From Gemmatales bacterium (lineage in GTDB: Bacteria > Planctomycetota > Planctomycetia > Gemmatales > HRBIN36), in the NCBI GenBank assembly GCA_041640595.1, contig JBEPZY010000002.1:372651-436650 (forward strand): a stretch of DNA of 64,000 bases, in the 5' to 3' direction. The notes beneath the pieces were generated by a model. It was not told the DNA's origin. It worked only from the letters and a program-made list of their open reading frames with translations, and did no database searches. Both the position numbers and the translations under genes were made by a program. Every line of letters starts with the position of its first letter. Position 1 is the stretch's first letter. Positions 1 through 64,000 of the stretch are shown piece by piece.

Positions 1-549
1 ATGGCATCGCTGGCGGAATGCGTTGCCGGTCTCATCGAACTAGCCGGGCAACTGGGCGTGGGCGTGGTGCATGTGCCCGGCCTGGTGGGCGAGGAAGGAG
101 AGTGGTCGGGCTGGCAAAATTGCCTGCAAAACTGGCAGACGGTTGCGGAGCGGCACAATGTTCGGCTGGCTTGCGAATGGCTGGGCGAGCCGCCTGGCTG
201 CTGGGAAAATCAACCGGCCTCGTTCGCCGGCATCGCTTACGATTTGGGGGGCCGTCTGGTTCTGGGCGGCGATGTCGCGGGAGAGTTGCGGATACTGGCC
301 GACCGATTGTTGCAGATTCGGCTCAAGGATCGCATACGCAGCCGACCGGATCAGTTGCGACCGCTGGGCGAAGGATGTCTGCGACTGACCGTGCTGGCGC
401 GATTGCTGCAGAGCATTTCCTACCAGGGCTGGCTGGTGCTGGATCAACCGGCGGTAGTGTGCGATAAGTCAGCTCTGCAACGTCTGGGAGACCGTTTACG
501 CCAGGTCTTGCTGTCCGGAAAGTCGGCAAGCTCGTCAGTGGCGGCATGA
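1..549 (+). CDS. Sugar phosphate isomerase/epimerase (xylose isomerase-like TIM barrel) family protein, probably 5'-partial
   Basis: C-terminal TIM-barrel motifs 'AERHNVRLACE', 'LQIRLKD', 'PLGEG..L', 'ISYQGWLVL'; ORF starts at the window edge. Confidence 0.6.
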   Translation: MASLAECVAGLIELAGQLGVGVVHVPGLVGEEGEWSGWQNCLQNWQTVAERHNVRLACEWLGEPPGCWENQPASFAGIAYDLGGRLVLGGDVAGELRILADRLLQIRLKDRIRSRPDQLRPLGEGCLRLTVLARLLQSISYQGWLVLDQPAVVCDKSALQRLGDRLRQVLLSGKSASSSVAA

Positions 550-794
550 GCGTCGCTTCTGCCAGCCGCGTCGCGCCGGGTAAGCCCGTTACTGTTGGTT
601 TGACAACGCCCTGTCAAAGGGGAAAGGTTTTTAGGCCACCGGCATGTACAGACCGATAGAATAGTTTGCGACCGAGTTGGTTTGCGTGTTTCGCCAGGAT
701 TGAGTAACGCCAGGGAACTGGGGCGGTCTTGGGGAAACTGAATCCGGCCGGGTGGCCGCATTGAACGGCACGCAGGTAATTCAGAGGTGCGACG

Positions 795-1661
795 ATGGGG
801 CAACGGCGACAACTCGAACACATGCGGATGTTGATCACGGGGGCTTCGCAGGGGATCGGACGAGCTTTGTGTTTAGCGGCAGTGCGTCGCGGGGCACACG
901 TGCTGGCAACCGCGCGGAATGGTGAGTTGTTGCAGAGCCTTCAGCGTGAGGCGGAAGGGCTGCCCGGTCGGCTGGAGACGCTGGTAGCCGACGTTACTTC
1001 GCCCAACGATCGACAGCGCATGCTGGATGCGGAAGTGGAACATTTCGGCGGACTGGACATTCTTGTCAACAATGCCGGGATCGGTGCCACCGGGCATTTC
1101 AGCGATGCCAGCGAGGAACGATTGCGGCGGATATTCGAGGTGAACTTTTTCGGCCCGGCGGAACTGATACGCCTGGCGATTCCGCTATTGCGGCAGGGAA
1201 AAACGCCGCTCATCGTCAATATTTCCTCAATCGTCGGCTTGCGGGCCTTCCCAGCACGCAGTGAATATTCGGCGAGTAAATTTGCCCTGCAGGGTTTGTC
1301 GGAGGCGTTGCGGGCGGAATTAGTGCGTTATGGGATCGACGTGCTGGTGGTCAGTCCCGGTCTCACCGCCACCAATTTCCCGCAAAACATGATCGAAAAC
1401 AAAGCCCGCTGGCCGATGGATCACAAACGTTCCATGTCGCCGGAACAGGTCGCAGAGGCCACCCTGCGCGCTATCGAAAAGGGTCGCCGCAGCCTCGTTC
1501 TGACCTGGGAAGGGAAGATGGTAGTCTGGCTGAATCGGCTGGTGCCCTGGTTCGTGGACTGGATGATGGCCCGCAAGGTTTATCAGCTGTACCGCGACGA
1601 GATCGAAGCCCGGAACAAGAACGAGCCTACCGCGCCGCTGGTTTCCTCGCCCACGGGATAG
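795..1661 (+). CDS. SDR family NAD(P)-dependent oxidoreductase
   Basis: TGASQGIG Rossmann motif, LVNNAG, catalytic YSASK. Confidence 0.93.
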   Translation: MGQRRQLEHMRMLITGASQGIGRALCLAAVRRGAHVLATARNGELLQSLQREAEGLPGRLETLVADVTSPNDRQRMLDAEVEHFGGLDILVNNAGIGATGHFSDASEERLRRIFEVNFFGPAELIRLAIPLLRQGKTPLIVNISSIVGLRAFPARSEYSASKFALQGLSEALRAELVRYGIDVLVVSPGLTATNFPQNMIENKARWPMDHKRSMSPEQVAEATLRAIEKGRRSLVLTWEGKMVVWLNRLVPWFVDWMMARKVYQLYRDEIEARNKNEPTAPLVSSPTG

Positions 1662-1849
1662 CTTCGCCTCACCTGTGCACCGAGAAACGAAACGTGCCGG
1701 TGCCGCGGGCCAACCGCTCGCCCAGAATGCGGGCTCACTTGTGCACCGAGAAAGGAAACACGCCCGCCTGGCTCACGCGAGCCGATCTCCATTGCAGATG
1801 GGAACGCTGTTGCAGATGTGCGTTTCCCGCACATAAGTATGCTACTTTC

Positions 1850-2380
1850 CCACGGGGGGCTTACGCCCGTCACTCCTGTGTCTCGTGTACCGTAGACCGG
1901 TTGCCGGCGCACGTGGGCATCACCGCGACGTGTTTCGTTTCCCACGGGGGTCTTACGCCCCCCGCTCCTGGCGCTTGGACGGGTGTTCGTTCACCGGAGA
2001 AATAACGCCTTTTGCGATGCAGAAACGCACGTTCACAAGAGCGGCGGGCGTCAGCCCGCCGTGGGTGTGAGTAACGCCGTTGCAATTGCGAACGCTTTCA
2101 CCCAGCGCCGCGCACGTCAGCCCGCCGTGGCTGGGTAATACCGATGGCGTGCTGCAAATACCGAGCACTGCTCGGCAACTACCGCACGCTCGAACAACAG
2201 TGCCCTCCGTCAGCCGGCCGTGGGTGTGTCTCGCGTCTGCAATGGCGCAGGTACGACCACGGTCGGCTTACGCCGACCGCTCTTGGTTGCATAACCGGCT
2301 TCGCCACGAAACGCCCGATTTGTGATGCGGAGTCGGACATATCATCACAAGAGAGCCGCGCACCTCAGCCCGCCGTGGTT
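1850..2380. repeat. REP-like hairpin cluster 1 (between convergent SDR and trxA)
   Basis: Several copies of CACGGGGGGCTTACGCCC../GAGCGGCGGGCGTCAGCCCGCCGTG; ~2040-2130 is the reverse complement of ~7945-8035. Confidence 0.85.
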
Positions 2381-2537
2381 CGGAAACGCACCGGCAGGGG
2401 CGAACATTTTTCGCCGACCAGGAACGCTGGCGCTTGTCGCGCAGCTCACGCGAGCAGTAGTGTATTCCGGGGAAAGTAGCTGAGGTGAAGCGGGGTTGTC
2501 GGGCTTGATCGGTTTCGGGTGAGCGGACGGGAGGGGG

Positions 2538-2867
2538 TTATTTCAAAGCCCGTTCGACGGCATCTTCGTAGGCTTTTTTCGGCATCGCTCCGACCAGACG
2601 ATCTACGGGCTGACCGTTCTTGAAGATGTAAACCTGGGGAATGGAAGTGATGCCGTATCGGCTGGCCAGTTCCTGATTGTCGTCCACATCCACTTTGCCG
2701 ACCTTGATCCGACCGGCATACTGGTCGGCGATGGCTTCGATATAAGGGGCAATCATGCGACAGGGTCCGCACCAGGTGGCCCAGAAATCTACCAGCACCG
2801 GTACCGGACTCTGCAGCACCTCCGTTTCCCAGTTGGCGCTATTGAGTTCGAGGACGTTTCTGGCCAT
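2538..2867 (-). CDS. trxA: Thioredoxin
   Basis: PVLVDFWATWCGPC active site; 109 aa from ATG at 2867 (MARNVLEL). Confidence 0.95.
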   Translation of the reverse strand: MARNVLELNSANWETEVLQSPVPVLVDFWATWCGPCRMIAPYIEAIADQYAGRIKVGKVDVDDNQELASRYGITSIPQVYIFKNGQPVDRLVGAMPKKAYEDAVERALK

Positions 2868-3071
2868 GCAGGTTCTCCATGAAGTGTGCCGATGGATAGC
2901 CCCGAATTTCGGGTGGTCATGTTCCGCTGACGCATTATATGACCGGATGGTCAGCCGGGATGAATGCCGCACTGGGGATCGTCGTCGCAATATCGGCGGA
3001 GATTACTGACCTTGGCGAACTGGCGACCGGTATGCTACAATCCGGCGGTCGCTTTGCACGGAGGGAGAAAT

Positions 3072-4097
3072 ATGTGTCAGGCCGGCTACCGAAGTTCCGA
3101 ATCGTGTGCCCAACGCCGCGGACAGGTGCTCCTGGTGCACTGTGCCGTAGCGGCGTTGTGGACGGCCCTGATTGCCTGGTGCCCGGCGCAAACGCCCGCA
3201 CCGGTCGTCGTGGTCAACGGCGAACCCATCCCGGAAAAAGACCTGCAGCGTGCTCTGGATCGGCTCCCCGCGGAACATCGCCAGCGGGCCCGGCAGGAGA
3301 TTCTCGAACGCCTTATTGACAATCTGCTCATTGACCAGCACCTGCTCAGTCTGCAAATACCCGCTCCGCCGGACGAAATCGAAGCACGCCTGCGGCAGAT
3401 TCAGGAAGAAGTCAAACGCAGCGGCCAGGATTACCAGAAACTTCTGCAAGAACTCGCGCTCACCGAGGTAGAACTCAAACGCCAGATCGCCGCCGAACTC
3501 CGCTGGGAACGCTACCTGCAAAGCCAGATTCCCGACGCTGCGTTGCAGAAGTTTTTCCAGGAACATCGCGAATGGTTCAACGGCAGCGCTGTGCAGGCCC
3601 GGCACATTCTGGTAGCCTGCCCGGCTCAAGCTGACCCGACCCAGAAAAAGCAGGCTCAGCAGAAGGCAGAGCAACTCCGCCAGCACATCCTCGCCGAGGT
3701 GGAAAAACGTTTGGCACAAACCCGTACCGCCAGCAATGAAGAAAAGGAAACCCTGCGGCAGCGATTGCTGGTGGAAGTGTTTGCCGAGACTGCCATCAAA
3801 CATTCCGAATGCCCCTCGAAAACCCGCGGCGGCGATTTGGGCTGGTTTCCGCGGATCGGGGTCATGGTCGAGCCATTCGCTGCCGCTGCTTTTGCCACAC
3901 CGGTCGGTCAGGTCAGTCCGCCCGTCGAAACGCCTTTCGGTTACCATCTCATTCTGGTGACCGGCAAACAACCAGGCCGCGAGGTCAAGTTTGAGGATGT
4001 TAAAGACGAAGTGCGCGAGGTTCAAGGCGAACGACTCCGCCAGGAATTGCTCCGCCAGTTACGCTCCAAGGCACGCATCGAGTTCCCCAATCGCTGA
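3072..4097 (+). CDS. Parvulin-type peptidyl-prolyl isomerase (SurA/PrsA-like), exported
   Basis: Signal peptide, SurA-like N-region, ARHIL, 'HSECPSKTRGGDLGWF', 'PVETPFGYHLI'; GGAG RBS before ATG 3072. Confidence 0.9.
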   Translation: MCQAGYRSSESCAQRRGQVLLVHCAVAALWTALIAWCPAQTPAPVVVVNGEPIPEKDLQRALDRLPAEHRQRARQEILERLIDNLLIDQHLLSLQIPAPPDEIEARLRQIQEEVKRSGQDYQKLLQELALTEVELKRQIAAELRWERYLQSQIPDAALQKFFQEHREWFNGSAVQARHILVACPAQADPTQKKQAQQKAEQLRQHILAEVEKRLAQTRTASNEEKETLRQRLLVEVFAETAIKHSECPSKTRGGDLGWFPRIGVMVEPFAAAAFATPVGQVSPPVETPFGYHLILVTGKQPGREVKFEDVKDEVREVQGERLRQELLRQLRSKARIEFPNR

Positions 4098-4286
4098 GCA
4101 GCACGCTGTCGAAACGTATTTCCCCACTGCATGGAGCCGACGGCCGGTCTTGGAACAAGTTCAAATCAACATCCTGCGCTGTCGAAACGCATTTCCCAAC
4201 CGCATGGAGCCGACGTTCACCGCTGGCGTGAACGGGAATGGTGCACCGCTCACGTTGCTTTTGCAGCAACCGCGCACGGTACATTC

Positions 4287-4570
4287 GGAGCGGGGGCGTA
4301 AGCCCCCGTGGGATAAGTATCGATCTCCTCGGCGAGAATCGCACGAATCCAGCTTCGGAGCCTGGCGAACTACCAATGTTCCGTGGGACCATTGCCACTC
4401 TGGTCGGCGAAAATCGCCCATCTGCAACGGTGTCGGCACGTGCAACCAAGAGCGGGGGGCGTAAGCCCCCCGGGGAGTGCTTGATTGTGTGCGCGCCGGT
4501 CGGCGCACAATGCTTGATTTTCACGGCACGGTGTTCGTGTCACCGACCACGGCGGGCTGACGGTCGCCAC
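4287..4570. repeat. REP-like hairpin cluster 2
   Basis: GGAGCGGGGGCGTAAGCCCCCGTG and GAGCGGGGGGCGTAAGCCCCCCG; linker 4481-4568 recurs at 8036-8123. Confidence 0.85.
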
Positions 4571-4706
4571 TGGACGAGAGCGTCCGCTATTGCGATTGCG
4601 TGACTCAAAACCACGACGGGATGACCGTCGCCGATCTCGATTGGAGTGTGGCGTAGTGGAACTGGACGAGTACGCTAGCCGGGCGACGAACGATTATTTC
4701 CGGTAA

Positions 4707-5033
4707 CTAACGAATAGCTCCGGCGGGAGATGGGCGGCCGAAGGGCGGTGTATTGGGGCCAGCCGGTGACATGTCGCGGTAATCCTGTGGTTTGGAAGGA
4801 AACCAGTCCCGGCGGCGAGGCAGGTCTGCCAGGCTGGGCGGCTGATTGTAACGTTGTTCGTCCGGCGGAGGGGCTTTGAATTCCTGATATTTCGTCGAGC
4901 CAATCAGCCGCCAGGTCTCCGTGGAGGATACACAGCCGATCAGTCCCATCAAGGCGGCCAACAAAATGGCCCGGCCGCGAGAATGGCTTTGCCCCTGTCG
5001 GCGTTCCATGTGCGTATCATTCCCGTGAGTCAT
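4707..5033 (-). CDS. Hypothetical small lipoprotein
   Basis: Basic N-region, hydrophobic core and lipobox-like LIGC; Pro-rich tail. Confidence 0.6.
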   Translation of the reverse strand: MTHGNDTHMERRQGQSHSRGRAILLAALMGLIGCVSSTETWRLIGSTKYQEFKAPPPDEQRYNQPPSLADLPRRRDWFPSKPQDYRDMSPAGPNTPPFGRPSPAGAIR

Positions 5034-5241
5034 ACGATTGAGTCCCGGCCCCAGCGGAAGAAGTCCAACTCACCCGCTCGGCAAAGGATGCAAGTGGCAT
5101 AGCGGGTTCGGCGATTCGGTCAAGCTCAAGTGGCCATCATCGCCTGGACTTACCGCTGCCGGCCAAGTCGGCATCGCGCTGGCCGGGACTCCCGCCGACA
5201 ACCTGCATGGAAGTGCTCCTGCATAGCCGACGAGGAAAGTC

Positions 5242-6429
5242 ATGCCCGGTACGGTAATCCTGCGGTCGCGGCGAGCGAAACCTTTTTTCTCCCGTCATCC
5301 CTGGATTTACGCGGGAGCTATTGGCGAGGTTCAGGGCCAGCCTGCCGACGGCGACGAAGTCGAAGTTTTTTCCCATGGGGGTCATTTCATTGCCCGCGGC
5401 CTTTACAATAGCCGGAGCCGGGTTCGTGTCCGCCTTTACTGCTGGGAAGCGAATCGGCCGCTGGACGAAAATTTCTGGCGGGAACGTTTGGAGCAGGCCA
5501 TTCGTTTACGCCGCGACGTGCTGCATTTGCTGGGGCCGGGCAAAGCTTGCCGACTCGTTTTCAGTGAAGGAGATGGGCTGTCGGGACTGACCGTGGATTG
5601 GTACGATGGCTGGGTGGTGCTGCAATTTACCGGGCTGGGCCTGGCGTTGCGCCGGGACATGTTCGTACGGATTCTGGCGGAATTGTTGCGACCCCGAGGC
5701 ATCCTGCTGCGGATCGAAAAGAGCATTTCCCCTCTGGAAGGGCTCGACCTGACCGAGGGGGTGTTGTGGGGAGAAGCTCCCCGCGAGCCGGTGGTCATCG
5801 AAGAAAATGGCGTGGCGTTCCTGGTAGATTTGACGGGCGGACAGAAGACCGGCTTTTATCTGGATCAGCGGGAAAATCATGTGGCCGTCAGTCGCTATGC
5901 CGCGGGTCGGCGAGTGCTGGATGCGTTCTGCTACACCGGCGGGTTCGGTCTGCATGCCGCTCGCCACGGTGCTTTAGAAGTGCTGGGCGTGGATAGCTCG
6001 GCCGGGGCGATTCGTCTGGCTCAGCTCAATGCGGAGCGCAATCGGCTCAGCCAGGTTCGTTTCGTGGAAGCCGAAGTATTCCGCTTTCTGGAAGAGCTGG
6101 CCCGTGAGCAACAACGTTTCGGGATGATTATCCTCGACCCGCCCAAATTCGCCCATCGCCAGAGTGCCGTCGAAAACGCCCTGCAAGGATACCGGCGCTT
6201 GCTGGCCCTGAGTTTGTTGCTGTTGGAAACGGAAGGAATCCTGGTGACCTGCTGCTGTTCCGGCTTGATCACCATGGAGATGCTGGAAGAACTGGCAGCC
6301 CAGGCCGCCACCAAAGCCCGCCGCCATGTTCAGATTCTCGAACGCCACTATCAACCGGCCGACCATCCCGTCGCCGTCTCCTGCCGCGAATCTTCGTACT
6401 TGAAATGTCTGATAAAACGGGTATGCTAG
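5242..6429 (+). CDS. rlmI: Class I SAM-dependent rRNA methyltransferase, RlmI/RlmK family
   Basis: PUA-like 'RHPWIY', 'SEGDGLSGL', 'GQKTGFYLDQREN', 'FCYTGGF', 'LDPPKFA', 'YLK'. Confidence 0.85.
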   Translation: MPGTVILRSRRAKPFFSRHPWIYAGAIGEVQGQPADGDEVEVFSHGGHFIARGLYNSRSRVRVRLYCWEANRPLDENFWRERLEQAIRLRRDVLHLLGPGKACRLVFSEGDGLSGLTVDWYDGWVVLQFTGLGLALRRDMFVRILAELLRPRGILLRIEKSISPLEGLDLTEGVLWGEAPREPVVIEENGVAFLVDLTGGQKTGFYLDQRENHVAVSRYAAGRRVLDAFCYTGGFGLHAARHGALEVLGVDSSAGAIRLAQLNAERNRLSQVRFVEAEVFRFLEELAREQQRFGMIILDPPKFAHRQSAVENALQGYRRLLALSLLLLETEGILVTCCCSGLITMEMLEELAAQAATKARRHVQILERHYQPADHPVAVSCRESSYLKCLIKRVC

Positions 6430-6549
6430 AAACATCACCGTTGAAACCGCAGCGTCCGCAGAAGGGTATATACCAGGGATAGGCGTCTGGCACACGTCCA
6501 ACGAAAAAGGGCCGGCGTCGGCTGGCCGGAACAGGAAAGGAGAGAACCG

Positions 6550-7581
6550 ATGATTTCCTCTCGCCGAATCTGCGTGTCTATGCTGGTCGGTATGTTGGTG
6601 GGCAGCATTTGCTGGCTGGGACACCCCCTGCCGCTTCGCGCGGAGCCGGTGGATAAACTTTTGCCTGCCGAAACCCAGATGGTTATGCATCTGGATCTGC
6701 GGCAACTGCAAAAGTCGCAATTGTTCAAGAAACATCTGCAAAAACCGCTCCGCGAAGCCCTGAAGGATAACGACAACCTCAAACAACTGCAAGAAGCAAC
6801 CGGTCTGGATGTGCTCAAGGACATCCACACCGTTACCATCGCCCTGACCAAATTCAAAATTGACCCCGCGAATCCGAAAGATGTTAATCCGAACGACGTC
6901 GAGTTGCTGGCGGTGATTCGCGGCGATTTCGCTCGTGATCCGCTTGTCAAAGCGATAAAGAAAAACGAAGAGCTGGAATCCCGTCGCTATCAGGGCTACG
7001 ACATTTTCATCACCAAAGAGGATGATGACGGCCAGCGGGCTTATATCTGCGTAGCCGAAGATGGAGTCATTCTGGCTTCCAACCAGCGGTCGCGGTTACA
7101 AAAATCGCTCGACACGCTGCAGCAGTCCCAGCCTGCGAAAGTCAACAAACCGCTCCGCACCGCCATTGAAGGCATCCCGGCAGGTCAGACTCTGTGGCTG
7201 GCGGTGGGAGAAGTGCCGCTGCTGAAGGAACTCGCCAAGCAAAACGACGACGCTGCCGATGCCCTCGAGAAACTCGTGGGATTCAGCTTCACTATCGGCG
7301 TCTCGGACAAGGTCTCGGTCGCCGTGCGAGCCCACGGCAAGGACGAGGATGCTGCCCGGGAATTCCGTGCCGGCTTCGAGAAACTTCGCGGCTTCCTTGC
7401 TTTTTTTGCTGCCAACGATCAGCAGGTCGGCCCCATTGTGCAGGATATTCTCAACACCGTGAAAACTACCGCCAAAGACACCACAGCTACCCTCGAATTG
7501 GAGCTGACTGAAGAAATCATCCAGAAAATCATCAAGACCGTTCAGGCGATGCTCGGCGGGGCAGTTAATCAGGACGATTGA
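6550..7581 (+). CDS. Exported hypothetical protein (planctomycete type)
   Basis: AGGAG RBS, signal peptide, 343-aa ORF with strong coding-like composition. Confidence 0.75.
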   Translation: MISSRRICVSMLVGMLVGSICWLGHPLPLRAEPVDKLLPAETQMVMHLDLRQLQKSQLFKKHLQKPLREALKDNDNLKQLQEATGLDVLKDIHTVTIALTKFKIDPANPKDVNPNDVELLAVIRGDFARDPLVKAIKKNEELESRRYQGYDIFITKEDDDGQRAYICVAEDGVILASNQRSRLQKSLDTLQQSQPAKVNKPLRTAIEGIPAGQTLWLAVGEVPLLKELAKQNDDAADALEKLVGFSFTIGVSDKVSVAVRAHGKDEDAAREFRAGFEKLRGFLAFFAANDQQVGPIVQDILNTVKTTAKDTTATLELELTEEIIQKIIKTVQAMLGGAVNQDD

Positions 7582-7689
7582 GAGGCCACGGAACATCGCA
7601 CGCCCTATGCGTCCCATCGGACGGTCTTTCAACCGAACTGAATGAGAGCGACACGAACGACGGCGACACATAGAGACCGTCCACGCCAT

Positions 7690-8400
7690 CTTGTGAATGT
7701 GCGTTTGTGCATCGCAAAAATCGCCATTCCTCCGGCACACGGTCGTTGTAACAACGCCAGGAGCGGGGGGCGTAAGCCCCCCGTGGGAAACTATCGCTCT
7801 CCTCGGCGAGAATCGCACTTCTGCAACGGCGTCCGTACATGCAAGCTGGACCGGGGGGCGTAAGCCCCTCGTGGAATACCCTCCGCATGCGAACTCGAAA
7901 CGGGCAAATTCATCGCATTGCCGCTGCAGACGCGGTTTGCAAACCACGGCGGGCTGAGGTGCGCGGCGTTGGGCGAAAGCATTCGCAATTGCAACGGCGT
8001 TACTCACACCCACGGCGGGCTGACGCCCGCCGCTCTTGATTGTGTGCGCGCCGGTCGGGGCACAATGCTTGATTTTCACGCTACGGCGTTCGTATCACCG
8101 ACCACGGCGGGCTGACGGTCGCCGCTCTTGTGGATATGCGTTTGTGCATCGCACAAATCCGTTATTCTTCCGGCATACGGTCGTTGTAACAGCGCCAGGA
8201 GCGGGGGGCGTAAGCCCCCCGTGGGAAACTATCGCTCTCCTCGGCGAGAATCGCACTTCTGCAATGGCGTCCGTACACGCGATCATGAGCGGGGGGCGTA
8301 AGCCCCCCGTGGGAAGAGTATCGCCCTGATCGGCGAGAACACCACATTTGCGAAAACGACCGCACGTGGACCACGAGCGGTCGTGGTAAGCCCCCCGTGG
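7690..8400. repeat. REP-like hairpin cluster 3
   Basis: About 8 copies of the hairpin in both orientations; linkers repeated internally (~7740-7840 vs ~8178-8280). Confidence 0.88.
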
Positions 8401-8410
8401 GAAAATTAGC

Positions 8411-8725
8411 CCGCCGCGGATGGGAAACGATCTTTGCGTAGGTCAACAGCACCGTCTCCCTGGCAGACCGTGGAGAAATTACCCCATCGCGGATGGGAAA
8501 CGATCTTTGCGTAGGTCAACAGAGCCGTCTCCCCCGGCCGACCGTGGAGAAATTACCCCATCGCGGATGGGAAACGATCTTTGCGTAAGTCAACAGCGCG
8601 ACCTCCCTGGCAGACCGTGGAGACATTACCCCGCCGCGGATGGGAAATGATCCTTGCGTAAGTCAACAGCGCGACCTCCCTGGCAGACCGTGGAGATATT
8701 ACCCCATCGCGGATGGGAAATGATC
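8411..8725. repeat. 73-74 bp tandem repeat, about 4.3 copies
   Basis: GCGGATGGGAAA(C/T)GATC starts at 8416, 8489, 8563, 8636, 8709. Confidence 0.92.
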
Positions 8726-8777
8726 GTCTCTGCTGCAAGGGGCGAGGAGCGCTCCCTTTTACTGTGCCGCGATGTGA

Positions 8778-9135
8778 AAGACCGTATTGTCTTGGCCGAC
8801 CGGGGACCCAGGTTATAAGCGCAGCGGCTTAGCATTGTTCGCTGGCCCCTGCATATTACGAAATCTAGAGATGTCAGGTTATAAGCGTAGCGGGCTAGGA
8901 TTGCTCGGCCGTAATGTCGAGGCCATGTTATATTGCTCGACGGGGACCCAGGTTGTGAGCGCGGTGATAAGCCTGAAGAGCTGCCATTGGTCGACCACAA
9001 TCGGGAAGTCGTGTTATCTTGTTCGAGGAGGGCCCTTAAGAACGCCGCCGGTCGCTATAACATCAGCACGAAGTCGTGTTATCTTGTTCGAGAGAGGCCC
9101 AGGTTATAAGCACGGCAAGGTAGCATTGCTCCACC
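8778..9135. repeat. Degenerate ~65-75 bp tandem repeat array
   Basis: Recurrent CAGGTTATAAGC(G/A) and GAAGTCGTGTTATCTTGTTCGAG motifs. Confidence 0.7.
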
Positions 9136-9378
9136 GCCAGTGAGCAGTGGTTTTATCTTGCCCGAACGGGCCCGTTGGGCGAGTTAGACTTTTCACGGCG
9201 AAAATTTTCGGCATACTTGCCGGCACCAGCGACCGTGAATACATGCCATTTTTCGACCGTGGGAACTTGCGGATGGCAATGAGCATCGCAGCAAGTGGCA
9301 TGACCGCTATCTGAACAACACCCGCTCACGGCCGAATTGGTCGCGGTCGGCTGAACAGGAGAACGTGCCATCGAAGCA

Positions 9379-10215
9379 ATGGGCGACGTGCTGACCATGA
9401 TCCTGGGCAATGCCGAACTGCTGCTGGTCTCCTGGCTGGCTGCGCTGCATGCGGGGCTTTACACCTACGGAACGATTTTCGTCTCGATGATGGTGGTGGC
9501 CCTGGTGATGCCGGAAGAACCAGCCTTGCTCGCCTGGGGTCTGGCGGTGGGAGCCTGGCAAGCTCAACCGAGCCTGGCGTGCCTGGCCGCCATCGCGGGC
9601 GTGCTGACCACGGATGCGGTGTTGTATGCCCTGGGACGATTCGGTGGCCGACGATTGTTATTCCGACTGCGGTTGAGTGCCTGGCTGAGCGAAAATCGGC
9701 GGAAGGCTATCGAGCGAGGCTTTCGTCAGGCCGGCGCTGCCTGGTTGATCACGGCGCGCCTGGTACCGATTCCTGGACTGCGCACAGGAGTGTTTGTCTC
9801 GGCGGGATTGCTGCATTATCCGTGGTGGCGATTCCTTCTGTGCGATGCCATTTTTCTGGCACTGGTGGGCGGGATTCTGATTCTGGGCGGGTATTATTAT
9901 GCCGATGCTATGGGCCGATGGTTGCAGGGATTCGACACGTTGCGTTACTGGCTGGCGTTGCTGGCAGCGCTGGTGGTCGGTGGGTTGGGATTGGCCTACG
10001 TCAGCGCCTGGTTGGGCCGGAAAATCTCCGGTGCCGTAGATAACGAACCGGTGCCGAGCCAGGCCAGCGATCAAACGGCACGGTCTCCGCGAATTGGGCC
10101 GCTATTACCCAAACCTGCCGACGCGCAGACCAGCAGCAACGGGCAGCACGGCAATGCCTCAGAACCAGCCCAACCGCCAGGTTCGTCTCGCGCGCCTACG
10201 ATTCACGAGCCGTAA
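9379..10215 (+). CDS. DedA family membrane protein
   Basis: 'PEE..L..G', 'D..LYALGR.GG', 'ARLVPIPGLR....SAG','RF...D'. Confidence 0.88.
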   Translation: MGDVLTMILGNAELLLVSWLAALHAGLYTYGTIFVSMMVVALVMPEEPALLAWGLAVGAWQAQPSLACLAAIAGVLTTDAVLYALGRFGGRRLLFRLRLSAWLSENRRKAIERGFRQAGAAWLITARLVPIPGLRTGVFVSAGLLHYPWWRFLLCDAIFLALVGGILILGGYYYADAMGRWLQGFDTLRYWLALLAALVVGGLGLAYVSAWLGRKISGAVDNEPVPSQASDQTARSPRIGPLLPKPADAQTSSNGQHGNASEPAQPPGSSRAPTIHEP

Positions 10216-10328
10216 TGGTCGCGGCAAAATCGAGCGGGCCAGTGATGGTAAGCACTACGGTGCCCGACTGCCCCACCTTGGCGGTAATACCACGGTGCGC
10301 CTGCCCTATATTGCCCACAACTGTGGTG

Positions 10329-11321
10329 TCATCCGGGTGGCATCAGAACGCGGAGAGTTTGTGCTGCCAGGTTGCGAACCACGGGATCGGGATCGTTCTG
10401 GGCCAGCACTTGCAATTGCGGGATGGCCGCCCGACCAGCGACACCGCAATCGGACAACACCAGCACCGCCGCTCGCCGCACCGAAGCGTCGTTGTGCTGG
10501 AGCTCTTTTTGCAGGATAGGCACAAGCTCGGCCGGGCCGGTTTCGCCAATCTGCAAAAGGGCGTGAACGGCACTGACCCGCACCAGGCCATGTTCATCGC
10601 TTAAGCGTTGCTTCAATGCGGCCTGGGTGGATTTGGCGGCTTTGCCTGCCCTGCCCAGCACCGCCACCGCAGCCAGTCGCACCTCCCACACCGCATCCCG
10701 CGTCGCCATTTCCAGCAGTTGGATGGCATCGGGCTGGTCTTTGATCAGCAGTTCCAGCGCATAGACCAGCGAAACTCGCAGACTCGTTTCCGGTTCATGC
10801 AAAAGGGGCCGCAAAAGTGGGACTAAGTCAGCCCGTGCCGGGTGGATTCTGACCAGAGCCAGTGCCGCAAACGCTCGCGTGTCGCCATCCGCATCCTGCA
10901 GTGCTTTTTCCAGCGCCGGTACAGCCGCTTTCGCTGCGGGTCCCATTTGCCCCAGCACAACCGCTACACGGCGACGCAAGGTCTTAGAAGGACCTTCGAG
11001 CACTTTGGCCAGGTCGGGAACAATCTTCGGCCCCATACGCACCAGGGCTTCGGCAGCGGTTTGGCGAACGCTCTCGTCCGCATCCAGCAACGCCTCCAGA
11101 AACACCTCCAGCGCTGCGGTGGCGTTGGGGGCGATTTGCAGCAATGTGCGTGCGGCCTCGCCTCGACGCAACGGGTCCTGGCTGCGCAATTGCTCAAAAA
11201 GCCGCCGTACACTGGCCGAATCCTGAGCCAGCACTGCGGCCGTCATCATTAGTCCAGCCGCCAGCCAACACCACGCCGTTTTCGTCCATCGCCAAAAACA
11301 CTCGTTGCGGTTCGGAAGCAT
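10329..11321 (-). CDS. Exported HEAT-repeat (PBS lyase-like) protein
   Basis: Signal peptide then repeated 'D.D..VR..AA.AL..G' units. Confidence 0.88.
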   Translation of the reverse strand: MLPNRNECFWRWTKTAWCWLAAGLMMTAAVLAQDSASVRRLFEQLRSQDPLRRGEAARTLLQIAPNATAALEVFLEALLDADESVRQTAAEALVRMGPKIVPDLAKVLEGPSKTLRRRVAVVLGQMGPAAKAAVPALEKALQDADGDTRAFAALALVRIHPARADLVPLLRPLLHEPETSLRVSLVYALELLIKDQPDAIQLLEMATRDAVWEVRLAAVAVLGRAGKAAKSTQAALKQRLSDEHGLVRVSAVHALLQIGETGPAELVPILQKELQHNDASVRRAAVLVLSDCGVAGRAAIPQLQVLAQNDPDPVVRNLAAQTLRVLMPPG

Positions 11322-11564
11322 TCGTCCATCTCCGGTTACGGTGTGCGGAATCACTGCTCATTGGGGCAACTGTAGTAGTTTACGCTGGCACAGGTTAAAA
11401 ACCAGCGTCGGCATCACCCTGGCCGTGTCGCTGCTTCCGTGAAATAAACCGCGAACCGCGGGGATTGGGTTCCGGGGTGTTTGTGTCGCCAGCGGAACTG
11501 TTTGCCCGCTTTCGTGAAGCGAATCGAACATTGCGCGGTCATGCCGAATGGCCGCGCTGCCACG

Positions 11565-12044
11565 CTAATTTGCCGGCACCGTCTCGGTCGCCGAAACAAT
11601 CTGCGGCGGCATGGCGAATCCCGCCTCTCGCAACTTGCGTGTTACGGCATGCACAGCCCCCATAGCGTGGCCATCCCCGACCACCTCGAGGATCACCGGA
11701 GCACGGAACACCTGCCGGCAGCCATTTCGCTCCTGAATCATGGCTTTCGGCGTGCCCGTCTGCTGGTAAAACGCTTCGTAGCGAGCTACCTGATACGTCA
11801 GCCACTGGTCGAAGAGCGGGTCGTTGAGTATGGCGACCCATCGGCCGTTGATAAAAACTTCGTTGACGCGCCGACCTCGCTCATCTGTCCCGCGAATCCG
11901 CAGCCGTAACGGTTCTTCTTCCTGCAGCGGTCGCAATTGGGGTAATTCCTTGCGTGCATTTCCTGCCGCGCCGTTGCACCCGACCACGCAGAGAACCAGA
12001 CCGCTCAGCCCTGCAAAAGCCCACCAGCAACCGATGTTCCGCAT
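11565..12044 (-). CDS. Hypothetical lipoprotein
   Basis: GGAG RBS; hydrophobic N-terminus ending VVGC. Confidence 0.65.
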   Translation of the reverse strand: MRNIGCWWAFAGLSGLVLCVVGCNGAAGNARKELPQLRPLQEEEPLRLRIRGTDERGRRVNEVFINGRWVAILNDPLFDQWLTYQVARYEAFYQQTGTPKAMIQERNGCRQVFRAPVILEVVGDGHAMGAVHAVTRKLREAGFAMPPQIVSATETVPAN

Positions 12045-13243
12045 GCGTTCTCTCCCTTATCATCTGGTCAGGCAATCGTGCGATTGTCGCAGTCGGAAAA
12101 GCTCTCCCGAATCACCCACCTGCTGTTTGCCTCCGCGAGGCACGGGGATTCGTCCTGCCCGCCGTTGATCATGGCCACGAATCCCCTCTTGTTGCCCCGG
12201 TCGCCTCGCTTCCCGTCTCTGCTTCGTGAAGCCATGCCGCGATTGTCGCCACAAGTTTCGCGTTGTTATCCCGTGCGGAATGCGGCATCGCCGGTCTTCG
12301 CTCAGCAAGCCGGCACCGCTTGCGCTTGCGTTCACCGAAACAATAAGCAATCCCCGTGCCGGGATTTTATGCCGAAGTTTCTTCTCCGCCCACGAACATG
12401 GTCAGGCAAATACTAACGTCTGGCTCACCACAGCATGAGCGGCTGCAAACATCGTCACGTGAGGCCTGCCGCTGACCGCCATCCATCGGCGATACGAATG
12501 GACTCGGAGCAGCTCCGTAACCACTCTCGGCATTCAGTTGCCCGCACATATTTCACGGCCCCATATACGCACAGCAGCGTCCCAGCGCGGAGCACCCCAG
12601 CCACAGAATTGTGCCCTGGCTACGGCTGCCGCAAATCCACGCACCGAAGGAGAAGCGCGGTTACGCCATAATGGCAGTGGCAATAGCTTGCAACGCGGTA
12701 AAAACGGATTTTACGCCATTTCGGCATACGTCTACAACGATTCTGACCGGTTCCGCCGGACGGTTGACTTCATGCAACCTCCAGTAAAATGCCGGTTCCC
12801 TTGCATTAGAGACCGATTGGCCAACGCTGGTAGCGATGGACGATGTTTTCTACACCCCAGAGGAATGCAACTCTGGTGCGATCGAAAATGAGTGTTTGAG
12901 GAAGTTTGAGTAACTTGCGAGGTATCGAGCATCGGCGTCGGATTATACCGTTTGTATGGCTCCAGGCAGGGTTGCGGAAAGACGGAAGTTCCTCAAATTG
13001 AGGTATTTTTCTGATTAGAGACCCGTGCTCCTGACGAAAAAATGATTGCCATACACGCAAGCGGGATGCCCAGAAACGCGGGGAAGACGACCCAGCACGG
13101 TCTGGCAGGCATGGGGAAAAGCCTCGGGGAAAACGCGACGCGCACGACCCACGCGTCGCGGACCTCCCGAGGCGGGAGGGAATCGGTGAGGGCGACCCCG
13201 CAGGCGCCCCACCTTATCACGGGCATAGATTGGAGCGCGTGCT

Positions 13244-13819
13244 ATGAGGAAAGTGTTCACGACCGGGCAAGTGGCAAAAATCTGTAAAGTGGCCCCACGC
13301 ACCGTCAGTAAATGGTTCGACTCCGGCCGACTCCGGGGCTACCGTATCCCCGGCAGCCAGGACCGGCGGATCCCGAGGGAGAGTCTGATTCGCTTCCTCA
13401 AAGAGCATGGCATGCCCCTCGGCGAACTGGAAGAGGAAATGTGGCACAAAATCCTCATCCTCGGTGCGGAGGACCTCTTTATTCAGAGGATCAAAGAACT
13501 CCTGCCCGAATCCGAGGACTTCCGCATCCAGGTCGCCAACAGCGGTTTTGAAGCCGGTATCCTCGCCGAGAGCTTCCATCCCGACACCATCATCATTGAC
13601 CTGGCCATGGGACGCAGCGAGGGCATTCAGATCGCCCAGAACCTCCGCCGCAACGAAGAGTACAAAGACACCTACATCATCGCCCTGGCTCTCGAGGATG
13701 AAGCGAATCCCGAGGCCCTGTTGACTCTGGGGTTCAACGAGGCTTTCAAAAAGCCCTTCGACATTGCCCTGCTGGCCCAGCGAATCCGCACACTGGCCGC
13801 TCAGAAGCGGGAAGGCTAA
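13244..13819 (+). CDS. Response regulator with N-terminal excisionase/MerR-like HTH and C-terminal receiver domain (conserved planctomycete type)
   Basis: 'FTTGQVAKICKVAPRTVSKWFDSGRL.GYRIPGSQDRRIP' plus REC motifs 'PDTIIIDLAM' and 'FKKPF'. Confidence 0.9.
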   Translation: MRKVFTTGQVAKICKVAPRTVSKWFDSGRLRGYRIPGSQDRRIPRESLIRFLKEHGMPLGELEEEMWHKILILGAEDLFIQRIKELLPESEDFRIQVANSGFEAGILAESFHPDTIIIDLAMGRSEGIQIAQNLRRNEEYKDTYIIALALEDEANPEALLTLGFNEAFKKPFDIALLAQRIRTLAAQKREG

Positions 13820-13853
13820 TCGTCCACTAACGTACTGTCCGCGCATCGAACGC

Positions 13854-13881
13854 AGGCGGGCTCAGCCCGCCTTTCTTTTTT
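13854..13881 (+). terminator. Rho-independent terminator
   Basis: AGGCGGGC-TCA-GCCCGCCT followed by TTCTTTTTT, 35 bp after the regulator stop. Confidence 0.8.
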
Positions 13882-13968
13882 GCCTCACTTCGCAACAACC
13901 CAGCATCTGGCTGACAGGTGGCCTGGAACCGGTTGGTAATGCGAGCAAAGGAAACTGCACGCCCCGTA

Positions 13969-15264
13969 TTATTCTACAAGACTCAGGCTGCGTGTTCGAG
14001 CCACCTGGCTTTCCACCCAGTCCACGATTAACTCGCCGTTACCGGTGAGTACAATCTGCGAAGAGATGACCTGCGTAGCAACCAGATTGCCCGTGCCATT
14101 GCCGACAAAACGGGTTGTGCCGTGGGCGGCATAGTAGGCGCCGCGGATTTGCAAGTTGCCGTTGCCGCTCACACTGATCGCGTTGGTCGCATCCCGGCGC
14201 TGGTAGAAGACAAGCCCCTGATAAGGCCCGGTAGTCGGGGCACTGATTTCGACGCGTCCTAAGCCGGAGATGTTGATATCGTCCGCTGGCGAGCGCGGAT
14301 CGTTATAGATAAGGACATTGTTGCCGATCAGGTCTCCCTGACCGGTGCTTTGAAAGCCACCCCCTTGCAAATAATAGATGCCCGGCATCAAGGTAACGTT
14401 GACCTGGCCACTAATACTGATGCCCCCTATATAAACGCCCGGTTGCAGAGTTACATTACCGCTGCCACTTAATCGCAGAGTTTGCCGGCTGCGTATCGGA
14501 AGTGAGTTCGGATTCGGTGGCGGCAAATAAGCAAGCGGATCGGGAACCGGAGTCTGTCCGCTGGTGATATTGCCACGGAAAGCCCCGCCGCCTGTCGTCG
14601 AATAACCAGGCGTGCCACTGAAATAAAAATTCGGCGCAGTTACCGACGCATTGCCGACAGCGAGTGCCCCAGCAGAATCGCCAGAATTGACGTACACTCC
14701 GGCTCGGCGCACATCGGCCCTGGCGTTGCCAACGGCATTCAAGGTGGCTCGACCATTCGGATTGAGTACGATGAGACCGCCCTGGACAGCGCTCCAGCGA
14801 CAGCGAGCGACGGCCCTTGCGGCTACCGATAGAGCTTCCGAGCTGAATATAGAACTAAACATTCGTTGCTGCGGAGCACGGATGATCACCTCGGCATAGC
14901 CGGGTTTCCCGGCACCTAATCCAGAGCGTGGCGGAATATAGACCTCGACTGTGCAACCATTAGCCGAAGAATAACCAGCCCGCGCCGCTAAGTCTAACGC
15001 AGCCGCCCGAGCTGCGCCGCTAGCATCTAATCCTCCATACTGAGGATAGTACCTATACAATTCGACCGCGGCTGCCAGTGCCGCAGCATCAGCGGTTGCC
15101 TGCACCCGACGCCGCTGATCGAGTAAGACCCCCCCATCGGTAACAAAAGCTACCGCACCCAACACAGGTACCATCGTCACGGCGGTCAACACCGCTACTT
15201 GCGCCCGTCGCCGCCACGCTAAATTGCAAAAATAGCCGAGAATCTTATAGCCTATCCCGGCCAT
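13969..15264 (-). CDS. TadG-like pilus assembly protein (Tad N-terminus plus Gly/Asn-rich beta-helix region)
   Basis: 'RRAQVAVL..' prepilin-like start, 'DGG.LL..RR.VQATADAAALAA'; 'LQPGVYIGGI', 'LMPGIYY'. Confidence 0.82.
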   Translation of the reverse strand: MAGIGYKILGYFCNLAWRRRAQVAVLTAVTMVPVLGAVAFVTDGGVLLDQRRRVQATADAAALAAAVELYRYYPQYGGLDASGAARAAALDLAARAGYSSANGCTVEVYIPPRSGLGAGKPGYAEVIIRAPQQRMFSSIFSSEALSVAARAVARCRWSAVQGGLIVLNPNGRATLNAVGNARADVRRAGVYVNSGDSAGALAVGNASVTAPNFYFSGTPGYSTTGGGAFRGNITSGQTPVPDPLAYLPPPNPNSLPIRSRQTLRLSGSGNVTLQPGVYIGGISISGQVNVTLMPGIYYLQGGGFQSTGQGDLIGNNVLIYNDPRSPADDINISGLGRVEISAPTTGPYQGLVFYQRRDATNAISVSGNGNLQIRGAYYAAHGTTRFVGNGTGNLVATQVISSQIVLTGNGELIVDWVESQVARTRSLSLVE

Positions 15265-15315
15265 GATTGCTCTCCGGTATAGATGTTGCATCTAATGTAG
15301 ATATAGATGGCCCAT

Positions 15316-15786
15316 CTAATAATGCATCGGGCTGACGGAAGTGCTACTGAGGGTGATGCCGCCGAGGAAAGCCTCCGGTATCCAGCGATAGCGCACCGTG
15401 ACCGTAACGGTATTGCCCACCGCTACCACTTCGTTGTTGCGCACCTCGACGCGATACGGGGCAGGGCTGGTACTCCAGGTAACCTGACACTGCAACTGAC
15501 GGGGATCCAGCCCGATAGCGCGAGGGAGAATGACCCGTTGCAGGATATCGTTAGCAGTCGGGAGTGGTTGAGCGTTTTCGCGGGCATAATCCGCTCCGTG
15601 GACGGCTGCCCATCGCGATGCCTCTCGAGCCAGAGCGGCTACCTGCAGGTAGCGGTACACACCAAAACTGCCGACGATGAGTCCCAGCAACAACAAAAAC
15701 ACAAGCGGGGCCACCAGAGCAAACTCTACTAAAGCAGCCCCTCGACGCTGCTGGTCTAAGATAATCGAAAAGCGCGCGACGCACAT
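15316..15786 (-). CDS. TadE family pseudopilin
   Basis: 'RRGAALVEFALVAP' and 'AREASRWA'. Confidence 0.9.
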   Translation of the reverse strand: MCVARFSIILDQQRRGAALVEFALVAPLVFLLLLGLIVGSFGVYRYLQVAALAREASRWAAVHGADYARENAQPLPTANDILQRVILPRAIGLDPRQLQCQVTWSTSPAPYRVEVRNNEVVAVGNTVTVTVRYRWIPEAFLGGITLSSTSVSPMHY

Positions 15787-15801
15787 GATTGTCTGGCCTT
15801 A

Positions 15802-16239
15802 CTATTGAGGTGCCGCCGGAGCTACGGGCATACGGACCCGGCGTTGCAGAGCCACACGGTTGGGAATGCCTGGATAGTTAGCCAGTGTCTCGAAGGTCCA
15901 GGCGGCGGTAACCACTATATAAGTCCGAGCGCTGCTGTCAGTTTCGTAGCGCCACGTGATCTCCGGTGCGGGTCTGATATCGGCCGCTTCAGCTAAAGCA
16001 GCGTCGCGGATGGACGAATAAGTCAGAGCCAGCGGCGAATAAGGATCGCTACCGTAAAGAGCACCGCTTCGGGCACAGTTTACGAGAATTTGCGAATAAT
16101 AAAAAATTCTTCCGTAATCTAAGGCCACTATGAAGAGAAACATCAGCAGCGGCAGGACTAACGCTAGCTCTACCGTCGCGGTAGCCGGTCGTTGTTTTCG
16201 GCGTTTAGTGTGCATGGTTCTAGCCCTCGAGGCAAGCAT
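15802..16239 (-). CDS. TadE family pseudopilin
   Basis: 'ATATVELALVLP..DYGR..Y...NCARSGA'. Confidence 0.88.
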   Translation of the reverse strand: MLASRARTMHTKRRKQRPATATVELALVLPLLMFLFIVALDYGRIFYYSQILVNCARSGALYGSDPYSPLALTYSSIRDAALAEAADIRPAPEITWRYETDSSARTYIVVTAAWTFETLANYPGIPNRVALQRRVRMPVAPAAPQ

Positions 16240-16496
16240 AGCTCATTAGCGGACCGGTGTCAAATTAGGGAATACCTTTACAGTTTGCCGCGCCTGCAAA
16301 GTCAATGTAATCGTTAGAATCGCTACAACCGTAACCGGCGTTCTCGTTGCTAAGGCCTTTACACGTGATAAGGCCTTGCCAGGCGATAAATAGCGACCTA
16401 AGTTTCGACAAACTCACGCAACGAGAACCAGGCGGTAGATGAGAAAGCTTAGAAGCGCACGACCCAGCGACGCTTCAGCATGGGAGGAGAAAAGTC

Positions 16497-16700
16497 ATGC
16501 GAGGACTTAGTAGTGTCGTGCTGACAGTTATCCTGCTGGCAGGGCTGGCGGGATGCAGGAACACAGGTGGCCACACGTCGTGGTCGCGGCGAGGCGAACC
16601 GCCCGCGGTCAGCGTTCCCCCGCCGGCTTCCAGTAGCGTGCCAGTCGCCCCCACTCCGCCAGTTTCGGGAACGCTGGAACCGAATCCTTCCGGTCACTAA
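16497..16700 (+). CDS. Small lipoprotein
   Basis: GGAGGAG RBS, canonical lipobox LAGC, Pro-rich tail; 4-bp convergent overlap with the M42 gene. Confidence 0.6.
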   Translation: MRGLSSVVLTVILLAGLAGCRNTGGHTSWSRRGEPPAVSVPPPASSSVPVAPTPPVSGTLEPNPSGH

Positions 16701-17755
16701 GGTGTCCAATCGTCGTCGGGCCGGACACTGCAACAGAATTCGCTAAGCAACGCTGCGGCGGCCTGTAGATCTGCCAGGCTGACCATTTCGACCGGGCTGT
16801 GCATGTAGCGGTTGGGGATGCCGATCAAACCGGTGGCGACGCCGTCGCGGCTGAGTTGCATGACGTTGGCATCGGTACCGGTGCCGCGGGGGTGACCGCG
16901 AAGCTGATAGGGGACACCGGCGCGTGCGGCTGCGGTTTCCAGGCGTTGGAGGACGCGAGGGTTAATGTTTGGCCCGCGCACCAGAACGGGCCCTTTCCCG
17001 AGCGCTACCTCGCCGAGTTGTTTGCGTTCGTTGCCCGGCGTATCGGTGGCATGGGTAACGTCCACAGCAATTCCGATGGCTGGATGGATACCGTAGCTGC
17101 TGGTGGTGGCGCCGCGCAGGCCGATTTCTTCCTGCACGGTGGAGACACAGAACACGGCCGCTTGCAGTTTTTGCTGCCGTAACCGACGCAGCACTTCCAT
17201 GACGACCCAGACGCCCACCTTGTCGTCCAGACCAGGAGCGGCCAGCAGATCGTTGCGCATCGGGCGGATGTCCAGGTGGACGGTGACCGGATCGCCAATC
17301 CGCACCAGTTGCTGGGCTTCCTCGCGGCTGGAAACACCAATATCGAGCCAGACCTCGTGGAACTCCGGAACCTTCTTGCGTTCCTCGGCGGTAAGTAAAT
17401 GGGGGGCTTTGCGTGACAGGACACCGGTCACGGGCCCCTGCTCAGTCCAGACGGTCAGGACCTGTCCAAGCAGAATTTGCATGTCCCAGCCGCCGATCGG
17501 TTGCACATATAAAAAGCCGCGTTCGTCTATGTGCTGCACCATCAGGCCGATCTGGTCGCAGTGACCGGCGAGCATGATGCGTGGCTGACCTTCGGGATTG
17601 CGGATAGCGATCACGTTGCCGTGACGGTCGGTGCGAACATCGTCGGCAAACTCAGCGGCCCAGCGTCGCACGATGTCCTGCACCGGACGTTCGTAGCCGC
17701 TGGGGCTGGGCGTGCGAAGGAGCTGGTCGAGCAGGTTGCGGGAAGAGTTGTCCAT
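16697..17755 (-). CDS. M42 family metallopeptidase (TET-like aminopeptidase)
   Basis: 'SPSGYE', 'AGHCDQIG', 'LDDK', 'VQEEIGLRGA', 'GTDA', 'RYMHSPVE'. Confidence 0.93.
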   Translation of the reverse strand: MDNSSRNLLDQLLRTPSPSGYERPVQDIVRRWAAEFADDVRTDRHGNVIAIRNPEGQPRIMLAGHCDQIGLMVQHIDERGFLYVQPIGGWDMQILLGQVLTVWTEQGPVTGVLSRKAPHLLTAEERKKVPEFHEVWLDIGVSSREEAQQLVRIGDPVTVHLDIRPMRNDLLAAPGLDDKVGVWVVMEVLRRLRQQKLQAAVFCVSTVQEEIGLRGATTSSYGIHPAIGIAVDVTHATDTPGNERKQLGEVALGKGPVLVRGPNINPRVLQRLETAAARAGVPYQLRGHPRGTGTDANVMQLSRDGVATGLIGIPNRYMHSPVEMVSLADLQAAAALLSEFCCSVRPDDDWTP

Positions 17756-17797
17756 GCCTGGTTTCCTCCCGAAAGCAGGGCCCGGTCGGGGTTGGGA

Positions 17798-18907
17798 TTA
17801 ACCGAATCGGCGAAAGAGTCGGCTCAGCCAGAGGCGAATCTGCCAGCCTGCCAGGTACAACAACAGCAGTCCGCCGACAATGAGCAGCGTCCAGGCACGC
17901 CAGTCGAAGCGCGACCACCAGGCAATCGGTCGGTCGGTTGGGGCGTCCTCGGCGGGCAGGGGCAGGTCGGGCAATGCCAGTGCCGGCGCGGTGGAGCGGT
18001 GCTGCTGTGCTGTTTGTAAAATCCAGGCGCGTCGCTGGCGAAACTGCTGGCCTGCCAGACGCAGGTCGCTGGCCATCTGCATCGCCTGGACCGCTGCCGA
18101 CCATTCCTGTCGTGCCGCCAGCCATTCGGCTAAAAGCCACCAGAGCTGTCCGTCAAACGGAAACCAGATGAGCAACTGCTGCAGCACTTCCCCGGCCTCC
18201 GTGGGCAGCGTCTCTGGTGAGGTGGGCGAAGTGGTGAGTGGATGCGGTGACGGATTGTCCGACGGTGGGGTTTCCCACCAGCGCACACCAAACAGGTCGT
18301 CGAGCACGGCTTCGTCGCGGGGGAGTTTGCCAAGCTGGCGCAGATGCTGCTGGGCCCGGCGTTGCACGGCCAGACGGAGATGCCATCGTTCCCAGCGCTG
18401 GGCTGGTTCCGGAGCCAGTGCGATGGTTTCCTGCAACAGAGCCAGGGCTCGGTCATATTCGCCGCTCAGCTGATAGACCGTGGCCAGGTTCGCGGTCAGA
18501 CGGTAATCACGTGGAAAACGAGCCCGGCCACGTTCCAGAACTCGCTGAGCCAGTTCGAGCGTGCTCTGGCCGTCTTTGGTTATGAGCCGCACCAGTAAAC
18601 CGCTCCAATCCACATAGTCGTCCGCCGTGAGTTCGGCTTCCGGTTTCTGGGCGAGCGTTTCTATTCGCTGACACGCCGCCTGCCGTAACCGACTGGCTGG
18701 CGTGCCGCTCAGCGGATCGGGAGGTGCGAAGGAACGCAGTTGCGGAATCACCGTGTCGAAGAACCGTGACCAGGTCGGCACGGGCTGCAATATCTCCTCG
18801 GCGACCGGACGGTGATATAACCCGGCTTGAGCGGACGGACACCAGAGGAGCCAAAAGGCCACGGTTATCGCAACCAGTGCCAATGGCCGGGCGATCCGAA
18901 CTGGCAT
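17798..18907 (-). CDS. Exported TPR-containing protein with C-terminal membrane anchor
   Basis: Signal peptide from MPVRIARP, TPR-like 'ANLATVYQLSGEYDRA', terminal TM helix. Confidence 0.75.
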   Translation of the reverse strand: MPVRIARPLALVAITVAFWLLWCPSAQAGLYHRPVAEEILQPVPTWSRFFDTVIPQLRSFAPPDPLSGTPASRLRQAACQRIETLAQKPEAELTADDYVDWSGLLVRLITKDGQSTLELAQRVLERGRARFPRDYRLTANLATVYQLSGEYDRALALLQETIALAPEPAQRWERWHLRLAVQRRAQQHLRQLGKLPRDEAVLDDLFGVRWWETPPSDNPSPHPLTTSPTSPETLPTEAGEVLQQLLIWFPFDGQLWWLLAEWLAARQEWSAAVQAMQMASDLRLAGQQFRQRRAWILQTAQQHRSTAPALALPDLPLPAEDAPTDRPIAWWSRFDWRAWTLLIVGGLLLLYLAGWQIRLWLSRLFRRFG

Positions 18908-19278
18908 GGATGGCGGATCGGAGGGCAGACAGGTTACGTTTACGGTTGCAGGTGGGGCGATTTTTCGCCGCGAGCGGATCGGCATGAGGAACCGGCTCGG
19001 GCGGGATACCCTCTCCTGCGGACCGCTTACCAGAAGCGAGCCTGGCGACGGTGGTGGTTCCCATCTGCGTGGGGGACGTCTGAGGAAAGAACTGCCGGTC
19101 ATCTCGTGTGGGCTGTGCTTGAGGTCTGGGGCGTAAGACTCGGCGTTTTATCGCATTGAATTTGCACGGAGGCAAGTTAGCATCGTGTATCGGTCGTGAT
19201 AGGCGCCGTGCGGGTCAGCGTAGCCGCGTGGGAGTTGGGAGCCAGGGATCGAAGCGGCAGACATCGGCAAAAAGCGCG

Positions 19279-20145
19279 TCAATATAAAAGCGAGGCGAGT
19301 CGGCTGCGGTAGGTGTTGGCGAGGTCGCTGTCGTCGCCGAGTATGTGGAAGATACGCACCATGGTTTCGCGCACCTGGGATTGGGCGAGTTGCGGATTCA
19401 ATTCCCCGGCCCGAAGCAAACTTTGCAGGGCTTCCTCAAATCGGCCAGCAGCGGCCAGGCACACGCCCAGTCGGTAATGAGCCTGGGCGTCGTTGGGGTG
19501 TTCCTGAACATCCGCGAGACAGCGAGCCAGACCGCCGGCCGACTCGGCTTGTTCCCGAAATTGTGCCCGCGCCTGGACGTTGGCTGCCTCTTGAAAGTAC
19601 GTGCTGGCTTCGGTGACGCGCTGGGCTTCCGGAAGCGCTTCCTCCCATCGCCCCAATTCCGCCAGCGCGAGGGCCCGCAAGGCTGCTACGTCTTCGTTAT
19701 CCGGTTGCGTCTGGCGGAGCTTGTCGAGTTGCTGCAACGCATCGTGCGGATTGGTGCGGAGCAGTTCGCGCAACCGCGCCAGCTGCGTCTCGGTCTGGCT
19801 CGGTACCAGGGCATCCAGGAACTGGCGTAGCTGTTGCTCCGGCAACGCTCCATGAAACCGACCGACTAAATGACCGTCCTTGAACGCCATCACCGTCGGC
19901 ACCACTTCGACGGCCAGGCTCATCGCCAGGTAAGGGTTCTGGTCTATGTCCACCTTGACGAGGATAAATCGCCCGCCGTATTCACGAGCCAGTCGTTCCA
20001 GGACGGGCCCGAGTTGTCGGCAGGGGCCACACCAGGTCGCATAAAAATCCACTACGACGGGTGCCCGTTTCGACTGTTCGAGCACCACGCGCTCAAACTC
20101 GCGTTCGCCAATTTCAACGATCCACGGGACATTTTCCTGCGTCAT
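19279..20145 (-). CDS. Thioredoxin-TPR chaperedoxin (YbbN/CnoX family)
   Basis: VVDFYATWCGPC N-domain, TPR C-domain ending 'YRSRLASLLY'. Confidence 0.9.
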   Translation of the reverse strand: MTQENVPWIVEIGEREFERVVLEQSKRAPVVVDFYATWCGPCRQLGPVLERLAREYGGRFILVKVDIDQNPYLAMSLAVEVVPTVMAFKDGHLVGRFHGALPEQQLRQFLDALVPSQTETQLARLRELLRTNPHDALQQLDKLRQTQPDNEDVAALRALALAELGRWEEALPEAQRVTEASTYFQEAANVQARAQFREQAESAGGLARCLADVQEHPNDAQAHYRLGVCLAAAGRFEEALQSLLRAGELNPQLAQSQVRETMVRIFHILGDDSDLANTYRSRLASLLY

Positions 20146-20366
20146 GCCGAAGCCTTCCTTTTTGTTAGTTATAGCGGGGAGCAGTTGTCCGGCTAGCGCC
20201 AAATAGAACCGGAGTGATCCCGGTTGCTTGTCGAAGCAAGCCCGGAAAATGGTTCTGTGCCGGCCTGTCAGCCTCGGTGGATTGAGCGAGCCTACGGCGA
20301 AGACTTATTTCCGCTCCAGGTATCCGCGATGTGTCCACCATTACCGGCAAGGCACAGCCAGGCCGA

Positions 20367-21383
20367 TCAGGCCGACGTCAGCAACCAGCGGGCCAGCGAG
20401 AAGTAGGCGTACAGTGTCGCGATATCGGTCAGGGTCAGCACCAATGGGCCGGCAGCCACGCGCGGATCGAGACGGAGCAAGCGAAGCAGTGCCGGTGCCG
20501 CTACGCCGAGACTCGCCGCTGCTGTAACCCCCAAACTGATGCCGCCCAAAACACTCAGCGCGATTCGACTTTCGCCCGGCCAGAACCAGGCCACGCCTCC
20601 GACCGCGAGCCCGGCAGCCAGGCCGAGCAGCAGACCGGTCTGCACTTCCTGCCACAAACGCTGGTGCAGGGTTTGCCAGCTAATCCGTTCAACGTGGAGC
20701 AATTGCAGCATCAAGCTCACCGACTGAACGGAAACCGCTTCCGCCAGGGAAAGCACCACCGGAATAAATAAGGCCAGGGCGACGGCGCGGCTCAATTCCG
20801 ACTCGAACAGGCCCGATAGCACCGCTGCTATCAGTCCCCCGACGATGTTGCAGGTCAGCCAGGGGAAGCGGGCCCGGAAAGCCCGGGTTGGTTGCGTTTG
20901 CCGCGCCGCCTCCAGGTGCACACCGATAAGCTGGAACAGGTCGTCCCAGCGTTGTTCCAGGCCGGCTCGTTCCTCGGAGTACAGTTCGATGTCCACCACC
21001 CCGAGCATCCGGCCGGTTTCGTCCACTACCGGAAATGCCAGGTAGCGATGCAGCACGAAGAATTCGCAAGCATCCAGCAGCGTCGCCTCGGCCGGGATGG
21101 TGATGACGTTGGTCACCATGATTTCTCGAATTCGGCGATCCGGTGGACTCAGAAGCAGCCGTCGTGTCGGTACTACACCGAGAAGCCGGCCGGAATCGTC
21201 CAGCACGTACAGATAGATGATCCGGCTTTGCAGCTTTTGCGAACGCAGCGATTCGATAGCCTCGGCGACGGTCTGATCCGCACGCAACACGGCAAAATCC
21301 TGGCGCATGTAACGGGTCACCGGCTCGTCCAGCCGGGCACGACACAGATGCAGTGGTTCCGAAGCAGCATGGTCGTTGTTCAT
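20367..21383 (-). CDS. mgtE: Magnesium transporter MgtE family (CBS pair + membrane domain)
   Basis: 'IIYLYVLD..GRLLGVV', 'R.PWL', 'FIPVVL', 'DP..AAGP.V.TLTD'. Confidence 0.88.
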   Translation of the reverse strand: MNNDHAASEPLHLCRARLDEPVTRYMRQDFAVLRADQTVAEAIESLRSQKLQSRIIYLYVLDDSGRLLGVVPTRRLLLSPPDRRIREIMVTNVITIPAEATLLDACEFFVLHRYLAFPVVDETGRMLGVVDIELYSEERAGLEQRWDDLFQLIGVHLEAARQTQPTRAFRARFPWLTCNIVGGLIAAVLSGLFESELSRAVALALFIPVVLSLAEAVSVQSVSLMLQLLHVERISWQTLHQRLWQEVQTGLLLGLAAGLAVGGVAWFWPGESRIALSVLGGISLGVTAAASLGVAAPALLRLLRLDPRVAAGPLVLTLTDIATLYAYFSLARWLLTSA

Positions 21384-21636
21384 CGAGAAAGCTCCTTGCA
21401 AAGTCGCAGGCATCATAAGCAACAGACCCGGCAAAAATCTACAGCGTCTGTCCAACCACTCTCGCCGCCGGCTCCGCTTGCGATAGTGCCGGGAATCAGC
21501 CCCATGCGAGATTTTCCGCTCTTAACGCCATCAACCGTAGGCGCACACCTGGCTTTGGACTTATTGAGCCGTCATATGAACGGGAACAGGCGAGAGCTGG
21601 ATGGGCTAATGCAACGTGCCGGAATCAGCACGCACA

Positions 21637-22380
21637 CTATCGCTGAGCTTCGCGAGTGAGCCTCTCCCATAGCTCGGGTTCGCTCTTCCTTCTCAGCTCC
21701 CAACGGTACGAATCGAGCCAGGAGAGCAAAAGAATACCGGCAACCCTAAACTGCCCATCCTCGTCTTTAGTTGCATCAATCGTGTAGTTGACGGCAAGTT
21801 TATAGTCCAGAATCGCGTAAGCACCGCGGCGAAACTCATAACCCGGTATCTGGGGCTGTGCACCTACTGTTTTCCACTCCTCGCGAAGAAGTTTCAATAA
21901 TCGCTGCGGACTTTTCTGGTTGATGATACCCAGTCGGCGGAATTCCGCTCGCAAATAAAGTTCCAGTTCTCGCAAGTCCTTGGCCGGATAAAGCCGAGTT
22001 ATAAAGACGAGAAAGACCTTTTCCGCGTCTTTACGCCCCCCAGCACGCACATGAACTACGCCCTCAGGTTCGAAACGCCAAACCCATTCTTTCCTGCTCG
22101 GCGCAGTAACTCGCATTACATACTCTGGTCGAGGCTGTTTTGGCAACTTGTCATCAAATTCGTCGTACACGTAATCGTACTCGTACAAGCGTATGCCCTC
22201 TTCGTCCTCATCCACAAGTGTCCACGGAATGCCGCTACTAGCTCGAAGAGGTTGACCAATACCGACCACGATATGACGTATAGGTCGTCGTGCAGGGTCC
22301 GGCTGGTCATCTGCTGAGACAGCAAAGTGCGAAATTTGCTGAAGTCCCTGGGCAAGCACTAACACTATCACCGTAAGCAT
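21637..22380 (-). CDS. Exported hypothetical protein, candidate immunity protein
   Basis: 247 aa, hydrophobic N-terminus, AAGGGGG RBS directly after the stop of a short upstream remnant ORF (22393-22587). Confidence 0.6.
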   Translation of the reverse strand: MLTVIVLVLAQGLQQISHFAVSADDQPDPARRPIRHIVVGIGQPLRASSGIPWTLVDEDEEGIRLYEYDYVYDEFDDKLPKQPRPEYVMRVTAPSRKEWVWRFEPEGVVHVRAGGRKDAEKVFLVFITRLYPAKDLRELELYLRAEFRRLGIINQKSPQRLLKLLREEWKTVGAQPQIPGYEFRRGAYAILDYKLAVNYTIDATKDEDGQFRVAGILLLSWLDSYRWELRRKSEPELWERLTREAQR

Positions 22381-22564
22381 AACTAACCCCCTTTATCCAG
22401 CGGGCAAGTTACGGTTTTGTATAATCCGCCTGAGCAGGGTGTTTGGCATCTTGTAAAAAGAAAGTGCTCTGATCTCTTCCTTGACCAAGTTCGGTTCGTT
22501 CTTCCAAAGTTTACGGGGCCATGATTCTTCTCCACGAAAATGTGTATCGCATCCAGCAATGTGC

Positions 22565-23080
22565 TTACTTCGGAATTCTGGTGGCAATTACGTAACAAAC
22601 AGGTGGCGAGCCCTTGTCCCAGTTGAACGTAAAATTCTTGGGTGTTTCACGGACTGCAAGCTTGCCTTGCGGATAAAAAGCGATCACCAGCTTATCTTCA
22701 ACAAACTTATAAATGGCCTTTAAATAAACCTTCTCCTTATCCCGCAACTCCAACCGCGCTGGCTTCTCTTCGGGATAAGAACTCCAGATTAGTTCCTTTT
22801 CCACCCGTTTCGCAGCATAGTGTCCGCACAGGAAAAAAGTACCGTCTTTTTTGAACGTACAAAAGCCTACTCCAAAAACTAAATAATCTGGGTCCAGTTT
22901 GTCCTCTGGGCAGCAGTTGACCACGCTGTCTCTGAACCACCAACTACCAATGAGGTGTTCATCTAGCATTGGTTTGCTTATCCTGTCTTCTCCTGGCAGC
23001 ACGCTACAGGCGATTACGACCATTAAAAAGCTTGTCACAAGGCTCCCCACTAGCGATACACGTCCAAGACGGATTAACAT
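22565..23080 (-). CDS. Planctomycete TIGR03067-like exported protein, candidate immunity protein
   Basis: Signal/lipoprotein N-terminus, 'L.G.W', 'KAIYKF.EDKL.IA....G...P..F' pattern. Confidence 0.6.
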   Translation of the reverse strand: MLIRLGRVSLVGSLVTSFLMVVIACSVLPGEDRISKPMLDEHLIGSWWFRDSVVNCCPEDKLDPDYLVFGVGFCTFKKDGTFFLCGHYAAKRVEKELIWSSYPEEKPARLELRDKEKVYLKAIYKFVEDKLVIAFYPQGKLAVRETPKNFTFNWDKGSPPVCYVIATRIPK

Positions 23081-23118
23081 TGGAAGTCTCCTTATCCAGG
23101 TCTGAGTGTGCTTATTGC

Positions 23119-23646
23119 CTATTGCTTACCACCCTCGCCAGGGACGCGGCGATAAATCACAATTTCCGGCTGACCCATGCGAATATAGTCGTCAATATCT
23201 TTAGGAAAGTCTGAGGGGCGTTTATCTTCTGGTTTGTTCAAGACTTTTTCCCACAGGTAGCAGTTATCCAGGAAACACAGAAGTTCCACAACTTCTTTTC
23301 GTCTATCGTTTTTCACCTCCAGTAAGAGGTAGAACTTCTGCTCGCCTAACTCCTTGATGGAGTATTTACCGGTTTGGTTGAAAAAGGCAGGATCCGAGGT
23401 CTTGCATGTAAAGGTGCCATCCTTTCTCAGAATCAGCCAGGCTTCCACCTTTTGGGGTGTGTACGGCACGCCTCCGGAGAACACAGCCGCATCGAAAAGC
23501 ACCCGCTCCGCCCGCCAAGTGCCGATAACCTCGTTCCGAGGCTCGGCCTCTACCCACAGTATGCCCAGTAGCCCTAGCATCGCTACCAAAGATGGTCTAA
23601 TCAGGAGTCCAAATGTAGCGGCGCGATTGGCGTACATGCTTTCCAC
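23119..23646 (-). CDS. Exported lipocalin-like hypothetical protein, candidate immunity for the upstream C-terminal domain
   Basis: Signal peptide, 'VIGTW', 'L.L.KDGTF', 'GKYSI'; starts 3 nt after the cassette stop. Confidence 0.65.
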   Translation of the reverse strand: MESMYANRAATFGLLIRPSLVAMLGLLGILWVEAEPRNEVIGTWRAERVLFDAAVFSGGVPYTPQKVEAWLILRKDGTFTCKTSDPAFFNQTGKYSIKELGEQKFYLLLEVKNDRRKEVVELLCFLDNCYLWEKVLNKPEDKRPSDFPKDIDDYIRMGQPEIVIYRRVPGEGGKQ

Positions 23647-23649
23647 CTT

Positions 23650-26181
23650 TTATCTAGGTACCAGCCAATTCAGCTGCATATCCTCCACTTCATACCTAGC
23701 CCAAAACCATTTTCCTGCTACCTTTTTCACTTTTCCGGTCACGTAAAATCCAAATTGCTTTTCGCATAGTTGTTGAGTGTTTGGGTCTTCGAACTTGACT
23801 TTGCCAAAATAACCAACGTTTACATATCCATCTCCTGGTCTATAAGCAAGCACAACTGTGACATAACTTCCTCGCTCGTTTTCGAAGGTTTGGCAATAAA
23901 GCTTTACGTCTTTTTCAAGCCAGAGTTGCCAGAGACGCTTGACAATGTCGGTCGCTTGGTCTATCCGCTCCTTAGTTTCAACTATCCGTCTTATTATGTC
24001 CATACCTTTCGATTGCAAGATTAGCTGCTTGAGACGGTCTGTAGCCTCTTGCTGCAGGTCTTTAAAAAGTTCCAGCGCGCCTTCCGTAATGTGCGTATTG
24101 TGAAACCTATCAACCAAAGCCAGAGCATTCAATCGAACGAATTCCATCTCGGTTTGTGGGACGGCAGTATCCTTATTCCTATGTCGTATGTATCCGCCCA
24201 CCCGGCTCAGGATCTGGTTAATTTCACTGCGCCAGTCCCAAATGGAGTTATTCGATACCAAGTTGTTTGGCGCAACGAATACTCGCCAAATCAGGTGGCG
24301 TTCATCTACGGAGGCGGTGTCGCGCACCCGCAGCTCAACATGATATTCCATATAACCAAGCTCGGAATAATCGTGATCTGTAGGTGGCCACTGCGGAGCC
24401 GTCGCAGGGTCAACTATAGTACCCGCGATTCGGCCCGTCGCTGCATCTATAATAAGCTGAGGGGGCAGATTTTCGGCCTCGAAGATCCAATCCGCATCGT
24501 CGCGGGCGGCCGTCGGAACCACCGCATCTATCTCCTCGCCCATCCAGGTCTCCACCACCAAGCCGTCTTCTAACAATATACGAGGATTGTCGAGGATCGT
24601 CCAGGTGAAGGTTCTCAGCTCAGCGTCGGGAATTGTTTCAACTTCTACCTGATATCCTACCTCCGGCTGAGCGGGTGAAGCATTCCGGTAAGCCACACGG
24701 CCTCGCAAAGCTCCGTTCTGTGCGTCCCAGACAATTCCTTGCGGTAGATTGGCAAAACGATACTCCACCGGTTGCCCAGAAACATTCTCGCCCGGCAGTT
24801 CAATGTACACCTCCTCGCCCTCTAAATTAGTCAGGTTCGGCGGTGCCGACCACCAGTCCTTATCCTGGACTGTCCAGGTGACCGTCCTCATATCCTCGCT
24901 CTCGCCATCAGTAACGCGAATGTTTATAATGAATTCCCTCACTCCTTCTATAGGGCCAACATTGCGATAAGAAACCGTTCCAGTAATGCGTCCTGTCGCC
25001 GAGTCTATTCTTAGACCCCGGGGCAGGTTATCCGCGGCATACGTCAAGCTGGCTCGCGTCGCGTCTTCCGCATTTATTTTCACATTTATATAGTCGCCTT
25101 CGCTGATAATAACATCCGGCACAACAGGAATCCTGTTCGTATCCTCAACCTGCCACCGGAACGTCTTGCTCTCCATACCTGTCCCGTCGTTCACGAAAAT
25201 GGTGACTTCCAAGGATCGGGCGTGACCATTGCTGGCAATGTTAGCGTAACTGACATAGCCATACACCAGCCCCGAGTTTGCAAAGTATTCCAGACCCAAT
25301 GGCAATCCCGAATAATGGATTACCAAAGTCTCCCCATCCATCCTGGCGACTGGGGGTATCCAGAAAATAAAATCGCCCTCCCTTGAAACTTGGTCAGATA
25401 TAGACCCTAACCTAGATGTGTCCCTAATCGTCCACGTGCAACTATCGCTTTGGAAACTATTCCCATCGCCTTCTTTGGTAACGGTGATAATAACATGAAA
25501 ATCCACCGGTGGGGCGTTGCTGGCCACATTACTGTAGGCGATATAACCTTGCAGATAGGCACCCGGTTCTCTGCCATCTTCTGCAACCTCAACATAGACA
25601 ACGTCAATGCCGTCCGGCAGACCGGTTACTGTATAGCTAAGCGCATTGCCTTGATCATCTACCAGTGGCCCAATATAGATGCTAACATAATCCCCCTCGG
25701 CATTATATAGATGCCAAGTGTTGTCGCTATTTCCCCAGGACTCTCCACCGCCATCACTGTCGTTCGTTCCCGGAAGTGGTTCATCCAAGTTCGGATTATC
25801 CTGGATGAGCCAGTTGAAGCTGATCGTTGAGGTGTCACCGTCGGCCTGGTTGACGACAGTGATAGTAACCCACAGGTTGACCTGGGGTTGTTCCGCAGTG
25901 GCAATGTTAGAATCTATCGTGCCACTAATAACGCCGATGCTGGAGTCTATACTTAGGCCAGCGGGAAGATTATAGGCACTAAACATCAAGGGGGCCTGGC
26001 TGTTCAGGCCGGCATACGCAGAACCCCAAAGCGATTGCAGGTCAAGATAGACATAGTCGCCTTCGCTATTAGATTGGTCGCCAGGACTAAGCAAGATATA
26101 GTCCGTATTGCGGATGGTCCATGTCGCCGATGTCGAGGCGGTCTCAACACCGTCGCTGACGGTCAGGGTGATGGTATATTC
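23650..26181 (-). pseudogene. 5'-truncated cassette: ~6 putative-Ig (He_PIG) repeats plus an unknown ~200-aa C-terminal domain
   Basis: Repeats 'A.NLP.GL.ID..TG.I.G'; frame opens mid-domain after a TAG at 26182-26184 (EYTITLTVSDG...) with no true start or leader. Confidence 0.8.
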
Positions 26182-26345
26182 CTAGGTAGCCACTAATATC
26201 CACTCAATGATGGCGTACGCTTAGGCCATTGACCGCTGCTTCCTTTGAATGGGGAATGTAGAGGGTGCGTTACAAGGCTCCTGATTTGCTGCTATGGCAA
26301 AAGCGTGCCGAAGATGCGTGCAGGTGGGATCATTGTCTCACAGTT

Positions 26346-27437
26346 TCATTCTTTCATACGCTGCCAAGGTTCACCCGTCCGCACATCTAAGAGCATAATA
26401 CTGTCAAAGACAATGCCGTCGCTGCCCGTCCCTACGGCAACCACGAAGTCGCCTGGTTTGAGGCTGCAACCACTGCAACTCCACGACTTAGACCATACAA
26501 CTTTCAAACGCTTGAGATCGTACAACGTGACTAGATTGGAATTCCAGACCACCATATAGGAATCCATCCCAGAACAAAGCACCTCAATAGCCGCGCGGTG
26601 ACTGATACCCTGAATTAGTGTCGAGCCAAGAACTTTGCCCTTTCGCCAATCCCACCATCGAAGTTCTCCAGTAAAATCCAACGCAAGCAGAACCCGATCA
26701 TCTGGTGTAAACGCTAACGCGGTGATACAGTCGTCTCCATCTGCCAGGCCGTCAGCAGTGAGCTTTCCCGTGCGTAGGTCGAGGACGTCTATTAGTTCCC
26801 CGTCCGATATAGCGAGATAGGCCCCATCATGAGAAAACGCACTTACCGGATAAGGCGGCCCAGGCATGCTCGTGCGATGCTCCTTGATTACCCGGCGAGT
26901 GCTGATATCTAAGACGACACAACTGATACCTTCCCAATTCTCAGTACGAGCGACGACAGCTGCGTATTTGCCGTCGGGAGATAGAGATAGTCGAAAGGCC
27001 GCGCGTCCACGCCATACAATCTCCGGCTGCGCGTGATTATCTCTTATAAGGATTGAGTAAAGCTTTCCTTCTGGGGTAAAATACAGCAATTGTCCCCGCG
27101 ATTGGGGCACCCAGGCGAACCCACAACGCTGTGCCCGCTCAGCATAGCGTTTCTCAAGCACGCCGGCCCGTGGGCCATTCCGGACTTCATAGTATTGATC
27201 CAGCACAATCTCTCTGACCGGTCGCCAGTTGCGTGTGTCACACACGAGAACAGTTCTATAGAGCGTATCACCGAAACGGCGTGTGGTTGTCATAGCTAAA
27301 TATTCGCCGTCTTCTGAAAATCTCGGATCACTTATCCACTCTCGGCGAAGAAACCAGAGACAGGAGTCGTTTCCAAAAATGATTGGCTCTTTATAAAGGA
27401 GCGCCATTGCCAAATATATAGCATATGCGATCGCCAT
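26346..27437 (-). CDS. Exported WD40/beta-propeller protein
   Basis: AGGAG RBS, hydrophobic N-terminus, 'FSEDGEYLA', 'LSPDGKYAA', 'FSHDGAYLA', 'ITALAFTPDD..L...G.LRWWD'. Confidence 0.85.
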   Translation of the reverse strand: MAIAYAIYLAMALLYKEPIIFGNDSCLWFLRREWISDPRFSEDGEYLAMTTTRRFGDTLYRTVLVCDTRNWRPVREIVLDQYYEVRNGPRAGVLEKRYAERAQRCGFAWVPQSRGQLLYFTPEGKLYSILIRDNHAQPEIVWRGRAAFRLSLSPDGKYAAVVARTENWEGISCVVLDISTRRVIKEHRTSMPGPPYPVSAFSHDGAYLAISDGELIDVLDLRTGKLTADGLADGDDCITALAFTPDDRVLLALDFTGELRWWDWRKGKVLGSTLIQGISHRAAIEVLCSGMDSYMVVWNSNLVTLYDLKRLKVVWSKSWSCSGCSLKPGDFVVAVGTGSDGIVFDSIMLLDVRTGEPWQRMKE

Positions 27438-27505
27438 GTTGGTCTCCTGTGATGGTTGGTTCCATATCTTTTCCTGTCCAGACACTTCTGAAGTTGTCCC
27501 GAATT

Positions 27506-28006
27506 CTAGTTCCAGCCCCACTCCGGCTGCGGTTTAGCCTTGGGAGGCGGCTTGAGGGTACCTAAATGTTCGTATGCGATCCGAGACGTGCCATCGGGCT
27601 GTGTATAGTACACCTTCACTTGTACGAACCAACGCGTGCCATCCCATATCGGTGCCACCAGGTTGGCTTGTAATGTAGCAGTACCACTCAACGGCCCATT
27701 CGGCTTCCAGTCTAAGTCTGGCTGCCCGCCGCCTATCGCAACGCGGGTAATTGCACTTCCATTTGGCACGGCTTGAAGCGTGACCGAAAAATTGTCACCC
27801 TTATTACCAGGAATCGCCACAGGATTCAGGACGACCTTGCCCCGGAGTGGGCGTGGCGCCTGCCGGGCAGGTCTACCCGGTAATTGCATCGCCAGAAGAT
27901 TAGCTACATTGAGCGGCGGTGGCCCGACTTGCCGTTCGCCTTCCGGCGGTTGTTGCAGCATCTGCGTACGGGCGGATTGGTAAGTTGGCTGGACCTTTAC
28001 TTGCAT
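27506..28006 (-). pseudogene. Orphan C-terminal cassette (QMLQQPPEG junction + beta-sandwich tip)
   Basis: Starts with YQSARTQMLQQPPEG; 36-bp DNA match to 29856-29891; then a variable domain. Confidence 0.75.
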
Positions 28007-28242
28007 TTTGGTTCAATCAAGTACGCCATTATTCTGTAAGACCCTAGCCTGTATCTTTATGATTCGAAGGCCATCTGCTGGACATCCAGTCATTTATCTG
28101 GTCTTCAGAGAAGTCCCCAGACCTGCGGTTCAGTCCCTTAGCACTACCTTGACCTGCCGAATCCATGCTTTACATTGTTCTCGCCTTGGGGACATTTTTG
28201 TCAAGTATTCGTCAAAATAGACCTAAATAACGCATTAGGGTT

Positions 28243-29361
28243 CTATCGTCGCAGAACAACTGGCTTAGCACTCCATTGTCTGGTCACCACGTCTATGCTT
28301 CGCAGTTGCAATCCGGCCTTGGATTGAATTAGCAGAGCACCCAGGTCTCCACGTTGATTTGTTGTGAACCGAGAAATCGCGCCCTCATCCGCCACCTGCT
28401 CTCTGAAAGAATGAGACCAGACCGGGCGAATAGTGGCTCCACACTCCAAAATTACAACATCCCGATCATCGTATAGTATTAACTGCGGTTTGTCGCCCTT
28501 TCTCAAGTACCGGAGATCAAGTGCGCCCCGAGGCGACAGCTCCACCGTTCCTAGTTCTGTACGATTTCCTAGGTCAAAAAAGTGTATAGTACCGTTGCGG
28601 TGCGAGCCGGCCAACGTCTTTCCGTCAGGGCTGAACGCTAAAGAGAAGTAATCGCCACTTGAATCCGCTTGCGACGCCAGTTCCATTGCTCCTTGGTGGG
28701 GCGCGGCTAAGTTGTAGATGAATATAGAATCGTAATCTGTAACTGCTAGCAGGTTGGAACAATCAGAGAAGCTACACGCCGGAGGTATTTGCGAGCGCAC
28801 AGAAAGGCTATTAATATGCAACACTTGTTTCCTAGAAGCAACCTCTAAAACCTGGACCCTGTAATCTTCTCCCGCCGCGTCCCAGGACACTAACGCCAAA
28901 TACTTGCCGTCTCGACTATATACCAATCTAATAACGGGCAAATTTAGGGAATCAACCATGACCCGTGCCTTTTGATTTTTTAGATCAACTTGCCAGAGGC
29001 TTTTTCTCTTCGATCCGTAAACGAGTGTATCAGGATTAGCCGGGTCCCATTCCAGGCCGACCAGACACTTTCCCTGGTGAACATCAACCGCGTCCTTGAA
29101 TATGCATTCCCCTGTCGTCGTGGAAAATACCAAAACTGTTAAATCGGTTACAGAAGGCAATTCTTGCCCTTGCTTGTGCTGCCACAAGGACTCGACAACG
29201 GCTAACAGCTTCCCGTCCTGGGACAGCTTAGGAAAATCAAAGAAACGCAGTTCAGCTTGTCTGCTGAATAGAGCACACCCATCTTGACTAAAGTTCAATC
29301 CTAGCCAGACGCCACAGGCCACCACATAGGCGCAGCATCGGATAATCGGGGTCATACGCAT
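28243..29361 (-). CDS. Exported WD40/beta-propeller protein
   Basis: Signal peptide; 'LSQDGKLLA', 'YSRDGKYLA', 'SLAFSPDGKTLAGS..NGTIHFFD'. Confidence 0.87.
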   Translation of the reverse strand: MRMTPIIRCCAYVVACGVWLGLNFSQDGCALFSRQAELRFFDFPKLSQDGKLLAVVESLWQHKQGQELPSVTDLTVLVFSTTTGECIFKDAVDVHQGKCLVGLEWDPANPDTLVYGSKRKSLWQVDLKNQKARVMVDSLNLPVIRLVYSRDGKYLALVSWDAAGEDYRVQVLEVASRKQVLHINSLSVRSQIPPACSFSDCSNLLAVTDYDSIFIYNLAAPHQGAMELASQADSSGDYFSLAFSPDGKTLAGSHRNGTIHFFDLGNRTELGTVELSPRGALDLRYLRKGDKPQLILYDDRDVVILECGATIRPVWSHSFREQVADEGAISRFTTNQRGDLGALLIQSKAGLQLRSIDVVTRQWSAKPVVLRR

Positions 29362-29425
29362 GAGAGTCCCCCCAGAAATTGGACCCGTTAATTCTATTCG
29401 CTCACCAGCCTCGTGTCTTGACGAG

Positions 29426-30358
29426 TTATGGCCTTCGGATTATCTGTCCATAGCCAAATTGGATGGAACCATCGGGTGCCATGATTGTGACTTTGACGTC
29501 CCAGCCCCAGGTATTTCGTGGAAAGTCGGGAAAATACCTACCTAAGTCCACAGCAGGTCCAAGCCCATTCCCCTGCACTGTCACTTGTATTTGTCCTTGT
29601 CCCTGTCCGTTGAGTTTAACGCCCCTGGGAAAATTGAAGTGCGCCTGGTTTGCACCGGTTATATTGACATCTATGATTTCCCCTCCAGGCACTCCGAGGC
29701 TTATGCTGATATTATAATTTTCGCCTGCTCGACCTGTGCCTGTCCCTGGATTTATTGTCACTTTCGCCCTCGGTATCCTCTTGCGTTGCTGAGCAACCAT
29801 TACCACCGATGCTAGCGCCTCACCAAAAACCGGCTGGGGTTCCTGATTACGCGGACCTTCCGGCGGTTGTTGCAGCATCTGCGCGCGGGCGCGCTGATAG
29901 GCGTCCCAGGCTTCGGTTTCCCTCTCCGTCCAGTCTCGCAGGGCGTTGTTGCGAGCTGTCTGGAATGCCGCTTCCAGGATTTGCCGTGTGTGCCCCAGTT
30001 GGAAGTTGAGTTCGTCCAAGCGTTCTAAATATTGATTCCAGGCCTGCGAATCCGCCTGTATATAGGTGGACTCCGCCGCATTCATCGCCGCCTGCCATTC
30101 ATCATACGCCGCCTGCACTGCCTCTGCTCGCGCCGCTCCCGCCTGATCTAATGCAGTGTAGTATGCGGCGTAAGCCTCCGCCTCTTCATTAGCGTATTGC
30201 TCGTCTTGATACGAGTCTGCCAATCGCGCATCCCGCCTGGCTGCCGCCTCTGCATAGGCCTGGTCGCGCATGGCAGTGGCATACGCAATAGCATTGTCTA
30301 AGTCTTGCTGAGCTTGCTGATACGCCGCATAACCACCGGCATCATCGGCATGTTCCCG
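29426..30358 (-). pseudogene. Orphan cassette: Ala-rich coiled coil + QMLQQPPEG + beta-sandwich tip
   Basis: Frame opens after a TAG, 29 codons upstream of an internal Met (30271); shares a 101-bp block with 32441-32541. Confidence 0.78.
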
Positions 30359-30422
30359 CTAGCTGTGGCGCCGATAGCACCGATCCTATGGCGGATCCAA
30401 AGCCCACGACGGAACGGATTTG

Positions 30423-30785
30423 TCACTGCCTTTGTCCTTGGATTCTGGCCAGATACTCGCGGAATCGCTCCAGCACATGCTCCAGCCAGCCTATTGCAGT
30501 GTAGCCGTCGGCGCTGGGAAGATAATGAACACCCATGCTCTCGACCGGGTACCAATCATCTTTCTCTGGATGCTTCGATAAATACTCACGTGAAAAAGCT
30601 AAGTATTCTTCCAGCTGGTTGAGCACCTTCTGGACGTACTCCGGGCTGGTGTTGCTCAAGAACGCGTCTATCGCGCCTTCGGGTGAGCCGTAGTCGTCCA
30701 TAAAATCTTCGTGGAAATAGCCACCAAAAAACTGCCACAGTTCTGGCCATCTGTTTGTGCAATAATCATCAAGGCGCATTTCCAT
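30423..30785 (-). CDS. CdiI-type (CdiI_2 family) immunity protein
   Basis: 'EL.QFFGGYFHEDF..DY.S...AI..F' signature; acidic, 120 aa; 28 bp downstream of the RNase toxin stop. Confidence 0.85.
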   Translation of the reverse strand: MEMRLDDYCTNRWPELWQFFGGYFHEDFMDDYGSPEGAIDAFLSNTSPEYVQKVLNQLEEYLAFSREYLSKHPEKDDWYPVESMGVHYLPSADGYTAIGWLEHVLERFREYLARIQGQRQ

Positions 30786-30813
30786 GCTCCTTGCATTTCA
30801 CCTTAATTCCAGT

Positions 30814-32541
30814 CTAAGGATCAATATATGCAGTTTGAATTCTGAAGCCTAACGCAGATTTCGAATCCCTAAACAGCACAACTCTAACCTTATGTCCCCC
30901 CTGCAGCTGGCTAGCACCCCTGGCAAGCACCTGCCCAACAGGTTCTGAGAATTGTGTTTGGAGGGCCAGTGAGCGAGCCTCCTGGCCGGTTTGGCGCAAC
31001 CAATCGGCAATTTTGTCAGCATGTGCCTCCAGGACTCGGGCGATGTAATTCTCCGCTTCGTCCAGTGAACGAAAAGTACTGACTGTCGGAAGGTTTGGCT
31101 CTGCTTCCAAACGCTGGAGCAACTCCCTCAGGGACTTGCCCACGTGTTTTGAGATGGTATGCCCGCCAAGACTCTCGTGATAGAGTAAACCACTTTCATG
31201 CCCAAAAAATCGTTTGAGCCACTCCTTTTTGAGCTGGCCTGGTGTAGTGAACAGACGCCGGGAGAACATGAAACGATCTTCTAGCCCGGCGGGAAGCCGT
31301 GGCCCAACTCGGGTGCCGAGTATCACATTTCCATCTCCGGCTATCACCCACCGCCGACTGGCGTTAGCAACGTCGGAGGCGCTTTCCAGCGTCAGGGCTC
31401 CAGCACCCTTGCCTGCCGCTGATACGACAGATCCTTCGCCAGCAAGCAGCAAGTGGCGGGTGGGAGCAGTAAGGTCGTAGGCACGATGCAGGGTTATCGC
31501 TTTAGCACTGGAGTAAAAACCTGCACCCATGGATAGTCCTATATCTGTATATATGGCTGCCCTTTCAGCATGCTCAGGTGGCAGCACGAACTCGTAGCCG
31601 TAGCGCAACGCGCTCTGGGTAAACGTCTCGCGGTCCTTCCCATCTAGCATATTGCACCAGCCAGTGCGCAAGTTGTCCCAACCGTGAAACACCAGAAATG
31701 TCCCTGCGCCTTTCGTCGTCAGGCTCGGGTCAGGCGAAAGTATAAGTCCAGCTCCTCCAACCACTTCCAACGCACCTCCAACCATCATTAGTCCGTTTAC
31801 CACGTACCGGCGAATCCACGCCCGTACTCCCCCTGACTGGGCCGGCGTCGCACTTATCACTAAACTCATACCTATGGGGTAATAATCAATGTGCGAGTTA
31901 GAATCCTGCTCGCTAGTAGTATTCTGACTGCATGAAGTTTGCGCATGACCAAAGCTATCCTGGACAGGTAACAACAAATCCGCGGTCGGCATCTGCGACT
32001 CGTCCCCGGTATCATCAGATGAACAATTACCTTGGAAATTAGCGGAACCACAACAGCAACATCCTTCCAGATCGCGCAAGCTAACCCCGGCATCCAGCCG
32101 CACCTGTATGGGTAGGTCAGCGAAACGCTCGCCCAGCGTACGTGGAGCCACTAACAAACTATATGCGTGCACATAATTTTCCCAGGCCTCTAATTCCTGT
32201 TGCTGCCAGCGTTGCTCCGCAGCAGCAACTGAATCCTTAAACGCCGATTCTAAGTCCCGAACCATAGGCTCTAAATCTCTAACCAATCGGCTCAAACTAT
32301 CGCCATACGTATTCCAGGCTTGCGCCTCCGCTAGTTCGAACTCTGACCTTGCCCTCTGGATTGCGAATTCCCACACACTGTAGGCCGCCGCCTCCGCTTC
32401 GAACCATGCATCAGCAGCCCGACTAAGTGCAGCGGCATAAGCGGCGTAAGCCTCCGCCTCTTGATTAGCGTATTGTTCGTCTTGATATGGGTCTGCCAAT
32501 CGCGCATCCCGCCTGGCTCCCGCCTCCGCATAGGCATGGTC
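30814..32541 (-). pseudogene. Orphan toxin cassette: coiled coil + hydrophobic hairpin + bacterial RNase A-like (CdiA-CT type) toxin domain
   Basis: C-terminus 'HESLGGHTISKHVGKS..EL..RL.....VSTF....AE....VRVVL......GFRIQTAY'; frame opens after TAG-TGA at DHAYAEAG with no start codon. Confidence 0.85.
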
Positions 32542-32603
32542 TCACTACACCATGCTTTTCGCCTCGGTAGCAATAGATCACTATTGTTCGTCTGAATTAA
32601 CGC

Positions 32604-33836
32604 TTACTTCTTTGGATCGGCAGCAAGACCATCCACATACTGCTGGGGCACCTTCCATATGACAATGCGCCCTTGGGAACTTTGTTTGTCATTTTCGACG
32701 GCAGGACGTCTTCGCAGATGTGAGGAGATGGCGAGTTTTGTACCATCGCGGGAAATCGCGGCCACCCAAAATTCCCAATCAGGGTTACAAGATTCGGTTT
32801 TGCAGATGCGGCGTGCCTTCAGGTCCCAGACCTTCAGCACACTTCTTGTGACTTCTTCCTGCTCCGGCGGGTCGAATTCCTCGGCGAGCACGTATAGGTA
32901 GCGCCCGCTCGGACTTATACATCCGAATGGATAGTAACAATTCGAGTCCCGCAATATTAGGGAAGCCGGGGTCGGAATGACGAAGCTGGGTTGTTCCCAA
33001 TTCTCACAGGAATAAATTCGACATACCCCGTTGGCATAAATGGTTGCCAAAGTTTTGTCATCTTCACTGAGAGACATCCACATTAAACTATCAGTTACCA
33101 AGGGGTAAAGTGTGTGCAAAACTTGGCCGCGAACCACTTTTGGAGGAACGTCTTCCAGAATCCATGGCACAAGGATAGCCGGTGAACCAAAAGACTGATC
33201 AGACGCGAAAAGGAACTTGCCATGCCCAGGAACTATGAGCTGGTCAATCTGCGCTAGAGAGAGTCTTACCTCTGCAAAACATTGCCAATTAGTCACTGAG
33301 TAAAACTTGATCCGTGACTCAGGTAGTTTTGTCGGGTTTTGCGTGGTCGGCCCGTCGCCTTCTAGTGCCACTGCTAAATATTTCCCATCCCGGCTAAAGG
33401 CCAAACTCTCTACCCTAGTTTCACCGAAGTCTAGGACTCCTATCCTACGAAAATCCACCAGGCTGAAACACTCAACCTTGTTCTTCCATACACGAATTGC
33501 AAAATATCTTCCATCTCGAGAAACAGATTGCAGCCGCGGCCCAAATGAGTTAGAGGGTAACCACATTCTTCTAGAACTTTTGGACCTGAGATCATATACG
33601 ACTAATTCCTCGCCGGCTGTGTAAATCAGGCGGCTGCCATCCGTGCTAAACCCGAGTAGGCCAGCTGCACTTCCAGACTTTGGGCGTATTTCGTCTAGTT
33701 GTTCCCAATCTGCGTCTGGAACGTTAGGCACTTCCGCTTGCACTAGCCCAGAAAAGGCAAGCACCGCATGGACCACGAGAGTCGCAAAGTCCCAGAACCG
33801 TGCGTATTTCATTTGCTTCTGATGCGCTCGTTTCAT
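32604..33836 (-). CDS. Exported WD40/beta-propeller protein
   Basis: AGGAG RBS, signal peptide (..GLVQA), 'FSTDGSRL', 'VESLAFSRDGKYLA', 'LKVWDL'. Confidence 0.87.
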   Translation of the reverse strand: MKRAHQKQMKYARFWDFATLVVHAVLAFSGLVQAEVPNVPDADWEQLDEIRPKSGSAAGLLGFSTDGSRLIYTAGEELVVYDLRSKSSRRMWLPSNSFGPRLQSVSRDGRYFAIRVWKNKVECFSLVDFRRIGVLDFGETRVESLAFSRDGKYLAVALEGDGPTTQNPTKLPESRIKFYSVTNWQCFAEVRLSLAQIDQLIVPGHGKFLFASDQSFGSPAILVPWILEDVPPKVVRGQVLHTLYPLVTDSLMWMSLSEDDKTLATIYANGVCRIYSCENWEQPSFVIPTPASLILRDSNCYYPFGCISPSGRYLYVLAEEFDPPEQEEVTRSVLKVWDLKARRICKTESCNPDWEFWVAAISRDGTKLAISSHLRRRPAVENDKQSSQGRIVIWKVPQQYVDGLAADPKK

Positions 33837-33850
33837 ACACATTCTCCTAC

Positions 33851-34858
33851 TTACAATTTGCCCATTGCTTGATCGGCTGCCTGCAGATATTGCGCATAAG
33901 CTTCGTCCGCTAGATTCTGCACCGTGGCAACTGCGGTTTGCCAGCCGGAGTCGCGCTCATTCACGGCTTGCTGCACCGCGGTAATATAGATAGCGTTCGC
34001 CTGTTCGACACGCGCAACATAGGCGGGATAGGGATCCGTCTCCACCCGCCACTGGAAACTAATCTCCTCCCAGTCGCCGCTTACCGGGTCAGTAACTGTG
34101 AGAACCACCGTATAGTCGCGAATGTGTGATTCAGGAGTGACTAAGTCCGCGTCTATAGTCCTCTGTACCGTGCCATAGAGGGAGTCGAAACTTAGTCCCG
34201 AAGGCAGATTTTCATAACTAAACATCAAGGGGCCGGAGAAGCTGCCCTGCGTGTAACTCAGCTGCGGAGCGAAGAACACCGTCTCGCCGGGATGGCTAAC
34301 CAGCGTGCCGGGCGTCTCCACCGAAAAGGTGTTATCGAGAATAATAAACGGCACGATGGCCGACTCGGTTTCGGTGCCATCGGAGACCGTGATAGTGGCA
34401 TTATAGGTTACGGGTGAACCGTTACGTGGCACGGCACTGCGGAGAGCGGCACCACTAAACTCACCGGTGGTCGGGTCGTAACTAATGCCGGGTGGCAAGT
34501 CGCGGACACTAAACGTCAGACTCCCGGCCAGGTTCGGGTCATAAACGACACGAACATAAGCTTCGCCGCCATAAATCGGTTCGTCCTCATACTTAGTCAC
34601 GGCGGGCGAGGCCTCCAGAGTGAAATGATTCGCAGTCAAGGTGCGAGGCTCTAAGCGTCCGCATCACGCTAAGCATTACATAGAGGGCGAGGATTTCGGG
34701 TTCTAAGCATGGAAACTGCAATCGGACAGATGGGTGAGGCTTTACCTCGATGCGGAAAAGTTTACCGAACCATGCACGAAGCCAGGCGCAGAGCTTCCGT
34801 GTGTGTGTGTGTGTGTGTGCTGGTTGCACACACCGTCGGCGAAGTAGGGCGTGCTCAT
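33851..34858 (-). pseudogene. Disrupted head gene of the toxin array: LEPR-type leader, 2 He_PIG domains, start of the Ala-rich coiled coil, then truncated
   Basis: ATG 34858, (CA)10 tract, 'RKLCAWLRAWF..RLQFPCLE' in one frame and 'RLEPRTLTANHF' in the Ig frame; 'DLPPGISYDPTTGEFSG', 'ENLPSGLSFDS'. Confidence 0.75.
34799..34818. repeat. (GT)10 / (CA)10 dinucleotide microsatellite
   Basis: Read directly from the sequence. Confidence 0.97.
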
Positions 34859-35048
34859 AGTTGTGTCTGCTTTAGAACGTGGACGTGATGCTGAGTTGGG
34901 CCGCTGAACTTGCTTTTATCAAAAATCCGCGGCCGTCTCAAGAGGAAACTGAAAAATTTTTCTGCCGAGGAAATTTTCCTCAAGTCATTCCCGTAGCGTA
35001 GGTTGCGTCAGCGGCGCAAACTCGATAGGGAATTCGGGGCATGCCGAG

Positions 35049-35145
35049 GGCGGATGTTGAACCATGAAGCGGCACTGCGCTGACATATCCATGTCAACAA
35101 TCTTGTCAAAGCCCGGCGGATGTTGAACGATTAAGCGGCACTGCG
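35049..35145. repeat. 31-bp direct repeat pair separated by 35 bp
   Basis: GGCGGATGTTGAAC(C/G)AT(G/T)AAGCGGCACTGCG at 35049 and 35115. Confidence 0.85.
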
Positions 35146-35370
35146 GGGGCTGGCCAATACCGTTCGCCGTGCGTTTGCATTCGCACGCGGAGCTAAGCGA
35201 AACACCCACGGCACCGGCACCCCGATGCCGTCCGCCGTTGGTTTGCTCACACACCCAGCGTGTATTCGACCTGCGTTGGCGGGAATAGGGCAGGTTTGCG
35301 GATACCGTTAGCAAGTCAGCCAATCAGGCGAGTGATGCTAGAAATTAATTCGCATATTTGCCGGTCAAGC

Positions 35371-35560
35371 ATGCGGTGAGGCGACGTTGCCAAAGCCCGA
35401 AACATGGCTCAAAAGAAAAAGGGGGATTCCAGCTCCCACGAAATGCAGTGAGAGGACGTTGCGAAAGCCCGAAACACGGTGTCGAAATAACATTCTCCTA
35501 CAATTGGGATGGGTGAACGAACATTTAGCCAAAGCCCAAAACATGGTGTCGAAATAACTT
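35371..35560. repeat. Three degenerate ~70-bp tandem units
   Basis: AAAGCCC(G/A)AAACA(T/C)GG x3; TGTCGAAATAAC x2. Confidence 0.75.
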
Positions 35561-35626
35561 CCTATAGCGGGAAGGGATGTCACCTCCAATCGAAACGGAA
35601 TTGCGAAAACTCCATAGCAGCGTTGG

Positions 35627-37333
35627 TCAACGTTCTGCGGTAGTGCCGACGGGTTCCTGCGGTTGATGGTTACTTCTGCGGGGGATAGATTCCAAAAGGC
35701 CCAGCAATTGTTCGACGCGGAAGGGTTTGAACAGCGTGCCTACGATCAAACCATCCTGTCGGGCCCGAATAATCGCATGTTTAGCGTCGTAACCGAATCC
35801 GCTCATCAGAATAATGCTGCTGTCCGGTTGCACCTGCCGCAGTTGCTGGCAAATTTCATAACCATCTTCGTAATCGGGCAGGCGAATATCGGTCACAATA
35901 GCGTCGTAGGGGTTGAGGCGGGCCATACAAACAGCCTCTTTACCGCTGCGAGCAGTTTCCACGACACAACCGAACCGTTCCAGCAAACTGTGAGCGGAGC
36001 GGCGAACACGCTCGTCACTATCCACCACCAGCACTCGCATTCCCCGCAAGCGTGTGTGTTGCTGATCAGCCGGTTCCGGTTTGTGTGGCGTCATAGTTTC
36101 CCCCACGCGTTCGATGCACTCTTTGATGGAGCGAGCGTTCTGCTCGATCTGCCTGAGCAGGCGGGCGATTTCCTGATCGTGGCCAATATACCGCTCCTGG
36201 AGCGTGGCGGTGGTAACCAAGATTTCGTCCAGAGGCAAGGCCATTTCCCGACGCAACAATTCCAGCGACTGGCTAATCGTTTCGCGTTTTTCCGCGGCCA
36301 GCAACTCCAGGGTATAAATAGCGTGAGCAATTTCGCGGCAGAAAATTTCCAGGAACTGCTGATCCTCTTCCGTGAAGGCGTTGAGCCGGGGACTTTCCAC
36401 GTTAAAGGTGCCGATGATCCGGTCCTGAAACACCAGAGGCACGGTCAGTGAGCTACGCGCACCCCTGGCTCCTTCCAGATACAGGGGATCATGAGCGGTG
36501 TCCGGACAAAGGTAACTTTTGCCGGTAGTGGCGACGAAACCGGTAATACCATTTCCCTGGGGTCGGGCGTACAGTTCGCGCTGGGTGGCCTCTGGCGTGA
36601 TACCTTCCGCGACCAGCAATTCCAGTTTGCCGGTGGACGGATCCAGCAACCGCACCTCGATCACGTCGTAATGCAACAACTCATGGGTATAATGCAGGAT
36701 GTTATGCTTGAGAAGCTCGATACGCTCCTGCGGTGACATCCGCGCCAATTGTTGCGGCGACAACGCGGCCAGTTCCCGACCAGCACGGTGAATGGCGTCG
36801 AGTTTTTGCTGACGTTGCCGCTCGCTGGTGATGTCGCGGGCCAGGACAATGTAATGCGTAACTTCGCCCTGCGACGATCGCACCGGAGTTACGGTCAATT
36901 CCAGAAAAATCCCTGCGCCGGTTCGCACGCAGGTCATGACCCGGCCTTGCTCGGCAGCAGCGTGAAAGGGACTATACTCCGGGCCGAGAATTTCCGGGGA
37001 ACCTAAAGCATCGTAAAAACGCCTGTCTTCCACCGGTCCGTCGCACCAGGAGCGAAACCGCGGATTGGCCCACACAATTCGCCAGTCCTGGTCCACCAGA
37101 GCCACACCGTCTTCCAGCAATTCGAGGATGCGATCCGCCTGGAGCACGGTTCCGGCTTGCTGCAACAGATTCAGGTCGCGGATATCAGCCAGCACACCGG
37201 CGAAGTCTTCGCGTCGCAACAGAGCCAGGGCCCGCGGCAAACTGTCCACATAGACAAACTCAACTCGCTCATCATCCGCTAACAGCGGGTTGCTCTGGGG
37301 TGAACTATGAAAGACCAGGATGCGGCGTGTCAC
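35627..37333 (-). CDS. PAS-GAF-receiver signalling protein
   Basis: PAS ('DGVALVD..WRIVWAN', 'LARDIT'), GAF ('GITGFVA..G', 'S.LTVPL','FTEED'), REC ('VLVVD', 'DAIVTDIRLP', 'FKPF'). Confidence 0.88.
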   Translation of the reverse strand: MTRRILVFHSSPQSNPLLADDERVEFVYVDSLPRALALLRREDFAGVLADIRDLNLLQQAGTVLQADRILELLEDGVALVDQDWRIVWANPRFRSWCDGPVEDRRFYDALGSPEILGPEYSPFHAAAEQGRVMTCVRTGAGIFLELTVTPVRSSQGEVTHYIVLARDITSERQRQQKLDAIHRAGRELAALSPQQLARMSPQERIELLKHNILHYTHELLHYDVIEVRLLDPSTGKLELLVAEGITPEATQRELYARPQGNGITGFVATTGKSYLCPDTAHDPLYLEGARGARSSLTVPLVFQDRIIGTFNVESPRLNAFTEEDQQFLEIFCREIAHAIYTLELLAAEKRETISQSLELLRREMALPLDEILVTTATLQERYIGHDQEIARLLRQIEQNARSIKECIERVGETMTPHKPEPADQQHTRLRGMRVLVVDSDERVRRSAHSLLERFGCVVETARSGKEAVCMARLNPYDAIVTDIRLPDYEDGYEICQQLRQVQPDSSIILMSGFGYDAKHAIIRARQDGLIVGTLFKPFRVEQLLGLLESIPRRSNHQPQEPVGTTAER

Positions 37334-37629
37334 GGTTGCAGTAGCTCAGCTGGCCATCGCAAAGGGCGTATCTCGCTTCGCTGGAATTATAACGCAGCAG
37401 TTGACTGGTTACAAGCCAGCCTGCCTGCTTTCTCTGGAGTGCCCAAGCCTCAACCGTGGCAAAGGTGCTATTTCTGTTCTCACAAATTTCTCATGCCTAT
37501 CCTCTAGCCTGATTTTTGAGCGGGTGATAGACTGAGCAGTAACCCCGCCGGAACCGGATTGCCTCGATGAATTAAAGTCTCGCCAAACGTCCGGTTCCCG
37601 ACGACGGGTTGATCAAAAGGAGGCGCACC

Positions 37630-38703
37630 ATGTCAGCCGATTTGCCGAAGCGGATCGTTTGCCCGGACTGCGAGGCCTGGGAAAGTGGCGACCTGAGCCG
37701 CCGTGATTTCTTGTGGCAAGCCAGCCTGGCCACCGCGACCATTGTCAGCCTGGAAGGCTATGCCGTGCCGCGGGCCCAGGCGGCTCCGACCCCCACCAGT
37801 GCCGCCGAAACCCTCGTCAAAGTGCTTTACGAAAAACTCACGCCGGAGCAGAAAAAAGTCGTCTGTTTCCCCTGGGATTACAAGGACGAACGCCGGGGTG
37901 TGCTTCGCACCCACGTTTCTAACAACTGGCACATCACCAAACCAGCCATCGCCAGTGATTTCTTCACGCCGGAGCAAAAAGACATCATTCGCAAAATCTT
38001 CTGCAACATTTTCAATCCCGATTGGGTCGAGAAGATTGATAAGCAACTCCGCGATGATACTGGTGGCCGACCCTGGGGCGCCGATCAAAACATCGCTATT
38101 TTCGGACGTCCCGGCGAAGACAAATTCATGTTCGTGATGACCGGTAGGCATCTGACGATCCGTTGCGACGGCAACAGTGAAGCTCACGTAGCGTTCGGGG
38201 GCCCGATTTTCCACGGTCACGCCGCCAGCGGCTTCAACGAAAAACCGGGCCATCCCGGCAACGTCTTCTGGCATCAGGCCGTCCTGGCCAACAAGGTGTA
38301 CCAGATGCTCGATGAGCGGCAGAAGAAAATCGCCCTGGTAGATCGTCGGCCGCCGGAGTCCCGAGTGCCTTTCCAGGGCCCGAACGGCAAGTTCCCCGGT
38401 ATCCCTTGCTCCGAACTCAGCCGCGACCAGAAAGCGCAACTCGAACTCGTTCTCCGCAGCCTCCTGGAGCCTTACCGCAAGGAAGACCAGGACGAGGTGA
38501 TGGAATGTCTGAAAAAGCACGGCGGACTCGATAAGTGCCACCTCGCCTTTTACAAGGAAGGCGACCTCGGCGATGACGGTGAGTGGGACAACTGGCGGCT
38601 CGAAGGTCCCGCGTTTGTCTGGTATTTCCGTGGTACACCTCACGTCCACATCTGGATCAACGTCGCCGACGACCCCAGCGTCCCGCTCAACGCCAGCGGC
38701 TAA
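37630..38703 (+). CDS. DUF3500 family protein with Tat signal
   Basis: 'SRRDFL' Tat motif; 'AIFG.P', 'GRHLT', 'GGPIF.GH', 'WRLEGP', 'HVH'. Confidence 0.8.
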   Translation: MSADLPKRIVCPDCEAWESGDLSRRDFLWQASLATATIVSLEGYAVPRAQAAPTPTSAAETLVKVLYEKLTPEQKKVVCFPWDYKDERRGVLRTHVSNNWHITKPAIASDFFTPEQKDIIRKIFCNIFNPDWVEKIDKQLRDDTGGRPWGADQNIAIFGRPGEDKFMFVMTGRHLTIRCDGNSEAHVAFGGPIFHGHAASGFNEKPGHPGNVFWHQAVLANKVYQMLDERQKKIALVDRRPPESRVPFQGPNGKFPGIPCSELSRDQKAQLELVLRSLLEPYRKEDQDEVMECLKKHGGLDKCHLAFYKEGDLGDDGEWDNWRLEGPAFVWYFRGTPHVHIWINVADDPSVPLNASG

Positions 38704-39072
38704 CAGCCCACTGCACGGCAAACCCTGAGCATTCCGTCCCGGAGCCGCCCTGACGTGGCGGCTCCATTTCCATTTGCGCTTCGACTTTTTTCGTAGCGTT
38801 CCCGATCAGAACCCGATCAGGAAACGGATTGGAACTTTAGGCACCAAGCACCGGAACCGTTGTTTCGCTCCGTTTAGACTGGCTGTAGTGCGCCCTGTTC
38901 GTAGCAGGCGACTGGCTCATCAGAGAACATGTGTCTCGCCAGGAGCTTTTACCGACTTACCTATTGGAGCGCGAAGGGCACAACCGCTATCTTCCGGAAT
39001 CCTGAGTTGGCCGAGCGGAAACAGTGCGGTGCGCGCCTGTGCTATCGAAGCAATCCGGAGGGTATCGCTCGA

Positions 39073-40416
39073 TCACAGCACTTCCCGAAGCGGAGCAGCC
39101 TCGACGAGATGCTGAGGTCGTCCGGTCGGGTCGAGGATAGTCGTTTCTGACGGGTCAATGCCCAGGTTGTGATAGACGGTGGCGATCACTTCCTGGAACG
39201 TCACCGGCCGCTGGGCAGCGTACTCACCGAGACGGTTCGTCGCACCAATGACCTGGCCGGTTCGCATGCCGCCACCAGCAAGCAATGCACAGCTGACCTG
39301 CGGCCAGTGATCGCGGCCGGCGTCCTTATTGATCCGCGGTGTACGACCGAATTCGCCCCAAACCAGAATGGTTACATCCTGCAACATGCCGCGCTGGTCT
39401 AAGTCCTCGATTAGCGCACTGAGGCACTGGTCGAGTTTGCCACCGTGATCGCGAACCAGGTCGAAATTCTTGCTATGGCTGTCCCACCGGCCATAGGTAA
39501 GCGTTACCACGCGAACTCCCGCTTCTATCAGTCGTCGGGCGAGCAGGAGTTGATCATTGACCGTTGGGGCACCATCGTACTGGAACTTATACGGCTTGCC
39601 ATCTCCGTACCGCTGCCGCACCGATTCTGGTTCCCGCGACAAATCCAGGGCTTCGAGCAACTTGCTCGAGGTCAGCACATCGAAAGCTCGCTGGGTCATG
39701 GCATCCAGAGCGGCAATCTGGCCAGACGTATCGAGATCACGGCGAAGCTGGTCGAAACTTTGTATCAACCGCCGGCGATCATAGAGATGCTCCAGCGTGA
39801 TTCCCTTAAGTTTCATATTCTGCAAACCTTCGCCGTCGGGTCGGAAGGCGCTGTAGGCTGGCCCGAGGAATCCCGGCTGTCCCGGATCGGACCAGGGACG
39901 ATGCTGCGTCGGTTGCGCCAGACCGACAAAGGGCGGCACTGCCGGATCCACTGGCCCCTGCACTTTCGCCACGACCGCGCCCACACTCGGCCGACCGCCG
40001 AGGTTGGCCAGCGACACGTGCGGCCAGCCCGTCATGCATTGTTCCGGTGCATGACGGTCTATCGCTCCCACGATCGAACGGATGATCACACACTTGTCCA
40101 TGAGCTTTGCCAGCCGCGGAAACACCTCGCAGATCTGAATGCCTGGAACGTTTGTGGGGATGGGTTGGAATTCGCCGCGGATTTCTTTCGGAGCTTCGGT
40201 CTTGATGTCCCACAAATCCTGGTGCGGTGGGCCACCTCCCAGGTAAATGTGGATCAGCGCCTTATGCGACCGCTTTCCCTGAGCGGCTTCCGCACGAAAC
40301 AGATCCGCCAGGGTGAAATGAAATGCTCCGAAGCTGAACGCCCCGATTTTCAGGAAGTGCCGACGGGTCAGACCATCGCAGTAACGCGTTCGGGCGGGGA
40401 CAGGAATGCCGAGCAT
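39073..40416 (-). CDS. DUF1501 family protein
   Basis: 'CDGLTRRHFL', 'GGPPHQD.WD.K', 'WDSH', 'WGEFGRTPRIN..AGRDHWP'. Confidence 0.93.
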   Translation of the reverse strand: MLGIPVPARTRYCDGLTRRHFLKIGAFSFGAFHFTLADLFRAEAAQGKRSHKALIHIYLGGGPPHQDLWDIKTEAPKEIRGEFQPIPTNVPGIQICEVFPRLAKLMDKCVIIRSIVGAIDRHAPEQCMTGWPHVSLANLGGRPSVGAVVAKVQGPVDPAVPPFVGLAQPTQHRPWSDPGQPGFLGPAYSAFRPDGEGLQNMKLKGITLEHLYDRRRLIQSFDQLRRDLDTSGQIAALDAMTQRAFDVLTSSKLLEALDLSREPESVRQRYGDGKPYKFQYDGAPTVNDQLLLARRLIEAGVRVVTLTYGRWDSHSKNFDLVRDHGGKLDQCLSALIEDLDQRGMLQDVTILVWGEFGRTPRINKDAGRDHWPQVSCALLAGGGMRTGQVIGATNRLGEYAAQRPVTFQEVIATVYHNLGIDPSETTILDPTGRPQHLVEAAPLREVL

Positions 40417-40727
40417 GGCTACTCCTTTCGTATAGGCGGGACGCTGCCAGGCAGCGCGAGTTCAGGAGGGACGTTTCCCGCGGCGCAATGGCTTTCTCTG
40501 CTAAAACATATTCGGCAATGGTGGCACCGTCAAGACAGTGTTTCACTATCCGACGCCTGATGGCATTATGGGGTAGGAGCGGCGGCCAGTCGCCCAGGCA
40601 TGGGAATGTGGAGGTGTCCTCGCGGTAAGAAACGAAACGTGTAGCCTTGCACGGATAATACGTTTAACTGGGATTGGCGGACATTTTTCTCCGTCCGCAC
40701 CAAAACTCGCAGCAAAAGAGGGCTGCC

Positions 40728-42521
40728 TTGTCACGGAAACTGTGGCGCTTGCTGGTCGCCGATTCGCTCAACACGCAGCGATTGCGGCATGAATTACGCA
40801 CGCATCCAGCGGTGGCGGCTTTGCTAACCACCCGGGGAATCCGCACCCGTGAAGAAGCGCTGCGTTTTCTCCGCTCTCGATTACGCGACCTGCACGAACC
40901 CGACCAGCTGCCTGGCGCTATCGAAGCTGCTCAGCGATTGCAGGAAGCTATCCGTGCCGGAAAACGCATTTGCGTTTATGGCGATTACGATGTGGACGGC
41001 ATTACCGCCACCACGCTGTTGTGGCGATGCCTGCGGCTGGCGGGCGCTGATGCCGACTTTTACGTCCCACACCGATTGGAGGAGGGATACGGTCTCAACG
41101 TGGATGCCCTGCGACAGCTACGCCGCCAGGGAACTGATGTGGTGGTTACGGTGGATTGCGGTATCACTGCGGTCGCTGAGGCGGAAGAAGCACGCCGACT
41201 TGGCCTGTCCCTGATCATCACCGACCACCATGAATTTCACAGTGCTTTGCCCGACGCCGACGTTCTTGTTCATCCACGTTTGCCCGGCAGCGAATATCCA
41301 TTTCCGCACCTGTCGGGTGCTGGAGTGGCCTTCAAACTGGCCTGGGCAATAGCACGCCAGTTGAGCCAGTCGCGTCAGGTTACGGAGGCCTTCCGTCAGT
41401 TTCTTCTGGAAAGCCTCGCCCTGGTGGCACTGGGCACGGTTGCCGATAGCGCTCCTGTGCTGGACGAAAATCGCATTTTCGTTCGCCACGGTCTGCAAGC
41501 ATTGCAGTCGGCCCCATCGCCGGGACTGCAAGCGCTGATCGAGGCCAGCGGTTTGACTCAGCGTGGCCAGCTACATGCCGAAGACCTGGCATTCCAGCTG
41601 GTGCCGCGACTGAATGCCGTGGGCCGACTCGAACAGGCTCGACTTGCCGTCGAATTGCTGGCTGCGAACAATCCTCAGCGTGCTCAGGACCTGGCCCGTT
41701 ACTGCGCTGCACAAAATGAGATTCGCCGCAAACTCGAAATGCGGATGATGCGGCAGGCGACACAGTGGTTGCGCGAAAATCCCGACGCCGAAGACAAAGC
41801 CGCTTTAGTCCTGGCTGAGCCGGACTGGCATCCTGGTTTGCTCGGCGTGGTGGCGAACCGTCTGCTGGAGCGTTACCGTAAGCCCGTGGCAGTCATTTCC
41901 CTGCGTGACGATCCGGCTCAAGGAAGCGTCCGCGCGCCGGCAGGTTTCCATGCCCAGGAAGCGCTGCACTGTTGCGCCGACCTGCTCGAAAACTTTGGAG
42001 GCCATGCTGCCGCTGCTGGTTTCCGCATCCGTGTCGCTCAGGTCGAGACCTTCCGTCAGCGTTTCTGCGAACTGGCCCGCGATTGGCTTGCCGCCTCCCA
42101 CCCCCTGCCGAGTCTCCTCATTGATACGGAGCTGCCGTTGGCCGCGGTTACCCCTGCTCTGCTCAAAACACTCGATGCCATGCAGCCCTTTGGTCCCGGC
42201 AATCGCAAACCCCTGTTTTTGGCCACGCATTTGACCGTGGTTGGCGAACCACGCGCGGTCGGAGAGGAACAACGGCATCTGCTCTTCCGTGTGCGCCAGG
42301 ACGATAGCCGCATTTATCGCGCCATCGGTTTCAATCTTGGCGAGCGCTTGCCGGAACTGCTCGCTGCCGGCGGGCAGTGTTCCATTGTCTTTTATCCTCG
42401 CCGCGACAGTTGGGAGGGCTGGGATCGGATTGACCTGCAGGTGGTGGACTTCCAGCCGCGTTCGACCCCAGAGTTGGAATTTGTCTCGGCCGAGCATTAT
42501 CTTTCCACCGCCTGCGAGTGA
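40728..42521 (+). CDS. recJ: Single-stranded-DNA-specific exonuclease RecJ
   Basis: 'YGDYDVDG', 'P.R..EGYG', 'TVDCG', 'TDHH', 'LGTVAD', 'PRLNA.GR', 'FGGH..AAG'; likely TTG start at 40728. Confidence 0.93.
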   Translation: MSRKLWRLLVADSLNTQRLRHELRTHPAVAALLTTRGIRTREEALRFLRSRLRDLHEPDQLPGAIEAAQRLQEAIRAGKRICVYGDYDVDGITATTLLWRCLRLAGADADFYVPHRLEEGYGLNVDALRQLRRQGTDVVVTVDCGITAVAEAEEARRLGLSLIITDHHEFHSALPDADVLVHPRLPGSEYPFPHLSGAGVAFKLAWAIARQLSQSRQVTEAFRQFLLESLALVALGTVADSAPVLDENRIFVRHGLQALQSAPSPGLQALIEASGLTQRGQLHAEDLAFQLVPRLNAVGRLEQARLAVELLAANNPQRAQDLARYCAAQNEIRRKLEMRMMRQATQWLRENPDAEDKAALVLAEPDWHPGLLGVVANRLLERYRKPVAVISLRDDPAQGSVRAPAGFHAQEALHCCADLLENFGGHAAAAGFRIRVAQVETFRQRFCELARDWLAASHPLPSLLIDTELPLAAVTPALLKTLDAMQPFGPGNRKPLFLATHLTVVGEPRAVGEEQRHLLFRVRQDDSRIYRAIGFNLGERLPELLAAGGQCSIVFYPRRDSWEGWDRIDLQVVDFQPRSTPELEFVSAEHYLSTACE

Positions 42522-43113
42522 TCCTTCGGGCTCCACGACCGTTGTTTCTGGCGATCAGCGACAGATGATCAGGGACAGCCCGTCTCCGTAATCCATCGGA
42601 ATGCAGCAAGAGTCGAGCAGTTCGGTTTAAGCCACCGACCGCGAGAGGCGAACAGCAAGCCGTGTGACGAATTGCCAAACCCTACTCCTGGAGCCTGACC
42701 GCCAGCCGTTTTCATGCTCAACATTTTTGTGGCAAAATCTACCATCGTGTTTGTAAAATTTCCCTGGCACTCCTCCGGTTCATGGTTTTGTTCCGACAAT
42801 AATCATCCGCAAGCCCTTACCGAGCAAAACCTTGCGGATTATTTTTCTTTTTCCCTGCCTGTGGCACGATTCTTGCTTAAGAGCTGAAGGGGCGAGACAG
42901 CATACCTGTCCGACCCATCAGCCGCTCAACCACGGGTGTGGGGCTGGAACAGGGAGAGGCCCGCTGAGCCGGTTGCGCAAGCGCCGGCTCGCGGCATTTA
43001 AAGCTGGACTTTGTGCCGACTCCTTCCCAAAATGGTTTTCTTAGCCGTAACATCCGGTCCTGCGGTCATTGCCAGCCAGGCCCAATAAGCTTTCAAGCAT
43101 CGGACAGGCAACT

Positions 43114-43947
43114 ATGCAAAACACCGAGGCCCTTCTGTCGCAACTGCGCGAAAAAGCACGTGTCGTTCGCCAGCACATTATCCGCAGCACCACCCGCGCG
43201 GGTTCCGGTCATCCGACCAGTTCGCTCTCAGCGGTAGAACTAGTGGTGGCGTTGTACTTCGGCGGCATACTCCGTTACCGCCCGCACGAACCACGTTGGC
43301 CTCAACGCGACCGCTTCATCCTCAGCAAGGGACATGCAGCGCCGCTGTTGTATGCCGTGCTGGCGGAAGCTGGTTATTTCCCCGTTGAGCAATTGGATAC
43401 TCTCCGTCAAATCGGCAGTCCGCTGGAAGGCCATCCCAATATGCGTCGTTTGCCGGGTGTCGAGGCCTCCACCGGTTCGCTCGGACAGGGACTTTCCATT
43501 GGTTTGGGCCATGCACTGGCTTGCAAACTCAACGGTTTCGACTCCCGCGTGTTTGTGCTTCTCGGCGACGGCGAAATCAACGAGGGCCAGGTCTGGGAAG
43601 CTGTCATGGCCGCCGTCAAGTACCGCGCCGATAACCTCATCGCCATCGTGGACCACAACGGCTATCAGCAAACCGGCCCCACCCGCGAAGTGCTCGACCT
43701 CGATCCGCTCCCCGACAAGTTCGCAGCTTTCGGTTGGGACGCTCAGGAAATTGACGGCCACGATTGGCACGCCGTCCTCGACGCCCTTCGCCGTGTCTGT
43801 CTGCCCAATGGCCAACCCCGGGCCATCATTGCCCGCACCATCAAAGGTTACCCCATCCACCACTTGCTCAGCGAAAAAAACTACCACGGCAAGGCCCTCC
43901 CTCCCGCCGACGCCGAAAAAGCCCTCGCCTTGCTAACGCAGGGTTAA
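43114..43947 (+). CDS. Transketolase, N-terminal (TPP-binding) subunit
   Basis: 'SGHP', 'RDRFILSKGH', 'LEGHP', 'STGSLGQG', 'GDGE..EG..WE'. Confidence 0.92.
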   Translation: MQNTEALLSQLREKARVVRQHIIRSTTRAGSGHPTSSLSAVELVVALYFGGILRYRPHEPRWPQRDRFILSKGHAAPLLYAVLAEAGYFPVEQLDTLRQIGSPLEGHPNMRRLPGVEASTGSLGQGLSIGLGHALACKLNGFDSRVFVLLGDGEINEGQVWEAVMAAVKYRADNLIAIVDHNGYQQTGPTREVLDLDPLPDKFAAFGWDAQEIDGHDWHAVLDALRRVCLPNGQPRAIIARTIKGYPIHHLLSEKNYHGKALPPADAEKALALLTQG

Positions 43948-43984
43948 CTCCGTAAACTCATCGCCGCGCCTGGCGCGTACGTTA

Positions 43985-46762
43985 CGAATCGCGCTGGCAA
44001 CGGCGACCGGTTTTCGCGGGTGGATTACATTTGCACCGCACACCCGGCTCCCGCACCACGGCTGGCTTACGCCAGCCGCTCCTGATGCACGACCTCGGTG
44101 CACTGAAAAAACGACATTCGCGGTGCACAATCGCATGTTCCCAAGAGCGGCGGGCGTCAGCCCGCCGTGCTTTGGAAGTCGCGCTTGCGGGGGCGATTCG
44201 ACACACAATCGCGGGATACCTCGCGTGCAACCAAGAGCGGCGGGCGTCAGCCCGCCGTGCTTTAGGAATCGCGCTTGCGGGGGTGATTGGGCACACAATC
44301 ACGGGATACGTCGCGTGCAATCAAGAGCGGCGGGCGTCAGCCCGCCGTGGTTCGGGAATAGCGCTGGCGACGGCGACGGGTTTTTGCGGATGGATTACAT
44401 TTGCACCGCACGTCCGGCTCCCGCACCACGGCTGGCTTACACCAGCCGCTCCTGATGCACGACGTCGGTGCACTGAAAAAAACGATATTCGCGGTGCACA
44501 ATCGCATGTTCCCAAGAGCGGCGGGCGTCAACCCACCGTGGCCGGCGAACCGAACCCTGTGCCGCGAGAATCACGCATTGTTCGCCGACAGCGCTACCCC
44601 TGAACAAGAGCGGCGGGCGTCAGCCCGCCGTGGTTTGCTATAAGAACGCTGTGCCGCAAGAATCAACGCATTGCTAGCCGACGATGCGACCCCCAAACAG
44701 AAGCGGCGGGCGTCAGCCCGCCGTGCTTTGGAAGTCGCGCTTGCGGGGGCGATTCGGCACACAATCACGGGATACCTCGCGTGCAACCAAGAGCGGCGGG
44801 CGTCAGCCCGCCGTGGATGTGGTAACCGCGTCTGCAACGGCGTTCGTGCACGGACGACCAGCGCGTCGCCGCTGTGCGGCAATTGTGGTGTTGCCGCTAC
44901 AGGCGCGTTACACAAACCACGGCTGGCTTACGCCAGCCGCTCCTGATGCACGACGTCGGTGCACTGAAAAAACGATATTCGCGGTGCACAATCGCATGTT
45001 CCCAAGAGCGGCGGGCGTCAGCCCACCGTGCTTTGCTATAAGAACGCTGTGCCGCAAGAATCAACGCATTGCTAGCCGACGATGCGACCCCCAAACAGAA
45101 GCGGCGGGCATCAACCCGCCGTGCTTTGGAAGTCGCGCTGGCGGGGGTGATTCGGCACACAATCACGGGAAACGTGGCGTGCAATTAAGAGCGGCGGGCG
45201 TCAGCCCGCCGTGGATGTGGTAACCGCGTCTGCAACGGCGTTCGTGCACGGACGACCAGCGGGTCGCCCCTGTGCGGCAATTGTGGTGTTGCCGCTACAG
45301 GCGCGTTACACAAACCACGGCTGGCTTACGCCAGCCGCTCCTGATGCACGACGTCGGTGCACTGAAAAAATGACATTCGCGGTACACAATCGCATGTTCC
45401 CAAGAGCGGCGGGCGTCAGCCCGCCGTGGCCGGCGAACCGAACCCAGTCCCGCGAGAACCACGCACCTTTGGCCGACCGCGCGACCCCCGAACAAGAGCG
45501 GCGGGCGTCAGCCCGCCGGGGTTTGCTATAAGAACGCTGTGCCGCAAGAATCAACGCATTGCTAGCCGACGATGCGACCCCTGAACAAAAGAGCCAAGCG
45601 TCCCCCCGCCGTGGCTTCCGGAATCGCGCTGGCAACGGCGACCGGTTTTCGCGGGTGGATTACATTTGCACCGCACACCCGGCTCCCGCACCACGGCTGG
45701 CTTACGCCAGCCGCTCCTGATGCACGACGTCGGTGCACTGAAAAAAACGATATTCGCGGTGCACAATCGCATGTTCCCAAGAGCGGCGGGCGTCAGCCCG
45801 CCGTGGTTTGCTATAAAAACGCTGTGCCGCAAGAATCAACGCATTACTAGCCGACGATGCGACCCCCAAACAGAAGCGGCGGGCATCAACCCACCGCGCT
45901 TCGGCAGTCGCGCTGGCGGGGGTGATTCGGCACACAATCACGGGAAACGTGGCGTGCAATTAAGAGCGGCGGGCGTCAGCCCGCCGTGGATGTGGTAACC
46001 GCGTCTGCAACGGCGTTCGTGCACGGACGACCAGCGGGTCGCCCCTGTGCGGCAATTGTGGTGTTGCCGCTACAAGCGCGTTACACAAACCACGGCTGGC
46101 TTACGCCAGCCGCTCCTGATGCACGACGTCGGTGCACTGAAAAACGATATTCGCGGTGCACAATCGCATGTTCCCAGGAGCGGCGGGCGTCAGCCCGCCG
46201 TGCTTTGGGAGTCGCGCTTGCGGGGGCGATTCGGCACACAATCACGGGATACCTCGCGTGCAACCAAGAGCGGCGGGCGTCAGCCCGCCGTGGTTTTGCG
46301 ATACGAACGCTTTGCCGCGAGAATCACGCATTGTTCGCCGACAGCGCTACCCCTGAACAAGAGCGGCGCGCGTCAGCCCGCCGTGGTTTGCTATAAGAAC
46401 GCTGTGCCGCAAGAATCAACGCATTGCTAGCCGACGATGCGACCCCTGAACAAAAGAGCCAAGCGTCCCCCCGCCGTGGCTTCCGGAATCGCGCCGGCAA
46501 CGGCGACCGGTTTTCGCGGGTGAATTACATTTGCACCGCACATCCGGCTCCCGCACCACGGCTGGCTTACGCCAGCCGCTCCTGATGCACGACGTCGGTG
46601 TACTGAAAAAACGATATTCGCGGTGCACAATCGCTCGTTCTACAAGAGGGGCGGGCGTCAGCCCGCCGTGGCCGGCGAACCGAACCCTGTGCCGCGAGAA
46701 TCACGCACCGTTGGCCGACCGTGCGACCCTGGAACAGAAGCGGCGGGCATCAACCCGCCGTG
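43985..46762. repeat. Large REP/BIME-like mosaic array (29 hairpins, six linker types)
   Basis: 22 copies of GAGCGGCGGGCGTCAGCCCGCCGTG (some degenerate) and 7 of CACGGCTGGCTTACGCCAGCCGCTC at ~90-bp spacing. Confidence 0.93.
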
Positions 46763-46879
46763 CTTTGCGAACTACGCCGCCAACGGCAATTCCACGGCGT
46801 CATCAGACGCTTGCCGGGTTCCAGACACCCTTTGCGAAAAATTTTTGCGAACAGAATTGTCCTCTTGAGACGGCCGCGG

Positions 46880-47151
46880 TTTACCAGCATGGGGCTTTTG
46901 CTTCCGATGCACGCTGGTTTTTCGTGGGGGGTCTGGAATTTGACCCGGCTGATCAGGACGAGAGGGGCTATGGCATCGTGCACGTTTGGGACCTGAAAGA
47001 AAGGCGCCTTGCTGCCCGGTATCGTGTGTCCCATGAACGAGTGATTTCGCTGGCACTGTCTCCCGACGGGAAATTGCTAGCCGTGAGCGATACCGCGGGA
47101 CGTTTGCAGGTATTCCCATTACCCGATCAATTCAGTAAAACGCAGCGATAG
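46880..47151 (+). pseudogene. 3' remnant of a WD40 protein related to 32604-33836
   Basis: 'EFDPADQDE..G.VHVWDLKERR','SLALSPDGKLLAV' vs 'EFDPPEQEE...VLKVWDLKARR'. Confidence 0.72.
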
Positions 47152-47386
47152 CCCGATCTAAATAGCCGTCGCCGATGAGATAAGCGTGGCTTAGTGTGAG
47201 AGATGCAAACGGTGTAACAACAGGCGACAGCATTAAGGAGTTAAGAAGCAGGTTTATCTCGGCAAAGGAGCAACCGATAAGGCTGGATAGTCCCCGGTTG
47301 CTCACAACTTCGGTTAGGCGTCAGCGGCGGCTTCTTTGCTAACCAAACGCGGCTATCGCTAAATATGCTGGGTATATAGGTGCGGC

Positions 47387-47495
47387 CTTTCTAAGATGAA
47401 CGATCCAGGAGCAGGATGTCCACACGGCCCATAAGTTTACTAAGTGGTTAAAGGCTGGCTTTCTAGGACGAGCGGTCGAGGAGCAGGATGTCCAC
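47387..47495. repeat. 37-bp duplication of the 3' end of the adjacent gene (47387-47423 and 47459-47495)
   Basis: Both copies translate on the minus strand as VDILLLDRSS*. Confidence 0.88.
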
Positions 47496-50036
47496 GCTGG
47501 TTATAGGCAGGCGGACGATGAGTTGCTCGCCGTCGCGCTGCCAGGAAACTTTCGCACCACGAGCGCTGCGTACATCGCGGACAGCAAAGGGCAAACGGAG
47601 GCGAAGTTCCAGTTCGGCGATTGCTTCGCCTGTCCAGTTGAGCACGGTTACCGCTGCTCCCTTGTCGGAGAGCAGGACCGGGGTTTCGACCAGAGGATGG
47701 TTGCATATCGCTGGCGGTGTGATCTGGGCTTGTCGCAGCGGATAGCTGATCCAGGTGCGCAACGGCTCGGAAAAGCCGACCGGTAAACGGTCGCGTGTTT
47801 GTGTGCTGGAACGCCAGTAGGCGATACCGGGCAGGAAAGCATAGTGGATGTGGGCACCTTTCTCGTGTTGCCGTCGGACGATGGCGGGCAGACCGTCGGT
47901 AAAGCGAGCCAGCACTTCGTACTTACCGGGTAGCAATTCTCCTCGAACGCCATAAACTGCGACTTCGCCGCTATCCAGTTGGAGCCTGGCAACTGCCGGG
48001 AGATTAGCTGCGTTGGCCACCAGCAAGCGTGGGCGGGGCTTTTCGGCGATACCGGTGGCGTCAGCAATCAGCGAGCAGGGATCATCGTAGCGGTCGGCGG
48101 TGGCGGCGTTGCTGATGGTTACCAGAACTCCGCCGTTGCGCATCCACTTCAGCAGTGCTGCCTGGCCCTCACGAGGAATGTTCGGCTCGGTGACATAGAC
48201 GACACGATAGGGTTGCAAGCCCTCGGCAGTCAGGTCGTCTTCGTCCACGAAATCTACGGGAATGTTCGCGTGTTGCAACGCCAGATACAGATCGAACACC
48301 TCGGCCATGTAGTCCACAGTGGCGGCGTTCAGGTTCGTATTGGTGGCGTCGCTAATACCGCGGGCGATTTCCATTTCTTTGCAGTCCCAGACTTGCGCGG
48401 AACGAGGCATGAGGATGGCAACGGGCGAAGGCGGCATGCGGCCAGGAGCGAGATAATCTTCCGCGGCGGCCAAGAGCGAATGGGCTTCACGTAGTTTCTT
48501 GAGCAGATGTGCCTTTTCCGAGTAACAATTGCCGGGGAAGTTGTATTCGGGGCCGAAGACAAAGTATTTGACCGCCTGTCCACCGTGCCCGAAAACGCAC
48601 AGGATTTTCTGGACGATGCCATCTTCCCGGTCGCCGGCGGTGCGGGGAATTACGTAGCCACCAAAGCGAAGGTTGGCCTTAGCGGCAGCGCAACGAAGTT
48701 TGGCACAGTAAAACGACCATTGATAAGCGCGGGCGTCGCTGAACCAGTCCTCAGTCCAGAGGATCGTTCCGCCGCGAAGTCGGGCAAACTCAAACCAGTC
48801 GTGACCACCCATCGCGGCATCGGGATGATTTTTGTCGGCGTTGTTGGCGACCGGGCCCGGAACGTAAAACCGCCCGGCGAAGAAGTTCCAGTTGGTGAAC
48901 ACGGGCAGGTTCGGGTAGAAAGCTTTTTCCAGAGCACGGACACAGTCGCTGAAATGCCGGGCCGATTCCCACGAATAGAATCGGGCCGACCAGTAAAACA
49001 GCCGGCGTGAAGGCAGGTCCCTGGCCTGACTGCGACCGATGGGAACGACGTCCTCCCACGATTGGGCACCGACATCAGCCGGTTGCAAGCCCTGTTTCCG
49101 AAGGTAATCACGAAACTTCGCCAGTGCCTGCGGTTGTTCCCGTACCGTCTTCAGCATGGCCGGATAATACCAGCCCGGTTCGTCGGACATGGCGAACAGA
49201 GCCATATCGGTGGGTTCAAACCCGGCCTTACGGTAACTATCGGCCAGCTGGTCGGCCCAAGCCTGAATGCTATCGGGCGTGATTTTCGGATCGAACGGAA
49301 AAGCATAGCCCGGCGGATTGTACACGGCCCAGGAAGTCCTGGTGCTGCCGGTGCGGGCGAGGATGTCGCGGACCGGTCGGGAGGGCGGCACCATTATCGC
49401 ACTGAATCCAGCTCGGGCAAGCTGCGAAATGCCTTCCTCCCACGCTCGCCGGTCGTCATCGCCACCGATGAAGCGATCCACGACCAGCAATCGGCGCAAT
49501 TTCGGAGCTGGTTCATCCGGTTTGGCTCCGAAGGCTTGCCAGTAACGCTGATTGTAGTCGGCCTGGGTAGCGACGCGGAATTGGCCGGTCTCATCGGGGT
49601 AAAGTAACAAACCGAGTCGGGAGCCGAACAGTTCTGCACGGGTTTGTAACAATTTGGTTCCGCCAGGCGATTGCACTTCCAGTTCGATTTGCACCGGTGG
49701 CTTGGCTGCGTGAACCTGCACGCCAAACACAACCGGAAACCGCCGCAAGTAGCTGTTCGGATAGGTTTTGAGGATGTTTTCCCACTGAGCGGTACCGATG
49801 GTGATCCAGGGCGACCATTCGCCCGACGGGGCATTCACGGCACCCTGGACACCGGAAACGGAAAAAGCCTGTTTCGCTTTAGCTGGGACGTTCTCCGCAC
49901 CCGCGACTCGTGCCCGCAGCTGGATTTCCGGTAGCGTTTTTGCCTCTGGCCGTGCTGCCGGTTTTTGTGCTAAGCAGAAAGCTGCCAGCAGAACGCTGAA
50001 CGCAACCAGTACCGTGGCGAGGTTCAAATGCCGCAT
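47463..50036 (-). CDS. Exported glycoside hydrolase-like protein with beta-galactosidase (GH42-type) trimerisation domain
   Basis: Signal peptide; 'MSDEPG'; 'VAIL.P', 'LYLAL.HANIPVDFV.EDDL....L..Y.V.YV', 'W...GGVL'. Confidence 0.7.
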   Translation of the reverse strand: MRHLNLATVLVAFSVLLAAFCLAQKPAARPEAKTLPEIQLRARVAGAENVPAKAKQAFSVSGVQGAVNAPSGEWSPWITIGTAQWENILKTYPNSYLRRFPVVFGVQVHAAKPPVQIELEVQSPGGTKLLQTRAELFGSRLGLLLYPDETGQFRVATQADYNQRYWQAFGAKPDEPAPKLRRLLVVDRFIGGDDDRRAWEEGISQLARAGFSAIMVPPSRPVRDILARTGSTRTSWAVYNPPGYAFPFDPKITPDSIQAWADQLADSYRKAGFEPTDMALFAMSDEPGWYYPAMLKTVREQPQALAKFRDYLRKQGLQPADVGAQSWEDVVPIGRSQARDLPSRRLFYWSARFYSWESARHFSDCVRALEKAFYPNLPVFTNWNFFAGRFYVPGPVANNADKNHPDAAMGGHDWFEFARLRGGTILWTEDWFSDARAYQWSFYCAKLRCAAAKANLRFGGYVIPRTAGDREDGIVQKILCVFGHGGQAVKYFVFGPEYNFPGNCYSEKAHLLKKLREAHSLLAAAEDYLAPGRMPPSPVAILMPRSAQVWDCKEMEIARGISDATNTNLNAATVDYMAEVFDLYLALQHANIPVDFVDEDDLTAEGLQPYRVVYVTEPNIPREGQAALLKWMRNGGVLVTISNAATADRYDDPCSLIADATGIAEKPRPRLLVANAANLPAVARLQLDSGEVAVYGVRGELLPGKYEVLARFTDGLPAIVRRQHEKGAHIHYAFLPGIAYWRSSTQTRDRLPVGFSEPLRTWISYPLRQAQITPPAICNHPLVETPVLLSDKGAAVTVLNWTGEAIAELELRLRLPFAVRDVRSARGAKVSWQRDGEQLIVRLPITSVDILLLDRSS

Positions 50037-50220
50037 GGTAATCCTCCTATTGGCCAGGAGATTCCGCATTTTGCGCACAGGGCCTATTTCAATCAGAAGC
50101 GGCACCATCGGCAAGGTTGCCTCAAGTTAACTGGCTGATTGGACGATACCAGTAGCAAAACAAGCGCGGCGGAAAGATCACGTCACGGCAATTGCCGCGC
50201 GCACGGGGAAGGATGCGAGC

Positions 50221-51429
50221 ATGGTCCGAATCAGCGGTACCCTGCTGGTCATGGTGGCGGTAATGGAAGCGGCGATGACGAGCGCTGGCTATGCCCAGAG
50301 TTATCCCGAACCGGTACCGCTGGCGCGAACCGCTGCCGCTCCCTATGCCCCACCGAGTATCTGGCCGGGGTTCGGTCCGACCAGTGCACCGGCTGGGCCT
50401 CCCGGTGCTCCTGGCGTTTATCCGCCAGCGCCGCCGAATATTCCCAACGGTCGGCCTGGCCTGCCGGAATACTGGGAAGAACCGCTTGGTTCTTACGGCA
50501 AATACGACTACTACCTGGGAGTTGGCTGGTTCGGACTGAAAAGGCAGCGAAATGACCGGCAGGACCTGTTCGTCCGCGATCCGGTCAGTAGCGATGACAA
50601 TCGGCCGCCACCGCCAGACGCACCAGTCATCGCCACTACCCGAATCCCGGACCCGAATTTCCAATCGGGAGTGCGCTGGACGTTTGGATTGGTGGAAGAC
50701 GCGGCTGCCTGGGAGTTTGCCGGCTTCGTATTGCCCGACCACACCACCAACGTTACGCTGACGAATCCGGGGCGAATTTCCGGCCTGTTCTTCAATCCGC
50801 CGACAGGCTTTGAAAACATCTTTGACAACGCCGACCGTGTGCGTTTCAGTTTTCGCCATCAACTGTACAACCTGGAGGGGAACTACCATTGGGCCAGTTC
50901 CCCCAGTGGCGCCGGTTTCGATTACCTGGTGGGCGTGCGCTACGTGGACTTGCAGGAACGTTACGCTCTGCTGGTCGAAGACAATTCCATTCAGGTCGGC
51001 CCCGACCCGGCAGAAACGGCGACGTACAGTACACGGACGCATAATCACCTGATCGGTGGCAGTCTAGGTCTGGGAGCGCGGATGCCGATCGTGGAATGGT
51101 TCGGCGTATCGTGGTTCCTGCGGGGGAGCTGGTTCGCTAACCGTGCTGATATTGACGTGGAACTGGTTCGGCAGGACGGCTTGCTCGGTACGCGGGGAAG
51201 CAGTTCGACCTGGCGTTTCAGCCACATGTACGAAATCAATGTCGCGGCCGAACTTTATCTGGGAACCTTCTGCCGGATCAAAGGCGGCTACAACCTGCTG
51301 TGGTTACTCGATGTTGCCGAAGCGGCGAATCAGGTTTCCCTGGATTTGTCCAATCCGCAGGGGAGACGGTCGTTCGGAGGCGACATCTTCTACCACGGGC
51401 CCAGTGTGGAGGTGGAGTTCAACTTTTAG
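50221..51429 (+). CDS. BBP7-family outer-membrane beta-barrel protein (planctomycete)
   Basis: Signal peptide, Pro-rich linker, 'GVRYVDL.E', 'T.NHLIG', 'GYN.LW', terminal 'HG..V.VEFNF'. Confidence 0.82.
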   Translation: MVRISGTLLVMVAVMEAAMTSAGYAQSYPEPVPLARTAAAPYAPPSIWPGFGPTSAPAGPPGAPGVYPPAPPNIPNGRPGLPEYWEEPLGSYGKYDYYLGVGWFGLKRQRNDRQDLFVRDPVSSDDNRPPPPDAPVIATTRIPDPNFQSGVRWTFGLVEDAAAWEFAGFVLPDHTTNVTLTNPGRISGLFFNPPTGFENIFDNADRVRFSFRHQLYNLEGNYHWASSPSGAGFDYLVGVRYVDLQERYALLVEDNSIQVGPDPAETATYSTRTHNHLIGGSLGLGARMPIVEWFGVSWFLRGSWFANRADIDVELVRQDGLLGTRGSSSTWRFSHMYEINVAAELYLGTFCRIKGGYNLLWLLDVAEAANQVSLDLSNPQGRRSFGGDIFYHGPSVEVEFNF

Positions 51430-51609
51430 CGTGAGCGGCCGCTCGAGCGGTCTTCCAATTCGCCGGCTGGAATCCTGGCACCGACGCACGGCCATCAGTC
51501 TATGTTTAACTGTGCCGGTTGACGGAAGCGGGCGGAAGTTTTAAACTAACCACGCCTGCCGGATCGTTGGTCTGAACCCTCCGCTTCATCAACACCAGGA
51601 GAAGGAAAG

Positions 51610-52980
51610 ATGTTGCGACTGGATGCCAGCCGCGGTGCACGGTTTTGCGATGGTCTGACCCGGCGTGATTTTCTGCATGCCGGAGCCTTGACTACCTTTG
51701 GGCTGAGTTTGCCGGTCTGGGAAGCGCTGGCCGCTCAGGGAGCCGCTAAGTCCAAAGACGTCAATTGCATCCTGTTGTTCCTGGTCGGTGGTCCAAGCCA
51801 TATTGACACGTGGGATCCTAAGCCGAACGCACCAGCCGAGATTCGCGGGCCGTTCAAACCCATCGCGACCAATGTTCCCGGCATGCAGATCAGCGAGATT
51901 TTCCCGAAAATGGCCCGGCATGCCGATAAGTATTCGCTGATCCGTTCGGTGTACCACACGGCGACCGCAGTGCACGACACCGGGCACCAGTTGATGCAAA
52001 CGGGGCGGTTATTCACAGGAGGCATCGAGCATCCGCACATGGGTTGCGTGCTGGGTTATCTGAAAGGCCAGCGTGGAGAACTGCCTGCCCACGTGCTGAT
52101 GCCGCGACCCATTGGTCGAACCGGTGGCAACATGCCGCACGGTCAAAATGCCGGATACCTCGGCAAAGCTTACGACCCCTTCGTCTTGAACGCCGACCCC
52201 AACGATCCCAAATTCCAGGTGCCCGATCTGTTGCCGCCGGATTATCTCGGCGTCGTCCGGGCCGAACGTCGGCAAAAACTGCGAGCGGCAGTGGAGAACA
52301 CCTTAGCTGCGTTCGAAAAAAGCCCCCAGGTGCAGCAGATGGAAGAAAGTTTCGAGCGGGCCTATCGGTTGCTCAGCAGTCCAAAAGCGCGAGAAGCCTT
52401 TGATTTGACTCAGGAGCCGGCCAGCTTACGAGACCGTTATGGGCGAACGCGGTTCGGCCAGTGCTGTCTGCTGGCACGGCGGCTGATCGAACGTGGCGTC
52501 CGCTTTGTTACGGTCAATATGTTCGAGACGGTTTTCGATGAGGTAACCTGGGATATTCACGGCTCGCGGCCTTTTACCGACATCGAAGAAATGGCACGAT
52601 TGGTGGCGCCGAATTTCGACCAGGCTTTCAGCACCCTGCTGGAAGACCTGCACGAGCGCGGGTTACTTTCCAACACGGTAGTAGCGGCGATGGGCGAGTT
52701 TGGCCGCACTCCCAAGATCAACCCCGCCGGTGGCCGCGATCATCATCCCGGCGTGTGGACGATCATTCTCGGCGGCGGCCCGATCAAAGGCGGGCGGGTC
52801 GTCGGTGAATCGGACGAACTCGGTTACGTGCCCAAGGCGCGGCCAGTCACGCCTATGGAAGTCACCGCCACCATCTACCACGCCCTGGGCCTGGATATCC
52901 ATCACGAACTGCCCGGCCCGCAGAAGCGTCCGATCCCGCTGGTGGATTACACCGTCGAGCCGATCCGCGAATTGTTTTAA
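51610..52980 (+). CDS. DUF1501 family protein
   Basis: 'CDGLTRRDFL', 'GGPSHIDTWDPKP', 'WDIH', 'MGEFGRTPKIN..GGRDH'. Confidence 0.94.
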   Translation: MLRLDASRGARFCDGLTRRDFLHAGALTTFGLSLPVWEALAAQGAAKSKDVNCILLFLVGGPSHIDTWDPKPNAPAEIRGPFKPIATNVPGMQISEIFPKMARHADKYSLIRSVYHTATAVHDTGHQLMQTGRLFTGGIEHPHMGCVLGYLKGQRGELPAHVLMPRPIGRTGGNMPHGQNAGYLGKAYDPFVLNADPNDPKFQVPDLLPPDYLGVVRAERRQKLRAAVENTLAAFEKSPQVQQMEESFERAYRLLSSPKAREAFDLTQEPASLRDRYGRTRFGQCCLLARRLIERGVRFVTVNMFETVFDEVTWDIHGSRPFTDIEEMARLVAPNFDQAFSTLLEDLHERGLLSNTVVAAMGEFGRTPKINPAGGRDHHPGVWTIILGGGPIKGGRVVGESDELGYVPKARPVTPMEVTATIYHALGLDIHHELPGPQKRPIPLVDYTVEPIRELF

Positions 52981-53057
52981 AAGCCAATCGGACGCCGCCG
53001 GGCTCGATCGTATGCTCGTGGTTATTTGCTCGAATCGCTGCCGACGGAGAACTGAGC

Positions 53058-55526
53058 ATGACAACTGAGCTTTCGCGCCGAGTCCTGGTAGCACTGACGC
53101 TGGTCAGTTTGGCCTGGCCTGTTCGGGCTGCGGAGTACCGCTTGCTGCCGGAGAAAATCGTTCTTCATGGCCCGCACGACCGCCAGCGAGTGGTGCTGGC
53201 GATCCTGGACGGGGGAAAAATTGTCGGGCAATATACCGCTGCCGCGAAGTTCCAAATTCAGCCCGCCGGGATCGCTACCATAGACGCGGATGGCGTGGTC
53301 TGGCCCAGACAGAACGGTCAAGCCACGCTCACGGTCCAGGTCCAGGACGGGGCGACTTTGCAGGTTCCGATCAGTGTCGGCAATATGGAATCGTCGGGGC
53401 CGAGTTTCCGCCACGAAGTCTTGCCCATGTTGACGCGAGCCGGTTGCAATTCCGGAGCCTGTCACGGTGCGCTGGCAGGCAAGGGCGGGTTAAAGCTGTC
53501 GCTGCGTGGTTACGATCCGGAAGCCGACTATTACGTGCTGACGCGGCAAGTGTTGGGCCGCCGGCTCGACCTGGCGCAGCCGCACCGCAGTCTGCTGTTG
53601 CTTAAGCCGACAATGACCGTCAACCATGGCGGCGGTCTGCGCATAGATCCGGATTCGCCGGAATACCGCCTTCTGGCTGACTGGATTGCCAGTGGCGCCC
53701 CCGGACCGAAGAGCGAGGAGGCAAAACTGGTCCGCATAGAAGTGCTGCCGCCGATGGTTACCCTCAAGCCTGGCGATAAATTCCAGCTGCTGGTGCGGGC
53801 AACTTACAGCGATGGTCGGCAGCGGGATGTCACGCACTGGGCCAAGTTTTCCAGTGCGGAGGAGGGTGTGGCCATCGTCAACGACGATGGGCTGGTCCAG
53901 GTACGGGGCTACGGCGAGGCCGGGATTGCCGTCTGGTTTTCCGATCTCGTGGCGGTGAGCGAAGTGCTGGTGCCGTTTGCCAATCGCCTGCCGCCGGACA
54001 CGTTTGCCAGGGCCGAACGCCGAAATTTTGTGGACGACCTTGTCCTGAAGAAACTGGAAGCCCTGCGGATTCCACCATCGCCGTTATGCAGCGATGCCGA
54101 GTTCCTGCGCCGTGTTTATCTCGACACGATCGGTCTATTACCGACGCCGGAAGAATTGCAGCAGTTCCTGGCCGATCCGTCGCCGGACAAACGTGCGCGC
54201 TGGATTGACCGTCTGCTGGACCGGCCGGAATTTGTGGACTACTGGGCGTACAAGTGGTCGGACCTGCTTTTGATTTCCAGCCGAAAGTTGCCCCAACCGG
54301 CGGTGTGGGCGTTTTATCAGTACGTGCGACAAAGCGTCGCCGACAATAAACCGTGGGATCAGTTTGCGCGGGAAATTCTGACGGCTCGCGGCAGCAATCT
54401 GAGTAACGGTGCGGCCAATTACTTCGTGATGCACCGGGACATTGCCGAACTCACCGAAAAAACGACGGTCACTTTTCTGGGCCTGTCGCTGACCTGCGCT
54501 CGCTGCCACAATCACCCCATCGAAAAGTGGACGCAGGACCAGTACTGGGCGCTGGCCAATTTGTTCAGCCGTGTTGCTCAAAAGAACGGCGACCGACCCG
54601 GCGAGGTAATCGTGTACGATTTGCCCAGCGGCGATGTGCCGCATTTGCGGCGTGGCATACCCATGCCCCCAGCGCCACCGGATGGCCCGGCCCTGGATTT
54701 GTCCGATCCGCGAAATCGGCGGGAATACTTTGCCGCCTGGTTGACTTCCCCGGACAATCCGTATTTCGCGCGGGCCCTGGTGAATCGTGTCTGGCGGCAC
54801 TTTCTCGGTCGCGGATTGGTCGAACCGGAGGATGACCTTCGCTTGACCAATCCCCCGACTAATCCGGAACTGCTCGACGCCCTGACCCGCGACTTTGTGC
54901 AGCACCGCTTCGATGTCAAGCACCTGATCCGCACGATTCTCAATTCGGCCACGTATCAACGCTCCTCGCAGACTGTAGCCGAGAACGAGGCCGACGACCG
55001 GTTTTATTCGCATTATCTGGTGCGGCGGTTACCCGCAGAAGTGGTGCTGGACATCTATTCGCAGGTAACGGAGGTGCCGACGGTCTTTTCCCAGATCAAG
55101 GTCGGAACCACGGGAGGCGTGGCCGGCACCGATCAGTTTCCTCCCGGCACACGCGCCTTACAGTTGCCGGATTCTCTGGTGGTCTCGGGATTTTTGGACA
55201 GTTTCGGTCGGCCTGACCGCAGCCAGCCGTGTTCCTGTGAGCGAATGTCGGACGCCTCGATGAGTCAGGCCTTACACCTGAACAATGGCCAGACGCTCAA
55301 CGAGAAGCTTCGCGCCAAGAACGGTCGCATCGAAAAGTGGGTTCAGGAAAAGGTGCCGCTCGACGAAGCCCTGCGACGACTTTACCGTCTCGCCTTGTGC
55401 CGGGAGCCGACACAGAAAGAACAGCAACAGATGCTGGCGGCTCTGAAAGAGGCCCAGCCGCGGGAAGCCCTGGAAGATCTGTTCTGGGCCGTGCTTACCA
55501 GTCCCGAGTTCTTATTCAATCATTGA
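53058..55526 (+). CDS. DUF1549/DUF1553 (PSCyt2/PSD1) protein with Ig-like domains
   Basis: 'GCNSGACHG', 'FLRRVYLD', 'CARCHNHP', 'NRVW..F.GRG', 'PTNPELLD.L', terminal 'EFLFNH'. Confidence 0.93.
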   Translation: MTTELSRRVLVALTLVSLAWPVRAAEYRLLPEKIVLHGPHDRQRVVLAILDGGKIVGQYTAAAKFQIQPAGIATIDADGVVWPRQNGQATLTVQVQDGATLQVPISVGNMESSGPSFRHEVLPMLTRAGCNSGACHGALAGKGGLKLSLRGYDPEADYYVLTRQVLGRRLDLAQPHRSLLLLKPTMTVNHGGGLRIDPDSPEYRLLADWIASGAPGPKSEEAKLVRIEVLPPMVTLKPGDKFQLLVRATYSDGRQRDVTHWAKFSSAEEGVAIVNDDGLVQVRGYGEAGIAVWFSDLVAVSEVLVPFANRLPPDTFARAERRNFVDDLVLKKLEALRIPPSPLCSDAEFLRRVYLDTIGLLPTPEELQQFLADPSPDKRARWIDRLLDRPEFVDYWAYKWSDLLLISSRKLPQPAVWAFYQYVRQSVADNKPWDQFAREILTARGSNLSNGAANYFVMHRDIAELTEKTTVTFLGLSLTCARCHNHPIEKWTQDQYWALANLFSRVAQKNGDRPGEVIVYDLPSGDVPHLRRGIPMPPAPPDGPALDLSDPRNRREYFAAWLTSPDNPYFARALVNRVWRHFLGRGLVEPEDDLRLTNPPTNPELLDALTRDFVQHRFDVKHLIRTILNSATYQRSSQTVAENEADDRFYSHYLVRRLPAEVVLDIYSQVTEVPTVFSQIKVGTTGGVAGTDQFPPGTRALQLPDSLVVSGFLDSFGRPDRSQPCSCERMSDASMSQALHLNNGQTLNEKLRAKNGRIEKWVQEKVPLDEALRRLYRLALCREPTQKEQQQMLAALKEAQPREALEDLFWAVLTSPEFLFNH

Positions 55527-55550
55527 CCGAATCCACCGGGGGTAACCGGT

Positions 55551-58500
55551 ATGCGTGAACCACATTGCCGACTCAAGCCGCGAACTTCGGCGACGATTGC
55601 CTGTGCAATAGCCGGGCGTTCTTGTTGCCCAGTGCGCTTGCCTAAAAGCGTTCGGGCAGGTTATTGGACCGGGATGGTTGTGGTCGGTTTCCTGCTTTGT
55701 GTGGCAGCGATGATCTGGGGTCAGGCGGGGAAACCGGTTGCCGCTACTCCTTCTTACAGCCGCGAAATTCGGCCCTTCCTGAGTAAATACTGCCTCGAAT
55801 GTCACAACTCCAGCAAGGCCAGCAGCGGCTTGAATGTGGAAAGCTACAAGAGCCTCCTGGAAGGCGGCAATGGCGGTCCGGCTATCGAACCGGGAAAACC
55901 CGACGAAAGTCTGTTGCTCCTGCTGGTGGAGAAGAAACAGCAACCGCACATGCCGCCACGCAATGCCCGATTGCAACCCAAACCCGAAGAAATTGCCAAG
56001 CTCCGCGCCTGGATTGCTGCGGGTGCTAAAGACGATAGCGGTTCCGCACCGATTGCCCTGCCGGAAATTCGACCGAAGCAACCGCGAGCGGCTCCGGTAA
56101 CGGCGGTGGCCTACGATGCAAAAGGACGCTGGCTCGCTGCTGGTGTCGGCAGTGACGTTCGCCTCTGGGCTGTGCCGGAGCTAAAGCCTTTAGCTCGCCT
56201 GGCGACGCCTCAACTCAAAATCACCGCACTGGCATTCCATCCCCGCGGTAGTTACCTGGCCGTCGCTGCGTGCACACCCGGACAAACGGGCGAAATCCGT
56301 CTTTATTTCATTCCGCCCAGCGGCGTACCGGCATTGAAACCGGATCTGGTCATTTCCGCCCATCCGGATCAGGTGCTCGGTCTGGCGTTCAGTCCGGACG
56401 GCCAAATCTTGGCCAGCTGCGGTTACGACCGCCTGGTGAAGTTGTGGAAAGTGCCCACCGGCGAAGCACTGGCAACCCTGAAAGATCACAGCGACGCGGT
56501 GTATGATGTAGCGTTTGCCAGTCATGGTGGTCTGCTGGCATCCGTGGCGGCGGATCGCACAGTCAAAATCTGGGATGTACGCACTGGACATCGGCTCTAT
56601 TCTCTGGGCGAAGCCACCGATTGGCTGTACACGGTAGCCTGGCATCCAGACGGTCGGCGTGTGGCCGCGGGCGGAGTTGACCGCAGCATTCGCGTTTGGG
56701 AGGCTCGTGCCGATGGTGCCCGACTGCTTCATTCAGTCTTCGCTCATCAGGGAGCGGTACTCCGCCTGGCTTACAGTCCCGACGGCAAATTGCTTGTTTC
56801 GCTGGGCGAGGATCGAGTCGTCAAGGTGTGGGACGCCGCCAGGATGACCGAGTTGCGTGTTTTACCGGCTCAACCGGAAACGACCCTGAGCCTGGCGGTT
56901 CGTCCGGATGCCCGACAGCTCGCTCTGGGCCGATTTGACGGTGCCTTGATTTTGCTGGATGCCGAAAGTGGCAAACTGCAGACGCAACTGCTGCCGGAAA
57001 AACCGCCTGTGCCAAAAATTTCGCGTTTGCAGCCGAACGCGGTGCCGCGCGGGCAGACAACCACCCTTACGGTGGAAGGAGAACATCTCGATACCGTTAC
57101 ATCGGCCAGCATCAATATCGCCGGCAGCAAGGTGGAGTTACAACCCGCTTCCAATCCGCGGCAGCGAGCGATTCAGCTTCACATTCCGCAGAGCGTGACA
57201 GCGGGCGTTTATTCACTGACACTGCAAGCTCCCGGTGGCAACGTAACAGCTACCGTGCTGGTGGATTATTTCCCGACGGTTTCCGAGACCGAGCCGAACA
57301 ATTCTGCACGAACCGCTCCGGTCATTCCCGTGAATCGCACCGTAACCGGTGTGCTCGATCGTGCCGGGGAGGTGGACTTCTATCGGTTCGAGGTGAAGGC
57401 CGGGGAAGAGATCGGCGTGCAGGTGGTCGCTGAACCGGGCGCTGCGCTCGAACCGGTGTTACTGCTCACCGACGCCAGCGGCCGGATTTTGCAGGAGAGT
57501 TTCGATGGCGTCCTGGCATTCCGGTCTTCTAAAACGGCGACCTACGCTATTGCCATCCACGACCGCCAGTACCGGGGCAACGCGGGAATGCGGTATCGGT
57601 TGCACGTCGGGCAGGTGCCGGTCATAAGCGCGGTGTATCCGCTGGGCGGCCAGCGTGGCACCGAGGTGACGGTGCAGCTTTTCGGTGTGCATCTCGGCGA
57701 GCAGCGCAGCCTTCGCATCCCCATGAAAGCCGACCTGGCCGTAGGCAGTCGGGTGCCGGTAACGCTGAACACGGCGCATGGCCCAGCCCTCGGAAATCGC
57801 AATCTGGTGGTTGGCGACTTGCCGGAGGTAACCGCACCGCTGACGAAGTTGCAGTCGGAACGGGCTGGGGAAACCGAATTGGGAGCGGTTCCGGTGCCGG
57901 GGGTTGCCAACGGTTGCCTGTTCCGCCAGGAGGATGCCCACCTGTGGAGATTCGCGGCCCGACGTGGTCAGACGCTGATTATCGAGGTGGAAGCACGCCG
58001 GCTCGGCTCGCCTCTCGATCCGGTTATCGAGATTCTGGATGAAAAGCGCCAGCCGGTGCCGCGAGCTGTTCTGCGATCCGTGGCCCGCACTTTCACCACC
58101 TTCCGCGACCATGATAACGTAACGCCCGGCATCCGTATCGAGGATTGGCGGGAACTGGCGATCAACGATTACCTTTACGTCAACGGCGAACTCATCCGCA
58201 TTCAAGCTCTGCCGCGCAATCCCGATGACGATTGCCGATTCTTCAACGTCAACGGTCAGCGGCTCGGTTACCTGGACACAACGCCGACGTTTCATCCGCC
58301 CGGCACGCCGATGTATAAAGTGGAAATCCACCCGCCCGGTTCGACCTTTCCGCCGAACGGCTACCCGACCTTCACGCTCTATTATCGCAACGATGACGGC
58401 GGGCCTGGCTATGGCAAGGACTCCCGCATCTTTTTCGATCCGCCAGCCGATGGCACTTATTACGTTCGCGTGGCTGATGCCCTGGGACTGACGGCAGCAC

Positions 58501-59315
58501 TGGCCGGGCACGCCAACCGTTCCGGTTTCGCTGAAGCTGATCGCCGTGCCGAACGTGGAGGACTGACCCCTTCCGCTTCTGAGCAACTCGCCGATCGCTC
58601 CGAAACTGTGGTGCTGCCGTATCGGCTGATTATTCGTCCGCCGCGACCTGATTTCCGTATCCGTTTCAATCCGACGCAGCCCCAGATCGAACGCGGTGGT
58701 GCTACGCCGATTACGATCACGGTGGACCGACTCGATGGTTTTGCCGGCCGGGTGGATGTCGAATTTGCGGGTCTGCCCAAGGGTTTGTCGGCACCGGCGA
58801 CGCATCTGGGTCCCGACGAATTTACGACCGCTGTCGCCCTGTATGCGGAAGCCAACGCCCAGCTTCCCGACAAACCACCACCGCTGAAACTGGTGGCACG
58901 GGCTCGTATCGGCGAACAGGAAATCGTGCGTGAAGCCATCGGAGGTGTCCCGACGCTTATCGAACCGGGCGACATTCGCACTACCACTGTCCCGCAAAGT
59001 ATCACCGTGCAACCCGGAGGCGAAACCCGACTCACCGTGCGCATCGAACGCCGCAACAATTTCCAGGGCCGGGTGCCGATTGATGTGGCCGGTTTGCCTC
59101 ACGGTGTGCGAGTGCTGGACATCGGTCTGAACGGCATTCTGATCACGCCCAACCAGACCGAACGCACCATCAGCATCTACTGCGAACCCTGGGTGCAACC
59201 GATGGAACATCCCTTCGTCGTCTTCGCTCGCCGCGAGGGTAAAAACACCATCCACGCGGCACCGTCCGTGCTTTTGCGAATCGTTCCCGCATCTGCAAAT
59301 CGCAGCGAGCCGTGA
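55551..59315 (+). CDS. Planctomycete cytochrome c domain + WD40 repeats + pre-peptidase (PPC)-like domains
   Basis: CLECH heme motif and 'PG.PDES.L..MPP..WI..GA'; several WD repeats; 'ETEPNN', 'RLGSPLDP', 'NDDG'; true start may be the downstream Met. Confidence 0.9.
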   Translation: MREPHCRLKPRTSATIACAIAGRSCCPVRLPKSVRAGYWTGMVVVGFLLCVAAMIWGQAGKPVAATPSYSREIRPFLSKYCLECHNSSKASSGLNVESYKSLLEGGNGGPAIEPGKPDESLLLLLVEKKQQPHMPPRNARLQPKPEEIAKLRAWIAAGAKDDSGSAPIALPEIRPKQPRAAPVTAVAYDAKGRWLAAGVGSDVRLWAVPELKPLARLATPQLKITALAFHPRGSYLAVAACTPGQTGEIRLYFIPPSGVPALKPDLVISAHPDQVLGLAFSPDGQILASCGYDRLVKLWKVPTGEALATLKDHSDAVYDVAFASHGGLLASVAADRTVKIWDVRTGHRLYSLGEATDWLYTVAWHPDGRRVAAGGVDRSIRVWEARADGARLLHSVFAHQGAVLRLAYSPDGKLLVSLGEDRVVKVWDAARMTELRVLPAQPETTLSLAVRPDARQLALGRFDGALILLDAESGKLQTQLLPEKPPVPKISRLQPNAVPRGQTTTLTVEGEHLDTVTSASINIAGSKVELQPASNPRQRAIQLHIPQSVTAGVYSLTLQAPGGNVTATVLVDYFPTVSETEPNNSARTAPVIPVNRTVTGVLDRAGEVDFYRFEVKAGEEIGVQVVAEPGAALEPVLLLTDASGRILQESFDGVLAFRSSKTATYAIAIHDRQYRGNAGMRYRLHVGQVPVISAVYPLGGQRGTEVTVQLFGVHLGEQRSLRIPMKADLAVGSRVPVTLNTAHGPALGNRNLVVGDLPEVTAPLTKLQSERAGETELGAVPVPGVANGCLFRQEDAHLWRFAARRGQTLIIEVEARRLGSPLDPVIEILDEKRQPVPRAVLRSVARTFTTFRDHDNVTPGIRIEDWRELAINDYLYVNGELIRIQALPRNPDDDCRFFNVNGQRLGYLDTTPTFHPPGTPMYKVEIHPPGSTFPPNGYPTFTLYYRNDDGGPGYGKDSRIFFDPPADGTYYVRVADALGLTAALAGHANRSGFAEADRRAERGGLTPSASEQLADRSETVVLPYRLIIRPPRPDFRIRFNPTQPQIERGGATPITITVDRLDGFAGRVDVEFAGLPKGLSAPATHLGPDEFTTAVALYAEANAQLPDKPPPLKLVARARIGEQEIVREAIGGVPTLIEPGDIRTTTVPQSITVQPGGETRLTVRIERRNNFQGRVPIDVAGLPHGVRVLDIGLNGILITPNQTERTISIYCEPWVQPMEHPFVVFARREGKNTIHAAPSVLLRIVPASANRSEP

Positions 59316-59319
59316 AACA

Positions 59320-59976
59320 TCAACTTATCGTCGGCCCGAACGCTTCGACGGCAGCCAGGATTTCCTCCACTTCCGCCATACCGCCCATTCCTTCATCACC
59401 GCAAGCCAGACGTTTGCTGATCGGCCCGACGATCCGCAGATACGGACAATAGCGGTTGATGATTTCCACAATTTGTTCCGGCTGGTTCACTTCTGATGGA
59501 GCAGGGATATCAGGCGGTTGAGACGAAGTGTGGTCGGCCAGGAGCAGTTGTAGATGACGAAGTGTTGCTGGATGTTCCCACATGAGGGTATTCATGGCCG
59601 GTGCAAGCAAAATTGGTCGGCGTCGGTCCCAGGCTCGGTACAGACACGTGAGCAGGTTGTCACACAGGCCCACGGCGAATTTGGCCAGGGTATGGGCATC
59701 CAGCGGCGCGACCAGCAACAGCTCCGCCCAGCGTCGCAATTCGATGTGCAGCACAGGATCGCCAGGTTGGTACAATTCGCCGGTCTTGGTCTTCGGCCAT
59801 TCGTCGCTATCGCGAAACACCAGAGCACCGGGCAACGCATCCGGATTGAAAAAATAGGTCGCGTGCTCGGTGAGCACGACCCGCACCTCATGGCCGCGCT
59901 GCGTAAGCTCCCGATACAAAAGCGGAATGCGGATGGCGGCAACCGAGCCGGTTACACCCAGCACGATTTTTGGCAT
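59320..59976 (-). CDS. coaC: Phosphopantothenoylcysteine decarboxylase (stand-alone HFCD flavoprotein)
   Basis: 'LGVTGSVAA', 'VLHIELRRWA', 'APL.A.TLAK..G.CDNLLT', 'PAMNT.MWEHP', 'LACGD.G.G.M'. Confidence 0.88.
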   Translation of the reverse strand: MPKIVLGVTGSVAAIRIPLLYRELTQRGHEVRVVLTEHATYFFNPDALPGALVFRDSDEWPKTKTGELYQPGDPVLHIELRRWAELLLVAPLDAHTLAKFAVGLCDNLLTCLYRAWDRRRPILLAPAMNTLMWEHPATLRHLQLLLADHTSSQPPDIPAPSEVNQPEQIVEIINRYCPYLRIVGPISKRLACGDEGMGGMAEVEEILAAVEAFGPTIS

Positions 59977-59992
59977 GGGTAGCTCCGCGAAG

Positions 59993-60781
59993 TCAGCGAG
60001 AAGCCCGGGCGTGCAGACTTTCCACGGCGTCGAGTAAAACGTCAGCAAGCTGGGAACGCGGCAGTCGGCGATAGGTGCCGCCTAAGGGGCCCAGCCAGGC
60101 TGTGGTTGAGAGACTTTCCAGGAGATTGGCCACCACCAGGTCTGCGGCAGATCGTTGCCGTGATTGTTCCGCTCGTGCAAGCAATGTCTCCTCGGAAACA
60201 CCGCATTCCAGTTTGAATTTGACAAGCACACCAGGAAATCCCCAATCCCGACGCATGCGATCGATAAGTTTCGGCGTGGGCACCAAGCGCAGCCAGACTT
60301 CCGCATGCGAACTGGGAAGCTTGCCCAGCACCTCGTCCGTTGGCCACCAGGAACCATCCTCACCAGTGGCAGGAGGTGGCGCCGTGGATATAGTGGTGTT
60401 TTGCACACTTGATTCTCGCCCGCTGTCGGTTCGCGGCGGAGCGGCACCGTGGGCTGAAGTGCGGACATAAATCCCGGCGACGCGGTAATCGCTGACCGCA
60501 GCCGAGTGTATGATGGCATCGAATTGCCCGCTCGGAACCAGCTCGCCCAGAAGTTGCTCGAGTTCCTCATAGGTGTGAAACACATGCACCCGCCAGGCAA
60601 CACGCGAAGCGAGTTGTTCGCCCACTAAATGCGGAGCGGAGGTCAGTAACGTCACCTGATGGCCACGGCGATTAGCAGCCAGGGCGATCCGTGTACCTGT
60701 ACGGCCGCTGAAAATGCTGGTAATGACGCGGACTCTGTCAATCGGCACCTGGGTAACGCCGGCCGTGACCAGAAGGTGCAT
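59993..60781 (-). CDS. coaB: Phosphopantothenate-cysteine ligase (stand-alone CoaB domain)
   Basis: 'LVTAG.T..PID.VR.IT..SG..G', 'AAVSDY', 'L..TPKLI', 'VKFKLE', 'VVAN'. Confidence 0.85.
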   Translation of the reverse strand: MHLLVTAGVTQVPIDRVRVITSIFSGRTGTRIALAANRRGHQVTLLTSAPHLVGEQLASRVAWRVHVFHTYEELEQLLGELVPSGQFDAIIHSAAVSDYRVAGIYVRTSAHGAAPPRTDSGRESSVQNTTISTAPPPATGEDGSWWPTDEVLGKLPSSHAEVWLRLVPTPKLIDRMRRDWGFPGVLVKFKLECGVSEETLLARAEQSRQRSAADLVVANLLESLSTTAWLGPLGGTYRRLPRSQLADVLLDAVESLHARASR

Positions 60782-60785
60782 GGGT

Positions 60786-61445
60786 TCAGTCCATCAAAGG
60801 TTCGTCGCCCGCATCGAGGAAATTTTCCGCTTCGTCCGATGTGTCCGCTTCGCCGTGCTCGGCAGGGGTTGGCTCACCGCGAAAACGAGCCCGGCCCATG
60901 ACGGTATAAATCGGGCCGCTGCGCTCCAGCTGGCTGGCCATGATGCAGATTTCCGATGCCAGCATCTCTCCACCACGGCAGCTACGGTATTCGCGGAGGA
61001 GTTCCGGCAGGCGCGGCACTTCCCGATCCGCCTTGAGCCGACCCAGGGTTATGTGCGGAACGTATCGGCGTTCCTCGCGGCGGAAGCCGAGATAGTGGAG
61101 CGGTTTCTCAATCAGAGCATGCACCTGCTGGAGTTGTTCGGAACCGGTAGTAATGCCGGCCCAGAGGACACGCGGCCGACGAGGTTCGGGAAAGCAACCC
61201 AAACCCTCCACCATCACGGAAAACGGAGCGACCTCCGCCACCGCTTCTTCCACCCGCTGACATACTTCCGCCACTTCCCGATCCGGGACCTCGCCGAGAA
61301 AGAGCAAGGTAACGTGGAGATTTTCCGGCTCGACCCACTTGACTTCGGGAATGGCAGCCGCCAGCTTATCCTGCCAGGTCACCAGACGCTGGCGAATGTT
61401 CGGCGTCAACTGCAAGGCGATGAAGGTGCGAATGCGTTTGGCCAT
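60786..61445 (-). CDS. thpR: RNA 2',3'-cyclic phosphodiesterase (2H family)
   Basis: 'R.FIA', 'NLHVTL.FLG', 'PRVLWAG', 'PHITLGR'. Confidence 0.92.
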   Translation of the reverse strand: MAKRIRTFIALQLTPNIRQRLVTWQDKLAAAIPEVKWVEPENLHVTLLFLGEVPDREVAEVCQRVEEAVAEVAPFSVMVEGLGCFPEPRRPRVLWAGITTGSEQLQQVHALIEKPLHYLGFRREERRYVPHITLGRLKADREVPRLPELLREYRSCRGGEMLASEICIMASQLERSGPIYTVMGRARFRGEPTPAEHGEADTSDEAENFLDAGDEPLMD

Positions 61446-61534
61446 AAAGCATACCCTGGGCGAGCGTTCCACCGGACTGGTTTGCTGGCATTGTACGCTT
61501 TTATAGCGGTGCGGTCATGCGGCCGGTTGGGCGG

Positions 61535-62437
61535 CTAGAAGGTGATCATGCGACGGTATTCTTCGAGTCGGCGTTCAATCTCTTCGCGGGTGGCGGCTTT
61601 GAGCCGATCCAGGCTGAAACCTTCTACGGTAATGCTGGCGATCACCGTGCCGTAAGCGATGGCACGACGCAGTCGGCCCGGCGGTGGCGAAGTGTCGGAA
61701 GCTAAATAACCCAGGATACCGCCAGCGAAACTGTCGCCCGCTCCTGTCGGGTCCACCACGTTCGGCGTGGGATAGCCGGGCAAAACGAAAACACCATCGC
61801 GGCTGAACAGAAACGAGCCGTGTTCGCCCTTTTTGATAATCACGAATTTCGGCCCCAGTGTGCGGATCTTCAGCCCGGCACGGACAAGGTTTTCTTCTTC
61901 TGCCAGCAAGCGGGCCTCGCTGTCGTTGAGAAGCAAACCGTCGAGCCGGGGCAGCAATTCCAGCAGAGCATCGCGTTGGGTTTCGATCCAGAGGTTCATG
62001 GTGTCGGCAAGCACCAGCTGCGGCCGCTCCATCTGTTCCAGCACCCGCAATTGCAGTTGCGGACTGGAATTGCCCAGGAACAGGTAGGGCTGGCGGCGAT
62101 ACTCTGCGGGCAAAACGGGGTTGAAATCGGCCAGGACGTTCAGGTGCACTTCGAGGGTATCGCGGTTGTTCATGTCGGCGTGATAGCGGCCACGCCAGTA
62201 AAAAGTTTTACCACCGCGGCGAATTTCCAGACCGCTAAGGTCAATGCCTCGTTGCCGCAATTGTTCGATGTGTTCGGCGGGAAAATCCTCGCCCACCACC
62301 GCTACCAGGTGCACTTTCGTAAAGAAACTGGCGGCGTAGGAAAAATAAGTCGCCGAGCCGCCCAGCACGTGCTGCACGCTGGCGCTGGGCGTTTCGATCG
62401 AATCGATCGCTACCGTGCCGACAGCCACGATGGACAT
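61535..62437 (-). CDS. PfkB family carbohydrate kinase
   Basis: 'LGGSATY', 'KKGEHG', 'DPTGAGDSFAGG'. Confidence 0.93.
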   Translation of the reverse strand: MSIVAVGTVAIDSIETPSASVQHVLGGSATYFSYAASFFTKVHLVAVVGEDFPAEHIEQLRQRGIDLSGLEIRRGGKTFYWRGRYHADMNNRDTLEVHLNVLADFNPVLPAEYRRQPYLFLGNSSPQLQLRVLEQMERPQLVLADTMNLWIETQRDALLELLPRLDGLLLNDSEARLLAEEENLVRAGLKIRTLGPKFVIIKKGEHGSFLFSRDGVFVLPGYPTPNVVDPTGAGDSFAGGILGYLASDTSPPPGRLRRAIAYGTVIASITVEGFSLDRLKAATREEIERRLEEYRRMITF

Positions 62438-62449
62438 GCCAGTTCTCCT

Positions 62450-64000
62450 TTAGCCGGTGCGGGCGAGTACCTGCGTTCGCGCCAGTTGCAATCGGCGAAG
62501 GGTCTCGTCGCGCCCGAGGATGGCGAGGATGTCAAACAATCCAGGGCCGACCGTAACGCCCGTGGTGCTCACCCGCAGGGCATGAATGAGGTCACCGGGT
62601 TTCACCTGCTCCCGTTCACAAAACTGGCGTAAAGCCGTTTCCAGGTGCTCGGCGTCCCAGGGCTCGGTCTGCTGGAGAACTGATGCGAACCGCTCCAGGA
62701 TTTCCAGCATACCAGGCTTGGCCAGGCGTTTCTGCACGGCCGATGGGTCATATTGCGGGTCGCGGAAGAAAAACGCCCCGTAGGTCAGGATGTCCGAAAA
62801 CAGTTTCAGTCGCTCTCCGCACGCCTCGACAACCCGGCGGATTTTCTCACGAGTGGCTGGATCAATCGGCTCATGCACCAGCCCAGCGCGGAGCAGGTAA
62901 GGGATCACACCCGCTACTTTTTCGTCCAGGGGCAACTGTCGCATGTACTCCCCCGCCATCCAGTAGAGCTTGTCGGGATCGAAACTGGCCGGGGCGTCGT
63001 TGACCCGTTCCAGGCTGAAATGGCGGATCATCTCTTCCAGCGGGATAATTTCGCTGTGGTCGTCGAGGCTCCAGCCCAATCGCCCCAGATAATTGACCAG
63101 CGCTTGCGGCAGGTAGCCGAGTTCCCGATAGTAGGCCACCGTGGCGGGGTTGAGATCGATCCGATTATCAATCTCGGCATCCGAATAACCCAAAGCACGT
63201 AACTTGGCGCGAACCTCAGCGGTAACAAACTTTTGCATATCCCGTTTACTGAGTTTCTTTCTGGAACCTGGTTCACACACTACGGGCACGTGAGCAAACG
63301 CCGGCAGGTTCGCCCCCAGGGCTTCGAAAATGAGCATCTGAATCGGCGTGTTGGAAAGGTGCTCGGCAGCACGAATAACATGGGTAATTTTCATGGCGAT
63401 GTCGTCCACGACGGTGGCAAAATTGTACAGCGGTCGGCCATCGCTTCGCACAATCACCGGATCGCCGAGCAGGTCTGTTTCCCATTCCACCCGCTTGCGG
63501 ATCAAATCGTCGAGGACAATCTTGCGGCCCAGGGGAATCTTGAACCGTAGCGGTAAGCGTTTTTCTCGCCAGATTTGCAACGCCTCGGTGGGAGACAGAT
63601 CACGTCCTTTGCCGCGATGGATATAGGGACGTTTGGCGGCTTCGGCAGCCTTGCGCTCGGCGTCTAACTCCTCCACGGTGGCCAGGCAAGGATATGCGTG
63701 GCCGCTTTCCACCAACTGTTGAGCCGCCTGCTGGTACAGTTGCAGACGCTGCGACTGAAAATAAGGAGCGTATGGCCCACCGACTTCCGGCCCTTCATCC
63801 CACAAAATCCCAAGCCAGCGAAACCCGTCCAGAATCGGTTGCAGTGCTTCGGGGACGTTTCGTTCCACATCAGTGTCGTCAATACGCAAAACGAACTGGC
63901 CACCGTGCCGACGGGTGAACAGCCAGTTGAATAGTGCAGTACGCACTCCACCGATGTGCAAATATCCCGTAGGACTCGGAGCAAATCGCGTCCGGACACT
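62450..64000 (-). CDS. gltX: Glutamate--tRNA ligase, start just beyond the window edge
   Basis: 'VRTRFAPSPTGYLHIGG', 'LRIDDTD', 'VVDD..M.ITHVIR..EH', 'KKLSKR'. Confidence 0.95.
   Translation of the reverse strand, partial: SVRTRFAPSPTGYLHIGGVRTALFNWLFTRRHGGQFVLRIDDTDVERNVPEALQPILDGFRWLGILWDEGPEVGGPYAPYFQSQRLQLYQQAAQQLVESGHAYPCLATVEELDAERKAAEAAKRPYIHRGKGRDLSPTEALQIWREKRLPLRFKIPLGRKIVLDDLIRKRVEWETDLLGDPVIVRSDGRPLYNFATVVDDIAMKITHVIRAAEHLSNTPIQMLIFEALGANLPAFAHVPVVCEPGSRKKLSKRDMQKFVTAEVRAKLRALGYSDAEIDNRIDLNPATVAYYRELGYLPQALVNYLGRLGWSLDDHSEIIPLEEMIRHFSLERVNDAPASFDPDKLYWMAGEYMRQLPLDEKVAGVIPYLLRAGLVHEPIDPATREKIRRVVEACGERLKLFSDILTYGAFFFRDPQYDPSAVQKRLAKPGMLEILERFASVLQQTEPWDAEHLETALRQFCEREQVKPGDLIHALRVSTTGVTVGPGLFDILAILGRDETLRRLQLARTQVLARTG

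What the first reader, a model, noticed from the sequence alone, without database searches (positions are those of the whole stretch)
21637..34858. Candidate new planctomycete polymorphic toxin system on a LEPR-leader / He_PIG / coiled-coil chassis
Seen in sequence, in transcription order (minus strand): a broken head gene (leader ending LEPRTL, 2 He_PIG, start of an Ala-rich helix) > WD40 > start-less cassette with RNase tip > CdiI > start-less cassette with tip A > WD40 > cassette with tip B > WD40 > start-less He_PIG x6 cassette with tip C > small exported proteins. Established: this alternation of orphan C-terminal cassettes and cognate immunity genes defines CdiA, Rhs and MafB loci; LEPRxLL-like motifs mark large planctomycete exoproteins. 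Inference: overlapping the fragments reconstructs a delivery protein (leader, Ig stalk, coiled coil, junction, variable tip) with no recognisable haemagglutinin, RHS/YD, PAAR or LXG region. That points to a toxin class with its own export route. I cannot confirm novelty without a search.
Basis: partly seen in the sequence, partly recalled or inferred. Interest (0 to 1): 0.92.

Follow-up and report, generated by a model that had tools for sequence, protein, structure and literature searches.

The report
Planctomycete polymorphic toxin cassette island
This low-GC island is a store of swappable toxin tips and matching protection genes for a family of planctomycete surface proteins built on a long coiled-coil hairpin, a design that looks undescribed although the general strategy is well known.

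Summary
On the minus strand of 21637-34871 lie a broken head gene, four C-terminal cassettes that lack an export leader, and an intact partner gene after each. One cassette ends in a CdiA-CT RNase A domain (Pfam 9.5e-29) followed by CdiI_2 (1e-16).

The reconstructed protein exists intact elsewhere in the same genome, at C8:40421-42781 (786 aa). It has a leader, two He_PIG domains, a 300-aa Ala/Tyr/Trp-rich segment, a Pro-rich junction and a tip. Relatives carry the window's tip B, an A-like tip or the RNase tip on the same trunk.

The trunk models confidently (pLDDT 96) as an antiparallel helical hairpin of two arms of about 140 residues. It matches no Pfam, NCBIfam or solved-structure family. 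I found it in 18 of 267 genomes of the order and in 0 of 400 other genomes of the phylum.

The "own export route" is not supported. The leader is the known planctomycete export motif, on 27 long ORFs of this genome, and no transporter gene is linked. The He_PIG x6/tip C cassette belongs to a second chassis without the coil. Tips A and B are plain Ig-like sandwiches, so their toxicity, and immunity by the beta-propeller partners, is inferred.

Verdict: a real polymorphic toxin/immunity island and a new variant of a known kind.

The parts
34903..35254 (-). Non-coding region upstream of the head gene, shared with a second toxin locus
   Evidence: 92% nt identity over 354 nt to C3:561317-561669, which lies just upstream of the C3 head gene. 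The ORF 34985-35323 that overlaps it has no family hit.
34799..34819 (-). (CA)10 dinucleotide tract inside the 5' end of the head ORF (reads HTHTHT)
   Evidence: TRF reports (GT)10.5. Tract length is 4 in the intact C8 copy, 5 in L037, and 10 in L039 and the window. P0001 and P0002 read two and three HT pairs.
34593..34829 (-). Head gene, 5' piece: GTG start and the basic/hydrophobic leader up to 'LQFPCLEP', then out of frame
   Evidence: Translation and alignment to the intact C8 copy.
34662..34713 (-). 52-nt insertion that duplicates the LEP motif and shifts the frame of the head leader
   Evidence: DNA alignment to C8; coordinates. The same insertion is in L037 and L039.
33851..34663 (-). 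Head gene body: '..RLEPRTLTANHF', two He_PIG Ig domains, and the first 61 positions of the coil profile, then a premature end
   Evidence: He_PIG 2.9e-12. 93% aa identity to C8 residues 38-300. Coil profile positions 1-61 only.
32604..33842 (-). Partner gene 1: beta-propeller-like protein (412 aa) with a hydrophobic N-terminus; its tip has been lost
   Evidence: Sub-threshold WD40/PD40 propeller hits, best 1.2e-8. The N-terminus reads '...ATLVVHAVLAFSGLVQAEV'. An RNA-library contig covers 32674-33862.
30814..32541 (-). Orphan cassette: about 150 aa of the coil's C-terminal arm, the junction, a region of about 300 aa with a Gly-rich hydrophobic stretch, and a CdiA-CT RNase A-like domain (30826-31164)
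   Evidence: RNAse_A_bac 9.5e-29. PDB 5e3e_B 1.5e-10. The first 104 nt are 94% identical to C8:41669-41772. P0005 is a full-length relative, 915 aa.
30423..30785 (-). CdiI_2 immunity gene (120 aa, no signal sequence)
   Evidence: PF18593 1.1e-16, 61.8 bits against a cut-off of 26.7.
29426..30358 (-). Orphan cassette: the coil from the hairpin apex onwards, the junction 'QMLQQPPEG', and tip A (Ig-like, about 115 aa)
   Evidence: 86% nt identity over 492 nt to C8:41586-42077. Tip A is homologous to tip B and to the tip of P0003 (29% identity, A5).
28243..29361 (-). Partner gene 2: beta-propeller protein (372 aa) with a hydrophobic N-terminus
   Evidence: Beta-prop_THOC3 4.4e-23; ANAPC4_WD40 27.4 bits against a cut-off of 22.9. 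An RNA-library contig covers 28396-29867.
27506..28012 (-). Orphan cassette: only the last residues of the coil, the junction, and tip B (Ig-like)
   Evidence: 93% identical to the C-terminus of the full-length P0002. The model is a 7-strand sandwich, pLDDT 73.
26346..27521 (-). Partner gene 3: beta-propeller-like protein (probable ATG at 27437)
   Evidence: Propeller hits, best 9.1e-10. Its orthologue (35% identity, E 5e-67) follows a tip-B-like cassette in G003.
23650..26181 (-). 5'-truncated cassette of a second chassis: the end of one He_PIG unit, six He_PIG units, a helical segment, and the beta-rich tip C
   Evidence: He_PIG 1.6e-30. 96% nt identity over 410 nt to the C3 head, and 96% over 887 nt to C3:568916-569802. 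P0158 is the longest relative, 1047 aa, and lacks the coil.
21637..23646 (-). Three small ORFs with hydrophobic N-termini (175, 171 and 247 aa) after tip C; candidate partners
   Evidence: Translations. Weak TIGR03067 hit for 22565-23080 (E 0.0011, below cut-off). A TIGR03067-like exported ORF also follows a tip remnant in G017.

Best explanation
The island is an orphan-cassette and immunity-gene array of a polymorphic toxin system.

The working protein is intact at C8 of this genome, not in the window. From N to C terminus it has:
- the planctomycete N-terminal export motif (LxFExLExRxxP);
- two He_PIG Ig-like domains;
- an Ala/Tyr/Trp-rich antiparallel coiled-coil hairpin with two arms of about 140 residues (roughly 20 nm at 0.15 nm per helical residue). 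Stalk and tip sit at its base, and a conserved 'WxEHPDD' loop forms its apex;
- a Pro-rich junction ('AWxxYxxAxxxMLQxPPEGxR');
- an exchangeable C-terminal effector.

The gene just downstream protects the producer. A cytosolic CdiI_2 does this for the RNase tip. Proteins with signal-like N-termini, mostly beta-propellers, do it for tips presumed to act in the envelope.

Each orphan cassette keeps a nested stretch of the coil's C-terminal arm, 60 to 490 nt at 86-94% identity to the C8 gene. Homologous recombination can therefore place a new tip and its immunity gene behind the expressed head. The fourth cassette (He_PIG x6 with tip C) does the same for a second head type, at C3, using a He_PIG unit as its handle.

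The window's own head is dead: a 52-nt insertion in the leader and loss of all but the first 61 positions of the coil, together with the tip. Here the island therefore serves as a silent tip reservoir and as a bank of intact immunity genes.

Shown: the architecture, the variable tips on a conserved trunk, the tip-partner coupling, the orphan handles, and the RNase/CdiI_2 identity.

Inferred: export to the surface, toxicity of tips A to D, immunity by the propellers, any role of the hairpin apex, and recombination as the swapping mechanism.
For: Known toxin parts:
- RNAse_A_bac 9.5e-29 and CdiI_2 1.1e-16; PDB 5e3e_B 1.5e-10.
- In the same genome, the same leader/He_PIG front end carries PT-HINT (2.1e-17) with an orphan HINT-end cassette, and a CDI_toxin_EC869_like cassette (2.3e-14) beside an LRR partner.

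Intact paralogue and relatives:
- The paralogue is at C8:40421-42781.
- 11 of 8000 scored candidates are homologues. P0002 is full length with tip B, P0003 has an A-like tip, P0005 has the RNase tip, and P0001, P0004, P0006 and P0008 have other tips. All diverge right after the junction.

Wider sample:
- 26 coil-bearing ORFs whose match reaches the 3' part of the coil profile (position 300 or beyond of 327), from 24 loci, carry many unrelated tips. 20 of the 26 have a downstream ORF with a hydrophobic N-terminus by a crude rule.

Tip-partner coupling:
- A tip-B-like cassette in G003 (55% identity) is followed by the orthologue of partner 3 (35% identity, E 5e-67, against 23% to partner 2).
- Tip D is followed by the same 255-261-aa exported protein in C8 and L037.

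Recombination handles and context:
- A contig in run X3 joins coil sequence (29906) to tip B (27982), that is tip B in a longer-trunk context.

Trunk:
- Model pLDDT 96.2, helices 6-147, 152-192 and 198-304.

Leader:
- The motif is on 27 of 3287 long ORFs, against 0-1 in 5 shuffles.
- Motif-bearing proteins of T. immobilis fractionate with the cell-envelope fraction (passages of PMC8567305).
Against: - The window's head gene cannot make an exported protein, so nothing in the window shows present activity.
- Tip B is a generic Ig-like sandwich with no toxin relative: best Foldseek E 6.6e-3 and best VIA Z 7.9, both in the chance range. It was found only on this chassis.
- Most tips have no family. 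Of 14 tips scanned alone at E up to 0.5, only a Chlam_PMP repeat and a beta-propeller passed cut-offs, and Aspzincin_M35 was sub-threshold. Of 22 coil-family proteins and cassettes scanned, only one showed a C-terminal enzyme, a calpain. Part of the family could therefore be non-toxic surface heads.
- The other enzyme-like tips (HExxH, GHSQG, NCHGxT) are motifs I read by eye.
- The propeller hits are below most curated cut-offs.
- No secretion or transporter gene is linked.
- Signal sequences were judged by eye or by a crude hydrophobicity rule, not by a predictor.
Confidence: 0.8

Rival explanations
1. This is a family of modular surface proteins with exchangeable non-toxic heads for adhesion or kin recognition. 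The Ig-like tips A and B bind polymorphic beta-propeller partners on the producer or on neighbouring cells. The RNase/CdiI_2 cassette is a minority passenger on the same scaffold.
For: Tip B folds as a plain Ig/IPT-like sandwich. Other tips in the family are Ig-like, PMP-repeat beta-helix or beta-propeller. Ig stalks and the PF07595-type leader are typical of planctomycete surface proteins. The partners diverge strongly from one another, 19-26% identity.
Against: Arrays of leaderless C-terminal cassettes, each with its own downstream gene, are the signature of toxin/immunity systems. The same trunk carries an RNase A toxin with CdiI_2. The same front end carries PT-HINT and EC869-like toxins. 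The localisation logic fits immunity: a cytosolic partner for the nuclease, exported partners for the rest.
Confidence: 0.13
2. The island is a decayed remnant with no present function. A former toxin locus was inactivated by insertion and deletion, and its cassettes and partner genes are drifting pseudogenes.
For: The head has a 52-nt frameshifting insertion and has lost all but the first 61 positions of its coil and its tip. The same insertion is fixed in related metagenome contigs. The cassettes lack leaders. The paralogous loci C8 and C3 also hold remnants.
Against: All four partner genes next to the coil cassettes and all cassette ORFs are open over 120-843 codons. Partner 3 and tip B are conserved as a pair in another species. 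RNA-library contigs cover the three propeller genes and the small ORFs, though that library may hold DNA. Orphan arrays behind silent or absent heads are normal for CdiA, Rhs and MafB loci (recalled, and stated in the abstract of PMC3482391).
Confidence: 0.05
3. It is a divergent member of an already described delivery class (CdiA/TpsA, Rhs, LXG, MafB or colicin/S-pyocin) whose marker domain was missed.
For: The RNase tip and CdiI_2 are families named after CdiA systems. A coiled-coil hairpin with a C-terminal nuclease and an immunity gene recalls colicins (recalled).
Against: No marker family of these classes was reported for the head, the intact C8 protein or 22 relatives in Pfam or NCBIfam. 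The trunk profile finds nothing among PDB sequences, best E 0.19. Its model matches only generic long coiled coils. No CdiB-like gene was found in the window ORFs scanned.
Confidence: 0.02

Closest known systems
Polymorphic toxin systems, Sec/T2SS-dependent class (Zhang, de Souza, Anantharaman, Iyer, Aravind 2012, PMC3482391; abstract and passages seen)
   Same: A secreted multidomain protein with a conserved N-terminal and central part, a hypervariable C-terminal toxin, an immunity gene directly downstream, and stand-alone cassettes that recombine. Planctomycetes are listed there for many toxin and immunity families.
   Different: The part held (the first 300,000 characters) has no occurrence of He_PIG, WD40 or coiled-coil. 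Beta-propellers are listed only as repeats inside toxins. The coiled-coil hairpin as pre-toxin module and recombination handle, the PF07595-type leader, and beta-propeller partners are not described there.
CdiA-CT/CdiI orphan arrays, including the RNase A-like CdiA-CT/CdiI pair of PDB 5e3e
   Same: The same toxin family (PF18431, 9.5e-29) and immunity family (PF18593), and orphan CT/immunity modules downstream of a head gene.
   Different: No TPS domain, FHA repeats, VENN motif or CdiB partner was found. The handle is a coiled coil, not the pretoxin-VENN region.
Colicins and S-type pyocins (recalled from general knowledge, not tested by homology)
   Same: A long antiparallel coiled-coil hairpin between the N-terminal part and a C-terminal cytotoxic domain, so that both sit at the same end of the hairpin, with an immunity gene next door.
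   Different: No sequence or specific fold match. This family has an N-terminal export motif and Ig domains, is chromosomal with orphan cassettes, and has no lysis gene.
Rhs/YD and MafB polymorphic toxins with orphan cassettes
   Same: Arrays of 5'-truncated C-terminal cassettes, each with an immunity gene.
   Different: No RHS/YD repeats, PAAR or MafB-N (DUF1020) was reported. One paralogue uses PT-HINT, a known pre-toxin module.
Planctomycete surface proteins with the N-terminal RRLxxExLExRxLLA / LxLExLExRxxP motif (Pfam PF07595; Studholme 2004 as cited in PMC8567305)
   Same: The same kind of N-terminal motif followed by Ig-like or cadherin-like repeats.
   Different: PF07595 itself is not reached (12-13 bits against a cut-off of 25.5). 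Those proteins were described as giant surface proteins, not as carriers of exchangeable toxins.

Membership tests
Polymorphic toxin system (sensu Zhang et al. 2012) | A conserved N-terminal/central region with a hypervariable C-terminal domain among homologues | tested here: met
   The alignments A2 and A8 are conserved up to 'AWxxY...P..P...R' and unrelated after it. Different tips occur on P0001-P0006 and P0008 and on 26 coil-bearing ORFs.
Polymorphic toxin system (sensu Zhang et al. 2012) | A cognate gene immediately downstream that co-varies with the tip | tested here: met
   RNase with CdiI_2. Tip B with partner 3, conserved in G003. Tip D with the same exported protein in C8 and L037. 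Immunity function itself was not tested.
Polymorphic toxin system (sensu Zhang et al. 2012) | Stand-alone 5'-truncated cassettes that share a homology handle with the full-length gene | tested here: met
   Handles of 60-490 nt at 86-94% identity to C8, and of 410 and 887 nt at 96% to C3. Orphans also occur in L029, L033, L035 and L037.
Polymorphic toxin system (sensu Zhang et al. 2012) | At least one C-terminal domain of a recognised toxin family | tested here: met
   RNAse_A_bac 9.5e-29 and 5e3e_B 1.5e-10. Tips A, B, C and D have no family.
CdiA/CdiB two-partner (T5SS) contact-dependent inhibition | An N-terminal TPS secretion domain, FHA repeats, a VENN pretoxin motif, and a CdiB transporter gene | tested here: not met
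   None of these families was reported for the head, the C8 protein, the cassettes or the window ORFs scanned.
Rhs/YD toxins | RHS/YD repeat shell, often with PAAR or VgrG linkage | tested here: not met
   No RHS, YD or PAAR hit.
LXG / T7SS toxins | An N-terminal LXG helical domain and a T7SS context | tested here: inconclusive
   There is no LXG Pfam hit. The helical trunk model gave only generic coiled-coil matches. No profile-profile test was available.
Colicin / S-pyocin | Homologous T and R domains; a plasmid or pyocin context with immunity | tested here: inconclusive
   No sequence match and no colicin among the Foldseek rows shown. The likeness in design is recalled, not measured.
Pfam PF07595 Planc_extracel (planctomycete export motif) | A match over the curated cut-off (25.5 bits) at the N-terminus | tested here: not met
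   C8 head 12.3 bits and C3 head 13.3 bits; control genomes also ring at this level. However, the published Gemmataceae-type pattern fits with F at position 3, and a strict regex finds 27 sites against 0-1 in shuffles. P0043, a coil-family member, scores 20.5 bits.
CdiA-CT RNase A (PF18431) with CdiI_2 (PF18593) | Both families over curated cut-offs in adjacent genes | tested here: met
   101 bits against 27, and 61.8 bits against 26.7. A second fragment pair lies on C9.

The most novel reading that the evidence does not exclude
An order-restricted class of planctomycete interbacterial weapons that works like a surface-tethered colicin. The general planctomycete export motif brings the protein out. 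A conserved coiled-coil hairpin with arms of about 140 residues serves as a reach/receptor-contact device through its invariant apex loop and also as the recombination handle. Small Ig-like tips paired with fast-evolving exported beta-propeller proteins form a new toxin/immunity (or recognition) pair type. The (CA)n tract in the start of the head gene may switch expression on and off.
Probability: 0.3. Interest if true: 0.8.

Novelty: new variant of a known kind. Interest (0 to 1): 0.58.

Why it matters
Planctomycetes have unusual cell envelopes, and the path taken by proteins with their N-terminal export motif is unknown. How they compete with neighbours is largely unstudied.

This family offers a compact, multi-copy cargo of about 800 aa with a known toxic read-out (RNase A tip with CdiI_2). 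That cargo could be used to follow the export route and to test whether contact-dependent or diffusible antagonism occurs in the phylum.

It also adds three things:
- a pre-toxin module I found in no family library or solved structure (a confidently modelled long helical hairpin);
- a set of tips with no family assignment;
- exported beta-propellers as candidate immunity proteins.

If tips A and B are not toxins, the pairs would instead be candidates for a polymorphic cell-cell recognition system.

Tried and rejected
- **Complex prediction** of tip B with partner 3: no verdict, score 0.00. This is no evidence either way.
- **ESM Atlas** for tip B and tip C: no usable hit.
- **Foldseek and VIA** for tip B and Foldseek for the coil: only generic Ig-like or long coiled-coil matches.
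- **PDB sequence search** for tip C and the coil profile: nothing.
- **The search of protein representatives**: the alignment A4 let Ig/cadherin columns into the profile (929 positions). The 5712 hits are therefore mostly Ig-repeat proteins and give no family size. 21 of the 150 best listed have their best stretch in the coil part of the profile, by my reading of the table. I fetched and read 15 new ones.
- **The search for related loci** with A2 failed for both collections because no stretch was conserved enough. I repeated it with A3 on metagenome contigs only. Genome contigs was not rescanned; the genome search was used instead.
- **PF07595** on the own genome: below cut-off.
- **Read laying**:
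  - The two X2 joints (26181 to 34971, and 30348 to 33866) have short sides (37-39 letters). They match the arrangement of the paralogous C3 and C8 loci, so I do not count them as recombinants.
  - RNA-library contigs gave little or no cover over 30373-32240 (CdiI_2 and the RNase cassette), which proves nothing.
  - Contigs break at the (CA)n tract, so tract heterogeneity could not be read.
- **Partner 1 against the propeller of L037**: only 21% identity, so the lost tip of the window's head cannot be named.
- **The search of earlier findings**: nothing on this system.
- **Rfam** on 20000-38000: no match.

Full report
**Observation**

- **Head gene.** It starts at a GTG (34829) and reads 'VQPAHTHTHTRKL...VRLQFPCLEP'. 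It then leaves frame and resumes as '..RLEPRTLTANHFTLEASP...' in the ORF 33851-34663.
- **What the head contains.** That ORF holds He_PIG (2.9e-12) and matches only positions 1-61 of the 327-position coil profile before a stop.
- **Downstream genes, in order:**
  - a beta-propeller-like protein with a hydrophobic N-terminus (32604-33842);
  - a leaderless cassette ending in RNAse_A_bac (9.5e-29, 101 bits against a cut-off of 27);
  - CdiI_2 (1.1e-16);
  - the tip A cassette, then a propeller;
  - the tip B cassette, then a propeller;
  - an 843-codon open frame with six He_PIG-like units and a beta-rich end (tip C);
  - three small ORFs with hydrophobic N-termini.
- **Composition.** The island has 51.6% GC against 59.4% for the rest of the window.
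- **Flanks.** They are ordinary planctomycete genes: MgtE, thioredoxin/TPR, a PAS-GAF response regulator, and DUF1501/PSD1/PSCyt2.

**The head is broken, and an intact copy exists**

Aligning the 5' end with the paralogue on contig C8 shows two differences. One is a (CA)n tract 12 nt longer, which stays in frame. The other is a 52-nt insertion (34662-34713) that duplicates the LEP motif and shifts the frame. The same insertion is present in the metagenome contigs L037 and L039, so it is real. The head also ends 61 positions into the coil.

C8:40421-42781 is an uninterrupted 786-codon gene, 93% identical to the window's head over residues 38-300. It continues through about 300 residues of Ala/Tyr/Trp-rich sequence to 'QMVQQPSEDPR' and a 222-aa tip D. 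An exported 261-aa ORF and a cassette remnant follow it.

**It is a polymorphic system**

*Variable tips on a conserved trunk.* A word-based search with the C8 protein found 11 proteins at E up to 0.001 among 8000 scored candidates.

- They share the trunk at 45-85% identity and differ after the junction.
- P0002 is full length and carries the window's tip B (93% identity). P0003 carries an A-like tip. P0005 (915 aa) carries the hydrophobic region and the RNase A tip. P0001 carries tip D.
- P0004 carries another tip, and P0006 and P0008 share a further one.

*Nested handles.* The window's cassettes keep nested lengths of the trunk. Tip A starts at the hairpin apex, the RNase cassette about 30 residues later, and tip B only at the junction. 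At DNA level these handles are 86-94% identical to C8 over 60-490 nt.

*Partner genes travel with their tips.*

- In G003, a tip-B-like cassette (55% identity) is followed by a propeller that is 35% identical (E 5e-67) to the one after the window's tip B. It is only 23% identical to the one after tip A.
- Tip D is followed by the same exported protein in C8 and L037.
- Another tip in L037, and tip E in L035, are each followed by a propeller and then by a further orphan.
- In G017, from the sister family, a 777-aa head is followed by small exported ORFs, then an orphan with a propeller, then a remnant with a TIGR03067-like ORF.

*Wider tabulation.* Across 24 loci, 26 coil-bearing ORFs whose match reaches position 300 or beyond of the 327-position coil profile carry many unrelated tips. 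20 of the 26 have a downstream ORF with a hydrophobic N-terminus. That count uses a crude rule of mine, not a signal-peptide predictor.

*Population hint.* A contig of run X3 joins coil sequence at 29906 to tip B at 27982. Tip B therefore also occurs behind a longer trunk in another population.

**The same front end carries classical toxins in this genome**

- C3:420845-425941 (1698 aa) has the leader 'LRFEQLEDRTAPA', He_PIG-like sequence, PT-HINT (2.1e-17) and a tip. An ORF, an orphan HINT-end cassette and another ORF follow it.
- C3:561713-570451 has the leader 'RLQFEPLENRSLP', He_PIG, a Gly/Thr-rich low-complexity linker and a cassette with CDI_toxin_EC869_like (2.3e-14). A second cassette there starts in the same linker and is followed by an LRR protein.

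The window's He_PIG x6/tip C cassette belongs to this second chassis:

- Its first 410 nt are 96% identical to the C3 head, and a further 887 nt to C3:568916-569802.
- Its longest relative, P0158 (1047 aa), begins just after the leader position. It reads He_PIG x2, a Pro-rich linker, He_PIG x6, a helical part and tip C, with no Ala-rich coil.
- All three relatives found carry the same tip C. Variability is therefore seen in what follows the linker, not in tip C itself.

**The trunk**

With 17 sequences (A8), AlphaFold2 gives pLDDT 96.2, with helices 6-147, 152-192 and 198-304.

- The model is one long antiparallel hairpin with arms of about 140 residues. At 0.15 nm per helical residue that is roughly 20 nm.
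- The turn is at the conserved 'W-x-E-H-P-D-D', so the Ig stalk and the tip both sit at the base.
- Pfam and NCBIfam report nothing for this region.
- The profile finds nothing among PDB sequences, best E 0.19.
- Foldseek finds only generic long coiled coils: chemoreceptor, SMC/MukB arms, dynein stalk. None has E at or below 0.001.

The likeness to the receptor-binding hairpin of colicins is a recalled analogy, not a measured one.

**Distribution**

| Query and scope | Genomes with a match | Threshold |
|---|---|---|
| C8 protein, 41 nearest genomes | 6 of 41 (incl. own); 3 of 3 other genomes of the genus | E ≤ 1e-5 |
| Coil profile A7, whole order | 18 of 267 (incl. own) | E ≤ 1e-6 |
| Coil profile A7, even sample of the phylum | 0 of 400 other genomes | E ≤ 1e-8 |

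Within the order, the matches fall in 3 of 14 genomes of the own family (all in the own genus), 14 of 252 of the sister family, and 10 of 96 genera. In the phylum search at most 5 candidates per genome were scored. Several genomes hold multiple copies, for example six matches in G618.

Family members use various stalks: He_PIG, Big_9/cadherin-like, Calx-beta and DUF7948.

**The tips**

- **Recognised families.** Only the RNase A tip (PDB 5e3e_B 1.5e-10) and a calpain domain in P0077 (3.8e-11) are recognised enzyme families. Aspzincin_M35 is sub-threshold in L068.
- **Motifs by eye.** HExxH, GHSQG and NCHGxT in other tips are my reading only.
- **Tips A and B.** They are homologous to each other, at 29% identity. 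Tip B models as a 7-strand sandwich, pLDDT 73 from only 4 sequences. Its matches are generic Ig/IPT, with best Foldseek E 6.6e-3 and best VIA Z 7.9. It was found only on this chassis.
- **Tips C and D.** They have no family.

The toxin reading for these tips rests on context: the cassette-plus-partner layout, and the localisation logic. The RNase partner has no signal sequence, while the other partners have hydrophobic N-termini.

**Export**

The leader is not new. Passages of PMC8567305 describe the motif RRLxxExLExRxLLA (Pfam PF07595, citing Studholme 2004, which I did not see) and a variant LxLExLExRxxP. That variant is on 52 proteins of Tuwongella immobilis. 20 of them were detected, and 8 of those only in the SDS-soluble fraction.

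PF07595 itself is not reached here: 12-13 bits against a cut-off of 25.5, and control genomes ring at that level. The pattern L.[LFVIM]E.LE.R..P, however, occurs 27 times in 3287 long ORFs, nearly all near N-termini, against 0-1 in five shuffles. The toxin heads therefore use the general route of planctomycete surface proteins. No transporter gene lies beside the island. 'Its own export route' is unsupported.

**Literature**

I searched for:

- polymorphic toxin with Planctomycetes (18 papers);
- motif strings;
- PF07595 (2 papers);
- Planctomycetes, toxin, immunity protein and He_PIG.

Zhang et al. 2012 (PMC3482391; abstract start and passages, first 300,000 characters held) lists planctomycetes for many toxin and immunity families under the Sec/T2SS class. 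It has no occurrence of He_PIG, WD40 or coiled-coil, and names beta-propellers only as repeats within toxins.

I found no description of this chassis. The library holds open-access papers only.

**Verdict**

The finding is real. It is best read as a polymorphic toxin/immunity cassette island (confidence 0.8) on a chassis whose coiled-coil module appears undescribed. That makes it a new variant of a known kind.

In this genome the island itself is a silent reservoir and immunity bank, and the live gene is on C8. Still open are the activity of tips A to D, the role of the propellers, the delivery step and the export machinery.

Noticed in passing
window 34799-34819: A (CA)n tract lies just after the GTG start of the head gene. 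Its length is 10 here and in L039, 4 in the intact C8 copy and 5 in L037 (out of frame). P0001 and P0002 read two and three HT pairs. It may be a slipped-strand on/off switch. The only out-of-frame case, however, is in a copy already broken by the 52-nt insertion, and contigs break at the tract.
   Followed up: partly
L016 1-371 (C8:39500-39870) and L014 383-641 (C3:560882-561140): Tandem repeats of period 74/148 nt (C8) and 72 nt (C3) lie upstream of the two other head genes. None was found upstream of the window's head. Their function is unknown.
   Followed up: partly
G000 C2:540, C2:41642, C2:227331, C3:549532 (own genome, outside the window's island): Four long ORFs share a near-identical leader, 'LNVWRMCLG...QL[RG]FEQLEDRTVPATFLVR[DN]I'. 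This is a multi-copy family on the same export motif that may be another variable surface or toxin family.
   Followed up: no
L035 and L036, 5' end of the head gene: In these metagenome copies the leader is out of frame with the GTG start. The cause is a one-base difference in an A run (GGTAACTTTT against GGTAAACTTTT), not the CA tract. The source's gene call for this gene (P0004) starts after the leader.
   Followed up: partly
G000 C9:36351-37011 (L015): A second RNase A-tip fragment (42% identity) lies directly before a CdiI_2-like ORF (5e-12). No trunk sequence was matched there.
   Followed up: partly
window 13969-15786: TadE-like (4.3e-11) and TadE/G-like Tad (5.6e-9) pseudopilin genes lie about 6 kb from the island, separated from it by housekeeping genes. 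No link to the island was shown.
   Followed up: no
G000 C8:34227-38050: Long ORFs that look like a type III CRISPR Cas10 and a RAMP protein, read by eye only, lie just upstream of the intact C8 toxin locus.
   Followed up: no
window 55551-59315: A 1254-aa protein with strong canonical WD40 repeats (2e-46). It is unrelated in quality of match to the divergent island propellers.
   Followed up: no
runs X1-X22: Seven DNA runs from seven studies hold half or more of the sampled words of 26300-35300, and nine further DNA runs hold 31-46%. Most are labelled hot-spring or microbial-mat metagenomes. Partial shares fit strains that carry different cassette sets, but only four runs were laid.
   Followed up: partly

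Follow-up and report, generated by a model that had tools for sequence, protein, structure and literature searches.

What are three WD40 genes with hydrophobic N-termini doing in the position where toxin arrays keep their immunity genes? The window, a 64,000-nucleotide stretch of DNA from a hot-spring planctomycete, contains a low-GC polymorphic-toxin cassette array with three such genes inside it, on the minus strand at 26346-27437 (WD1), 28243-29361 (WD2) and 32604-33836 (WD3), exactly where the original prediction had placed them. That prediction took the exported propellers to be tip-specific immunity proteins or receptors, and we consider it reasonably probable that the locus is a polymorphic-toxin array whose propellers are tip-specific immunity proteins acting outside the cytoplasm.

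The array opens with a broken parent gene for a surface leader, two Ig domains and a helical hairpin (the trunk), followed by orphan fragments of trunk plus tip with a partner gene behind each, all on the minus strand. The leader region (34640-34858) no longer shares a reading frame with the Ig domains and carries 52-nt and 12-nt insertions, the latter a CA repeat, as compared to the 5' end of an intact paralogue (G000:C8:40379-42781, hereafter C8), with which DNA identity is 87% over 33866-34962. The remnant at 33851-34639 retains two He_PIG Ig domains (E 2.9e-12) and the first ~58 aa of the trunk, shares 94% identity with the C8 parent across 258 aa, and has lost its remaining trunk and tip by deletion. 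Behind it lies WD3, a WD40-type propeller whose tip is missing, followed by an orphan cassette (30814-32499) with a trunk end, a Gly-rich hydrophobic segment (19-residue hydropathy of 1.78 ahead of the nuclease) and an RNase A-like toxin tip (PF18431, E 9.5e-29). As had been predicted, a cytoplasmic CdiI_2 immunity protein (30423-30785; PF18593, E 1.1e-16) stands behind this RNase; that the array holds a genuine toxin together with its immunity protein supports the immunity reading. Two more orphan cassettes each end in an Ig-fold tip of family T1: tipB (fragment 29426-30271, tip 29426-29779), with a trunk 71% identical to that of C8, partnered by WD2, and tipA (fragment 27506-28006, tip 27506-27853), with a short trunk end, partnered by WD1. 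WD2 and WD1 start 64 and 68 nt, respectively, past the end of their trunk and tip fragments. The claim that every propeller directly follows a trunk/tip fragment thus holds for these two; the ORF upstream of WD3 is the parent, cut early in the trunk.

All three proteins matched propeller or WD40-type Pfam models (best E 9e-10 for WD1, 4.4e-23 for WD2 and 1.2e-8 for WD3), in each case below the curated whole-domain cut-offs; for PF00400, WD2 reached 20.3 bits against a cut-off of 27, and WD1 and WD3 were not listed. A WD1/WD2 profile matched 335 PDB sequences at E<=0.001, the best being PkwA (E 2.8e-27), and WD3 alone gave one weak PDB match (E 0.003). Judged by sequence, the three are divergent WD40 members. 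As to their mutual divergence, WD1 and WD2 share 23.6% identity over 318 aa (E 1.6e-14), each being the other's closest propeller in the genome, and WD3 shows only local similarity to them. Among cassette partners, the best BLAST match of WD3 is the propeller of locus L032 (21%, E 1.5e-13), a BLAST-only link to the L032 tip family; the tree gave WD3 no firm placement. The genome collection scan gave no relative of WD3. Contigs in two runs extend only 29 nt beyond the WD3 junction, short of the 31 nt that the bridging rule demands.

Export was assessed by the proxy KD12, the maximum 12-residue Kyte-Doolittle hydropathy, with starts picked by eye. The hydrophobic N-termini that had been reported are borne out by values of 2.24, 2.07 and 2.27 for WD1, WD2 and WD3, as compared to -0.03 for CdiI_2, and all three propellers are predicted to be exported. 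On visual inspection, the N-terminus of WD3 reads as a classic signal peptide and WD1 lacks a basic n-region; the WD1 N-terminus could be an uncleaved anchor. The pattern extends beyond this array: a hydrophobic N-terminus was found in 29 of 31 non-nuclease-type partners, against a background of 34%, and in none of six partners of CdiI, REase, HINT or HEAT type. Propellers also stand behind tips that resemble enzymes: behind tips with a Cys-His-Asp motif (identified by eye) at three loci in two other genera, behind a DUF4347 tip, and, with a hydrophobic N-terminus, in the immunity slot of an orphan tip in an Rhs array of the same genome. The Rhs tip, whose motif was found by eye, has no detectable relation to the Cys-His-Asp tips. 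Related arrays also include partners of LRR, ankyrin-like and HEAT type, the LRR and ankyrin-like ones with hydrophobic N-termini. Under the proposed mechanism, nuclease tips would combine a hydrophobic entry segment with cytoplasmic partners, while tips without that segment would be matched by partners, often WD40 propellers, that are presumably located outside the cytoplasm.

If propellers are tip-specific, each tip family should have its own propellers, and this was the case: the T1, T2 and Cys-His-Asp tip families each correspond to a separate WD40 clade (97/91, 100/100 and 100/100, respectively), WD2 falling with WD1 in the T1 clade, as the co-phylogeny suggested in the original prediction would have it. 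Tip labels on the WD40 tree require five changes, which is the minimum and was reached in 0 of 200 shuffles. Within families, tip and propeller identities track each other (50/35, 29/24 and 31/23; 49/45, 35/33 and 41/34), while the overall correlation of divergence is block-driven (Pearson 0.95, Spearman 0.09); kin are not independent in these statistics, and linked genes co-diverge through shared history alone. WD1 and tipA passed a co-folding comparison, with an ipSAE of 0.73 against 0.01 for the best of three controls, contacts agreeing to at least 81%, partner pLDDT of at least 83 and a WD1 chain pLDDT of 78-79. Of solved pairs, 116 of 157 attain the ipSAE mark used, as do 2 of 215 mismatched ones; the mark is roughly applicable here since our own alignments were used, and close cousins also pass it (10 of 12 colicin pairs). 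In the model, WD1 is predicted to bind tipA through loops on one face.

Linkage was also seen elsewhere, contrary to one of the two outcomes that the original prediction had named as its refutation. Genome G003 carries a WD1 homologue behind a homologous tip, and all four WD1/WD2-clade genes in 15 genomes of the family sit in trunk arrays, these four having been part of the search model. WD1, WD2 and the G003 homologue are directly behind a tip and co-inherited with it, which WD3, its tip deleted, is not. One alternative is that the propellers are unrelated island cargo, tied to tips by shared transfer only. The genome is rich in exported-type WD40 proteins (hydrophobic starts in 14 of its 25 canonical WD40 ORFs), and G002 has a T1-clade propeller without a tip in front; clade matching in three families, the co-fold result against controls and the linkage across the family genomes make this explanation highly improbable. 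The counts offer little for the further suggestion that such cassettes explain part of the WD40 expansion in planctomycetes: none of the 25 canonical WD40 ORFs in the genome is near a trunk, 4 of the 41 propeller ORFs found genome-wide sit in cassette slots, and only 20 of the order's 267 genomes carry the trunk.

Joint movement of tip and propeller is visible at the DNA level. Homology for recombination is provided by repeats D1 and D4, the latter a trunk-end repeat at 27939-27974 that is 94% identical to its partner copy at 29856-29891 and marks a recombination point between cassettes. Joints were found at 27947-29859 and 27982-29906, and tipB and WD2 were skipped as a unit in two of four runs. 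Tips would accordingly swap in at the trunk end, each bringing the gene behind it. The start of each of WD1, WD2 and WD3 carries a purine-rich ribosome-binding site; none was found for the tipA and tipB fragments. Promoter and terminator counts at the locus equal those of shuffles, and in the RNA run 29 of 30 bins are covered, intergenic DNA included, so this coverage is no evidence of transcription. Since the parent is broken, its tips lack ribosome-binding sites and the partners are intact, the locus may now be a shield against the tips of neighbours. The same arrangement weighs on the idea that the propeller is a cis-acting chaperone, escorting or folding its own tip across the producer's periplasm with no role against incoming tips. 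Linkage, co-divergence, an export signal and binding would all be expected of such a chaperone as well, but it leaves unexplained why intact partners with ribosome-binding sites persist behind silent or deleted tips, and the small Ig domain of tipA was modelled confidently on its own (pLDDT 84.9). We regard this role as distinctly unlikely.

The AlphaFold2 model of tipA alone is a seven-strand sandwich whose fold matches are Ig/E-set domains (top Z 8.2, rmsd 2.6, 84 aligned); tipA and tipB share 29% identity over the tip domain. Invariant residues in T1 tips are structural only, and no catalytic family was found for these tips in Pfam, atlas and fold searches. Foldseek with tipA returned nothing at E<=0.001, and in atlas searches neither tipB nor the C8 tip had a match at or above 0.9. 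The T1 tip was present in 2 of 267 genomes of the order and gave 18 matches among 1.84 billion representatives, four being single-domain relatives and the others long multi-stretch proteins, of which four were scanned. A near-identical copy of tipA forms the end of a full-length protein, P0001. Counting against the immunity reading, G017 carries a degenerate T1-like tip (hhalign 83%) followed by a lipocalin-like protein. Tips elsewhere on the trunk show HExxH and lipase-like motifs by eye. A common fold of the L032, C8 and T4 tips was not confirmed by profile comparison.

A non-catalytic Ig sandwich might instead be an adhesin and the matching propeller its receptor, so that cells of the same allele recognise or adhere to one another. 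Between allele groups, conservation of the tip is lower at the predicted interface than outside it (33-37% versus 57-59%, p 0.03-0.09), a diversification between alleles that favours this reading and the immunity reading alike; on the propeller side, interface conservation does not differ (p 0.26-1.0), which counts against immunity. In one family, tip and partner are themselves homologous (hhalign 96.5%, E 7e-10), some tips on the same trunk look adhesin-like, and a diversified surface WD40 sensor, EsrA, has been described (PMC13622651). However, WD1, WD2 and WD3 lack a surface leader and a stalk as well as any lipobox or signalling domain, they are retained after tip loss and next to silent tips, and propellers alternate with RNase/CdiI and occur behind an Rhs tip, which together render a non-toxic ligand-receptor code unlikely. 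Somewhat less doubtful, though still a minority possibility, is an allelic, non-enzymatic lock and key on a new helical-hairpin carrier, in which Ig tip and WD40 are either a kin-recognition pair that arose from a toxin array, or else a toxin jamming an essential host propeller together with a WD40 decoy. Immunity is thus favoured over the receptor role that had been offered beside it, and the exported propeller would grip an incoming tip by the loops of one face. The least secure step is the toxicity of the Ig-fold tips, which, judging from position only, probably act by binding an envelope protein and not by catalysis.

The fold matches also bear on whether the tip could be an adaptor by which a variable propeller, the working head, is mounted on the stalk. 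The top tipA matches are Ig domains of the galactose-oxidase family and plexin (Z 7.8-8.2), which pack against propellers in their own proteins, and one trunk (L081) ends in a fused repeat-propeller-like tip. These Z values are only moderate, the loops with which WD40 proteins normally hold ligands lie within the predicted contact, and propellers stand behind enzyme-like tips too; docking for display is therefore very unlikely.

Leader, Ig and trunk are common to the intact parents C8, P0001-P0003, G017, G034 and others, while their tips differ. The trunk is a ~300-aa antiparallel helical hairpin without a Pfam match. Full-parent fold searches yielded generic long hairpins only (chemoreceptor, Z 11.7, rmsd 9.8, 301 aligned), and because Tc-toxin rows had TM values of 0.12-0.17, no pore or channel is claimed for the parent. 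Near their N-terminus, intact parents carry a motif matching the planctomycete leader LxLExLExRxxP; PF07595 matched two of five leaders under its cut-off (E 0.19 and 0.007), and the motif regex fits 6 of 18 further parents, many of the 18 being cut or broken. The intact parent would be exported via the planctomycete surface leader, with a swappable C-terminal tip. Trafficking signal, stalk and variable tip, orphan cassettes and a toxin domain among the tips are all present, as in other polymorphic toxin systems, while Pfam and NCBIfam scans of the array, its scanned neighbours and the parents gave no match to the hallmarks of CDI (CdiBAI; TPS/FHA stalk, CdiB).

As described in the text of Zhang et al. 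2012 (PMC3482391), CDI, Rhs and MafB systems with orphan cassettes share with this locus the leader, stalk, variable tip, partner behind, silent cassettes, poly-immunity arrays and RNase A/CdiI pair. Here, in contrast, the stalk is an Ig pair plus a helical hairpin without a Pfam match, and most partners are predicted to be exported; that survey, in its text, reports Ig and beta-propeller domains as absent from immunity proteins, nearly all of which are cytoplasmic. It also describes general interaction scaffolds recruited as immunity proteins (Imm-LRR, Imm-Ank and Imm-HEAT), as proposed here, but the LRR and ankyrin-like partners of these arrays have hydrophobic N-termini and WD40 is an added scaffold. 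The account of Tse1/Tsi1 from Pseudomonas aeruginosa (PMC3391265) likewise describes a periplasmic all-beta immunity protein with propeller-like blades against a periplasm-acting effector; Tsi1 forms only part of a propeller, with three sheets, and opposes a T6SS peptidoglycan hydrolase, unlike the full-size WD40-type propellers here, which turn up repeatedly opposite several unrelated tips, including a non-catalytic one. For Lipocone toxins (PMC12419801), partner location was similarly used to infer action outside the cytoplasm, and the immunity folds named there, source-data tables aside, comprise BamE-like, jelly-roll, OB, beta-sandwich and TM but no WD40. EsrA of Actinomycetota, as portrayed in its report, is also exported, sequence-diverse and set in conflict, but its propeller is carried by an Ig filament of its own and signals into a kinase pathway, whereas the propellers here are encoded by separate genes that follow a tip. 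The text on planctomycete leader proteins (PF07595; PMC8567305), which describes the motif shared by our intact parents, gives them no toxin role (0 occurrences of 'toxin'). No paper describing the carrier or full WD40 immunity was found in a search of mostly non-subscription papers and of main texts; supplements could list such pairs.

If correct, full WD40 propellers would be a repeatedly recruited immunity scaffold, of a fold that the 2012 survey reported absent. A planctomycete toxin carrier without a name would also be defined by surface leader, Ig pair and helical hairpin, with tips that mostly have no family match and seem to act outside the cytoplasm, providing cargo for study of the surface-leader export route. 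A small panel of allelic tip-propeller pairs allows direct testing of toxicity versus recognition.

Beyond WD1, a second carrier fragment on the minus strand (23650-26094) combines He_PIG repeats (E 1.6e-30), 91-95% identical to Ig regions on contig C3, with a C-terminal tip of no assigned family. Three further predicted exported proteins occupy partner slots on the same strand, at 23119-23646, 22565-23080 and 21637-22380 (KD12 2.5-2.7), the second with a weak match to TIGR03067 (E 0.001, under the cut-off).

Every gene of the array, which belongs to the window G000:C2:372651-436650, lies on the minus strand, and the block has a GC content of 0.48-0.54 as compared to about 0.59. In reading order it comprises a broken parent carrier (33851-34639), the WD40-type propeller gene WD3 (32604-33836), trunk plus an RNase A tip, CdiI, trunk plus tipB, and WD2 (28243-29361), followed by a trunk end with tipA, WD1 (26346-27437), a fragment of Ig repeats that carries a further tip, and finally three more proteins with hydrophobic N-termini. 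The positions, mutual divergence and hydrophobic N-termini originally described for the propellers were all borne out. The claim that each follows a tip held for WD1 and WD2 and failed for WD3, which has no tip ahead of it; the parent there ends ~58 residues into the trunk, with its leader out of frame. Ribosome-binding sites are present at partner genes, those directly behind tips, and absent from tip fragments. All three propellers score below Pfam cut-offs, marking them as divergent WD40-type, and a WD1/WD2 profile matched solved WD40 proteins (E 2.8e-27). WD1 and WD2 are homologous over their full length (23.6% identity), as are tipA and tipB (29%). Matching sequencing runs were mostly metagenomes of hot springs and mats, and a cassette protein's close relative carries the source label Planctomycetota. 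Upstream, non-coding DNA (34903-35546) holds direct repeats of 31 and 37 nt, with ~90% likeness to the stretches ahead of the carriers on contigs C3 and C8, possibly a common regulatory element. TadE/TadG-like pilus genes (13969-16239) lie a few kb off the array.

The array is modular, and its tips and propellers match by clade. In the genus, all three distinct tips of the Ig-fold family T1 (that of tipA and tipB) with a visible next gene precede a WD1/WD2-clade gene; two further T1 tips are at contig ends. A second tip family (T2, 3 loci) and a Cys-His-Asp family from two other genera each have their own propeller clade. In a 26-row tree with many long branches and one WD fragment excluded, a starred branch set each of the three clades apart (97/91, 100/100 and 100/100), and WD3 was not resolved. 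Tips and WD40 propellers correspond at the level of clades in three families. Across 12 pairs their similarities correlate (Pearson 0.95 with a Mantel p of 5e-5, but a Spearman value of just 0.09), which could be yielded by linkage alone. That the propellers are unrelated, hitch-hiking cargo is, beside the matching clades, highly improbable. The exceptions are a T1-clade propeller with no preceding tip, in genome G002, and, in G017, a lipocalin-like gene that follows a degenerate T1-like tip. TIGR03067-like lipocalin proteins with hydrophobic starts are recurrent partners (window 22565-23646; loci L022, L025, L035), often after Ig-like tips; the partner slot is a possible role for this uncharacterised planctomycete family.

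tipA was modeled as a seven-stranded Ig-like sandwich (pLDDT 84.9) whose top structural matches were E-set/IPT domains, with a moderate Z-score of 8.2 (rmsd 2.6, 84 aligned). In three co-folding runs, tipA and WD1 were predicted to bind (ipSAE 0.73 versus 0.01 for the best control; contact agreement at least 81%, tip pLDDT at least 83); the co-fold mark, attained by 116/157 solved and 2/215 mismatched pairs, is only roughly applicable given our own alignments. The predicted contacts involve loops round the propeller, presumably the face that WD40 domains commonly use for ligands; the interface is acidic on the propeller and basic on the tip. Between allele groups the tip interface was more divergent than the remainder (p 0.03-0.09), and the propeller-side interface showed no difference in divergence in the same comparison. 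The narrowly distributed T1 family has Pro, Gly and small hydrophobics as invariant residues. Other tips on the same trunk appear nuclease-like, HExxH, lipase-like, Cys-His-Asp, caspase-like or adhesin-like, classes assigned by eye except where named by Pfam. A non-toxic ligand-receptor code, which would also involve tip-propeller binding, seems unlikely. Very unlikely is docking, in which the tip would load the propeller onto the stalk for display.

Hydrophobic N-termini were found in 29/31 partners outside nuclease-immunity types versus a 34% background (both exceptions are broken ORFs), and in 0/6 CdiI, REase, HINT and HEAT-type partners, 4/6 of them directly behind a nuclease-type tip; starts were chosen by eye and the loci are mutually related. 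In the RNase cassette a hydrophobic segment precedes the nuclease; T1 tips have no such segment. We infer that the propeller would be exported to the periplasm and neutralise the Ig tip, itself presumably toxic. Tip-specific immunity outside the cytoplasm is probably correct: it best accounts for partners that are intact where the tip is silent or deleted, and for propellers that follow enzyme-like tips. A chaperone escorting its own tip, which would likewise bind it, is distinctly improbable beside those silent tips. At L004 (G000:C9:36363-37011), an RNase tip remnant stands alone with an intact CdiI-like gene. In one tip family (L029:2070-3543, L021:300-2108, L034:275-907) the tip and its exported partner are homologues of each other (34%, E 6e-11; hhalign 96.5%), and at L034/L035 a partner-like domain is fused to the trunk as tip (59% to the G003 partner).

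By architecture the array is a polymorphic toxin system, and it works like one; CDI identity was rejected. According to Zhang et al. 2012, the immunity proteins found by then included neither Ig nor beta-propeller domains (PMC3482391). Tsi1 is a partial propeller (PMC3391265), unlike the WD40-type propellers here. A search of literature mostly outside subscription papers and supplements turned up neither this carrier nor full WD40 propellers acting in immunity. L108, a classical Rhs orphan array (G000:C3:72702-80453), has an exported WD40-type propeller (C3:75762-76805) behind one of its tips (C3:76814-77593), so a second delivery system in this genome uses the partner slot. PF00400 gave 135 matches among the 150/220 candidates scored, in 25 ORFs, 0/25 near trunk. 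A cassette profile adds 16 propeller ORFs, three being the window's and one the Rhs one. The proposed contribution of cassettes to WD40 expansion is therefore small in this genome (4/41 ORFs; neighbours were inspected for two of the remaining ones).

Intact parents, with leader, two Ig domains, trunk and swappable tip, include a paralogue of the broken parent (G000:C8:40379-42781) and P0001, a full parent bearing a tipA allele. Their N-terminal start fits the planctomycete surface leader motif LxLExLExRxxP (PMC8567305), with Pfam scores below cut-off. In the AlphaFold2 prediction the trunk consists of two helices, ~140 and ~150 residues long, joined by a turn (pLDDT mostly >90 in helices; pTM 0.46 for the whole model), a putative antiparallel hairpin stalk that fits structural matches to long hairpins, though these are generic. 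The trunk has 11/3 periodicity, a net charge of -35 and no membrane segment, and its profile matches in 20/267 genomes of the order. Joints omitting tipB and WD2 were seen in 2/4 runs (short sides 30 and 50 letters, 90% likeness), suggestive but not firm evidence that cassettes recombine at the trunk end. A second family with the same trunk (L025, L055, L079-L107) has very diverse tips (peptidase-, lipase-, nuclease- and adhesin-like), and the exported partners there are of LRR, ankyrin-like, Ig, lipocalin-like or WD40 type. L002 (G000:C3:561713-570451) encodes a leader-plus-Ig carrier with a low-complexity Gly/Thr/Asp stalk and a REase tip (PF21111) whose partner is cytoplasmic; an unknown tip comes next, paired with an exported LRR protein. 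At L005 (G000:C3:420366-425941), a 1698-aa protein has a leader and a long stalk rich in Ser/Thr, together with a HINT-like region and a small tip, and is followed by a cytoplasmic partner.
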